From Haplodiscus bocki (lineage: Eukaryota): 64,000 bases of DNA. Of the stretch, positions 1 through 64,000 are shown piece by piece. The stretch covers positions 79,732,001 through 79,796,000 of the forward strand of contig OZ296658.1 of the NCBI GenBank assembly GCA_965655095.1. Reading direction: 5' to 3'. Each line of letters begins with the position of its first letter. The first letter of the stretch is position 1. The translations under genes and the position numbers were made by a program. The notes under the pieces are model-generated. The model made no database searches. It was given only the letters and a program-made list of their open reading frames with translations, and was not told where the DNA came from.

Positions 1-3000
1 CTTAAGCGAGTACCACGACTCTTTGAAGGGAGTGGAAGTTTCCGGAAGTGTTTCTGGCAAATTCTGGAATTCCCAATATTACGAAAGCGAGAAAACAGAT
101 GAGGAGGAAAACCCCATTTACGAGAATGTGTACAACATACTTGAAACCCAAACAACTCTATATGAAAAATCTAACAACCCGGGTTCGAATCCCGCTCCGA
201 GTGTAGTTCCGACTCAATTAAAAGATGCGAATTCCGGCAAAGATTTCAATTTGTTTTCAACTACGTACAAAGACGAAGAAACTTATGAGCCATCATTGTC
301 GCACGAAAACCCGACCCCACGGTCTTTTCATGAATCTCCCAATGAGAATCCTCCTAACCATGACGTAAACTTTCGACGAGATATGAATTCGAAAAAGACC
401 AAATCAGTAGATACTGTCCAGTTTTTTTCATCCATGAGAAACTCGCTTCTCAATGCGCTTCAATCCACAACAGACAAAACTACCGAAAAAATCGACACCT
501 TCAGTTCGAACTTTAACCTCAAACCAAAATCCACTCCCAAGACTTTCCATTCACTTTCTTTTGAATCATCGGGACAATATGATTCCAAAAACACAAAGTT
601 TGAATCCAGTTTTGTACCACATTTTACAGAAAATATTGCAGAAAAAGGGGTGAGTAATGCCGGAGATTCGAGCCTGCTTGATGAAGGTACTTCTGCTGTG
701 GACATAAGCGAAAAGTTTGAATCATCTGCAATGATGCAAAGAACTGGGTCGCCGAGTTTTGAAGCCGAATACTACCCAAATGCACGAGATCAGTTTTTTG
801 CGTCGGTCAACTACACTCCAAAATCCGAAGCTTCTGAAAGAAACTCGTCGACCAATAATGTTTATGGGAGAGACGAAGAGCGGTCTCAGAATTCGCTGAC
901 CAATCACAATGCGAGTTCTATTTTTCTTACGAACACCTACCAGTTCACTTCTAACGAGCATTCGAAAGAATCTTATGATTCGGCTGGCTCTGGAAACAGC
1001 AGTGCCTCTAAACCTCGTTCTCCAATGGCATCGGTTTCCGACAACTTTGACTCGATCAAGTCATGGAACCTACAGAATGATCTGATTGGTGCTCCGAGCG
1101 GCGGAAGAACGAACATACCTACGTCAAAGATGCCTTGCACCTTCGCAAGTGGACATGATGACGTTGATGATGGAATTTATTGTGCAACTTTCGGAAGTGA
1201 GCTTGTGGAGGAAGAAGCAGGAATGCATTATTCTTTGCATTATGAAAAGGACAAAAAAATAGTGGGTAAAAGTTGCGAAGATAAGGAATTCATGGGAAAA
1301 GTAAAAACAACAGGTTGCAATTTAAATGTAACCGCTTCTTCTTTCTCTTTACCTTTTCGTTTTAACTCTTCATCTGCACATGCAGAAACAGAATATGGGG
1401 AAAAGAGAGGCAATGGCAGCAATAGAATGGAAAAAGGCAGTAAAAACACTAACTATGGGGGCTCCACTGAAAAAGGAAGCTCAGAAAAAAAGGCAAATAA
1501 TTGTGAAAAAAGCAATAACAATTCAAGTGGGGTGATCCTTTCTAGGGTTAGTCTCTGCGATGGGGAGAAAGTGGAAACAGGGGATGTCCAGTGGGGAATA
1601 GACTTAACAAGGGCACATGTTGCTTTATATGAGGAAACAAATGGAGTGAACAAAAGAAGTAATAACAAAACACACGAAACACTTGAATGTGAGGGCAGCC
1701 AACTTGATGCGAAAGGAAGAGGACGAGCAAAGGGGGAGGAAGCGGTTGGGAAAAGTGGGGTTTTGATGGAAACAACAATTTATTCTCCACAATTCCCAGT
1801 GGTGACGTGTGCTTGTTGTTCAATTACTCCTTCATCAAATGCAGCTTTTTTATCTGGCGCAAGAGAAAACAGCAGGAGTAACAAAAAATGCAACAACTGC
1901 AATGTTAGTAGAAGTTGTAGCATCAGTAACAGTGGTAACAATTCTAACTATAATAATAATATTATACCCTGCAATCCACAATTACAAGTTAGCGACAATA
2001 AGGAAAACAATAAGAGCAACAACAACAAAGAAGTCAACGACCATAAACAGATGTTTCAACCAGGTGCTCTATCTGCCGACCAATTTGGAGGTGGTCGCAA
2101 TAGGGGAGCTACGCCGGATTCGATGGAAAAATTTGGCGGGGATTTTGAAGGAAAAGAAGAAGGATTAGAGAATCTAGAGGGATACAGTGGAAGACTCTAC
2201 AGCAGTGGTAAAGAAGAAATTGAGACACAAAAAAAGGAAAACAAGAATTCAAAAGAAGGCGTGGACTTGAAAGAAAAACGGAATGGAGTTTGCAAAGAGG
2301 TTACCAATAAATTGGAAATGAGTATGGAAAATGAAAGAGGCAATGCTAATCAAGGCGGGGGGTATGGTAACTGCTCTTGTTGCGGTGCCCCCTCAATGCC
2401 GGGAAAGAGTTGGGCGGCAAATCATGCTCTCAATTTTACTTCCAATTTTGGAATTGAAGAAAACGGAGGATTAAGCGGTGGTAAGAAAGACGATGACAAA
2501 AGTTCTCGTATTTTTCCTTCTTTGGCTTCTCCTTGTTCACACTTAAATCGGTCGCTGGTAGAGGTGTCACCTTCAGAACAGAAAATATTCAAAAACATAG
2601 GCATCAGTGGGTCATCAACTCAACATGACTTCATCGCCTCCTCTTCTTTTGCTTCTTCTGATATCCCTTCAGCCCAATCTCTTAAATATCCCTTCCCCCA
2701 AGTATCTTCTGATTCCATTGCACAAAATTCTTCTCCTCTTAGCTCTTCTGCAGAAACAAAGCAACTCTGCTGTAGTTCAAGACAATGTGGGGCAAATAGA
2801 GTCAACATGGATGACTCATTCGAGCAAACAGATCAGTCCGATTTTGGTGACGGTTCCTTGATAGCCCAAGAACTCTGCCGCTCACAGCTCTACCCAGATA
2901 AAGAACAAGAATTTTCTTCTCAGCAATCTTTTTCAGCAATCTCATCATCATACATAATGAAAAACAACATCAATGATAAAAATTATGCTACCTGTCTAGC

Positions 3001-4129
3001 ATGTAGTTCTTGTCATGCTATGACTAACGACAAATTTATTCATCAGCTGCCCTCTAGCGCCAATCATGTGACAACGACAACCAATCCTACAATGATGGCG
3101 TCATTAACAAACAAAAACCAAATTTGTGGATCAACAAATCTACCTTCCGAATCTTTCTCATGCTCTTGTTACACGACAAAGATATCAACAAATCATTTAT
3201 CGGAAAAAGAAAAGGAAAACGTTAAAAAACTATCGAAATCATTTGAGGCAAAAATTAAAACTATAACTGAGGATCTATCAGAAATTAAAAAACCCGCGTG
3301 TCCTTATTGCAATGACCGATTAGAAGTGATATCTCCTGGGGGTGAAGATATTGCGGGGAAAAGCGAACCTGATTGCGATACTAAAACAGGAAGAAAAGAT
3401 GAACTTATGGAAGGTGCTTCAACCAAAAATTGGAAAGATATTTCAGGAAGTTCTCAGGAGAAGAATAAGGAAGAAGCTCACCAGCTGATCCATTCCCCAA
3501 CTTGTGCTTTGTTCGCTATTCGCTCAACTCAAGCTCATCTTGATTCTTACTCTTCTTTAGTTCCGACCACCACTGTTTATAATAATATCTACTCTTTATC
3601 ATCATCTCCATGTTTTTTATCATCGCCCACAGTTCATTCTTGCACTAACAAACAAACGTCACCTTCTCAACAGCGACATCCCGAGTTCGATTCCAACCAA
3701 GTGCCTCCTCATCTTTCTACTACTTTCTCTCCTGTTTGTCGACAACTCGCCGTCTCTCCTTCTAGTTCTCAATTTCAAACCACAACTAACTCAACCACTA
3801 ATGCACTCTCAAATTTCGTTTTCAAATACTCCTCGCCTTCAAACGAGATTGCGACGTCATTCCCGAGCAGCTCTCTGATTGGTCACACGACTACTCCAAT
3901 CACAAGTCCTTCAGAACACGACTCTTCGCTTTCAGAAAACCTTCTTAACATGGAAGTTCGAAGTCTAACTTTAGATTACGTCTCTGCACCCGCGATAGTC
4001 TCTTCTTCGTCGATGACGTCATTAAAACGAGTATCATCAGTGACGTCACACAGTGTGATGACTTGCAAGCCCACTTCGATTCCTTGCTATCTCACTTCCA
4101 ATTCCTCCAGTCTTACCAATTTTATACAG
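1..4129 (+). CDS. Host gene, giant Ser/Asn-rich exon (open at the left window edge)
   Basis: The frame of ORF 23..4324 is open back to position 2, giving >1370 stop-free codons of low-complexity S/N/E/K-rich sequence. Coding-like composition ends near ...TNFIQ (CAG at 4127-4129, phase 0, matching the next exon). The exact donor is uncertain. Confidence 0.8.
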
Positions 4130-4929
4130 GCAGGGACCGGGCCTATTTGTTTAGGAAAAAAAGTTCATAGAAATTTACATGAAAGTATAAAAATATATAA
4201 TGAAAGAAACACACAAAAGAATCCAAACTTCTCTAGGCATGTTTACATTTTTCTGACACATTTCGACATAATGTATATTATTGTTTTTGTTTCTGATAGC
4301 AAACTGTTGCTACGGAAAGATTGAAATCAACTACTTATTCATTGAAAAATTCCAACTCAAGTTTTCAAAAGAATGCTTATTCACGAAAGTAGGCAAATAC
4401 ACTTTAGAACTCATTGAATGAATCAAACTGTTTCTCGATGATTAAAATTTATTATTCAACCGTAAAATTTTACGAAACGAAAATCTTGATTTCAATCGTC
4501 TGCTTAAATTTTTATTCACCGCGGCATCCGTCCAATTCATTCGAACGCCTGTGCCTTCTTGACTAATTCAAATTTACCGCTATTTTAAAACAAAGCTTAC
4601 TAATTTTACAAAGCTTTTTTAGTGGCAATGTGAACTAAATATCTCCAATTGCTAAAATATTGAAATCATGTGGATGCTCAAAAAAGTTTCGGAGAACAGT
4701 CAAAGTTTTTGTTGGTTTAAAACATTTATGTTTCATGAAAGATTCAAAATATGACAAATTTTTTCAAAAATTGCTTTACTTCGTACTTTTGGATAAGATC
4801 ATTGTTGCCGTTCTCTGAACGGACTCAAAAAACTTTGTTCGGAAGCGACTATTGGGGTTTCAACTACATAATTGTATTTTCACGTACCGCAAAACTAAAC
4901 AAAATAATCCTAAAATAATCCGAAATGTT

Positions 4930-5095
4930 TCCTGTGGGGTGCAAGGCATCCCTGTATACAGGGCATTCTTACTACAGTGCATTTCAACGCGCAGGGCATT
5001 CTTAACAAGATCTTGCTAGTGGTTTTTATCTCTGTGGGTTTGGGGTACATACATACACCCGTAGTAAGTTATCCCTGTGGTGGTAAACCCGGAAA
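4930..5095 (+). repeat. Dispersed GC-richer repeat, copy 1 (homologous to 28567-28755 minus)
   Basis: Shared blocks GGCATCCCT, CAGGGCATTCTTA, CCGTAGTAAGTT-TCCCTG and GGTA-ACCCGG. Confidence 0.55.
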
Positions 5096-5197
5096 ATAGA
5101 AAATGATAAAAAGACAAACGTGAAAAATTGTTGTTCAATAACGAGGCACCCAGTTATATAAAATTCTTTGTTGTTCGAACAACAATTCTTGGCTCTA

Positions 5198-5975
5198 CGA
5201 CAAATTGGACCAAGGGCAAATTCGGGCCAACAACCAGATTCGTACCAAAAACAAATTCAGACCGAACCTTGAAATGCGGCCTAATTTTTTTTCGGTAATA
5301 AGCCTAATTATTTAATCAGCAAATAAGGAAATAAGCTTTTTTAATTTGAATTGTTCAAAATTTTTCTGAGAAATTCCTTTTTGAAATTGCAAAGTGGGTA
5401 TGATGATGTTGGGGATTATTGTTTTCCAAACATATTTCAATAATTTATGGTATTTTTTTAAAATAGGAATTCAATAATAAGCTTTTAATTCAACAATATG
5501 CGTTTTTTTACGTATATATTTGCCAGTTGCACGATTCAAGCAAAATCGTCCAATTTTGATTTCGAAAATTTAAGGTAAATTTGTTTCAAAACGCTTTTCT
5601 CCGTACAATTTTTTTTATTCTGATTTTTTCTTAAAGGGAAGAAGTAGAAAATATGCGTTGAATATCATTTCTGTTAAACACTTTTTAAACAAAATCAGAA
5701 TGAGAAAAAAACCCACTGTTACCCGGGCGTCTTGTTTTTTTTTGTCTTTAACGCATTTCGACAAAATTGAAAACGGAAAATATTGGAGTAGATTTTAGGT
5801 CATTGATTTACCTTTCTAATTGGCGATAATTACTATGTTGATGTACAACTGGTAAAGATTTTGTAAACGCAGCTAATTACCACTAAGTTGATGTAATCAA
5901 AATTTTGGGCCGAATTTATCTTCGGTCCAAATCTGTCTCCGGTACGAATTTCGGATTTTGTCCGAATTGCCGCAA
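5198..5975. mobile_element. MITE-like element with iterated subterminal motifs
   Basis: AATTCGGACC-like units are repeated at 5198-5270 and mirrored (GGTCCGAATT-like) at 5903-5975 around an AT-rich non-coding core. Confidence 0.5.
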
Positions 5976-6417
5976 CACCACAATTGTTCACGTCTGTGTT
6001 TTTGTTCTGATTTCCGTCATTGAGGTCAACAAATGTGCGTGTCATCGAAAGGTACCATTGTCATGTCATATTGTTGAGCACTTTTTTTTGAAAAAACTTG
6101 AATCTCAAAAGAAGGCTTTTTTTACCAATTACGATATTTTTTTTCAGAATTTAGAGTAAAAATTAGAGTAAAACAGTTTGAATTCTCGTCTCTCAAAAGT
6201 TTGCCGTTTCTCAACTTGGAAGAAACTTTTCTGGGAATTTCAAAATTTGAAGTTTCGTCAGGAATCTCGCAGTTTAGAAATAACAATTTTTTTTCAGAAA
6301 TTGCATTTTTTATGTGTAACCTGAGCAATTACACCGATAAGTAAACCCAAAAAAACCTGGTTCAACATTTCAGTTGACATTTTAATCCGGACCCTTTCTT
6401 TCCTCGTTGGGTACCAG

Positions 6418-6769
6418 GGTAGAGTGACTCCGATAACAGTGGAAATTCCAGACACACCTTTCCTGGCCACTCTGGGCAAAAATCAATTGGGGGGTAGCTG
6501 GCCAGAGGGTCAGTTATCCAGTAGTGAGTTGAGTCTCATTCACCAAGAGGCGATGATTGCGAGACGAAAGGAGGAAGAATTGAAGGAACAGGAGTCGAGA
6601 CGTCTTGATGACATCATGAATCTCTGTTCCAACGTTTCAAGACCTACTTCTTCGATTTTCCACCCATTACCTCCATTCAACACTCCCCCTACCCCCGTTG
6701 GTGGAACAGAAGGGAATGAAAATGACAAAAAGTATACTCCCAAAAAATCTTCCTATTCTTCTTCAGAGA
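6418..6769 (+). CDS. Host gene exon carrying a PHLDB/LL5-like motif (RRKEEELKEQESRRLDDIMNLC)
   Basis: Pyrimidine tract plus CAG acceptor at 6415-6417, phase 0 start GRVTPITVE. A perfect GTAAGT donor at 6770 is phase 1; an alternative phase-1 donor lies at 6821. Confidence 0.75.
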
Positions 6770-6858
6770 GTAAGTGTTGCGTTAACAATACTGACCAATT
6801 ACGGGTAGCTATTTCCACAGGTTCAAACTTTATTCTCGTTACGTGTGGAATATTATTT

Positions 6859-7836
6859 NNNNNNNNNNNNNNNNNNNNNNNNNNNNNNNNNNNNNNNNNN
6901 NNNNNNNNNNNNNNNNNNNNNNNNNNNNNNNNNNNNNNNNNNNNNNNNNNNNNNNNNNNNNNNNNNNNNNNNNNNNNNNNNNNNNNNNNNNNNNNNNNNN
7001 NNNNNNNNNNNNNNNNNNNNNNNNNNNNNNNNNNNNNNNNNNNNNNNNNNNNNNNNNNNNNNNNNNNNNNNNNNNNNNNNNNNNNNNNNNNNNNNNNNNN
7101 NNNNNNNNNNNNNNNNNNNNNNNNNNNNNNNNNNNNNNNNNNNNNNNNNNNNNNNNNNNNNNNNNNNNNNNNNNNNNNNNNNNNNNNNNNNNNNNNNNNN
7201 NNNNNNNNNNNNNNNNNNNNNNNNNNNNNNNNNNNNNNNNNNNNNNNNNNNNNNNNNNNNNNNNNNNNNNNNNNNNNNNNNNNNNNNNNNNNNNNNNNNN
7301 NNNNNNNNNNNNNNNNNNNNNNNNNNNNNNNNNNNNNNNNNNNNNNNNNNNNNNNNNNNNNNNNNNNNNNNNNNNNNNNNNNNNNNNNNNNNNNNNNNNN
7401 NNNNNNNNNNNNNNNNNNNNNNNNNNNNNNNNNNNNNNNNNNNNNNNNNNNNNNNNNNNNNNNNNNNNNNNNNNNNNNNNNNNNNNNNNNNNNNNNNNNN
7501 NNNNNNNNNNNNNNNNNNNNNNNNNNNNNNNNNNNNNNNNNNNNNNNNNNNNNNNNNNNNNNNNNNNNNNNNNNNNNNNNNNNNNNNNNNNNNNNNNNNN
7601 NNNNNNNNNNNNNNNNNNNNNNNNNNNNNNNNNNNNNNNNNNNNNNNNNNNNNNNNNNNNNNNNNNNNNNNNNNNNNNNNNNNNNNNNNNNNNNNNNNNN
7701 NNNNNNNNNNNNNNNNNNNNNNNNNNNNNNNNNNNNNNNNNNNNNNNNNNNNNNNNNNNNNNNNNNNNNNNNNNNNNNNNNNNNNNNNNNNNNNNNNNNN
7801 NNNNNNNNNNNNNNNNNNNNNNNNNNNNNNNNNNNN
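6859..7836. other. Assembly gap (978 N)
   Basis: Run of N bases. Confidence 1.
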
Positions 7837-8573
7837 CACACCTCATGCATTTTTATATTCACTTACCAATCGCGCGAAATTAGCAAAATTGCATGATTTT
7901 GACTATGAAATTTTTAAATCACCGAAAAGGAAGATAATTGCTGTAGAATGCGACAGAAAAATTGGCTTTTCTTAATTATATACGAAAAATATTTTTTCTT
8001 AGAAATCAGGAAAAATTGGCAAATTTGCTGTAAGATGCATATAAATTGGTGAAATTGCTCAATTACGTTTTTTTACTGAAATTAGTGCCGTTTTGAAAAT
8101 TGGTAGATGAAAACTTTTATGTTAAACGAATGATAAAAGGCTCCTGTTATTCAGAAAAAACTCGTTTTAAACAAATTCGTGAGAAAGTTGCAAGGCAGAA
8201 AGTTCCCCGGTGCTAGCCGGGTGTCTTTTACTCTGATTCTAATAATGGGCATAACTTTTTTTGCAGAAATTACAATCAGCATGATCACTCGATTTTTCAC
8301 GGCTGCAAAATTTCAGCAGATGGGGAGTAAAATTTCGAAGAGTAGTAATAATTTTTAGAAAAAAAACATATAAAAAGTTCTCTGCACTAAAAAAAGTTAT
8401 TTTGACAACATGCTGTTTTTTATCCATCGGATTGAAAACATGCATCAAATCTAGAATAAGAAAGGGAAAATTCTCGAGTTAAAATAGCCTACAACCAAAG
8501 GTGAACACATCACTGAGCATGAATTGAATAATTCGATCATACTTGGATCATGTTGTTTCGTTTTGTCTTTCAG

Positions 8574-8797
8574 AAAAACTGGTCAGCGAAATAATTTTAG
8601 AGGGGATAAGAGAACTCCCTTCGACCTTCTCTTCTTCCTATCCCAGTCTAATGAGAAGCGAAGATTGGATGTTATCTACAGCCTCTTCCTTCAGGGGAGC
8701 AGAAATGAACCACAACATTCATACTGTCAAAGACCAGCTCTACTCTTTATCTTTGTCTCCTTTTAACCCTGTCTCCAATGCATCTCTTCAAAACCAG
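8574..8797 (+). CDS. Host gene exon (KLVSEIILEGIRELP...ASLQNQ)
   Basis: ttttgtctttcag acceptor and CAG|GTTGGT donor. 224 nt, phase 1 to phase 0, compatible with both neighbouring exons. Confidence 0.8.
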
Positions 8798-11700
8798 GTT
8801 GGTTTTTTTTGAAAGAACGGTTGGTCTAGAAGAAGAGGCAGATTCTTGAAAAAGTTGAAAAATTGTGACATTCCTGTATTTTTTTTTCAATTGCAGCTTC
8901 CAGCGTAGTTTCATTAATTGAAGACTCTTACTAACATTCTTAATCTGGCAAGATTGAGGAAAAGGCCAGTCTTCCAAGACTTGAGCCGGATTGATCCAAA
9001 ATCAACATTTTTTGTACAAATGTGACAAGGGAAAATTTTTTGAAAGATCTTGCATGAATATAGGGAAAAATACATCAACTCTCAGATCTTGAGTTGAGGC
9101 AGTTTTAGAAACTGCATTTTGGCAAATAAAATTCAAGCTGACGGGCAGAATTTTGAGATTTTTTGTTTCTTAAAGTTAGTCTGACATCACAATATTTAGG
9201 CGAAATATCTATTAAACTATACCTTCCAATCAATCATGCGATTATTATTCAAAAGCTGACCATTGAAAGGAACTTTTTGAAACAAAGTTTTGCGCTTGAT
9301 TCTAGGGTTGAGAATAAATAGATGAGAAGTGCCCGAAAAAAACAAACTTTGTAAACCGTTTTCGATTCTGAATTTAGTATTTTTCCATGCAAAATGTGGC
9401 TATGGTCATGGAAAGTTTGATCAGGAGCCCATTATTGGTACATAATTAACCGTTTCCTTTGCATGTTCGAGAAGAAACTGATCAACATTGCCAGCGAAAA
9501 ATCAGATTTTGCTAGCTTCTGAGAACAGTTTCTCCAACTAATCAATTTCAACAATCGATCGTTAAATGAAAGCTAAATCTATCAAACATGGAGCTGTGGA
9601 AAAGATCTTAGAAACTCTCTTTCCCAATCTTTGAAGAATTATTACGAAAAAATGGCTGACAAAGCAGCATTGGCAAACTTTGTGCGGTTATCGAGGAGTT
9701 TTTTGGACCCACCTTGGAAGTTTTTTTCATAGTTCCCAATCAAAAGCTGAGGTCTTTATTTTTTTTGTGGTATAAGTCTTTTCCTCGGTACTTCTTATAG
9801 AAAAAAAGAGCCCGACTATTGCACTGACCTTTCTATTGTTTGACTTTTATCGTAGGATGCTCTTTCTAGCTGCTTCGCTCCACTACGTTCTGGCAATTGA
9901 TATGATTTTTTTGGAACAGTGAAACAAAAAATTTTGACAAAAAAAAGCAGATACCACCTTTCTACATACCAGAACTTTTCGAAAACGCAAACTCCTAAAA
10001 TCTTCGAGATACTCTTCTTAGGGCAACACATTTTTATGAAACATCAAAATCAATTTTTTATGTGATACCTTCTTCACATTTTGCGAAATGTCAAAAATTA
10101 TCTGAAACGCGAAAAACGTAAAATTTTCTCAGTTCTCTGCTGTTCAAAATCACAACATTTCTCAGTGTTGCGCGGGGATGGGGTAGTTGATCTATTAGTT
10201 TTTCTTACTATTCTGTCGTTTTAGATAATACGCTAAACGGTGTGTGGGGCCATACGTCTGCGTTGATGTGTGAGAAAATCTCAGAAGCTCATACTGCTAT
10301 CAGTCTTGTAAATTTGCCCTGCTTAGAGGGGCAGACAAAGTATTTGCTTGATTTCTACTAGCAAGGTCTTGGTCAGCAAAGAAAAGTACAAAATAGAGAT
10401 AAATTATTTGATACATGAATGGAAACATTAATCAAGTTGGAAACTAAGTTGTGTTCAAGATAATGTAAGGTTTCCAATGGGCGAAGCTATTATTAGTTAA
10501 GTTTGGGCAAGTAAATCGAATCGATATCAGCAGCAAAACCTTCTATATTTATTTCACGAAATGAAAATTTCATAAAATTCAGTCTTTGCAAATGATCATC
10601 TGTATTTGTCTACTCCAGCTTCAATATCTCTTGTTTAATTTATCCCCTTCTGAAAAGTATACGAGAACTATTGTCATACAGAATTTAGTATCGGAAAAAT
10701 ATGCGAATATACAACAAATTGGAAGTTGATGGAAGGTTTTGTAGCATTAAAAACATAAAGTTTAATTGAAAGTTTAATACCTATTTTATAATACCAAGTT
10801 TTAAACGAGAATAAAATACCTAGTAATATTAGTTCTCTAACATTTTTAATTATTTGAAAAAGTTTAATAAATAGCTAAACTAGAGTGAGGTTGTCTTTTT
10901 CGTGGTTTTCCCGTGTGGCATTGAAGAACTCGGTAGGTTAACAGTTGGGTGAAGTTGCTACCAATTGTTCTGAATTTCTCGCTGGGATGATAGGAGGATT
11001 GATTAAAACGAAACATTGCGGCTCAGACAGTTTTTTAGGCGATGTTGTGATACAATATTTTGGAGATAAGTTAAAAATGCATAAAATTTTAGCTCTCTGT
11101 AAGGAGAGGAGGAGGGACTATTCAAGAGATAAAAGAAAATTAGAATTAGGAGGAGAAAAAAAGAATAGCGAGGAGTGATGAGAAGGAAAGTACCGGCCTT
11201 CGTTAAGTTAAGTGAACGGGGCCAAACAACTGAATTTTGTGGCGGAGCACCGGGTTATTATACCAAGTTTGATCATATGATCAGTCACGTGACCAAACAT
11301 GTGGAGCATGTAGCCATTGTAAGAATTGTACTGAGCTAGGCTGATTAGAATTTTTGTTTCTCAAAGTTTTTAAGGTGAGTTAACAGAAAAGATCCTAATT
11401 TAATTTTTGTTCACAAATGACACCCAGTCAGCTGCATCCTAAAAATTGGAAGAAATCAATGCTTTTATGGGAATCAGTTCAACATGTCACTTGTAAGACC
11501 CTGTGGAATTTTGCAACATTCATCAAGTGAAATTGGTAATTTCCCACGCAACAGAGAGACTTTAGGCATGAATCCATTAAAATTTTTCAGTGACGCTTTG
11601 GTAACACTTGAAAATGATACGAAACTTTGAAGGAACATTGCCCGCTACAGTTCTGCGAAAAAAAATCTCATTTTGAAAATGAAATGTCAGCAATTGCTAT

Positions 11701-11808
11701 TGGGAATGCTGTTTAGTTGGCGCTTCTAAATGGAAATGCGCAACTGATACAATGTTATTTTAGTTGTTTCTGTTTTGACCGGTTAAACCCCCAGCATTTT
11801 CAAGCCAC

Positions 11809-12192
11809 CACCCGGGTCGAAATATTGGCCGAAATTTATCCGGTATAAGGGCGTTAACGGCGGTCAAAATTAGCCACAGAAGCCGTTATTAACCGGAAAA
11901 ATAGCGGCGTTAATGGCGTTTTTTTGTCGGTATAAAGGCGTTAACGGCGTTTAACCGGAAAAATAGCGGCGTTAACGGCGTTTTTTTGTCGGTGTAAAGG
12001 CGTTAACGGCGTTTAACCGGAAAAATAGCGGCGTTAACGGCGTTTAACCGGAACACCTGCAGCGTCAACGGCGGTCCTTGTCGGTATAAAGGCGTTAACG
12101 GCGTTTTGCTTGAAAGTTAGCGGCGTTAGTGGCGTTTACGCCACTATACCAGAAAAATAGCGGCGCATTCCCAAAAAAAATCGACTGGGGTG
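11809..12192. mobile_element. MITE with internal GGCGTTAACGGCGTT tandem array
   Basis: Imperfect TIRs CACCCGGGTCGA / TCGACTGGGGTG. About 10 copies of a CGTTAACG-type palindrome sit in ~30/60 bp units. Confidence 0.65.
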
Positions 12193-13160
12193 AAACTCCA
12201 GCATCTTTTGTTTCACTTGTACTTACTGAACTGGAGCACTATCCGTTGTTGTTTGTTTTTCTCTCGGTGCGTTTAAAGTTAATACAAAAACTTAGTACAC
12301 ATATTGAGAAATATAAAATGTAGCACACCACGAACTCTTTAAAAAGTTTTTACCAGCAGTGCGAAGGTAATGGTCAGGGGTGGAGTTTCGATGTTGTTCT
12401 TGCCAGCATTTTTTTCAACGCTGCCAAACTGGTAATTCTATCTAGTTTCTGGCAAAAGAAAGAACGGATGACACTCTAATTTAATAACACCACAAATTGC
12501 ATAAAAGTTACAAGTTTAATTATTCATCACCAATTGAATTGTGAGTGATTTTTGCTTTGATATGCGCGGTCAATTTCCGCTTTTGATGGGCAGCTGCTCA
12601 AGTTACAAACTTCGTTTGACAAGTCACACGAACGAATGCTACCCTGTACAGTACATCAAAAAAGCTGGTATATGTGACTGACGTCCAGAATCCAGAGATC
12701 TACCCAAGAAAGACCGTATTGAGACGCCACGAACTTCATTCCAATTTTAAAGTTTACCAGTTTCTGTCATTTGGATGTTTTCGATTGGATTGTACTCTTT
12801 TGCGGTACCGAGTTTGTTGTTGTTTCAACTCTCCAAAAAAAAAGAAGTACTGGTCATCGAAACATCTGGTGCAAATCTATATGTGTGAAAAAATCTGGAA
12901 TCGAAAACCAAACATAAACTCAAGAAAATAAAACAGCCGGGTAAAAAATATGCGCAGACTCCAAAAATAATCAGGGGAGAGATTTCACGCTCTGGTTTCT
13001 CCGAACGAGTAATGCTCGTGGAAGGAAACCACTTGCTTTAATTTGTACGATTAAAGCAGTTTCAGGAGTCTGAGCGAGTTCTTGTCAGCGAAGTGTCAAT
13101 CCACTTGTGATGCTTGGATAGGCAAAAAGGCTAGGTTATGGTATCTTATTAATTTCTCAA

Positions 13161-13400
13161 GGGGGGGGGAGGTATCACGATTTTCCGTCGAAAATTTTTA
13201 GTCTCACAGTGCCGAAAAACATCGTGGGGGAACCCTTCTGTGTTTCAGAAAATTCCTGGTATCGAAAAATTTTATGGATAAGAGGGGTGGAGGGAGGGGG
13301 TGTCACGATTCGAAATCGTAGAATTATTTGGCACGATAAGGACTCGAACCCGGGACCTACCGCTTCTGAACCATGTTTTTGCACTGAAAAGAAAAGAAAA
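13161..13400. repeat. Satellite-like unit followed by a tRNA-derived (B-box) fragment
   Basis: GGGG-TCACGATT recurs ~130 bp apart (13161-13180, 13296-13310). On the minus strand GGTTCGAGTCC (Pol III B-box) lies at ~13340-13350. There is no full cloverleaf. Confidence 0.45.
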
Positions 13401-13854
13401 ACGACCTTACTGAATGAATAAATTTTCTTGCATATTACATATGCGGCGAAGAAAAAAAAAGCTTGAAATAGTATTGATGGAAACATAGCACCAGCTAACT
13501 TTTTTATATCTTCTATGATGTTTGGGAAACATGAACAATCTTTTAATGCAACAGTGAAAACTTTTCAAAATGCATGAATGCTGAGTGCATGAATTTTCTA
13601 TGATCCATAATTTTTTTTTCGTTGTACGCATTATCGCAGCAACAAAAATTTCATGCAATTTCGACAAGAGAAAACAGTTGTTATCAAATCAGTATATACT
13701 TTAGCGCTTTAATTTTTACCCATCACGAACTAAATTTTTTCGGTCGCGTGGCAAGGGATCTCTTTTGGTATTGCTTTCACTTTTTGGAGAAAAACGCGGT
13801 ATTATGTTTTTGAGGGCTAAAATAACGCTGAGCTATCCCGGCGTCTCGTTTCAG

Positions 13855-14190
13855 ATTCAACCAGCGGAAAGTTTTAAAAACAAAATCATTAACATTAAAT
13901 GCAACAACGCGACAGATTCGCCCCTTTTGATGCGAAAACAGTCTGGACCAGCAACAGTTGGAAGGAGTTCTTCAGTGGGCGCAAGTGCTTCCTCGTCTAC
14001 CAAATCACCCCTCTTCCTTTCTTCGCCCTCTGAAGCTTCCGGTGCAACAACCACTAGACATTTCTCGCCGTTAGAGGGACACTTCAAGTGGGATTTGGCC
14101 CACTCTTCAACGCACCCCCAGCGTCCCAAAGACAACATTGGCTCCTCTGCTGACTATTTCAGAAGTGCTCTGGAGAGCACCTTGAAACAG
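13855..14190 (+). CDS. Host gene exon (IQPAESFKNK...SALESTLKQ)
   Basis: cgtttcag acceptor and CAG|GTATTT donor. 336 nt, phase 0-0, Ser-rich and GC-elevated. Confidence 0.8.
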
Positions 14191-14375
14191 GTATTTAGCT
14201 TAAAAAGAGCTCACTTTTGATTGGAAAATCTTCACTGCTTTCAATCGTCCTCGAGATAACAGAATTACTGAAATAGTGTTAAATTTGCCAAGTTTTACAT
14301 TACTATAGTATTTAAAAAATTGGCATAAATTGCAACCCAGATTGAACTTCTATTGCCACAACTGAAACACCTGAA

Positions 14376-15255
14376 CCAGGTTTGAAATCTCAAAGAAATT
14401 CAGCGCTGAAAAGCTGTTTCAGTTCTGATTCAGCGCTGTACATTACCTGAAAATCTCTAAGCAGCGCTGATTCAGCTCTGATCAGCGCTGAAAAATCTTT
14501 CTTTTTTCAGTCAGAGCAACAAAGTCAGAGCTGACTTCCTCTTAATGAGCACTGATTTTGGTTGGATTCAAAACAGCACTTTTTAGTTCATTTTTCAATG
14601 TTTTTCAGTTTAAAGCACAGAATTCGGATTTTCAGCCTACATTGAGAAAAGAAGTGAACAATAGAAAAATAGGTGTTCATCTTTCCCACGTGCCAAAGAT
14701 TTAACAAAAACTCAAATTTTTGAATTTTTTGGTACTGCTAGAGTACCAGAACTGATATGGTTCAAGTTTTTTGAAGCATTTTACCGTTCAGTGGGGTGAC
14801 GTACTAAATACGCTTCCAAAAATTTGATTTTTGCTGTCAGTTTGTGCAAAAACTGGGGAAGATTACATTTCTCAAAAACCTGGAATGCCATTTGAATGAT
14901 CGTTTTATGCGTTTTCATCACTTTCGGACTCCGTTATCATATTTTGATGTTTTCATCTACACTTGTAGAGATCAGAGTTTTTTGAGACAAAATGTTTGCT
15001 ACAAAAACAGATTTTCAGCTAAGAATAGCGCTGATTCAGAGCTGCTTCTTTTTGAAACAGCGCTATTCATCGCTGAAATTATCAAATCCGAACAGCGCTG
15101 ATTCAGAGAAAATAAGAGCTGATCAGCTGTGAAAAAGCGCAGCTTAGCGCTAGTATTTTACATGTTCTCCGGATTAGCGCTGAGCAGCGCTGAAAAACGT
15201 CAGATTTCTGAAACAAAGTTGTTCAACGCTGATCGTCTCTGGAACTTCAACCAGG
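14376..15255. mobile_element. MITE with CAGCGCTG-rich inverted arms
   Basis: Degenerate TIRs CCAGGTTTGAAATCTC... / ...GGAACTTCAACCAGG, with many CAGCGCTG palindromes in both arms. Confidence 0.65.
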
Positions 15256-15631
15256 TATTTAATATTTGATTGAATATATCCATTAGTATAGTATTGAATT
15301 CCCCAGTCGAAGCAACATCGAGCTTTTAGATTCTGCATCGATGCATGCGGGCACTTTTTTTGATGAAACATGAAAAATACAGACAGCATGCATGAAAAAT
15401 TTTTACAGAACATCCATGTAACATATGAAACTTAGCAAGAAAATATCGTTTTTAAAAAAAACTGACTTTTTGGCACAAAACTATAATGACCAGTTCGTCA
15501 AAACGAACTAGCATGAGCCTTTGAGAGCCTATTTACAATCAGTTTGACCCAAAAACAAACAATCAACTCACATTACATGGCACTTTTTTCTAGAGATACT
15601 TTTTTTGAACCCAACACTAGATTACTATTTC

Positions 15632-18600
15632 TGTAGAATTTCGAAAAGTAGCTTTAACAATCGCCAAAGAAGAATCGAATCACTGAGCAGTTTTTCTAGT
15701 CTCTTTTTAAATTGCCCCACTACTACTCCATTAAACGCATGTACCAGATTCACGAGACGGGGTATCGGCGGAGCATCCACAAAAAATTTGTAACTCCGAA
15801 AGAAAAGACAAGTCTAATAATTCGGAGGCGGTGAGGGTAAGATGAGCTAAGAAACGCGGTTCTGTCTTGATTCTTCTTTTATGGGGTGTCTCGTAGCTCT
15901 TGACTGTTAATTAAAAGGTTCTTTCCTGAGAAATTATCTCAAAGTTAAATAAATCACACCAAGTATTAGAATGATACAGTCTTGCTAATTAATATCTTTC
16001 ACTGAATAATACTTTTATTACTGGATATCAATTGAATAATGGATAATACTTTGAGTAATATATTTTTCACAAAAACAATAAACAAATCAGATCACACGGG
16101 GTTAAAGAACAAGAATAATTCCCCGAAGGAAGAATTGAAAGGTACTCTACCAACGAATGATTGAGAAAATGAACAAGTTGTAATTCAATAACTCGCCGCC
16201 TTTCTCTAACGTTCTTGGAGTGAAGCAAAACAGTCCCGGACTTCTATCTCTAAATAATCCACGGTTCAGCCACCGATGGGGCACTAAGAGTTCTCTAACC
16301 CGCGTCTTACGGCATTAAAGAAGAACATCTCAAACGAATTTGGTGAAGTCCAACTTCCCAATTCAGTCAAGACAACAGACTATGATCCCGGATCACAATC
16401 TCACAATCTAGAGTTATAAAGTCCGTGACTCTCTAACAAGGCTTGAAAAAGTAAACCTGCAATCTTTAGTCTCGGACTCAAAAACTCGTACTCTGTCTTT
16501 TGACAGCAAAGTAGCAAAACGTTTTCTAGATTTCAACTGATTTTGTGCGCCTAAGACTTCACTTTTTCGTTCCTCTTGGGGCGTATTTTCATCTAGTTAA
16601 TCATTCTAGCCATTCGTTTTACTCGTTTCCAGTATTATCACTTTTTGTTCTATTAGTCATCTATTGCTGATGGAAAATTCTGTTTTCTAGCCTTTTTTCT
16701 GGCTTTCGGTACCATTCACTTATTTTCGGCATGACTGTCAGTCATCTGGTTATTCGTGTCCAATCTTTTCTAAAATGTCCTATCGATTATTCGTTGGTTA
16801 TTTCGTTTATCTCACTTCGGTACGGTAATCATCAGTTTTGGTACTACTCTGTGTTTTTGTTTTCTTCGCTTACATTAGGTTTGATTAATTGATTTTGGTC
16901 GTATCCACTGGCAAAACGGGGGTGTTGAAAATGATCAAGAAAATTCATCTTCGTTTCCATTCGTTTATGTCACCGTTTGGATTGACAGGCTCTTTCGATT
17001 GATGTGTCAGCTATTTCATTCGTCGCGCGTGACTAAGTGCTTCCAAAATGAATGGTTAGAATATCTTCCACAACCATTCCTTTTATAATATCCGTGCAAA
17101 AATGAATGTCCGATAAAAGGTGTATTTTTTGTCTAAAATTCAATAAATAATTGGGTCTATCATAAACGTCACAAAAATAAAATGAGCACTTCATTACACG
17201 CGGTTTTTAATTTAATTTTTGGCAAAGTATACTTTGTCAAAGTTTTTCTCAATGTTCATGGTCGAAAAATGCGATTCTCTGAAAGTAGTCAAAATTCCAT
17301 GTCCGAAAAATCGATTTTTGGTCAGTTTGAGGTCATTTTTCTCAACGTATAATTTTTTCGGAGGGTGGGGGTGGTTAATTCCTGTTAGTACAATAAAATG
17401 GGAGTATTTCAACGAAAAGATGAGCTCTTTAGCTGATCTCAAAAAAAGTTTTTCAATTTCCCGCAAAAATACTGATATTGGCCATTTTTGGCTACCTAGG
17501 TCCACCTTCTAGGTCGATTTTCTCAACGTACAGGCAAAGTTTCGAAAAATCATTGGTCTGTTTCCTGAGGGAGGTTGTTAGGAACATTGTGTTAAATTTT
17601 GAATTTTGTATCTCTTCTGGCCTGCGAGGGGAAGGGGTAGCCGTTTTGCAAGTCGACACTTTCCAAAATCCGTGACTTTAGCTAGATGTAATTTTGTGGA
17701 GCTGCCATTTGTAGCTTGCTATGCTTGTTCTATTGTTTTTTTCTTTTTTGTTAAAAATAAGCTTTTGATTGCTAGTAATTCGGTTGTTTTCAATTGGCTA
17801 TTCGTTAACTAATAGGCGAAAAACTTCGATTTTTGACGATTTTAGCCTTTTTTGGGCGTTTTTTGGCCATTTCTCACTCAGTTCTCTGAAATGACTGAAA
17901 AAAATGGGTTCACTTTTTCAGGGACAAAAGTACATTGAAATATCTTACGTTTAGGATTATTTCGAGTTTTTTGTGATGCGTGGTTCACTCGGAATATATT
18001 TTTAACTGAACTCCTTTCACCAATTTCTGGAGTACACTTTTCGTTTGCAACAGTTTTTCAAAATCTTATTTTCGTTCGATTTCGCTCATATTCCGTACTT
18101 AAGCTTTCCTATGGATTTACTTTACAACGGCGCAAACCGTTTGTCAATATCTTTTATTCATCTTTGAGAAATAAGAAAGCAAATATTTGGGAACTTCCAA
18201 GAAACAGCTCTAATTTTGAGCAGCGAGAGCGTAAATATGCTAATACGTGGGGTGGTGGCGGCCGTGCGCGTGGTGAGAAATCACTCCAAAAGCACTTTTA
18301 TTATATTCCTTTTGTATTTATATCAATTTGTTTTCACTCCGCTTTCACTTTCATACGCTTCTAAGGTTGCAACTGAACTCTGAAATCACAATTTTACCAT
18401 TTTCCGGACCGTAATAACTTTCGTTTTAATTTTTTGACAACTTTTACTTTTCAACATGCAGCGAAAGTTACCCAGACTTTGTTTGACTTGGAAGGTAGTT
18501 TCAATTGTTGAAAACCGTTTTGCTCTATCTATGCTAGTCTTCGAAAAAATGGACGTCAAAGTTAGGGTTCGAATTAGACCAAATTTCAAACTTTATGCTG

Positions 18601-18767
18601 CTGCTACTTTTTCCTCGCGTAGAGCGTTCTCATTGGCTCGCATTTGACATAATATTCATATTCATATCTTTTATCTTATCAAGTGCTTTTCAATTTAAGT
18701 ACTTTTAGATGACAATGAAAATTTAATAAACAATTTTTGCAAAAAAAACGATCTCACAAATCTCACA
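15632..18767 (-). repeat. 3' LTR (3136 bp)
   Basis: Plus-strand ends TGTAGAATTT...ATCTCACA, adjacent to the PPT. Confidence 0.9.
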
Positions 18768-18780
18768 TTCCCCCCCCACT
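18768..18780 (-). promoter_or_regulatory. Polypurine tract
   Basis: Minus strand AGTGGGGGGGGAA immediately precedes TGTGAGA of the 3' LTR. Confidence 0.85.
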
Positions 18781-19405
18781 TGGACTAAAACTCTGCTGAG
18801 TAGTTGGTTTATTAAACTTTTCGCGTCCTTTCCGTCTTGTTACTGGCTGTCTAGTCATAGTGCATTCTATCAGTCACATTTTTAATACTTTTCCACAATC
18901 AATAGATCTCTTTTGCATTCGAAAAGAACTTCAAAATAACGTTTTCGCTCCTTCATCGTCTTTTTTTTACTTTAATTCCAAAGGAACTGTTTGGTTTGGT
19001 TCCTCTCAGTTAGTTTATCCAGTCAAGGTATGTTTCGTGCTTTGGAAAACAATGTTTTTTGATCAAGCAGACAAATGGCAAGCAACAATTTGTAAGTCTG
19101 ATTGATTTCAACAAACACTGGAAATTTATCAGCTATGTTCTTACTCATATTTTCCAATTTTCTATCTGACTTATTTTTTTTATCACAATTGTCCAAACAG
19201 GGAGAGATCTAAGAAGGTAATTGTTGAATAGAGGAGAAAATGAACTTCACTCACTTATGGGGCAAATAAATACTGGAGGGGAGAGTGATTACAATAATTT
19301 AGAGTTATTAAAAAACAACTTTAATCTCACGGTTACGATGGTAATTCCTTCCTCATCATAGGCTTCTGGTTATTCTTGATAGGTCCAAGTCACAGCCCGG
19401 AAAAG

Positions 19406-20234
19406 CTACAGCAGTGGTCCACGTCTTTGTTCAGAATTTTTCTGGATGAAATCTAGTTCTTGGGCCCTGAATAAAACTTCGCAAAAGTTGCGGTCCGTTT
19501 CGTCTTCATAAAGTTTTTGTAGCCAATGAATGTTGAACTGTCCTTCCAAAAACTGATCACGTAAATCCTGATTTCTTTCTGTGAGTGATTTTTTTGAAAG
19601 TGTCAAATCTCCCAAATAACGTACTCTTCGGAAATAAGCTTTCAAGCTTTCGTTTTTCATTTGCTTCACTGCTTTGAACTCAGACCTTGCGGCTCTCTTA
19701 CTGCGGTATTGTTTGCAATTTAGGTTCCAGAACTTCTAGTAATGCGTCAAATTTTGGCGTTCCCTCCCCCAGAACTTTTTCAACATAAATGCGGGGTATG
19801 ATTTCAAATTCTTCAACAGCCCATGATGATAGGCAAGCAGGAAGGGCGTCAATCGCTTGCATATCAGACCATTCATTAGCTTTAACTACAGATTTATAGT
19901 GCTTGACCCACAGCCCCCAACGATCAAAACATTTACCCGGAAATTTCTCGGGTTTAATGGGGCATTCTTGTTATACCGCTCTAGATTTACTTCGACATAG
20001 GTTTTCTGCGACGTCTGATTCTTCTGAGTCATCTTCTGCGTCCAGTTTTAGTTTTTCCAGTTCACATTGAAGTTCATACAACTTGCACTGAGCTTCACGT
20101 CTTTGCGCCCTCCTACCGAAGTCTGATGTTAGAAACAAAGAGTCGAACTTACTGGAGCTTTTCTTTTTACCACCTGTGTCGGCGTCGCCTTCCTCTTGCT
20201 GCTGCTGTGGGGTGTCGTCTTCGCCGCTCTCCAA
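19406..20234 (-). pseudogene. gag: Degenerate retrotransposon gag
   Basis: ORFs 19971..20234 and 19406..19669 are joined across a stop and frameshift by IKPEKFPGKCFDRWGLWVKHY...ANEWSD...ALPACL and KQMKNESLKAYFRRV...LRDQFLEG, which are typical Gypsy capsid-domain motifs. Confidence 0.8.
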
Positions 20235-20328
20235 CGGGGAAAAGAATCAGAGAATAGCAGAAAGGGGAATAAAAGGAGAAACAAGAAATTTTGACTAAAA
20301 GGTTAGAAGAATAAATCAAAACAGAGAT

Positions 20329-20348
20329 GAGCCCACCCAGGAGCGCCA
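20329..20348 (-). promoter_or_regulatory. Primer-binding site, tRNA-Asn-like
   Basis: Minus strand TGGCGCTCCTGGGTGGGCTC, 1 nt from the LTR end. It is complementary to a tRNA 3' end resembling animal tRNA-Asn (GAGCCCACCCAGGGACG-CCA). Confidence 0.75.
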
Positions 20349-20349
20349 C

Positions 20350-23300
20350 TGTAGAATTTTGAAAAGTAGCTTTAACAATCGCCAAAGAAGAATCGAATCA
20401 CTGAGCAGTTTTTGTACTATCTTTTTAAATTGCTCCACAACTACTCCATTAAACGCATGTATTAGATCCTTGAGACGGGGTATCGGTGGAGCATTCTCAA
20501 AAAATTTGTAACTCCGAAAGAAAAGACAAGTCTAATAATTCGGAGACGGTGGGGGTAAGATGAGCTAAGAAACGCGGTTCTGTCTTGATTTTTCTCTTAA
20601 GGGTTGTCTCTTAGCTCTTGACTGTTAATTAAAAGGTTCTCTCATTAGAAAATATCTCAAGGTTTCTTAAATGACACCAAGTATTAGAATGACACAGTCA
20701 TGCCAATTAATATCTTTCACTGACTAGTACTTTTATTACTGGATAACAATTAAATAATGGATAATACTTTGAGTAATATATTGTTCACAAAACCAATAAA
20801 AAAATCAGATCACATGGAGTTAAAGAGCAAGAATATTTCCCGAAGGAAGAATTGAAAGATACTCAACCAACGAATGATTGAGAAAATGAAGAAATTGTAA
20901 TTTAATAACTCGCCGCCTTTCTGTAAGGTTCTTGGAGTGAAGTAAAACAGTCCCTGACTGCTATCTCTAAATAATCCACGGTTCAGCTACCGCTGGGGCA
21001 CCAAGAGCTCTTTGACCCGCGTCTTACGGCATTAAGGAAGAACATCTCAAACGAATTTGGCGGAGTCCAACGTCCCAATTCAGTCAAGACAACAGACTAT
21101 GATCTCGGATCACAATCTCACAATCTAGAGTTAAAAAGTCCCTGACTCTCTAACAAAGCTTGATAAAGTAAACCTGCAATCTTAAGTCCCAGACTCAAAA
21201 ACTCGTACTCTATCCTTCGACAGCAAAGTAGCAAACCGTTCTCTAGATTTCATGTCACCTTGTGCGCCTAACACTTCACTTTTTCGTTCGTCTTCGGGCG
21301 TGTTTTCATCTAGTTAATCATTTTAGTCATTCGTTTCACTCGTTTCCAATATTATCACTTTCCGTTCCATTAGTCATCTAATGCTGATGGAAAGTTCCGC
21401 TTTCTAGCCTTTTATCTAGCTTTCGGTACCATTCACTATTTTTCGGCATGACTGTCAGTCATCCGGTTGTTCGTGTCCAATCTTTTCTAAACTGACTTAT
21501 CGATTATTCGATGGTTATTTCGTTTATCTCACTTCGGTACAAAAATCATCAGTTTTGATACTACTTGGTGTTTATTTGTTTGCCTACATCAGATTTGATT
21601 AATTGTTTTTGGTCGTATCCACTGGCAAAACCGGGGTGTTAAAATTGGTTAAAAAAATTCCTCTTCGTTTCCATTCGGTTATGTCACCGTTTGGATTCAC
21701 AAGCACTTTCGGTTGATGTGTCAGCTATTCCATTCGTCGCGCGTGACTAAGTGCTTACAAAATAAGTGGTTAAAATATCTTCCCCAACCATTCCCATTAT
21801 AAAATCCATGCAAAAATAAATGCCCGAAAAAAGGTGTAATTTTTGTCTAAAATTCAATAATTAATTGGGTCTATCATAAACGTCACAAAAACAAAAAGAG
21901 CACATCATTAGCTGCGGTTTTTATTTTAAATTTTGGTAATGTTTACCTTGTCAAAGTTTTTTTCAATGTTCATGGTCGAAAAACGCGATTCTCTGAAAAT
22001 AGTCGAAATTCCGTGTCCGAAAAATCGATTTTTGGTCAATTTGGGGTCTTTTTTCTCAACGTATAAATTTTTGCGAGGGCAAGGGTGGTTGATTTCTGTT
22101 AGCACATTCAAATGCAAGTATTTTAACAAAAAGGTGAGCTCTCTAGCTGGTCTCAAAAAAGTTATTCAATTTTCCGCAAAATTACTGATTTTGGCCATTT
22201 TTGGCTACCTAGGTCCACTTTCGAGGTCGATTTTCTCAACGTACAGGCAAAGTTTCGAAAAATCATTGGTCTGTTTCCTGGGGGAGGTTGTTTTGAACAT
22301 TTTGTCAAATTTTGAGCTTTGTATTTTTTCTGACCTGCAAGGGGTGGGGTAGCCGTTTTGCAAGTCGACACTTTCCAAAATCCGTGATTTTAGCTAGTTG
22401 TAATTTCGTGGGGCGGCCATTTGTAGCTTGCTATGCTTGTTCTATTGTTATTTTCCTTTTTTGTTAAAAATAAGCTTTTGATTGCTAGTATTGCGGTCGT
22501 TTTCTATTGGCTATTAGTTAACTAATAGGCCAAAAACTGCGATTTCAGACGATTTTGGACTTTTTTGGGCGCTTTTTTGGCAATTTTTCACTCAGTTCTC
22601 TGAAATGACTGAAAAAAATCGATTCATTTTTTCAGGGACACTAGTCCATTGAAATATCTTCCGTTTGGGATTATTTCGAGTTTTTTGTGATGCGTGGTTC
22701 ACTCGGAATAAATTTTTAACTGAACTCATTTCACCAATTTCTGGAGTACACTTTTCGTTTGCAACAGTTTTTCAAAATCTTTTTTTCGTTCGATTTCGCT
22801 CATATTCCATACTTAAGCTTTCCTTTGGATGTAGTTTACAATGGTGCAAACCGTTTGTCAATATCTTCTGTCATCTTTGAGAAATAAGAAAGCAAATATT
22901 TGTGAACATTCAAGAAACAGCTCTAATTTTGAGCAGCGAGAGCGTAAATATGCTAATACGTGGGGTGGTAGCGGCCGTGCGCGTGGTGAGAAATCACTCC
23001 AAAAGCACTTTTAATGTTTTCCGTTTGTATTTATGTCAATTTGTTTTCACTCCGCTTTCACTTTCATACGCTTCTAAGGTTGCAACTGAACTCTGAAATC
23101 ACAATTTTACCATTTTCCGGACCGTAATAACTTTCGTTTTAATTTTTTGACAACTTTTACTTTTCAACATGCAGCGAAAGTTACCCAGACTTTGTTTGAC
23201 TTGGAAGGTAGTTTCAATTGTTGAAAACCGTTTTGCTCTATCTATGCTAGTCTTCGAGATAATGGACGTCAAAGTTAGGGTTCGAATTAGGCCAATTTTT

Positions 23301-23478
23301 AAATTTTACGCTGCTGTTACTTTTTCCTCGCGTAGAGCGTTCTCATTGGCTCTCATTTGACTAATGTTCATGTTCATATCTTATATCTTGTCAAGTCTCT
23401 TTCAAGTTAAGTAATTTTAAATGACAATGAAAGTTTAATAAACAATTGTTGCAAAAAAACGATCGCACAAATCTCACA
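20350..23478 (-). repeat. 5' LTR (3129 bp)
   Basis: Same ends as 15632-18767, adjacent to the PBS. Confidence 0.9.
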
Positions 23479-26400
23479 ATGTTGTACCCTTGGATAGTTT
23501 AGAATTTGCTCCATTTTTTTGTCAATATACCATTGTACTCATGAAAATTTCATTGAAGAATGTTCGAGAATTTTTAATTTGTCATAATAACAAAAAGTTG
23601 CCCAAGATGAAAGTTTTTGAAAGCTGGAATTCATAATAAAAATTCGTTAAGAGAATAACTTATTATCACAACCCAGTTTTTGATTCTATGATGAATGACG
23701 TTCATGAAAAATGTTGTAAGCTGAATGGAAACTTTTGTGAAGCCGCTCAGAAAGTAATTAATTGCCTTTTTTGACAGTAAAACTTTGCAAAGTGTAAAAA
23801 CAGTATCTTGCAAAAATTTTTGTCCGTTGCATAGAAAAAGCACAAATTACTGCAAATGCATGCATTTTTTTTGTAAAAACTATTATCCTGCAATCATGAT
23901 GCAATACTTGCAAAACTTTCCTAAAGTTGTGCAAAAAAGAATGCATCGTTAAAAGCCTTCTAAAGCTTCCATGCATATTCGACTACGGTTAGTTTTTGGT
24001 TAATAAAATTCTGCCCTTCGGCTTAGAGCCTTTTTATAGGAGATTAATATGCAAAATGTTGTGGAAAAAAAGGAAAAAAAACAAGAATGTCTTGAAAAAT
24101 AAAAAAATATATATCTGAATTAAAAGACACATGTTCAAAACTACGTCTCAAAATTTAACTTTTGTTCTGAACGCAAATTTTTTGAGAGCTCAATTCTCAA
24201 TAAAGTAAAAGTAAATAGTTTGAGAAACTTTTCAACAAAATAGAAGAAATATGTATACTTTTTTGCCGTTCGGCGTCATTGCCAAGAGGTCTGAGGAAAA
24301 ACAGAAAAGTTTACTTGCTATAACCAAATCATACATGGCAGATAAGTTTTGGCGCATTTTCTAAGTTAATCGAGGAGTTGCTTTCTTCACATAAAGTAAG
24401 CATTTAACAATGTCTTAATTGAGCTCTCTCACGGTGTCGTTTTTAAATCGGAGGCGAACACGTTTTGTTTGTTATTCTATCAAAGATTTTGCAAAAGTAA
24501 CCCAAAATGATAGGTGGCCTTCTTTTGAAAACGACCTTAGGCATGTGAAGCTAGAAAGAATCAGTGCCCCAGTTTTTTCGCAGCGCCTTTAGGCTTCTCC
24601 AAAACTGCTACTGGCTAACTCTACTTATACCGCACTGGACGTTCAACAAGCCCAACAATATCTTAGCCCAACGTTCCCGTGAGCGAGTTCACGTCGGTTG
24701 GAGTGGATCGCGAAAGTTCCTACGTAATAATTGCATAAATATTTTCCGTCGAAAAGTTTCCGAAAAATATTCAATTCAGTATATGGATTTCTTCCTAAAA
24801 TTGCCCAAGACGGGCAGACTTCCTACTCCAGTATCGTCAGTTGCTTGTGTAATTTACGTGTTGGGCGTCACAGTGCTTGGATAACACACAGTTAGTGGGT
24901 TTGAATCGCTCTATTGACCATTTTTTTACATGTTTCCGCAGACTCGGTAACACATTCTCATTTTCTAATAGCAAAAAACAGGAAAACTTTTCCAGTGAAA
25001 AATTAGGGTTTTTTGATAACTGGGATTTTTTTCTCAAAAACTAGCCATTTTAAGACGTAACTGGAACATATCGTTCCTAATTATTTCTTTTTAAAATTGG
25101 GAAAAAGTTTGCAATTTTCTTAAAAAACCGAAAACAGTGAGCAAATCTGTTACAAAAACCTAAATTAAAAGGATAGTAATTGATCTTTTCAGCTCTCTGG
25201 AATCAGTCTTCTCCATAACCTTAGTTTTTGTGGGGTACAAAAAGGACATAAATTTCGGAAAGTTATCTCGTGGAAAACATCGTTCTGTGCACTCCAAAAA
25301 AAAGAGAATATAAAAAGCGCAAAAAGTGTTCAGAAAAAAAGGTTCAATTGATTCATTTTGGTCGCGAACGGAAAATTTCTTCCTGCAGAGGAGTATTCGA
25401 TTGAGAAATCATTTTTTTATTCCTTGCATGAGAATCCTGATACACCACAAATGCTTAACTGTGAACAGTTTTGACTAATCCTAAACTTCACACTCATTTT
25501 TCTCCATCATAACTGGCTTGATTTCCTCATCAAGTTCTCAATCAGGAGTTTAAAACCTGTGCAATCCTCGGCAATTAAAATATTCGCGCCTTTTTTCCTG
25601 GCCGGATATCCCGAAAATGCTTAAAAGAGTCTTCCGTTTTAGACATAACTTGATATTCAACTCCATATTCCTAAAAAACCACATGCCTCTTTTCATTGTA
25701 AATTCATATGAAAGCTTCGTATTTATAGAGGGGTGCTTCATAGGAGAAAAATCATATCCGTTCTTTGCTTCGTAATCCTGATGGTCCGAAGCGGTGCAGA
25801 AACTTTGTATTATTAACTTCTTTCGATGTTCACTCAAATATCTCCGTAACTAGAAAACAAAATGTTTTTTTTTTCAGAGTCTCCATCTGAAACTCTCTAT
25901 GCGTGGCAAATTTTTCAATTAACAATTTGTCGATTTTTTTTCTGGCATCGCAGTTTTTTTAGCACTAAAATTTCAAAAAAGAGATTTTGGTTTTGATTTA
26001 TCCTATTTTTCAAACCCATGATTCTCCGTAAGTACAGGCTAGAATTTATCGAGCAAAGTTTCAATCAGAAGTTTTCTAAATTTGGTGAAAAATTCCTTTA
26101 AATATTCTTGATTTTTTTCCAGTCAGTGGACCCTTGATGGACCAGAAACACCAAAAATTGCTAGTAGTTTTGACCTACTTCGGCATTCAAACTCATAATT
26201 CTTAAAATCGTTCCGCCTCGTTTTTCCATCAAGGTGTCAATCGATAGCCTTTTAAGAGACAGCCTTTAGAGAGACTTCAAAAGGACTGGCTGTTCTAAAA
26301 AATCATGAAATCTGTTTCCTACTGTGCAATCGGAGCCCTCGTGGGCCAAAGTCTGGAAAATTTTTTCAGTGTAGACTTATCTCGATATCCCAACTCATGC

Positions 26401-26843
26401 TGCCCGAAAATACAACTTTGATTTCTTCATTAAAGGTTTCATCCGACGTTTTTATATTAATGGATGACTATTAGGTTGAACAATCTCTGATTTTGTTCTT
26501 TAAATTGGAATCTGGACAAGCCAAAGACGCAAAAGGGTCGTCCTAATATTGCTTCGTTGTCGGTTTCTCACTCATAATTCTCGAAAGCTACCGACCTGAT
26601 TTTTTCCTTCTAGGTCTCAGTGACTAACTTTTTTTGCCTCTTGTTGATATATCTCAGAAAGATTCGTTGAGCCGCTCCAATTGAAGAACTTTAGGCAGTA
26701 TTGTATTTTTCACGTTTGTATTAAATATCCCTCGGTTAGTGTACCTGTATACTGCAACCAGTTTTTCGAGATTTGAGATTTACCAATGAGCCTTTACCAG
26801 TGGACAGCTAGTTTCAGAAATTCTAGAAATTAGCATGGTTTAG

Positions 26844-26939
26844 CAAAGAAACGCTGATATTGCTGTCGCAGCACGTCTGCGAAGCCTGCGGACAAACGAT
26901 CCCCTCAACAAAGGACATCCCAGGTCCATCGAGAAGGAA
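26844..26939 (+). CDS. Candidate small host exon (QRNADIAVAARLRSLRTNDPLNKGHPRSIEKE)
   Basis: GC-rich 96 nt island with a TAG acceptor and a weak GAA|GTAGAA donor. Phase 0-0 fits between the exons at 13855 and 29137. Confidence 0.4.
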
Positions 26940-26946
26940 GTAGAAC

Positions 26947-28442
26947 TGTGAAACATTCAAACTTACTCAAACACTTATTGTATCATTCACTTATTAATTC
27001 ATATTTAGGGATACGTAGTAGATACGTATCCACCTAGTACGTACCCATGTAATTTATGTGGACGATACGTAGTAGTTACGTATCGTCCCATAACATTTAT
27101 TTCATGTAAAAGCACGTATCCGATACGTGTAATTCTGGTGAATTGATCCTTATTGGGACGGAATAGATGCGGAACAAACGAATATTCACTGTACTTTTAT
27201 ATTAATTTTAGGTGCTATTTCATATAAGTAATCTATTTAATTATTATATAAATCCACTTTTTTGAATGTGCAGTAATCTATTTAGATTGACAGCTGTAAC
27301 AAGTTTTCATTGGCTTAACCATTAGAACAGAGATTGACTTTAAAAGTGAATATTTGTTCCGTATGTGTTCCGTCGTAACTAATCTGTTGACGTCACTAGT
27401 AGCCGCCACGGAACACTCCGGCCAAAGTGAGGCCTGTAATCATGAATCTTTTGAGACTATAAACCTTAATTTTCGTTACTTTAAGTTATTTTTCAACTGT
27501 ATTATTGTATTTATTCCCTGTATGGAAAGAACTTTGATCTTTTGTTTAAGTTATTATTTATGATGACGGCGCGGGAATAACCGCTTTGATGTCCATTTCC
27601 GACGGATCGGACCATACTTTTTTCTGTCGAAAGATGGAAAAGACGCGGCCCGTGAGGGAAGAAATGAACGGAAGGGTGTTTATTTCCCGCCAAAATCGGC
27701 ATCCCATTTCTTTGATAAATAATATGATTAAAGTACTTTTCCCTATTTGTACCTTGATCTGGCGTGTAAACAATTATGTTTCCCGCCAAGGAAAGGTATA
27801 AATAGAAGAAATAAAAGTACAAGTATTATTATATAAATTGTAGCCTTTCGGTTTGGTACTTTTATAGAATATTGCGACTGTTTAGTATTGTTGTTTTCTA
27901 AAATCAACTTCGGACTTTTATACGATTGGAACTTGATCCCTCATACCAAGAGGAAATTCATCAATTCTTAAAATACAAGATATAAATTCAGTCTTCATCA
28001 CTGACAAGATTTTTCCCCTCAAGAACTATGGCAACACTGAGAAACAAGAGAAAATTAGCGGCAGTGTCAAGAGAAACGCCCGACAGCAGTAGAGGCAGTA
28101 GAGGATGGAATGTACTTGACCCTGAGTTAACCCAGGATTACATCTCCCTGGTCTCCGAGGAGATTGAAGGGAGGGTAACTAAGAAACTGTCGAAGGAGTT
28201 TAACAAAACGGAGTCACATATCTTGGGTGCTCTATCGAAACTTGACGAGTTTCTCCTTAACCCACAAGTGCGGACTTATTCCGTATTTTAGGGAGCGTCT
28301 AGAAACGCTAACTCAGAAAACCGGGAAATTCATGGGGACCGCTCCTCAAACGATCCTTATCCCGAAGGGGGGTATTTTCCTCACCACTCAGGACAACTCA
28401 ACAGTTCTGAGGCAGACATGGTGACGGAACCCTATCCTCACA
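26947..28442 (+). mobile_element. Solo-LTR-like unit containing a gag-like N-terminal ORF (MATLRNKRKLAAVSRE..., 28028-28291)
   Basis: Ends TGTGA...TCACA. The ORF resembles a Gypsy gag N-terminus I recall from acoel repeats. PBS-like CA-TGGTGAC occurs at ~28418. The left boundary and TSD are uncertain. Confidence 0.5.
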
Positions 28443-28566
28443 ATTGCAATGAAGATCTTTAGAAATACTTTGTATGAAGCTAGTGCCAGTCACTGCTATG
28501 CTATTTTGAAAAATAAAATTCTAATTTTTTTGCGACCATTTTAGTTTTTTTTGGAATCAAATGTCG

Positions 28567-28755
28567 CTAACCCGGGTCTACCAGGGAGAACTTACTACGG
28601 ATGCTTGCTTGTATCCCATCCCTGCCAGAGATCAAAACTGTGAGAAGATATTCATAAGAAGGCCCTGAGTGGCGATGACCAAGGTCGCTTACTCTAGCGG
28701 TAGCGATCGTGGATCGGGAGTCGACGGTCGGGGTGCGATCACAAGGGATGCCCAA
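28567..28755 (-). repeat. Dispersed GC-richer repeat, copy 2
   Basis: The reverse complement aligns by eye with 4930-5095. Confidence 0.55.
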
Positions 28756-29136
28756 ATTTTTAATTTTAATTGAACAAATTATCGGACAAACACGTTAAAA
28801 TCAAGACACATTGCGTAGGAAAAACGTCTAAATTGATTTGCTATCGCTGTAAAATTGTGTACAAACAGTGTTTGTGCAGTTTGCTGTTTGTTTAACATTT
28901 ATACATTGATGTTTCATTTTTTCATTATCTTGTTCGATCATATAACAATAAAATCGATTAAATAGAAAACGATGTTTGTTTCTGTTGTCAAAAATTTATA
29001 GTAGGAGTCCCTAATTTTTGAACCGATTGGGAAACGGATTGAATATGAAAATAGTGGATGTTCTTGCTCTAACTAAGTTATTATTAATCAGCATTAACTC
29101 ACTTATAACAAAAGTATGAATAATCTTTCGTCTCAG

Positions 29137-29367
29137 CATGCGCTGGAAAGGCAATGGTTGCAGACGAAGAGAGAGAAGGAGAGAGGAGACATGGATAAGG
29201 ATAGGGAGTACCTGAGACACATCACTCACAGGAAACAAGCCCTGCAGTCCTTACACGGCGGCACCCCTACCAACTCCTACTTGAGGACACAAACACCTTC
29301 AGAGCCCACCGGCGGCATTACTATAACCAAAGACCCCACGTCAACTTCAGGATCTAGTCACAAAAAG
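29137..29367 (+). CDS. Host gene exon (HALERQWLQTKREKERG...SGSSHKK)
   Basis: tctttcgtctcag acceptor and AAG|GTTGGT donor. 231 nt, phase 0-0. Confidence 0.8.
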
Positions 29368-30080
29368 GTTGGTCACGAAATAAAACCCAACGCGATGTTT
29401 CATATACACCTGGGTTGTCTTAGATTTGACTGAAGGTTCTGGCAGGACCTTGAATTTTTTTCAGACAGATTTCAGGATTTCAATAAGATTAATGATTCTG
29501 ATCCCCCAATCTAATACAGAAAAAAAAATTCCTCCAAAAAGTCCAAGTTTTCTGAAAAATTTCAACTCATCAAGAAGGATGTATCATAATGGTTTTATTA
29601 GAGCAAACTCCACCTAGCTTCGAAGAAAATTGTCTCCTTACGTGGTTTTCTGAAGATTTTTGATGGTTTATGAGGAGATATGTTACCATAATAATTCTAT
29701 GTTATTTTCTTTTAAAACCAGGAGCTTCCGTTCATTTGTATATATTTCTCAAATCCCAGCTTGGCGCCAAAAAACCAGAGAGCTTCGGTTTTACAAAATT
29801 TTGCTGTAGGTGAGGCATTTATCACAGATTAATTGGTGTACGCAAGGAGGGAAATGTAACTAAAAATTTGGTTACTTCAATTTCGAAATGTCAAAAATCA
29901 AAAGCTATGGAGTCAGAGAGAAGGTCCTAATTGCGCCCAAAAATGAAATGTTTTAGGTTTTCGTGAGAGTGTTTCTCGAATATTCCGACTCCTCACATAG
30001 ATTATCTTGGTTGACACGCTGCTGGTTTTATTTATTGGCAACGAAAAAAAAACGAAAGACTTCGGTCGCAGGCTGCCGCC

Positions 30081-31797
30081 TGTGACGCCTGATCTACTCC
30101 GTTAATAACAATGGACAAAACCCGGGCATGCAGGGATACGCATTGCCCCTATTCGAAGATTAAACTGATAAAACTCTCATTAAATAAATTGCTGGATAAT
30201 TCCCCCCCCCTCATTTTTATAAAAAATAAGATATATATTTATATAATAATATATATACATATGCAATCCTACGCATATTTATGTACTTATGTGCAAAATC
30301 CATACCAATAGCTACCAAGCTAGTATCATTAGCGAACGGATATAAACAAATGCTTATAGTGCTTAATTAACTTGCAGTCTTATACTCAATTCTGATTGGT
30401 CAAAACAAGTATACTTGTCAAAATTTTGACCAAGCGACAGCGCTGCTGGAGAGTGGTCAAAAGTCGGTCACAAGGACCTAATTTTGACCACTTTGCTTAA
30501 GGCGAGTGGTCGCTTCTGAACAAAAGACGAAATACGGCAAAATGAAGTCGCAAATATCAAAGTTTGACTATATCTATTTAAAAGACGTTGCTATGTAATT
30601 ATATAAGTATATAATTATTTATTATGTGATGCTAAATTATCAAGTACTTTTTATTAGAAAATCCTAGGTGAAAATTAGTGGTTGGTCAAAAGACGGTCAT
30701 AATGCCCATCTTTTGACCACCATACCTTAATTTGAAGCCAAACTTGTGCATGAAGCCTTTCCATGATATAAACCATACATGCAAACATTATTTCTTGACC
30801 TGAAGCGTTTATCCAGATTTCGTAGCCATATTTTGACTGTCATGATTTTTCGGCATTCCCACCTTTGATGTTGAGTTTATTACTATATTTAAACTGACGC
30901 CATAATGATGATATATAGGATTCGGGTTAAGCCCTTTGATGTTTTGATTATAAATAGAATTGCGAACATGACGTCAGTAGATTGTGCCACCCAATTGGTC
31001 GACGAATGTTCGGTCAAACGAAGAAAAGGGTGACCCACAACCAATTGAAGAGCCACCACCAGAAGGAAGATTGCGATTCTAAAATACATTTCAATAAAAC
31101 ATTCATTCTGAGCTGATACCGTTTATTTTGGATTGTTTAAGCCCTCAACAAGCTTTGATTTGTAAATTGCCATCACGTTGTTATGTTGCCGTTAATATTA
31201 TAATCTCCAGTATAATTGATTTATTAAAATAAACATGGTTTCTACTCGCAAGAAAAGACAGTCAAATAGAAGTCTCCTCAGCCAATTAGATGACTTCGAT
31301 CAAGATATGATTATTGGCAACGCAGCTAGTGAAACACAAGGAAATACAGTGGTCATTGAAGGTACTGATGACCGAGACTTTACCGTTGGTAGTTCTAGTA
31401 ATAACACGGCGATTAATGAAAGTACGGTGAATGTGAAAACCTTGGAAAGGTGTTTTAATGAGAGGATTGACAGGGAAATGAACAATATTGTTGATACAGT
31501 TGGAGACAGGATACAGAATGCAATTTTGACTGCTATTGATAGCATTATTAGCAAAAATTGAATTAGCAATCAGGTCAATAAATGCATCTTCTGGACGGGA
31601 TGTGACTAGTGTGACTGCAAACTCAGAACGTGGGGAACATGTAAGGATTAATGCCTCTTTTGAAAACGCATCTGGAAACAACAATGTACTACATGTATCG
31701 AATGTAAATGATGAGACTCGACATAAAATTCCGGACGAGGTAAGTGAGTTGTCCGTCCCAGAAACATATTTCGACCGGCAACCACACACTCATCGCA
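30081..31797 (+). mobile_element. Solo-LTR-like unit containing a frameshifted gag-like N-terminal ORF (MVSTRKKRQSNR..., 31235-31805)
   Basis: Ends TGTGACG...CATCGCA with an imperfect 5 bp TSD (CCGCC/ACACC). The two ORFs 31235..31561 and 31536..31805 join by one frameshift and end at the right boundary. Confidence 0.5.
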
Positions 31798-32371
31798 ACA
31801 CCTAATCAACCACAAGGGCAAGGATTTCCAAGCCGAACAAGTTCAAGTAAAAGATGATTAAGGACAAACTATTTACTTCTTTCATCAGATTTTCTAATGG
31901 TTCGGTCAAATTAATAATTTTGTAACGAATTCTAGACGTTTAATCACACATTTTCTTGACGTGACTCAAATTCTTAAACTGGTTTTGAGCTAGCAAATTA
32001 GGCATTCTCAAGTTGAATGTGATCGCTTCCCCATTGTTTGGGTACATCCGCTTTCAGATTTTTGGTGTCTTTTTTATGACTTTAGGTCCGGCCACATTTT
32101 AACTTCTGGTGCTGATATCCACAGTCACCGAGTCCAAATATAGCGGGTATGAAGTTCATGTACTCTGGCATACGTGTAACATTGTGTTAGATCAATTTAT
32201 TGGCAAAAGTGTAGATTGAGGCGTTTAAAGATCCCTTAACATCTGTACCTAACCTAAGTTCACTTTCAGAAGGTCAAAATTGACCGCTTCTAGTTTTGTG
32301 TTATCAAACAAAGGATCATGACCGACTGAATGAGGTGAGCTGCGTTTGATCAAGGATGACTTTTCGGTTTA

Positions 32372-33985
32372 CAGTCTACCCTGGATAGAGCGTACCCCCG
32401 GTATAACGTAACCCTCTTTACAGCGTAACCCAACCCTCAGTCCCTGGTCCCAAACCGGACGATGCAATACTAATTCCGCCCGGGTATAACGTACCCTCTA
32501 TGTAAGGTAATTCTCTATACTACGTACCGCCACTGTGGACGCGAAGCGTAATGCGCCTATTGTTTTGCGGATGGATGTAGCGTACCGTGCACACTCAATT
32601 TGATTGGCTAAGCCGGCTTCCATTGTAATAGCGTACATGTAACCGCCAACTGGCTCGGCTTCCACTGTAACAGCGTACACGTTACCGCCAACCAGCTCAT
32701 CCTCCACCATGTTGGCGGCCGCCGTTAGAAAGAGAAATCAGCGGACTGTACAGGAAAAATACATGATTATTCAAGCCTAAGAACAACGAAAAACTGAGGT
32801 GGGAATTAAATCGACTCTTGGTCGAAAATTTGATTTACCAAGCATTAGTTCATTAAACAGCATTCTAGCAAAAAAAGGACAAGATTTAGCACAAGTTTAC
32901 TTTCAAATTTTACGATGCAGAGGAAGCGTTTTAAGTCGAGTACGTTTCCAGTAATTGATCAGGAGCTATACCAATGGTTCCTCCGAATGCGCACAATTAA
33001 TGTAGAGTTATCATGCGATTTATTGATTCATCAGGCCAAATTGATTGCTGCGTCCAAGAACGTCGATAATTTTAAGGCGAGCAAAGGTTACTTTGAGGGG
33101 TTCAAAAGTCGCTACAACATTGCTTTCAAAAAACTTCACGGAGAGGGTGCTGCTGTGAAGTTGTCGACGACTGGTTTGCTAAGATTCCACATCTTACAGC
33201 CGAATATACCACGAGCGACATTTTCAACTCATCCAAAAATTCAGCTTAAGAGTATTCGCTTGGTATTCTTTCCCCCAAATGTTATTTCGCGCTCTCAGCC
33301 TATGGATATGGGTGTCATTCATTCGCTAAAAACTAATTATAAGAATGGGCTCCAACAGCGAAGATTTCAGTTGCTGAACGTTGGTCTTGACGTCCATCCC
33401 ATCAACTTACTCGATGCCATTATTCTGTTAAAGAAAACAGGATTAGACGGCGTTGCGGCTTCTGTTATAGTTAACTGCTTCAGAAAAGCTGGATTCTCAA
33501 TGAACTTGCAGGAACCAGAAGTATTGTGTATCACCGATCAGGAAAACGACGAAGCCGAACCCGGTGTATACACTGATGACAGTTTGCTAACATCGGCCCC
33601 GATGTAGGGAGAAGACATTACTCTGCCTCCGGCATCTGTGACTGATCCCGAGAACCCAACTGAAGTTGTGGAAGGCGAGCAGGTGCCGGTCGAAATCACA
33701 GAAGTAGACGAAATCTCGGAGGTGATTGTGCCAAGCACACGCGAGGCATATTTGGCTGTGAATACGGCTCAAACCTTTTTTTTGAGCTTAGGTCAGGAAG
33801 AAGATGCTGCGGAAATTTCGAAATTTGTTGAAAAAGTTAATAGAATTGCTGGTGATTCGCTTAAGCAAACAACAATTGACAATTTCTTTTCAGACAAATT
33901 TTTCTCATTGGATATAGCGTAGGACTGGATATAACGTAACTTAGTTTTCGGTCCCCAGGGGGTTCGTTGTGTCCAGGGTAGACTG
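32372..33985 (+). mobile_element. pogo/Tigger-family (Tc1/mariner superfamily) DNA transposon, internally deleted
   Basis: Perfect 14 bp TIR CAGTCTACCCTGGA with TA duplications at 32370-32371 and 33986-33987. Subterminal TATAACGTA repeats occur at both ends. Confidence 0.92.
32720..33922 (+). pseudogene. CENP-B/Tigger-type transposase remnant
   Basis: CENP-B HTH (IDQELYQWFLRMR...FKASKGYFEGFKSRYNI), DDE_1 C-terminal motif FFPPNVISRSQPMDMGVIHSLK and the Tigger-type tail KQTTIDNFF. Contains frameshifts, a stop and a central deletion. Confidence 0.88.
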
Positions 33986-36900
33986 TATTCTCTATGTGGT
34001 TTTCGCGTTTCCCGCAAATTCTAAGCAAATTTTTCGTTGCACCCAGTGGGGTTGCGCAATTACGACTTTGTTTACCATCTGTATACTTGTGACGGGAGAA
34101 ATAGTTTATACCGAAAATTTAGTAAATTGAATATTCTGGAAATTCTGAACATTTATTAGTGCTATCAAGTGGAGAAAAACAAAAACCACGTGGTTCGGAA
34201 CAAGGTTTTCATAACAAGTCCTGCACATGTGAAAACCAACAACTTTTGGAATCTTATTCAAAAAAGTGAAACCACGTTAGTAGCTACGTCGTAGAATTTT
34301 GAAAAATATGATGAAAACTAGTGATTTTGTTCGTATACGTGTTGATATTAAATCCCATCCTGTTCACAATTCTTTCGACCATCTCTTTCCTTTTTTTATC
34401 ATTTCTCGGAAATCAGTCAGTGAATTGAATTGACATGCTTTAATTTTCTTTCATTACACACTACACTACACACGTGCTTTTCCAAAAAAAAACAATTCTT
34501 TCCGTAGTTTTATTATTGCCTCTCAATCTGAATGGTGCTTTGAGCCCACCCGTCTCCGCGCATAAAAATAGCTCTATGAAAACACCTCATCTACCTTGGG
34601 CACTAATTATGCAAATTTATCAAAAATGCGACGCCAGAAAAAATGGACACATGAAAAACCATTCACACATTCTATTGTCGACCTTTACTGATCAAATAAA
34701 TCCTTTTTAGTAATTGTTCCCTAGTTGAGCAAAAATGCATTTCTTGAAAGACTCTCGCCAGATTCGTCTCAAAATAAAATTGTTGCAAAAATTGTGCGAG
34801 ATAATGCATGTCGCTGAATGAGACGAGCTTCTGCGAGAGATGTAGAAGACAGTTTACAAGACATGTCTTGAACGGAAACGATATATGAAACACCAAAAAT
34901 TCATTTTCCAGCCTCTAAAATTAGAGGACAGGTCCCACTTCTACACAGAAATGCGCTCCAGCTTTTTAACGAGCAAAATGTTTTTACGATTTAATAGTAT
35001 TGAACATTTTGCCAATAACCAACTAATACTTAATCATTTTATTTGTCAAATTAGCTCCTAGTATTTGGCATACTAACTGCTATACCAGTGGAAAGAAATT
35101 GTAAACATTTCAAACGTTAACCATGTGTTTGTGGCATAGCATTTCACATTTTGAGTCCCGCCAGTTCAACGCGGACTGAAATCATGAAGTCCTAAATCAC
35201 CCATACAGTACGATTGAACATTATGTCGAGCTCATTTTTTGTGTCGTCGTTGCGCCACTATAAACAAAAGCGCACCTCTTGTCTACAGAGAGCAAAATTA
35301 ACTCAATCCAGTGAAATTAAATAGGTATCATTGTAGTATCAGCGCCAATAACCCGAATATTGTTATTGTACTAAAACAGATTTGATTCCGGCTAGCGCAA
35401 CGCATATTTGAATAGTTTTTCTGATTTGAACAAAAATTTGAACCTGTTTTTAAAATTTATGATTCTTGGAAGTATAAAAACAATGGTTTGTATTTCACTA
35501 GACAATTGAATAACAACTTTTCCCTGATTGTTCAAAATGTCAAATTTTAGAGTAGTATTTAGGAACTTCAACGTTTATACGGCATCGCTCTGAAAGGAAC
35601 CCTCCTGGAAAATTGCGCCAAGACTAACAAAAACAAGGAGCTTGTTCAGCCTGGAATGCGTTAAGCAGACACGCAACAAGAAACTTTTTTGCAAGCGCGG
35701 GTCTGGCAACGCAACTGAGACCTGCAAAAGAAACCGGGAGTATGATTCGTTGATGCTAGTATGGTTGCTAATAGCATAACAAAGTTACAACTTCACATTT
35801 CGTTTTTTTTTGATAAAGTATTTCCCACGGTTTGACAGAGTTGATTGTCGAATAATTAGTGGAACGTAATACTTTTGTGGTTGAACTTTTTAAAGCCTGC
35901 AGGAGCTTTTACATGGAAAACACACCATGGAGAAGCTCAAAATGTGGAAGACTCACCCTACTCTATATCTCTACAATTCCAAACAGAGACAGTCAGCTTA
36001 ACAGAAGAAGAAGTCGTTGAGATGTCTCTGCGAAAAAAAACAACGTAACTCGGAAATTGAAGGCTGAGATCAAGAAATCAGAAAATGCTATCCTAAAAGC
36101 TTTATATTTCTTGTCAGAGAATTCACTAAAGGCCAATATTGACGGCCCATATGCCAAAAAAGCGTCGGACAAAAACAGTATGGTCTGGGACCAATTGTAA
36201 TCTCGTAGGACTGACTAAAACGAAAACAATATTGGACTATTGGACCAAATGACATGTTTGACGATAACCGAGGAGAATCAAATAACAATGAAACCCTTGT
36301 GACATTTTTGTTTATCAATGCCTTTCTTGCAAGTTTTTTGCAGGCAACATTTTTCCTACAAAGTTTTCACAAGAATCTTGCAAGAAATATTTTATTTGCC
36401 AGATTGTAGCAAGAATGAGCAAGAATCTTTTTTCATCGGCTATGTTTTGATGTTTTCGTGTTTTGCTTGATCAAATTGTCTTTTGTTTTTTTTGAGGCTT
36501 TGTCTTGCTAAAAACACTCCTACGAGTTTTTGTTGAGGCTGCTAATTGTATTAGATCATGTAAGATACTAAGTGTTTGAAAACTGCCTAAGTTCAAGATG
36601 CATGCAGGTTTTGTAAAATTTCATAGTATCAAACAATTTTCGAATGATTTTTTATGATTCATATTAAACTTTCCATGCCTAAAGATTGCATGCTGTTGTA
36701 AAATGTTTCCATTTCTTTCCAAGACTTTTATAAATTAGGCGGGGTTTTATCGGTTGGTCTAAAAGTTTGGCAGACAAAAAATGAATAAAACTTTTGCAAG
36801 TTTTTGGATGCAGCTCAAAGGAATTTATTTGGGACCCACAAATTATCAATTTGGCCTTGCATTACAAGAAAGTGAACACTGAATAGGTTCATAGCTATCC

Positions 36901-37240
36901 TTGCCGACTCAATAGTTAGCAAATAATAGCTTAACGGCGTCGCGGCGTCAAAAAAACAACAAATAAAAGGAACTTTGAAATAATAGTGAATGAATCATTA
37001 GAGGCGTGAGAAATTTTAAGCTTCTCCATTTCACTTGAAAACTTGGACTCACTTTCGATGCAGCAGTGAAAACATTCAAAATACTTGTATGCTAGCTGTG
37101 TGAATTGTCTATGTTGTAAAAATTTTTTGCCTGCGCTCATTAATGAACCATACGGAGTTTTAATGCAAATTCAACTAAGGTCGAAGTTTGTTTGATGCTT
37201 CAAAAGTACACAACCGTTCATATGAGCATTCTCTTCATTA

Positions 37241-37504
37241 CTCCAGTTGATCGAAAATAATTTTCCTGTAAAATTCTTGTTATTATTAGATATCTTGCCA
37301 GATTCTTATAAGTATCTTGCGACCAATGTATTCGTTGAAAGAATCTTGGCAGAAATGTGTTGCGAGGAAGGATCTTGCAAGAAATGCATCGACTTGCGAG
37401 AATTTTTCACGGATTTGATTATCTTTCAAAGTTCTTGCAAGAAATATGCTTCTGCGCGATTCTTGCTAGATACCTGCAAGAAATGCTTTTTTGCTCAGCT
37501 AGGG
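37241..37504. mobile_element. TCTTGCAAG-repeat MITE, copy 1
   Basis: TA-flanked TIRs CTCCAGTTGA / TCAGCTAGGG with internal TCTTGCAAG repeats. Confidence 0.7.
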
Positions 37505-38731
37505 TAAGTATTATAGAGTTTTAAACAGTTTCACATGATCGTATAATTCTATTTTTGACTGTTAAATTTATTTATCCTTACAAGTTTTTTTTTACTTTTA
37601 AGGAATTGACTATTTCGAAATAATGGGAAAAAATTTCATTAGCCGCGTGTTTTTTTTTTCAAAACCGAAACATGCCAATTGCGCACTTTTAAGAAAACGA
37701 CAGAATCAAAATATAGACTGCCCTCCCCCCCCCCCCCAAATTAATCTTGTTGTTTCTAAATTTCAATTTAAAGGTATTACAATTTGAATATTTGAAGTCA
37801 CCCAAGTGAGCTCTCCTTTATGGAAAACTCAACCGCGTTTTTTGCCCGGTGTTGTGCGTGGATGAAGTCCTTAGTCGAACTTGAATGAAAATTTTGCATG
37901 TTGCATTAATGCATGCAGTGATATTTTTGATATAACCTAGACAATTCAGAGATCTTGCTTGGAAAAATCTTAAAAAATTCCATACAACATGCAAAATTTT
38001 TCCGCAATCTCTATGCAAAATTTTGACAAAACTGATCAGAAATAACTTTCCTAATTTTTATATACTACTTCACCTGAGCAATGTAGTACTAAGCATTTGT
38101 GCCCTCTGCACAAACAGAGAGTAAGAACAAACTATCGACTGCACCCTGAGGAAAGTTAACCAAGATGACAAAAATTACACCAAAAAGAACCGATAGTGTA
38201 ACAAAAAGCTCGAACATTGGCGTCTGTTCGTTAAGACGCGTTCTGACCAAAAAGAAAAGTATTTGAAAAAACTGAAAAAAAACATAATTTTCAAGTTTTA
38301 AAGCCTCTGGTGGACAAATTTACAGCCTAATTTTAAGCATTGCAGTATTAGTTCTTGGAATTTTCGGTATTTTCTATAACTTTTGTTCTTATTTTTTGCT
38401 CAAAACTCGAAGGTAGAAAGTGTTCTGGAGGCGTCTAAATCATTACCGTAGTTATGATTTTCAAAACATCGAAAGTTGAGATAGCAGAACTAACTTCCTA
38501 TCTTAATACATATAGATACAAAGTATCAAAAACTAGTGTATTAATCGTGGAAATTTCAAACAAACACCATTGTAAACTAGATAAAATTCTAAGAAATATT
38601 TGTTTTGACCAAAACTTGTGATTTTCAGTTGTTTTTGAGTATCACGCAAGTATATGTATCGTTCCAATATTTAGTCACAAATAAATGTTCCATACTTTTC
38701 TCACATTTTTGAACTGAGTGTTGTGTTGTAG

Positions 38732-38810
38732 CAACAAGAAGTGCAGTTACAGCTGCAGCTGATGTTGGCCGAGCAGCAGCTGGTGTTGCAGAAGATAGAA
38801 GTACTGAAGG
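38732..38810 (+). CDS. Host gene coiled-coil exon (QQEVQLQLQLMLAEQQLVLQKIEVLK)
   Basis: TAG acceptor ending at 38731, phase 0. The donor is either GTCAGC at 38811 (phase 1, pairs with the acceptor at 43415) or GTTAGC at 38887 (phase 2, pairs with the acceptor at 43410). Confidence 0.7.
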
Positions 38811-39789
38811 GTCAGCATGCAATGACGGGACAACAGATTGAACTCTGTCCAGACAACCTGAGAGAGACCTGGCTAATACAATACACGTTAGCATGGCATA
38901 AATTATATGGTGCATCTTTTCTATTTTCCCTCGCCTCACGCCCTTCATTATTAACAAAAACTCTAACACCCCCCGCCCCTGACATGAGGGAACTCTGATT
39001 GGATAGCATTTATTGGCTCGCCACTTTTTGAACATCATGGAACATCACAGAAAAGATCTTATTATATGTCATTGTTCCAAAAATTGACGCGACTTTCTCC
39101 AGCCAAGGCTTGAAGAATCGAAAGATGTTTTTTGTTTTAGTTCAATTTCAATCCAGTTCACAATGTCTGGAATTTTCTCAAAAATGTTGGGAAAAGCGCC
39201 TCATTTTGTAAATTTTCTCACTCCCCCTATTTTCAAACGTATAATCTGCCAAATCATGAAGCAATGACTTCAAACTACTTCGTATACCTCATTAGACTCT
39301 ATCTTTGGAGTCTAGTGAGGAATAAGCTTAAGTTGATATAAAATAACTTACAAGTTTATCTCAAATCACAGAAGTTGTGATAACTAACAAAACTTTTTGT
39401 TGATATCAATTGTATATCAACGTACTTGAATGAATTCTTGGGAGCATGAGAAAAAATCTTTCGAAAATGATTAATGAACTGAATTGAAATTTTTAAAGCT
39501 CAGCGGTTTACTAATCTCGTATCGATATCGATGGAGCACAAACAATCCAATTTCAAGCCTCTATTCTCGCGTTGGGAAGACATGTCCACTATGCCATGAT
39601 CACGCCATCATGGAGGCATGGCTGTAATGTTTCTAGACATGATCTGCACGGTTTACCTCATGATGATGGCATGTTATTTATGTTTTGCATCGTTTTTGAA
39701 AATTCAAAATTAAGGATAGGATTTTTTTTCAGAATAGATGAATTTTTTCGTAAGGAAAATATTCAATTCAATAATTTTTCCCTGATTTT

Positions 39790-42200
39790 GCCGATGACGC
39801 GCAGACTTCGTGTTGCGGAACAGAATCGTTGGAAACTTGCATATTGCATATGTGAAATGGCACGGCAGTTAGGTAGCTTACAGGTAGCGGGAACGAATCC
39901 CGCAATCGGCCATATTTTTTTACATATATTCAGATACTCGGTAGCATATTCTTGGTTTTTGATAGCAGAAAACAGGATTTTTGGGACAAAATTTTGGGTT
40001 TTTTGATAGGTGGGCTTTTTTTCTGAAAGTTCATCGTTTTTCCGACTTAACTGAAACAAAACGTTTTTTCTCAATGGTTTTCAAAAAAATGGGAAAATTT
40101 TTGATTTGCCTCAAAAACCAAAAAAAGACTACATATCTATTGAAACGTTTAACAAAGAATGTAAACGAAAGGCGCAGCACCACTGCGATATTTTCCGCCG
40201 ACAGTAAGCAAGAAAGGGCTCTAAAATGTAATGGCGGAAAATTTCAAGAAGAACATACGCACCCTAGGGAGCGAGGAGGCCCACTCTTATTCCAGTAAGT
40301 ACAATATCAAAAAAAGATGGCCCAAAACTCATTTCTACGAATCCAGCGGAACATTTGCAGCCTTTTTTTGAAACATCAAAATTTTAGAACCTTATTTGAA
40401 CATTGAGCCAACAATTTTCGGCGGAGTTGACAAAATTGCTTTCTAGTGTTCGGAGGAACATTTGCTAAAAACAATTCCTACAAAAAGAATAATTTCATGG
40501 ATTTTTTCTGACATTGAGCGAACAATTTTCGGGCTTTCAGTGGAAATTTGTCGTGGGGATTGGTATTCTACGAGTCCATACGAAAAATTTTGATTTTGGG
40601 ATTTCAAAAAAAATCGTGAACATGTTCACTACGAATTGGCTGACTCTGGGAAAAAAACTTACCGAGGGAAAAATTTTCTCTTTGTAAGTTAAAATAAGAC
40701 GGAAAAATTGATTTATTTTTCTTTTCAATACTTTGGTGGCAGTTTTCTTCGCTTTTTCAGATCCTTCGGGTCGGGTTCAGAAAAAAACATGGACGTTTCA
40801 AAAATTCTGCTGCTGGAACATATTTTTCCCTTTTTGAGGGAATGCCAAAAAGAACAAAGAGTCTTGAAATTCTTTGAAGTTGTAAATCACTTTTTTTTCG
40901 AAAAATACAAGATTCAATTCGATCAAGGTCTTAATTGGAAGTTTTCCACTTGTACAAAGGTAAAACATTCAAAAAAAATTTGGTTGTGTTCTTTTACTCA
41001 AACTCTTGACAGTCCCAAAGGTTCAAAAATTGCTATTAACTTCGATTTATTTCGAGATTCAAACCCGTGTTTCTCAGTGACTATATGTTTGACTTATTCC
41101 ATCAAGGTGTCAAGTTGAATCTTTACACATGTAGAAGAGGATTCAAATGAAAAACTTTTTAAGTTGATCCTTACATGAGCTCAAGCAGTACTAAAAATCC
41201 AAAAACTCCTATTAATTTCGATTTATTCCGATAATCGCGTTCATGTTTCTCTCGAACTGCAGGTTTAATTTCTTCCATCAAATTTTGAACTGAAAACTTC
41301 ACATTTGCACAGGAAAATTTGACTGATAAAAGGTTTATTTTGAACCTTTTCTCAGAATCCTTTTATTGAATATTCCAAAATGCGCTTTTACTATTGATTC
41401 AACCAGAGATTCAAATTCGTTACTCTCCGTGACTATCACTTTAGTTTCTGTCATCAAGGTGCCAATGGAAAACATCCTATTTGTAGAGGCGTTTTCGATT
41501 GAAAAACTATCTTTTCCGTTATTTGTCTCGGAATCTCAATGTCCGATAATGCTCAAGAACTTTTCGTTTTTGACTCATCTTGATTTTGATTTTCCGTTTA
41601 TCCTTAAACACTGACTTGATTTTTTTCTTCAAGGTCTCAATCTTATGCTTTCTCATTGATTCCGAATATTCCAGTTAAAATCAAAAGTTTTTTTCCATGC
41701 AGTCGTACCTTGGACCAGAAAGGCTAAAAAAGTTTTCAAGTTTTGGCATGCCTCGATATCCTGACTCAATTGTTTTTCAGCGCTATCTGCTTTAACTTTC
41801 AGTGAAAGTGTCAATCCATAGATGTTTTTTTTCTGAGGTGGACTTTTCGTTTCCTAATATCATGAATATTGTGCTCTACATCGTACATGGAATCTTGATT
41901 GGCCAAATTTGCCGAAATTGCTGATAGTATAGATATATCTCGATTTTCCAATTCATCCTTCTCGAGAACTACAGCTTTGAATTCTTCGATAATGGTCGGA
42001 ACTGACCGTATTATATTATATTCTTCGGTTGGCTGACTATTTTTTTGAACAATTTTTTGTTTTACTGCTTATATTGGAATTGATAGGCCGAGAATGGGGC
42101 AAAGATCTACTCAGTATTCTTTTTTGTACATTTTGGAACCCAAAATTGTCTGAAGCCACCGGCTCGAAATCTTCTGACAAAGTCTTGAAGAGTGTTTGCC
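39790..42200 (+). repeat. Long degenerate dispersed repeat with a B-box-like head and ~176 bp tandem units (other copies ~24830-26650, ~45800-48300, probably inverted ~53400-54600)
   Basis: The head at 39820-39910 aligns with 45823-45900. An ATCAAGG-like core recurs at 41101, 41277, 41453, 41628 and ~41804. Confidence 0.55.
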
Positions 42201-43410
42201 ATTATTGGATTTCTTTGAAAGAACCATTTTTTGTACGTTCGATCAATGCTTTTTTTTGCGCCCCATTGACGGAATATATCACAGTGCGACAGAGCTTCTT
42301 GTTATTAGTTGGTAAAGATAGTTCACCTTTATTTGGCAAAACCGACTGCCGCAAAGATAACTACACCTTCAAAAAGAAAGCGTCCAAATTTGAACGATTG
42401 GACTTCCAGAAAAGTAGATAGTTTTCTAATATCATTTGGTTTATGTTTATATAATGGCTTTATGTTGTTTTTGAAGATTTCGAACTGTTGGAAAAAATTC
42501 AAGGGAATTCATTTTTATAAACTTCTTTGAAAAAATGCATGATGGTTCATTTCAACATATAGCAATATATTCGTCAAAAAAACGGATCACCACCGCAGTA
42601 CTAATCAACATAGCTGTAGGTATGATTGGCATCTGGACTACTTTAATGTAATAACCGTGGTCACGATCGCATGATCATGATGTCCCCTATGGCGACCACG
42701 CTAAGATCATGTTCTTGATAACATCAATGTGATAACCATGTCATGAACTAGACTCGATCATTTAATGGTTAGTATGAATCACCATGATCATACCATGACG
42801 TAGCATGATTGTCATGCTTGAGCATGGCTGTCAACCAGGCTAGTGCAGTGATGTTGTGAACCTTAATAGTGTGAATATACTGGAAAGCAAAGATAAAATC
42901 AGTTTTTTACGGATCTCAGCTCAAATTATAATTTGACTCACTCCGCAGAAAACTGAGTTTAACTTTGCTTTTAAGTGCAAATTCACATTATTTTTTAGTA
43001 TAGGGCATTTTCAGTCTAAGTTGCAATATAGAGTCAAAATTAGTTAGTTTTTGTACTCATTCTGCATTGAGCCAATCGAGTTAGGTGACTTTCAGGCATA
43101 AGTTCTTAGAGATCATGATTTTTTGTCGATAATACCAATATTTTGATGATCATTGGATATTTCGGATTTTTGGCCGATAAAAACAGTCGAGCACTGTTGA
43201 ATTGCATTACTCAATTAGGACCCACTCTCAGGTCAAAATCGTTAGTTAAATCTCTCGGCTGGCTTAATAATTTACTCAAGCAGTGATCACTCCATGTCAT
43301 TCATTATTACTTGTTAAATAGTATTACGAAAACCAACCATTTGGATTGATTATTTTTCGTTCCATCACTTATAACTGAAATTATGACGGATGATAATTGT
43401 GTCATTATAG

Positions 43411-43627
43411 AACAGAAGCAGATCAGTTAGCGAGATCATTGCAAACTCTGGACTTACTGCAACTCAAAGTCAAAAAGTTACAAGAACAGGAGCATAAACA
43501 ACAAAAACAACAACAAAACACTGCTAATGATAGTGGTAATAACAGTGATATAGCTGCAAGCAGTGCCCTCTATCAGCACGTGCTTGAGCAAGAAGAGTTA
43601 TTGGCCGAAAGACTCAAAACTAAAACT
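43411..43627 (+). CDS. Host gene coiled-coil exon (ADQLARSLQTLDLLQLKVKKLQEQEHKQQ...LKTKT)
   Basis: Tandem acceptors (TAG ending 43410, CAG ending 43415) and a perfect GTAAGT donor at 43628, phase 0. Heptad-like Q/L/E-rich peptide. Confidence 0.8.
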
Positions 43628-46600
43628 GTAAGTACTCTTTCACTTCTGTGTGTTTTGGAAAATGAAGCGCATTTCAGGACAAACTTGACGGAAATTTTCC
43701 GGTAAAAGTAAACTCTTCCTTAAAACGGCAGTTTTTTCAATGGCCAACTTCATACGTATGAAGAAATTTCTCGAGAAATTTCGCGTGAGACAATTCGATA
43801 GGAAACAGTAAGCTGAGAACAGAACGAGCAAATTTTCGAGAAAGTGCTTCATTCGTATGAAATTGGTGTGAGAAAAATTGTTGGTACGTTGATTGGAAAA
43901 AATATCTGGTGTTTGGGATTGGTTATCGCAGATATTTTTTGACTCGCTGTCAAAATTTTTTGCTATAATCGAAGTTCGAAACCTTTCTTCGACTTAGCGC
44001 TGCCTATGATACTTTATACTTTCTTCTTTCAAAGCTGTCAGTGTCATCAGTCCATTCAAACTGTTTCGAGAAAATTGGTCATAACCAAATGAAGTGTCCC
44101 CGATTTTTCTCTGAAAAATTTTGATCTCACAGTGGCCAAAGCAGAATTATTGAGTGGGCCTTTTGGAAATCTGGAAAAGTCTAGCTTCAAAAAAATCACG
44201 AACACTTACCGGAAGTCACAATATGTCGTCGGAACAATTTCTGACTAAATTGTCAGATAATGAACAAGAAAATAGACAAGAAAAAGAATTTTGAGGAAAT
44301 AATGAAAAACAGATGCCCTAAGATCCAAACAACCTTGCTTTTCGTTCAAAATGTATACGGATCCCAAGAAATAATGACAGAAAAATACTTGAAATGAAGA
44401 TGTGAAGGTGTAATCTGTGCATTTCTATCGTACATGTCCTTTCCGATAAACTGAAAACAATTTTGTAGACGAAAACTTCAGCAAAAGTCACTTTGCAATT
44501 GCAGCTCAGGTGATAGTAGCTTAGTTTTTCTAAGCTCTGCATTGCGGCTTATGCGAATTATGCGAAAATGTCTTCTCGAATACTAAAACATTTGTGATTG
44601 ATACAAAACTTTTAAAGATCTCTTTTATTTGGAAGGACCTTGGAATAAACTGAGTTTGTCAAATCCATTCTGTCAGTTCAAGTGTAGACTTAGATGTTAC
44701 GTATAGTTTCCTCGTATTATTTTAGGAAAGCAAATTCTTCAACACAAGCAGCTCCGCTCGCTTGCCAATTCAAAGTTACTTTCTGATGTAAATTTTAGCT
44801 TACTTTCTCAATTTCAAAAGTTGCTTTTGTGGCTTTGTGGTACAATCACAAAGCTACAGTGAATCGGTAAAACTTCAGAGGTCCAGTTGTGATCCGTTCT
44901 ACGAGCACACTTTTTTCAAACGTTTTCCGGGTAATAGCTCATCTCCACCAGAAATTTTTATTTTCTCTTCATATCAAGAATTTTTTTTGCATAAACTTTT
45001 CAAATTTGACATTTTTGGAGAAACTTTTATTAGTGTGACTGAATCGAATCTCATTTTTATTCCATAACATAAGAAGAAGTCGGAAAAAGTGAAACAAACT
45101 ATGAAACCTATAAATACTAAATTTATAAGACACGACACGTCGACAAAAATACTTCTTAGAACCGGAATGAATTTTCAGGGTCTCAAATCAAAATTCGGGA
45201 AACAGTCTGAAGATACCGAAGAGTTCAATTAGTATTGATTTTTCTCGTTCTTCAAATCCCTTTTCCTCTGCAACAACTTACTGGATTTCTCCGACCAAAG
45301 TTTCTTTTTCCCCTCACATTGGAAATTTGGTTGGCAGAAAGCTGCAAAAAAGGTTCGAAAAAGCTATTTTTCTCGATAATCAAAATCTTTTTTCTCTTGA
45401 ACCACAGACTGGAATTCTCCAATCAGGTTCTCAATCGACGGCATTCTACTTTTTAAAATGTTTTTGATAACAATGACATCCATTTTTTCATTGCCGTTGG
45501 CAAGTTGGTAGGCCAAAAGTGTTGCCAACATTATTAATTTTTCTCCAAACACTACTTTCTCTGCATCGACCTGCTAGATTCCTCTGATCAAAAACGCATT
45601 CGATAGGTTTTTTCATGTGAAAAATCTTCGGTTGGAAAACCATCATTTTTATCCGTCCAGTGCAGAGTTGGTGGGCAAAAAAATCTGGAAAAATTTGATT
45701 TGAATGATTTTCTCTTTTTTTCCGTCGAAAAAATCTTTTGAAAGGAAAAAATTCAATTCAGTAGTCGGAGTTTTTGTTTTCTATGAGAATGAGAATGCCC
45801 ATAGCGTGTGGAATTTGGGTCTGCAGAGTCGTTGGAGGCTTGCATATTACATATGTCATATGGCACAGCAGTTAGGTTGCCTACAACTAGTGGGTTCGAA
45901 AATGACTATCAACCATATTTTTTTTTACATTTTTTAGATACTCTGTAGCAAGTTCGTTTTTTAACAGCAAAATGGGTTTTTTGACAAAGTTCAAAGTTTT
46001 TCGATAGATGGGTTCTTCCCCCAAAATTTGCCCGTTTTTCGACGCAAATGAAAAAAAAATTGTTCTTTTTCTGAAGGAACCTGTTGAAAATTTTTCTTCC
46101 AATTTTAAGCAAATGTACTTTTTATTGAGTTTTTTTGTAATAACTGTCGCACTATCTTAGTTTTAGATAACCGAAACACGCAACGTTTGTTTCTTCGGAA
46201 AACCGTTTGTAGCAGCATATCGATGTGTGATTTCCACTTTGAGATAATCTCAAAGAAACCGATCGATATTGAAGTTCTATGTTGTTGAAACTCATTTGTC
46301 TGCAAAAATAGAGGGCTTAAAATTTTGATCTAGATTTCATTCAAAACTTTTCTACTAGTGACGAACTATTCTTTTGGAAATTTGTCGGTGTTTTAAGTAC
46401 ATCAGATTCTTGACAGTCCAGAAAAAGTGAAAAGTGCCATTCATTTTGATTTTTTCTGTTCTTCAAACTCTTATTCCTCCTTAACTAGAGACCTAAATTG
46501 TTCTGACATAGTCTTAATAGAAAACTTGCTTCTTGTGGTGATGGATTCAATTGATGTCTCATTAGTTTTGACCATTCGGTCAAAATCCGGACAATCGGTA

Positions 46601-49600
46601 AACTCCAAAAAGTCTACTGTGATTTGTTTAGGTCGGTTTTCAGACATGTTCTTCTTAGAAACTACAATTTTCATTTCCTCTACCAAAATTTCCATTGAAG
46701 ACTCGTTATGTGCAGAGGTGGAGTCACCTGAGAAACCAGTTGTTAGGATCCTTGCATCAGAAGCTTGGCAGTCGGAAAGATCCGAGAGTTGCTAATAGTA
46801 TTGATTTTTCTCTCGTTTCTCTCAGCTACTACTCTTTCATTTTTTCCCATTAAATCGAGACCTCTACAATTTTTGAATATGCAAAGGAAAAGTGAAAAAT
46901 CATTGATTTTGGTCCTTGCATCAGAATACTGAGGGTCAAAAATTTTCATTAAAATTTCATATTCAATTTTTTTTGATCTTCGAACTCAATTGCACCGATA
47001 ACTAAAGTTTTTTCGCCTTTTATTATTTTAGTTAATTTTTTTTATATTCAGAACAATTTAGGATGTTTTTTAAATTGGTTTTTTGTATCAGAATTTCAAT
47101 ATTCCGATAGTTGCAAAGAAATTTAGTGAGATTAACAGTTTTTGATAATCAAACCCATATCTCTCCGTAATTACAGGCTTCATTTCATCTATCAAGTTTT
47201 CAACGAAAACCGTTTGAACTGTGACAAAAATTCTGGCAGGGTTTTTCTTCGATTTTTTTTGCATTGGAATCTTAATAGTCCAAAAATTCAAAAAAGCAGG
47301 AACTCTGATATATTTGATCGATTTTCAACTCTGATTTCCCTTTAACTATGGGTTCCGTTTCCTCCATTGAATGTCAATCGCAAGATTTTCTGCTTTTGGT
47401 TGACCACTCGATAAAAAATAATTTTGTGCCGTACATTGGTATCCTGAGAGTCCAAAGGTTCCAAAAATTGTTATTCAATGTGATTCACCTCCCAACTTTC
47501 AAACTTTTAGGTGTCCTAATTGTCAACTTGATTCTATCCAGCAACGTTTTTATTGGTGTTTTCAAAATTTTAAAGGAGAATTGAAGTGAAAAATTACAAT
47601 TCTGTTGTCCCAAAATCCAATATTTGCAATTTCCTTGCTGGATGTCTTCTTTCAGAATCCTAAACTGAAGCGTCTTACTTGAGTGGAACTAATCAATTTA
47701 AATCATTAAAACTGTTTAATGCAGTGAAACCTTGATGAACCAAGCTTGCCAGATTGGGCTTCTGGTTTCGAAATACCTGAAAAATCAAACTTAAACTTCT
47801 TCTAATCTACTTGTTTCATTTTTTTAAATCAAGGTTTCATCAATCGGTTTCATTTCAATTGGCGCAGATTTTTTGTTTCTTTATATCGTGAATTTTGTTC
47901 TGTACAGCAGATTCACATTCTAGGTTGTCACGCAATAATAAACGTGATTTTAGTTGAGACGTATTTTGATGATCCCAATCATCCTTTCCGAAAAATAGAG
48001 CTGTGAATTTTTCCTCAGGGCTAAATTGACGCTGTTATACTATTAGAAGTTTCTTTGACTGAGCAATCACTGGTTTTGTTTCTTAGATTGGGATCCATGT
48101 ATGCCCAAAAAGCGGAATTGTTTTATTAATTTTGTTTGTCATTGTCTTGGCAGAACTCAAACTTCTCTGAAAATAAGGGCTTGAAGTCTTCAATCAAGGC
48201 CTCTATCGACAGTTTTTTTCTCAGGATGGGTTTTTCGTCAAAATTCTTTAATTGTATATTCAGCGAATAATTTCTGCGCCTCTTCGATTGAAAGTCTCGC
48301 GGTGTGATTGCTCCTTTTGTACAAACTATGCTTCTTCTATATGCACCAGATGCATTTCGACAATTAAACTCTTAACCAAAACATTTCTACTCCCAAGGAA
48401 ATCTTCCAATACAACATAATAACTTTTTAATGCCAATCGGAATCAACTTGGCAGCAACTGCAAAACATGTTAAAAACTGTGCTTGTTCCGATTTTGAAGT
48501 ACTCTTTACTCCGAAACAAATTGCTGATTTTCTAACACAAAATAAGTAAACAATTTTTTTTGTACGCAGTTGTGTGAAAAAGTTGCGTCAACTTTGATGT
48601 CTGCGTCGAAATGCTGATGGGCAATTTTTTACAGAACGCAGTATTACCATTCAATTTTAACTTTATTGCAGTTTTTTTGAATACAGGAAAAAGCCAATAC
48701 AGAGTGCTTGAGATTCTTTTTGCAATGGATTTTTAGTTGGCATATAATCCAAAAAATGGTGGAAGTAGTGATTTTCGACGATAATCACACTCAGTTCTCA
48801 CTGGAACCATTGTCCGAATTTCCTGCGCCTGAAATTCAATCGACAGCTTTTTAGTCACAAGTGACTTTTTGATCACAATCTTTTCTGTCTCCTTCCGTGT
48901 TTTTTTAATCTTGCTTGATCGAAAGTGGCAAAAAGCCAATTTAGTTTTGAAACGTCCCGATCTTCAAAGTTTTACTCTGCAAGTTTACCGGTAGGACTTT
49001 TTCTATCAATGTCTCCATTGACACCATTCTTTTTGCTGAAAACTTTAAGAAAAATTATTCTCCAGATTTGTAACTGACTTAGGTAATCTGATTGTACAAA
49101 AATAGTCAGCATTGCAATAGTGTATGCTTCGCTCCGTATTCAAGAACAAAACTCCTTAAAAATCTCGCTTTGGTGTTTTCCAGCAGCACCGTCATGGTTA
49201 CTTTGTTCTTCAAGAGGCAATTAGTTGAAGTACTAGGAAGTGTTGCTAGTTGCATCTGATACCTGATGCTCCTCAAAATGTAAGAAAATGCTATTTTTGT
49301 TGAGTTTTCTATTTACTTAAAATTTTTCTGCTAAACCATTTTTCTACTTCTTACAGGAAAAATAATATAAACAGGTGTAGAAGTTTTTTAGATGATTTCA
49401 AACGCGGTTTTGTTGGTGGCACTGGAAAACAAAACTGATTGTCTGAAACTGCCAAAAGGTGCTAGGTGGAATATATATATTTTTTTGTATTTCAAAGTTG
49501 CCTGCCGACAAATTACTACCTTTTGCAAAAATTGACGTGTTTTTGACAACTCATTCTTGTGCCAATGTTGACAGAATTTACCGCAGTGCTTATGGACTTC

Positions 49601-49660
49601 TTGTTGATATCCTTTAATGATTTCGAGCACATAATTTTACAAATTTTGCGTTGTTCAATT

Positions 49661-49926
49661 CCCTAGTTGAGGAAAAATACATTTCTTGCAAGATCTTGCA
49701 AGAGAATACATTAATCTTGCACATTTTCCAAGATTTTTGGGAATAATAGATTTCTTGCGAGATTCTCTTGAGTTTCTTGCAAGGAATGTATTCTGTCAAA
49801 AGAATCTGGCAAGATATGTGTTGTCTCGAAGGATCTTGCAAAAAAACGTATTGGCTCACAAGAATCTTACAAGAAGTGCATTATTTTGCAAGTTTCTTGC
49901 TAGAAAAGCATTTTTGTTCAACTATG
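49661..49926. mobile_element. TCTTGCAAG-repeat MITE, copy 2 (related fragment at ~36320-36445)
   Basis: Starts CCCTAGTTGA and is colinear with 37241-37504. Confidence 0.7.
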
Positions 49927-51603
49927 ATTGTAATAGGACGGATGTCAGCAGTGTAGCAGCAGAAGAAGAAGGGGAAAGCGTCAGCATCGTCGCCATAGTA
50001 AAACTTCGGAATTTCACATTTAGTCAGTTTCGAGATGATCTCTAAAGAATGCTCAAACTTTATAACCAAGTTTTCATAACCAATCACGATTTTATAACCA
50101 ATCAAGACTTTCTAACCAATCAAATTTAATATAACCAATCAATGGACTGAACTTTTCTGAGTCGAGCGTTAATTTTGGGAGATGTTAAAAGAAATGTTGA
50201 CAGGAAGCTTCTGCTTTGGTTTGGAATCCTTCGCTGATTGTATTGTGTTTTGACTTTGACCTTCATGACTTTTGTTGTTTTCCAGAAGCTTTCCCAGTTT
50301 GGATACGGCTCCGGTTTGTTCAGGTGATTGCAGTAAAATGTTATCCAGCTGCTTGACTTTGGATGTAGACTGGCTGCATGCCTAGGAAAGCTTTTGTGAC
50401 GCAACCTGGATGCAATAGGTTGTTTTTGTGAAGGGGTATCATAAAGAAAACTTAAGATCATAAGTTTTGAACGTTTTTAATCGATTAACATGAGTTTAAA
50501 ATAAACATGAAGTCAACCGAAAGAGTTCCCGGGTTTACGTCTAAAGATTTTGTATATGCAACGTATTTGGTTGTCACAAAAGGTTTTAATAATGGTAAAC
50601 TCGAAAAACTATTCGGTGTATGCAAAGGAAGCATTGTGAAAGGAAATTTTCGGCGCTGCGCTTCACGGAAGATTTACGAAAAATCCCTAATAAAGATTCG
50701 CTAGAAAAAGCTAAAAATATCTGAAGTAAAACCCGATTTGCAATTGCAAGGCCCAATTTGTACATAAAAGGCTACTCTAATTGTTCGAAGACAAAGGAAA
50801 TTTCCTTTAATGATAATCTTATGTACTGATGTTTTTAAATTAGGAAGATTGTAGGGACTCAACGTCTCTATCATTTTTTGAAAATTCCGAAAATCAAGAT
50901 ATTGCAGTATTTTATCAATTTAAAAACTGCGGAGCTCCCAACATTTCAAAAGCTTTAAGCTTCGTTTCTACACAACACTGGACAGCACTGAACAAGAAAA
51001 GCTGAGGTTTGTGGTGATAAAGACTGGTAAATTTCACGTTCTTTGAAACAGAACTTATAAATATAAATTGTCTACAACAGCGCTAGTCAACGTTGGTTTG
51101 CTCTGGGACATCATCCTGGGTATAAACTGCATTAAAAAAGCTGCCAATTTTCAAAGTTTTTTCATGGAAGGGGATCCGAGCAGCGGATTTGTTTCGTTTT
51201 TCTATAAATTTATAACCTTGAGGACGAAAACTACTGAAAATAAAATTCAATGAAAAATGGAAAACTCAAAGGTTTCATCCACAAATGTATCGTATTGGCT
51301 CAGAACTGATTATTGTTGGAAGGAAAACATCCTTTACACAAATGTGTGAGGGAGTTCCCCCAATCATCTAATCAAAATGTCTTTGACTAGATTTGGTTGA
51401 TTTTTGATGCAGTTATTTTTAGGAGGGTTGGAAAACAATTCCCACACCTGTTTTGTGTAATCAATTAATTTATGTTCAAATAAAAACAGGCGTAACATTG
51501 GTATGAAATGGATCTATAGTGGAATAAAATTCAAAGATAAATTATTTTATGGCATTTAGTTTGGGGGCAGTACATGCTTCATACTTTCAATCTGTTGTTA
51601 TAG

Positions 51604-51810
51604 GCGTGCATAGATAGTATAGACAGAGAAATCAGAGCTCTGGACCAGAGAATTGAGAAGGAGAAAGAAAAAGCTGCAGCTGCAAATATCAACATTTTAT
51701 TTTCCTCTTCCTCAGTTCAACTTCCCACACATAATTTACCGGAGCAAGTCCCCCTTTCGTCGTCTTTTTCTTTACCTGCATCGTATATCGACACATTCTC
51801 TCTTCTACAG
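51604..51810 (+). CDS. Host gene exon absent from the ORF track (ACIDSIDREIRALDQRIEKEKEKAAA...FSLLQ)
   Basis: gttgttatag acceptor and CAG|GTGAGA donor. 207 nt, open, phase 0-0, with a coiled-coil N-half. Confidence 0.8.
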
Positions 51811-54800
51811 GTGAGAACACTGATTTTTTCACTGATTCATACCTTTTTCAAAATCCTTTCCCCATTTACGTGCCTGAAGTAATAACAATTTAGCGATGAT
51901 GACAAATATGCCGAAATAGGAGTGCACGAAAACGCATGCAGATGTCATGCACTTGCAGCCATACATGGACCAGGTCGCTGCTAAAGTGAACGAAACCAAA
52001 GAAAGCTTTGATTATTATAAAACTGTCAGTTTATTGAACGGCCACTAGCAATTTTCTCGGAGTTTTGACTCAATCATATCAACACGATGCAAAAAAAATT
52101 GATGAATGTTATAAAAAATCCCTGCGCTACCTAAACATCTGACGTGCTTATAATCTTTTGGTTACTTTTAAAATGTTATTCTCTACAAACTAAGCCTGAA
52201 TGGTTAATCTAACAAACGTTTCAACGAATTTTATCGCAACACTGTCTCATTCGTTTCCATTCCATTTGTTTCCTAAGATTAAAACAGATGCATCAAAGAA
52301 CCTATTCCTAGGGTTCACGCCAAGGATTTCTCAAAAAAGCAAGAGAACCCTGCAATCAAAATTTACTGGAAACTTCGGTGCTTTCGGGATTTGACATCAA
52401 GCTAAGGATTTGAATTTAAAGAATGTATTTCCAAAAAACACCGACGTTCAAATGTTTTCTACCGAAAACCAATCGAGAAATTTCGTTATGACAACCAAAA
52501 CGTAGTATATATTAGATTGACGTTTCGTTGTTTTGCTCATGGAAATTTTTCAGACTCATATATTTGGACCGACGACTCAAATTAGACAGAACGTTTGCGA
52601 AGAAGCCAAAATGAGCTCAAATTTCAAAGTTTTTACCAAAAATTCTATCGAAAAGTTTTTTTTCCATGGAATGAAATATTAGTATGACAAAAAACTAAAT
52701 CCTCTCTTTAAGCTGTTGCTTTTCAAAAGCGACTTCAACGCTTATACGCGAAAATACGCGATTTTTAAAATAACAGTGGATTGACAAAAAAACTGAAAAC
52801 AGCGCCTTTTCCACGTTTTCTCTTACGGAAAACATATGTAATTTTTGAATGACTGCAACTAAAATTTAATACGTTGTAGATTAGAGCCTTACCGTAACGT
52901 TTCTGTAAGGGCTAAACAAATCCGTTGAGCAGGTTTAGAGATGTGGCCTTCAAACAAAGATTTTCGAGCTTAAAAGGGAACGAAAAAAATTCGAAAGTTA
53001 CCAGAGTTGTTGCCTAAAAAGGCTAGAAAACTAGCAGTATCATGAGTATCATGAAGTGATTAGTTGAACTCAACGATTTCATTTAATTTTTTTTGCGATT
53101 TTCACCAACTTGAAAGCTGCATCGTAAGAAGTCGACTGATTTGTTTCTGCCTTAAAGATTTTACCTTGCAAAGTTTTGCTTGACATTTTGATTTCAAAAA
53201 GCGTAGCGGCAGGGTGGTTTCTTTTGTCATTGTGATGCCGAACTATGAAAAAAAATCAAAGTTTCGACTAAAGTACCAAGTACGTCAGATGCAACGTTGG
53301 TTGAATAAAACGAAAACTGGATTTGCAGTTTATGGGCTTTTTGGCCTATCAAGCTCTCAACCTTACTAAATTGAACTAGATACATTTTACAAACAGCTGC
53401 CAATGAAGACCTTGATGGAACAAAACTAACGCGATAATTCTGGCGAGAAACAGGAGTCCATGTGGTTGATAATAAAGATTAAAAACAAGTATTGGGTTGT
53501 GGGATTATCAGGAATCGGACGAGTGGCAGAGAGTTTCATTTAATCATCTTTCACAATCAGATTGCCGTTGCTAAAGTTCTTGATGCAGAAGATCAAGCCG
53601 CTAGTTTCGGGTGAATAAGATTTTGTTGACGTCCAAATTTAGTACCATTTGCAACTTTTGGTGTATTCGCATCATGAAAAAAAACTGTTGATTGGGATAT
53701 TGATGGAAGTCCTCCAGTTGGTTATGTTGGCGAAAGTTAGGTCTGCAAAATCGTCGAAGTAAAGTAATCATGCCAATTGTTGGTATCGTAGGGCTACCAG
53801 AATTCCAATTGAAGACGCAAATATGGTAAAATGTTGAATGGGAAGTTTTGTTTAGTTAGTAGATTGTTCTTTGGATAGTGATTTTCACAATCCAGTTGAT
53901 CGTGATGGTGAAAGTTGAGTATGAATATTGCAAAATTCGAAACTATTGAAATTCTTTGGTCTTTTCGATATGTCAGGATTCGCATGGAAGATAGTTTTTT
54001 GATAATGGTTGATTTCAAAGGGCTTTCGAGAGTGAAAAAATTCAGTTTTGAGAGCCTGTTGGATGTAATCGAGCCGGTAGTTAGGCCAAAAACTGAATGT
54101 TCATACCGCATAGAACTACTATTCGGAGCATTTTCCGGAAAAGTCGGTCCATCAAGACTCCGATGCCAGACGAGCTATATCAGAATGCTTTTCAACTTGG
54201 GTTCATGGCGATTGGGACCCTGATGGATGTAATACAGCCTGTTTTTAAGGCAGTAGTTGGGATTAAATAACATTGAAAACTGTTATTGATGGCATTTTTG
54301 CAGTTTTTTGGGCCTTTCAGATTTCAGAAGCAAAATTAAAATTGGTGACGACCTTTTTGTCAATGCTGCAACAAGTGGACTTTCTGGAATGTACTCAACT
54401 TGTCGAAAAAATTAAATCAGTAATTTTGGGGAAATGAAAGTTCGAAAATCGATTACAGTCGAAGCGGAACTTTTTTGCTTTGTTCGGCCTATCAAGGTTC
54501 CAACGCAACAGTGAAATAAAACAAATTTTTCTATGAAATTTTGTATTAACAGCCCGCTACGACCGGCGGTTTTTGCGCCCTGCAATTTTGTTGAAGACGA
54601 CCTTCAAAAAGAAAAAAAACTTTTCATTTCAAAAAAAACTTACTTAAAATAATTACTGATTCTTCCATTTTGAGTTTTTTCTGATTTTTTTTCCAAAAAA
54701 CAATTCAGGTGGAAAAGATTTTTTGGAGGAACACTATCATTTGATGAGCATTTCACAGCATATTTGCCACCTTTTAGAAATTTTGAAAGAACAAAGACTT

Positions 54801-55699
54801 TTTCTTGAAAAGTAACTGACTTTGAACCTCTAGAGAAATCTTGCTTTTTCAGTCGCTTTTCAGGGCGAATAGGTTAAAAATTTGTGATGAAAATAATTCA
54901 CGGTCAAAATTGTCATTTTTTTCATTTTCAGACACTGACATTTGGAAGAAGTTATCAATTGGCAAGTAGGCGTGAAAAAACATAGGAATTGTGCGTTTTG
55001 AGTGGACAATATCCCTTCCATACTTCAAATATGGGTGGAAAAGAATACCACGTTCAGAGTACCAATGGCTGTTAAGTTTCTTTTGCGAATTTTAAATGTT
55101 CGCTGTTCACTTAGATTCTTTAGATATGTAGTTGTTTTGACTTAATTGTGGAGGGGGCTGGGAGGAGAATGAGAAATATCTTCAGTCTTTAGAGTAGCAA
55201 ATCTTGCTTTCTGATCCAGTAAAAGCTCAATGCCCTTTCAGAAAACCCAACATTATGTCCTAATGCAGTCAAAACGTTTTTATTTTCCTAAGTTGAACAA
55301 TACGAAATAAATTACTCCCTCAGAGATTGTAGAGGTTGTAGATCCGCGAGTATTCTCTAGTAACTTCTCCTCTTCATAACTCTTATCGTCCGTAATAATT
55401 ATCTCAATATCTAACTGGTCAATAACAACGACTGCAAATAATCCGTTAATGGTCAGTACAAAGAAGGTTTCGATTCTCACTCCGACCAAACTTTTCACAA
55501 CGTATTTCCCTATTTCATAGAAGTTTTCAAAAAAAATTTTCTTGTGAAAACAACAGAAATTTTAACTCTTGAAACACGAGAAACTTCCCCTTTTTCGTGC
55601 AAAAATGTGTGTCAGAAATTTTTTGGTCTGTTTGAAGTAGCCTGATTGAGCTTCAAAAAGTTTCAAAGCATTGGAAAAATCCGAAAAGGTAAATAATAT

Positions 55700-55900
55700 A
55701 GTACATTGCAGATACACAAGTTACCCTCGCTATCGCTCGTGCCACTAGTGTATCTGACAATATACCCGCTCGCTCGTTCGGTTTGCTCTCTCACCGGCTC
55801 GTTCGCTTTCAACTCACATCGCCTCTCGCTTATAATATTGCTCGGCTTCACCTCGCCTGTTTTGTCATCATCACAAACGTTAAAATTCATTTATTTTTTC
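55700..55900. repeat. Putative Polinton terminal inverted repeat (one end only)
   Basis: Abrupt GC-richer block starting with AG, which is the Polinton terminal dinucleotide. Candidate 6 bp TSD TAATAT at 55694-55699. The partner end is not in the window. Confidence 0.5.
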
Positions 55901-56224
55901 TTCTCCACTAAGAAAAAGTTCAGCGTCATTTTTCCATTCAACTAATAAAAAATTCATACACATTCACTTTTTCCAGCTGCATAATAAAAAATTCGTCTAC
56001 AAAATTTTAGGTCATTGTATTCCCGCGAACAAAACCCCAATCAAATGTTTTGTAAATGTTCTAGCTCGATCAAATGTTCTAGCTAAAACAAATGAAAATG
56101 AAATTGTTCTGTTAAGATTTCTTTTTATTGGATAATCTTCTTTCGTAATATCTTGTATTTCTTTGTCCACGTATGATGTCTTTTTTAGATTTGTCGTTAA
56201 TTGTGACGTGCTTTGTTTTTTCGT

Positions 56225-56540
56225 TTCGTTTTTACATTTCTGTGTCAAAGCAAACAACTTATCAATTACATTTTCAAATGGATTTATCTCAAAATTTTTT
56301 CTATAAATAACACCTTGATATAACTGAACTACTTTACCTCCAATTTTAACATTTTTTTGAATATCAACAGTTGTTAAAACCTGTGTTATATATCCATTTC
56401 TCATACGACTAAGTTCAATTTTCTTTACTTTCTCTTTAACGTGTAGATGTTGAACGATTAAATCTTTTGGGTTATAATATTTAATTTTTAAAATTGCACT
56501 TCCTTGAGAAAAAGTTTTAGTATTGAATTTTTCAACAAAT
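56225..56540 (-). pseudogene. Protein-primed family B DNA polymerase fragment (between motifs A and B)
   Basis: FVEKFNTKTFSQGSAILKIKYYNPKDLIVQHLHVKEKV...GYITQVLTTVDI...GGKVVQLYQGVIY...FENVIDKLFALTQKCKNE resembles the pPolB segment leading into KxxxNSxYG. Both catalytic motifs are absent. Confidence 0.65.
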
Positions 56541-57121
56541 TAGGTCCCTCTTCATTTATTTTGAATAGATTGGCCTTAATGAATTGAAGTTGATAATCTA
56601 GGAAATTAAACTTAATTCTTTTTCGTTGATGAACTTCTTTCAATAACGGCTGAGTGTTTTTTTAATTAAATGCTTCTCTTAATTCTTCGTCTTTGGATAC
56701 ATCAAATAAACAAATTGCTTCGACATGATCGATCTCAATATTCGACCAATTCATTTCTGGAGTCATCTGGTACTCTATCCGTTTTCTATATGTCTCAATA
56801 CCAATTCCTAAAATTTCTTTCATTGATGATTGTTTTGGCATACCTTTTAAAGATGTATAAATCCTATTTCTTGTAATACTACTTATCCGAATTTTAACAC
56901 CTGTTTCTCGTTTGTTTTTGAGATGTATGTTTCTTTTTTCTTCATTTTGTTCATTATATTTTTTAATTTTTACTACTTTTTCATTATAATAATTTTCTCT
57001 ACAGAGCTTGCAAATAGGGCTTAATCCATCTTTTCTATTTTTATCTTCATTGAAATTTTCTATCACTTGTATAACTTCACATCTACAACATTTCTTAAAA
57101 GTTTCATTTTGAGTTACTCAT
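56541..57121 (-). pseudogene. Zn-finger plus HNH endonuclease
   Basis: N-terminal KKCCRC...F...KDGLSPICKLC and C-terminal MNWSNIEIDHV..ICLFD...EAFN*KNTQPL, as in the giant-virus/phage IDH...NxQPL HNH family. A frameshift lies near the start and a stop at 56662. Confidence 0.8.
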
Positions 57122-57150
57122 TTGTATTAATAAGTTTTATTCAAATGATT

Positions 57151-57589
57151 TCACATTACTTTTAATCTAAGACCAGCAACTGAGTGCATGTCTGTGAGTG
57201 ATAAAATCTTACCTCCTGTTAATGATTTTAAAACACCATTCGTAACTTGAGCTGATTGAGGATTCTTTGTCTTCGCGGCCACTGCAGCTGATATCAGTGG
57301 TGTAGCCATTTTTAAACCTGGTTTAATAAAACTATCCCAAGCTTTTTTCGTTCCTCAGAAAGTTTTCTGTAGTTTACTTTTAATCGGTCCACCTTCAAGC
57401 ATATATTGCCTCGGAGTAAAGGTGATTTTCTTCTGGCAACCACATTTAAGATTGGGACATTTATCATGTAGTTTTAATATATTACCCTTACTATTTAAAT
57501 CAGTCCATGCTGAATTTGACATAGATGAACCGTGAATATTTTTGAATTTACCTCTTGTAATAAAATCTTCTTTAGTTCTCTCTTCTCAT
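57151..57589 (-). pseudogene. Virion core or membrane-lytic-like protein with adenain consensus sites
   Basis: Manual translation: ...LHDKCPNLKCGCQKKITFTPRQYMLEGG/PIKSKLQKTF*GTKKAWDSFIKPGLKMATPLISAAVAAKTK...LKSLTGG/KILSL. One frameshift and one stop. Confidence 0.55.
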
Positions 57590-57748
57590 TTACTCAGTAA
57601 AAATTTGCGATTTCTTACGACCGCAAATATCACAAGTACCCTGGATAATTTTAGCTAGTTTCTCAGTCATAGGATTGACTTTTTCACATTGAGTTATTTT
57701 ATTAGTATTACTATAATGTTTCCCGCCAACACACCATGTCTTTGTCAT
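57590..57748 (-). CDS. Small Zn-ribbon-like protein, 52 aa (DUF5679-like)
   Basis: Intact MTKTWCVGGKHYS...IIQGTCDICGRKKSQIFTE*. It is below the ORF-track cutoff. Confidence 0.65.
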   Translation of the reverse strand: MTKTWCVGGKHYSNTNKITQCEKVNPMTEKLAKIIQGTCDICGRKKSQIFTE

Positions 57749-57853
57749 TTAACTATTGAAAATCTGAAGAATCGGGAGGAGCAGAGGGTTCATAAATTTT
57801 TAATTTCTCTTTTCTAGGTTTAAACAAATTAAATTTAAAATATTTGTTTACAT

Positions 57854-58470
57854 TCACATTATTTTTGGTAAAAAATTATTTAATTTAATTATTTGTTCCT
57901 GACTAAAATTATCTTTACTTATAACATCACCAAATACATCTTCTACTTTGAATTGGGTAATCTTCATAATTTCTTTTCTTTTATCAATATCTTGATTATA
58001 AGTCTTTTTCAATTCCTGTGCTTCCTTTTCATCAGTTTTTTTTTATCTATCATCGATTGTTTCAAAGTCTTTTCATATAGCAATGTAATAACATTAATTC
58101 AATCGCGTAATTTTGTATATCGTATCTTCAATTTTGATATGTACTCATTAGTGATTAAGATAGCAATACTAGTTAATAAAGCTGTGCTAGATGAAATAAT
58201 AATACCCGCACCAGGATTGACTAATCCCATTGTTGAGGAACCAACAGCAATTCCAGTACCAACAAGTATTTCGGTGATAATCAATAATACTTTCTTTTTA
58301 TTTAAATTTTTATATTTCTTCTTATATTATTCGTTATCAATTTTAAGACTCTTTAATATATTTTCGTGATCGTGTTTTTCCGTTTGATATTTCAAATTTC
58401 TTATCTCATCATCTCTTGTTTTTAATTTTAATAATTCTGGTTCAATATTTAAATTTGGTTAAGTCGTCAT
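57854..58470 (-). pseudogene. Hydrophobic-hairpin membrane protein (GasderminX-like class of adintovirus proteins)
   Basis: A basic run, then two hydrophobic helices (VLLIITEILVGTGIAVG; GIIISSSTALLTSIAILI), then a helical C-terminus (SMIDKK.DEKEAQELKK.Y). Three in-frame stops. Confidence 0.6.
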
Positions 58471-58736
58471 TTATTAACAGAAAAATAAAATTTTATACAA
58501 TTATAATTGTATTGATTGATCTGAAAATTGTTTTTCTAACAGATCCAGAGCAATAATTTCTTTAAGATTACGTTTTCTGTGTAATTTCTCAAGAGCGACA
58601 TTTTTAAAAACCTCTATTTGATGATCTAGAAATTTGCTCTGTCTTAATATATCTGGTTCTACTATTGAGAGTAAAAACATTAGCGATCGTTCATGTCTAT
58701 TATCTTTAAAAAAGCTATCGAAGTATTAATCCCTTT

Positions 58737-58977
58737 ACTTATTCAAAAACTTTTCCAAAATAGATTCTTCTTGATTTTTAATATGATCTGAGTACTCTTC
58801 ATTCAATTCAAGTGAGATGTTTTTAAATTCTTTATATAGAAAATTAATATCACCTTTTAAAAATCCACATTCGTATAAAAAATTAACATCATTTTTAATT
58901 GAGAACATTAATAAGACAATCTTTCTATAATCTGGTAATGATTCAAATAAATCTATAAACTAATTTACATTATTCAT
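58737..58977 (-). pseudogene. Small unknown viral ORF (FIDLFESLPDYRKIVLLMF...ILEKFLNK)
   Basis: TAAATG start, one early stop, otherwise open for ~80 codons. Confidence 0.45.
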
Positions 58978-59384
58978 TTAAGATATAGATATTTACAATT
59001 ATAAAACTTCTATATTAATATAATACTCATACAAGTATATTCGAATACGTATTATTATACCATATCGATTAATTATAATTAGACACAATTTCTTTTGAAC
59101 AAGCGTACTTACACAATACTAATTATTACTTATAGTTAGGTATACTTACAAATATACAAGTAATTATACAATCATAGAATTTATGTGAATGTATAATTGA
59201 ATGAGTACTTTTACTTAGGTATACTTACAAATATAACTTTTGGATATGATCAAATCTATGACTACATATACTAGGGTAAACTTACAACTATAAGAGAAGT
59301 TATACAATCATAGAAATAATGTGATAGTACAATTATACGAGTACATATACTTAGGTATACATACAATTGTATGAGTAGGTGTTT

Positions 59385-60720
59385 TATTTGATATACAGAA
59401 TGTGTTATTCTTATATTACTGAAGCACATATCTGCATGAGGTGTATCTATCTGTTCATAAATTAGTTTGATACCATATTTCTCCACAGTAAAATTTAGAT
59501 TAACCAATGTCCATTGAGTTGGTGAATCACTATGTCGATTTTTTTAAGTATTTTATATCTAGTTGACCAAGTATTATCTTCAAGAAGAATCTGTACTCTG
59601 AAACGACCCATAGATTTCAATGAATCAATAGTCAGATTCAAAAATCTATTATAACAGAATGTTATATTAGTGATTTGAATAATATCAGTTCTTTCCCAAC
59701 TAACAAAAACCCTATTATGACCGTGGTTATCACCGGATGTCTCGATATACATGAATACACTACAGATTGGAGGCAAAGTCGTCTCTCCACTATTTCCTGT
59801 CGGTGATTTTGTTCTCGTTGTTCTTTTAAAATTGTTTATTTTACCATTTTTATTTTTATTGTTACATATACATTTCCAATAAGGCAACACCACTGATCCA
59901 ATATTACCTAGTCTTGTCACTGTTGTATCAGTTATCTGTATTTTGTTGTATTCGGTAAGATTATATGTATCATTGCCGACAGAGACTTTGAGATAATTTT
60001 CTAATGTTTGATTGAATCTAACTACTGTATTTTTATCTGATTCATCATCAATATATTTTTTGTTTGCTATATCATTATCTAAACTAGGATTTGTATTAAC
60101 AGTGATACTATCTAAATTTGTTAATTTTTTATTATTGAGATCATTTTCTTGCTTGTTTTTTTTTACTAAATCTACTTCTTCATTATAAAAAGACAATCCT
60201 AAATCTCTTCTATTTCTTTCGTTATCATTGTGAAATTGATCTACATAAGCCTTAGCAATGAGTTGATTATCATTAACTGCTTGACTATTGAAGGTAATAC
60301 TATTTATATTAGTTAAGCTATAATTATTGAAATCATTATCCTGAAAATTTCTAACTAATGATTCCTCGTCTATAGCATTATCGACATAAAACTTTCGTGT
60401 TAAATGAGAATCGATCTGGGGCCATTGGTTTACCTGAATAAATCTAGCGTTTGTGATGTTTCTGTCTTTCAGATCTATATGAGCAGTGTTTTTTATACTA
60501 GGATCGTTGAATAAATTATCAACGTATTTTTTTGAAGTTGCTTCTCCTATGCTAATATGATCAGTTAAATTTTATTTCTAAATTGATTTTTTAAGTCAAT
60601 GTCTTCTTCAATATTAGCTTCTCTATAATTATGTCTTAGATAATGTTTTTGTAGAAATAAACTTGTGTCAATTTTGTTATCAGAGTTATTTGAAGAGTTT
60701 CCAAATACAATTATTGGCGT
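59385..60720 (-). pseudogene. Fibre-like protein: four KxYVD shaft repeats plus a C-terminal MAM-like domain
   Basis: The start appears mutated (ACG), with frameshifts at ~60567 and ~59545. Repeats ATSKKYVD, LTRKFYVD, IAKAYVD and IANKKYID. The C-terminus reads FMYIETS...ITFCY...MGRFRV...QWTLVNL...ADMCFSNIRI. Confidence 0.7.
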
Positions 60721-60866
60721 TATTTAAAAGATGTATATTTACAACTATACATCTTGTATTGATATTTATTTTTGTACAAATACAAAGACATATTTAATAA
60801 ACAGAATGTGATTATATGTGGATACTTGTAATCATACTAAGGTATTCTTACAATTATATGTGTATT

Positions 60867-61266
60867 TTATTCAAATACGAGTTTAAGAATTGTATCGTAA
60901 TAATTCATTCTTTCAATTATATAGAAAAAGTGCAAACAATATGAGCCACATAATTTAGAATTTATATCTTGTATTTTATAATTATGATATAATATTGTTT
61001 CAGGTGATTGTTTAAGTGAAAATTTATCAGGTTGACCACCAATTGAGTGAAAGTGGTATGATTTTTTATTTTCAACGTAAAAGGCTGTCCAGTGACTCCC
61101 ACCCTTTCTTCCATCGTCTATATTAACAAATCCTTTATTAGAATACATTTTTGCATCTCTAGGATAAATAGGATAATTATAAATTTTCTGTCATTGAGAT
61201 TCATTCATAGTATCATTTTCTAAATTACATTTTTTTCAAATAATCTTTAAAATATAAAACTTTCAT
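60867..61266 (-). pseudogene. Adenain-like (Ulp1/C5-type) capsid maturation protease
   Basis: VNID...GGSHW (catalytic His), HFHSIG (normally YFDSFG) and IQDINSKLCGSYC (oxyanion Gln, catalytic Cys). A frameshift and a stop lie in the N-terminal part. Confidence 0.88.
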
Positions 61267-61679
61267 ATTTGTACCAATAAAATTATAATTACACTTATTA
61301 TTCTTATATGGAGATTTGTAATTACACCTCATTGATCCATAGCAATTAGAAATAAGATAATTTATTCATATAAGTACAAAACATGAATAAATACTTTTAT
61401 ACGAGTGTTTATACTTAAGTATACTTACAATTATATGAGTAGTTATACAATCACAGATTTTTCGCGATACAAAAAATTGTATGAGTACTTATAGTTAGGT
61501 ATACATACAATTATATGAGTAGATATTATAGTTAATATTCGAATATGAGTGATTATATGGTATCGAATGTTCATATTTTTAAAACATGGATACGTACAAT
61601 TGAACGAGTAGTTATAGAATCATAGAGATGTTGTAATACATACAATTATATGAGTATATGTACTAAGGTATATTTACAA

Positions 61680-62972
61680 TTATATAACTCTAATTTCAAT
61701 GAGCTTATTACCGTCTGATATCACTTCTATTTTTCTTCGTCTAATTAGTATTAGAAAAAAACTTGCTTTCTCAAGATCAGCACCATATTCCAAGATTAGT
61801 TGAGTTTTTTTAGGTGTTATATGATCAGATTGATGTCCTAAATCTATTATTTCAGTAAGGTATTTTGTTTTCATATCAGGATAAGATATAAATGGAGTCA
61901 TTAATTGTTCGCCGATATATTCTTTGAAAAATAATTTTAAATCTTTATACCGCTCAATATAATCATTTTGCGCATAATTCATAAGAGAACTGTCTGTAGG
62001 ATATCGTTGACCATCTATCTCGACGTAATACTTCCGAAGATCAAGATTATCGATTATAGAGACATTTTTAGTTGATATGGGAGTATCTATTCTATGATTC
62101 GTTTGGTGGGCACCGATCAGATATTTAGGACTTCGAACATTTTGAGAACTTCCGATATCAAGTTGAGTAATTGTATCCGATATGATACGTCTTTCTGTAA
62201 ACCATTCATCATATGATATCTTGTAATTTTTTTGAGTCGCTTCATTGAACACTACTTGAGTTTCAAGAGATGGTATAAAATTTGGTACATATAGATACAA
62301 ATTATTAATAGTCACATTTATATCATCAGTCATAGATGTAAATATGATATCCTGTGAGTCATTTGTTTTAAACGTCAGATGAAAGCCTAAATTTTTAGTT
62401 ACCTTTTTAAAAGCTTTACAGATTGCGAAGATATCTTCTAAATATAGATATCCTTTTATTTTGCTTTTGTTCGCATAGGTATGATTGATTATCAACATTT
62501 TCTGTTGAGGTCTATCTCTAATTTGAGGTGGTAAGTCTGTAAGCCTCTCGAGAAGTGGTATATCATTTTCGTTAAAATTATCAAATTGAGATAATAAATC
62601 ACCATCTTTATTTGATATCGCTCTCATAATGGTAGATATTTGCCCACAAACTTTATTAATTTCAAAATCACCACCGATTGAAGTGGCTAAACGAGCTTCT
62701 TTAAAACAAAATGCAAAAGCGTTATTTACTAAGCGAAGAGGGTCATCATTATGAAAATTTGTATTATCATTTTTTCGTCCTGTAATATTAAATTCTAAAT
62801 AAGCATTACCTATCTGATGATAATTATTGTTTTCACCGAAAATAAACGCAATATTTTGATCTGATTGAAGTAATTGATCTCCTTGTCGGTGGTATTTTTT
62901 CGTAAAATCTCTTTTAATAATACTATTATCAAGTGGTTCATTATCTATTAATTGCAAATCTTCTAAGGTCAT
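61680..62972 (-). CDS. Double-jelly-roll major capsid protein (Polinton PY / hexon-like), intact 430 aa
   Basis: Size, position between penton and protease, and motifs (DNSII..., AYLEFNIT, LVNNAFAFCFKEARL, LYLYVP, PKYLIGAHQ, YVEIDGQRYP, YKDLKLFFKEY, IIDL) are typical of Polinton MCPs. Confidence 0.88.
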   Translation of the reverse strand: MTLEDLQLIDNEPLDNSIIKRDFTKKYHRQGDQLLQSDQNIAFIFGENNNYHQIGNAYLEFNITGRKNDNTNFHNDDPLRLVNNAFAFCFKEARLATSIGGDFEINKVCGQISTIMRAISNKDGDLLSQFDNFNENDIPLLERLTDLPPQIRDRPQQKMLIINHTYANKSKIKGYLYLEDIFAICKAFKKVTKNLGFHLTFKTNDSQDIIFTSMTDDINVTINNLYLYVPNFIPSLETQVVFNEATQKNYKISYDEWFTERRIISDTITQLDIGSSQNVRSPKYLIGAHQTNHRIDTPISTKNVSIIDNLDLRKYYVEIDGQRYPTDSSLMNYAQNDYIERYKDLKLFFKEYIGEQLMTPFISYPDMKTKYLTEIIDLGHQSDHITPKKTQLILEYGADLEKASFFLILIRRRKIEVISDGNKLIEIRVI

Positions 62973-63010
62973 TTATATAAAATAAAATACTCATATATGT
63001 GTAAGAATAT

Positions 63011-63199
63011 CTAGGTATAAGTACTCATATATGTGTAAGTATTCTTATTTCTATTCAACAAAGCCATTGCCTGATAATAATTTTTGTTTAATTGATTGTA
63101 GATGTGCCTTAATGTTGATTTAGTATTGTTCACTTCTTGTTTAATTTTAGGTTTGTGTTTATTACAATGTATTCTCGATTTTATTAAACTTTTATGCAT
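63011..63199 (-). CDS. Small basic viral protein, 62 aa
   Basis: TAAATG start, K/N/H-rich, and fills the gap between penton and MCP. Confidence 0.5.
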   Translation of the reverse strand: MHKSLIKSRIHCNKHKPKIKQEVNNTKSTLRHIYNQLNKNYYQAMALLNRNKNTYTYMSTYT

Positions 63200-63215
63200 T
63201 TATAATAAAAAAATT

Positions 63216-64000
63216 TCATATTTCTTTGGTTGATAAACGAAAAGTCATACTTTGACCGTTGAATGATACTATTTGATTATTTTCGTTTTTTAATTTGAAA
63301 CAAAAACTTGAAACAATATCTTTGCTTTCCATCATATAATATAACACTCCACCTCGAAATTTCTCAATGTATTTGTAACCAGGATCAACATCCATAAAAC
63401 CATAGTAAAATTATGAATAATACCAGTTCGTTTCCCTTTAAAAATCTTTCGTTTTGCAATATCAGTTTCAATGAAAACATTATCAAATGATAAAACATCA
63501 ACGGGATTATTAGATGGGGTATATTCTTCATATAATGTTCTAGCTTGAAATCCTAAAAGATCTCTCATACTATCGTCAAACATGAAACTGATTATCGGTC
63601 CTTGTGGTGATATTTCTATAATACTACCGAGAGTTGAAAAATTTGGTTTGATTGTGAATGGGTAATTTGCTTCAGTGTAATGTTCTTCATGAATAATAAT
63701 CCTCTTGATTTCATTGTTCGAACTTCCGATTTCGTAAGCGCCTGGCGGTTTTGTTGTTTTAACAACTCCTTCTTCGTTAGTAATTGTTTTCTTGAAATAA
63801 ACTTTGTTATTCTCGTTTGTAACATTAAAAATGCCGTTATGAGCAGTTAGAAAAGTGATAGCTATTTTAAATTATTTATTATTAGTTTGTCATGTTTGAG
63901 ATAGATTTTCTTCGTGAGCTGATTTATCTATAACTATCAACACATGCTGTTCTATTTTAGGTCTAGTATTAAATGCTATTTGCTCTAAAAGTTTACTTGG
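63216..64000 (-). pseudogene. Minor capsid protein (penton, single jelly roll)
   Basis: Manual translation NGIFNVTNENNKVYF...PPGAYEI...RDLLGF...PVDVLSFDNVFIETD...G..TGIIHNF..DVDPGYKYIE...LKNENNQIVSFNGQSMTFRL. Two stops and an ~8 nt duplication frameshift near 63400. Confidence 0.85.

Follow-up and report, generated by a model that had tools for sequence, protein, structure and literature searches.

A degraded Polinton/Maverick-type insertion in Haplodiscus bocki with more than a thousand capsid relatives

Gene content of the element

The last 8.3 kb of a 64,000-nucleotide stretch of the Haplodiscus bocki genome (contig OZ296658.1, positions 79,732,001 to 79,796,000; the whole stretch is referred to as the window) carries an array of virus-like genes, raising the question of what kind of element inserted there and whether this copy could still form particles or replicate. 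We identified 55700-64000 as the left-hand portion of an inserted Polinton/Maverick of the adintovirus type, a real element that is in all likelihood best explained as one dead chromosomal copy from a high-copy Polinton/Maverick family. GC content falls from 0.35 to 0.27 at ~55880, and co-directional genes run from 64000 down to ~56000, in agreement with the single minus-strand array described in the first-pass annotation. The Polinton/adintovirus gene set proposed there holds good for the capsid, penton and polymerase, while the fibre, membrane and core labels found no support in searches.

The major capsid protein (MCP) is encoded by an intact frame of 430 amino acids (61680..62972, minus strand) matching PF21738 above the Pfam cut-off of 27 (E=3.5e-7, 30.2 bits). 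The first match in Atlas was a double-jelly-roll (DJR) cluster at 0.98, with recognition values of 1921 and 1982, below that tool's mark of 2300. Confidence in the structural model is low (mean pLDDT 53; residues 249-414 mostly below 50), which limits the fold comparison to the first jelly roll; an earlier model built from 42 near-identical copies reached a pLDDT of 31 and was discarded. Fold matches were obtained to the PBCV-1, faustovirus and mavirus capsids. The top eight rows from VIA-align (Z 7.1-7.7, where values below 8 can reflect a common arrangement) were without exception capsid or scaffold proteins of the DJR lineage, and all four PDB matches from Foldseek at E<=0.001 were PBCV-1 Vp54 or vaccinia D13. 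The PF21738 match and the fold matches of the first jelly roll together bear out the double-jelly-roll fold on which the original reading had been staked. Sequence searches of the PDB with the MCP and two MCP profiles returned nothing relevant, and tblastn of the MCP against phages gave no match.

One gene upstream of the MCP lies the minor capsid protein (penton, PX) gene (63216..64000, minus strand); its start falls beyond the window, stop codons interrupt it at 63892 and 63874, and its frame changes near 63400. The penton label is upheld by a motif-by-motif match, made by eye, along the whole published PX alignment (PMC4028283 Fig. S2), and in this unscored comparison the protein looks closest to Polinton-4_NV of Nematostella vectensis and to the Nasonia/Tribolium PX type (PMC4028283). 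Atlas places Adeno_Penton_B (18 % of members) and DUF5901 (26 %) among its neighbours, both leads only, and a PDB search was blank. Between penton and MCP is an ORF of 62 amino acids (63011..63199, minus strand) with sub-threshold Pfam matches only. Downstream of the MCP we identified a candidate cysteine protease of the adenain type (60867..61266, minus strand) that is interrupted close to its start, with a weak match to PF00770 (E=0.02, 15 bits, below the cut-off of 21.3), a His motif at 61097 and a Cys motif at 60950; its catalytic triad is incomplete in this copy, and sequence search found no PDB relative.

The remaining genes, also on the minus strand, are less readily named. A large ORF called fibre-like (59390..60723), with short YVD-type repeats, two frame changes and no clear start in its translation, gave no Pfam, NCBIfam or phage match and only E>=0.11 with PHROG. 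One or two small ORFs with in-frame stops (58501..58977) had no family match in Pfam or PHROG. The translation of 57854..58470 is hydrophobic in its centre and interrupted by three stops and one frame change; this membrane-protein-like gene may be akin to Maverick PW, and its matches are weak (E>=0.0046) and all below cut-off. An open Zn-ribbon ORF of 52 amino acids (57590..57748) matches DUF5679 below cut-off (E=0.0083). The basic protein labelled core-like (57151..57589), broken near its start and at 57357, had no family match above cut-off in any search; [MLI]xGG or LxGG is the adenain-type cleavage consensus, and both [MLI]xGG motifs present in the three minus frames fall inside this ORF, at 57399 and 57222, each an adenain-type LxGG site. 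The HNH/endonuclease VII-like annotation of 56540..57121, a gene with paired CxxC motifs broken near its start and at 56664, was confirmed by PHROG 1035 (endonuclease VII, E=3.5e-8) and PHROG 2340 (E=1.1e-5).

The claim of a near-complete virion module is thus borne out in gene content and fails in coding capacity, with stops or frame changes in the penton, protease, fibre-like, membrane-like and core-like genes alike. Eight of ~12 genes are broken in this copy, with ~16 breaks (counted by eye) in the ~4.4 kb of genes other than the MCP, and particle formation or self-replication is beyond the copy's own means.

Polymerase remnant

A remnant of protein-primed DNA polymerase B (pPolB) at 56225..56539 (minus strand) corresponds to ~residues 708-811 of ~1083; about 105 codons are left, and both flanks have been deleted. 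Its best matches to PF03175 relatives show ~75 % identity over 104 amino acids, and PF03175 is present in 119 of the 120 best longer relatives, confirming the pPolB label. Eleven of these best 120 are at least 1000 amino acids long, eight of them with motifs A (~675), B (~822) and C (~921), all outside the part matched by the remnant. The PF03175 match scores a modest 50-80 bits, and we therefore leave the choice between Alpha and Beta adintoviruses undecided. A PDB sequence search with a full-length relative returned nothing relevant, and tblastn of the polymerase against phages gave only four weak matches to Methanosarcina spherical virus.

Both deletions hit the polymerase, the candidate terminus and virion genes are kept, and full-length polymerases are present in the family, as might be expected if the copy had been non-autonomous from the start, a deletion derivative that intact family members moved in trans, with polymerase deletions older than the insertion. 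Non-autonomous Polintons are on record under names with N1, although two such zebrafish elements are without the capsid genes that this copy has kept (PMC4028283 Table S1). The in-frame tail after the deletion junction is moreover shared with none of the 120 polymerase relatives (proteins of at least 308 amino acids searched), nor do the neighbouring frames match any of them, and we consider such a derivative unlikely.

Left end and host setting

The hexamer TAATAT (55694..55699) stands directly upstream of AGT at 55700, as had been stated, and provides the left copy only of a candidate target-site duplication. The adjoining candidate left terminus or TIR remnant (55700..55880) starts with AGTACA and continues with an imperfect hairpin and a GC- and CpG-rich GCTC tract. 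Polinton terminal inverted repeats have (AGT)2, (AG)3 or (AC)3A as end motif; AGTACA agrees with the published (AGT)2 at four of six bases, a comparison of the one visible end, with no second copy in the window. The hairpin (55701-55765) is present in both the MFE and centroid structures, with z=-4.3 in a 100-nt window and z=-1.15 over the whole 211 nt, and its score is equalled by 20 of 5590 80-nt windows. Terminus GC is 0.52 and 0.39 against 0.27 inside the element, and the hairpin region could be a separate small element. A parvovirus or bidnavirus origin, prompted by the hairpin, was ruled out by the DJR capsid. Rfam gave no match in 50000-64000.

Upstream of the element, an open candidate host exon of 207 bp bounded by AG...GT (51604..51810, plus strand) ends in CAG followed by GTGAGA, confirming the donor annotated at 51810. 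It would belong with the large host gene at 2-6800, and a host intron is a plausible setting for the element. An exon scan of 51815-64000 yielded no candidate above 2.7, in a low-powered scan that scored the known candidate at 51604 only 2.9 and missed the exons seen by eye at 38732 and 43397 from its top 14. The host exons scanned contain no Pfam domain, and the sole relative found for the gene was P0271.

Neither an rve integrase nor an FtsK/A32 ATPase is present in the 8.3 kb of the element within the window, no integrase or other domain scored above cut-off in 16 further ORFs of 51800-58400, and no recombinase or helicase was found in the visible part, where pPolB is present; Polinton-like viruses (PLVs) can have a tyrosine recombinase or a primase-helicase instead of rve and pPolB. 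Together with the hairpin at the left end, the missing integrase and ATPase could indicate an integrase-less PLV-type virus, distinct from a classical Polinton, that entered through integrase acting in trans or through repair at the hairpin end; pPolB-bearing PLVs without detectable integrase are known, including one inserted in the genome of a beetle (PMC11296320). However, the element runs off the window at 64000, so the absence is uninformative, the penton resembles the PX proteins of Repbase Polintons, and rve and FtsK occur in nearly all animal contigs above 10 kb that carry adenain and PolB (PMC8502044), leaving a PLV-type origin improbable.

Family size and decay

The family is very large, with 1134 relatives of the MCP. 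The best 120 of these are found on 120 differently sized contigs (median 132 kb), and six contig sizes are common to the best-120 match lists for MCP and polymerase. Relatives sit on many long contigs, and the family includes a DJR capsid, a Polinton-type penton and a full-length (~1083 amino acids) PF03175 polymerase. A tree of 121 MCP sequences is star-like (terminal length 4.14, internal 0.70), and 846 rare MCP residues have an average BLOSUM score of -0.47 compared with +0.48 for 76 shared residues (P=3e-6), figures drawn from the best 120 of the 1134 matches, which favours intact copies, and from columns that are not independent. Judged from these alignments, the private changes among the MCP relatives appear to be of the decay type.

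The open frame of the window MCP shows no break where ~4.7 are expected from the other genes (P ~0.01 before allowing for selection), the probability of its carrying no stop being 0.01-0.15 at 3-7 % neutral divergence. The MCP alone could stay open in this way if its product had been co-opted by the host, an interference factor being one conceivable role. The window MCP nevertheless contains 40 rare residues (mean 8.4, maximum 27 in the others), 55 % of them with negative BLOSUM scores, a pattern that looks like decay; the fibre-like gene likewise has 1 kb of open frame, and there is a reporting bias toward windows with a readable MCP. We regard co-option as very improbable. A contaminant or mis-joined free virus contig, to which the sharp GC step might point, is scarcely credible given heavy decay unlike that of a live virus, the spread of the best 120 MCP relatives over as many long contigs, and searches that returned no phage match and a single weak prokaryotic one. 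That match, from a prokaryotic genome scan (one locus of 44 stretches, 35 % over 38 amino acids, GC 0.50, no blastn match to the element), was taken as chance.

For a dead copy from a high-copy family, established Polinton biology suggests a history in which the active ancestor was a linear DNA whose copying was protein-primed at its terminal repeats and which was packaged in an icosahedral capsid, with the protease maturing the core protein at its LxGG sites. Germ-line insertion would have been by a retroviral-type integrase, and one or a few bursts would have given rise to many copies, each decaying independently. This copy has lost most of its polymerase through deletions either side of the remnant, and a further seven genes are interrupted by stops or frame changes; its survival is probably owing to an antisense position in a long, repeat-filled intron.

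Comparison with known systems

Polintons/Mavericks share with the element a DJR MCP, a PX penton one gene from the MCP, a candidate adenain-like protease, pPolB and an AT-rich, gene-dense array (PMC4028283), but here a free-standing HNH gene adjoins the polymerase. With Alpha and Beta adintoviruses the element has in common an animal-associated PolB matching pfam03175, a hexon, a penton and the candidate adenain, and degraded endogenised copies of these viruses have been described (PMC8502044). Pfam found no PLA2X, GasderminX or OTU domain either in this copy or among six full-length relatives; PLA2X (Alpha) and GasderminX/Cupiennin (Beta) had no match among 17 ORFs of the visible part, where many genes are broken, and the OTU search covered the six full-length polymerases, the adintovirus OTU-like domain on PolB having been found as a predicted structural similarity (PMC8502044). 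The description of the element as a poorly characterised lineage stands solely in that no named close relative turned up.

Among vertebrate Mavericks 96 % of loci are degraded, making this state the common case for endogenous Polintons, and the ends start AG/AGT in most cases (PMC8097293), whereas AGTACA followed by a hairpin is seen here. Their copy numbers (median 8, maximum 287 per genome; PMC8097293) compare with more than 1000 capsid clusters here, a total that may span more than one genome. Comparable polintovirus expansions have been published for stony corals (bioRxiv 10.1101/2023.10.06.561300), and Mavericks make up 4.5 % of the genome of the acoel Praesagittifera (PMC6451197; acoel Mavericks also in PMC10748475 Table S3). 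The likeness to both is one of copy number, with paralogous copies running from the hundreds into the thousands in marine invertebrates. For Xenacoelomorpha, 28 rows list an integrase-linked pPolB1 (PMC10748475 Table S3); they represent 14 loci, each entered under two accessions at the same coordinates.

The single copy is an ordinary viral fossil of a well-known kind, one among many and of little consequence by itself; what stands out is the copy number and an unexplained spacer repeat. The family is more useful, as more than 1000 dated decay products alongside some full-length capsid and polymerase genes allow selection during viral spread to be separated from neutral decay after insertion. 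Should intact members be active, they would be informative on whether animal Polintons form virions, a question still open.

A repeated 10-mer in the gene spacers

A one-directional 10-mer, TATAATTGTA, recurs in four gene spacers on the coding (minus) strand. Nine copies with at most one mismatch occur in 58976..59395 (shuffle mean 0.18, maximum 2 in 500), three in 60700..60870 (mean 0.08, maximum 2 in 500) and five in 61263..61690 (mean 0.17, maximum 2 in 500). The gene-end signals of Mimivirus and Sputnik, a virophage dependent on giant viruses, are of the hairpin kind; hairpin signals of this type are unsupported in the spacers, which hold six palindromes (shuffle mean 3.6, maximum 8), and of the seven windows (among 166) that reach z<=-2.5 only one is in a spacer, although decay could have eroded hairpins. 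The parts of the literature consulted contained virophage and PLV promoter work only, with nothing on spacer motifs of animal Polintons.

A bolder proposal, which we consider improbable, is that the family forms a separate animal Polinton lineage, hosted by marine invertebrates of a little-studied group, with hairpin-capped ends replacing plain (AGT)2, possibly no integrase of its own, TATAATTGTA units ending or starting virion-gene transcripts, more than 1000 copies and intact, particle-forming members; if true, it would offer a lab-rearable animal host for a direct view of Polinton virions and their gene control. The 10-mer itself is most likely, we infer, the element's own gene-end or promoter signal, and can be tested as a candidate Polinton transcription signal. 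A gene-end role is slightly favoured because the 10-mer starts at or just after four stop codons, the first copy in 61263..61690 overlapping the stop codon of the MCP.

Identity and gene order of the element

The region from about 55700 to beyond position 64000 is a genuine endogenous Polinton/Maverick of the adintovirus type, which runs off the window at its right edge. The element type is already known, and this is a decayed, dead copy of a very large family. The minus strand is the coding strand for every gene, and the penton-to-polymerase array described in the first-pass annotation was recovered in the same order, running right to left. It comprises a penton (start past 64000, end at 63216), a 62-aa ORF between the penton and the major capsid protein (MCP), the MCP itself (430 aa, 62972-61680), a protease (61266-60867), a large ORF with repeats (~60723-59390), one or two small ORFs (58977-58501), a membrane-like gene (58470-57854), a Zn-ribbon ORF (57748-57590), a core-like gene (57589-57151), an HNH-like gene (57121-56540) and a polymerase remnant (56539-56225). 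Searches for acoel Polintons or Mavericks in the literature outside subscription journals gave genome papers and no dedicated study of these elements.

At the left end AGTACA begins at 55700, directly preceded by TAATAT, and GC content falls from 0.35 to 0.27 at ~55880. Bases 55701-55765 form an imperfect hairpin (z=-4.3 in a 100-nt window vs z=-1.15 in 211 nt), followed by a GC-rich GCTC tract. Such scores are reached by 20 of 5590 windows, so the hairpin is uncommon yet not unique. The left end is a reasonable TIR candidate, and the hairpin and GCTC tract could also constitute a separate small element.

Virion genes

Identification of the MCP was confirmed by a Pfam match of the 430-aa ORF to PF21738 above the cut-off (E=3.5e-7), a domain also present in 119 of its 120 best relatives, and by fold matches to the double jelly roll (DJR) lineage. 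The first Atlas match was a DJR cluster (0.98), with recognition under the tool's mark. A structural model from 146 sequences (mean pLDDT 53) was usable in its first half, residues 249-414 lying mostly below 50. The top eight VIA-align matches of this model all belonged to the DJR lineage (faustovirus, PBCV-1, EhV-201, orf scaffold, Sputnik, ASFV and mavirus; Z 7.1-7.7, rmsd 3.8-5.1, 154-185 aligned), followed at rank 9 by an unrelated human protein (Z 6.5). All four Foldseek matches in the PDB at E<=0.001 were Vp54 or D13. Matches in BFVD were capsids intermixed with unrelated proteins, an adintovirus capsid appearing at rank 29. The second jelly roll is predicted from Pfam only. The 410-aa database protein P0126 is related to the capsid over its full length but only 43% identical to the window MCP (PF21738, E=2.4e-19), and represents a separate, more distant lineage of PF21738-type capsid. 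Just upstream of the MCP a 16-bp near-palindromic repeat is present in three copies (62986-63039), inverted relative to the repeat block 61467-61521 (76% over 55 nt), so that related repeats lie on both sides of the gene.

The first-pass gene labels fared unevenly. By eye and unscored, the penton matched the published alignment of Polinton pentons (PX; PMC4028283, Fig. S2) from the N-terminal through the C-terminal motifs, Polinton-4_NV being the closest, likewise by unscored eye match. Its Atlas neighbours include clusters with Adeno_Penton_B (18% of members) and DUF5901 (26%). The protease match was weak (E=0.02), and database matches supported neither the 'fibre' label of the large repeat-bearing ORF nor the 'membrane' label of the membrane-like gene. 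Both [MLI]xGG motifs found in the three minus frames fall inside the core-like ORF and fit the adenain cleavage consensus. Across these three frames the sole P[ST]AP is a PSAP motif at 57777-57788 (-), presumably of the TSG101/ESCRT late-domain type. It sits within a short, broken frame that separates the Zn-ribbon ORF from the membrane-like gene.

Polymerase remnant and intergenic spacers

Searches with the polymerase remnant returned 500 longer relatives among 1417 candidates, with PF03175 in 119 of the 120 best. Eleven of these 120 measure 1012-1085 aa, all with motifs A and B and eight with motif C. Of the polymerase the window retains only approximately residues 708-811, which fall between motifs A and B. 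The frames flanking the remnant matched none of the 120 best relatives. The end of the HNH gene abuts the remnant directly, indicating that most of the polymerase has been deleted.

The 10-mer TACAATTATA or its complement occurs exactly nine times in the element (eight in one orientation) and is absent from the 55.7 kb flank. With one mismatch, 19 gene-sense copies were counted in this single copy of the element, 17 of them intergenic; the flank contained none in gene-sense orientation and six in the opposite one. Three spacers hold 5, 3 and 9 copies (shuffle means <0.2) and a fourth holds one, with none in three other spacers. The motif overlaps or shortly follows four stop codons. With every gene pointing the same way, the motif fits a role as promoter or as gene end equally well. 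Hairpin-type signals in the spacers were not supported.

Family history and decay

We found 1134 MCP relatives among 4521 candidates, a pooled count rather than copies per genome. The best 120 of these, all from ENA, are 77-86% identical and come from 120 differently sized contigs (median 132 kb). Clustering at 50% gave 1676 MCP matches, one of the best 150 being at least 400 aa long (median 177), in keeping with fragments. A phylogeny of 121 MCP copies is star-shaped (terminal 4.14, internal 0.70; support of at least 0.95 at 12 of 118 nodes), and compared with shared residues, the rare ones are more radical; insertion bursts from a few constrained subfamilies with neutral decay afterwards fit this picture. 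The window MCP is an outlier, with its nearest neighbour at 86% vs a median of 96% for other copies, and is therefore either older or derived from a different species. The MCP and polymerase lists share six contig sizes, two of them with polymerases >1000 aa, and more complete family copies may therefore exist.

Eight of about 12 genes are broken (penton, protease, fibre-like, 58977 ORF, membrane-like, core-like, HNH and polymerase), with ~16 stops or frame changes counted by eye in ~4.4 kb. Co-option of the capsid gene by the host would account for an MCP frame with no breaks against 4.7 expected (P about 0.01), but we consider it highly improbable, given that 40 rare residues (55% radical) occur in the window MCP and that scans preferentially pick up readable capsids.

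Host gene and surrounding sequence

The plus-strand host gene is real: an ORF at 2-4321 and an exon at ~6418 both match one protein, the host-gene relative P0271 (49% identity over 374 aa and 76% over 25 aa, respectively), which carries both pieces contiguously without an intron. The pieces span 2-4321 (+), a giant low-complexity exon of >1370 codons, and 6418-6800 (+), where a coiled-coil motif may resemble PHLDB/LL5 proteins; an assembly gap of 978 N (6859-7836) lies inside the gene. An open candidate exon at 51604-51810 terminates in a good donor, and a low-power scan of the window beyond 51810 found no convincing further exon. Location of the element inside a host intron, as first proposed, is plausible. 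The appearance of the repeats suggests that the host may be an acoel flatworm. GC content of the flank (~0.36) resembles the 36.7% given for Symsagittifera (PMC9911081), which is a weak indication.

In the stretch that separates the host exon from the element, strong GC skew and fragmentary frames at 53200-54450 suggest a decayed transposase, with no Pfam match in this interval. Two decayed ORFs at 27986-28460 and 31220-31800 (+) resemble retroelement ORF1/gag starts, with no Pfam match above the cut-off. An array of a 31-bp tandem repeat rich in GGCGTTAACGGCG occupies 11850-12165, and ~15600-18800 is directly duplicated at 20300-23500 (spacing ~4.71 kb, 87-97% identity in 300-nt blocks). A Tc5/DDE_1 transposon of the pogo/Tigger type lies at 32370-33987 (+) (HTH_Tnp_Tc5, E=2.9e-12; DDE_1, E=5.8e-10); its inverted repeats, 30 bp each, are located at 32370 and 33958.
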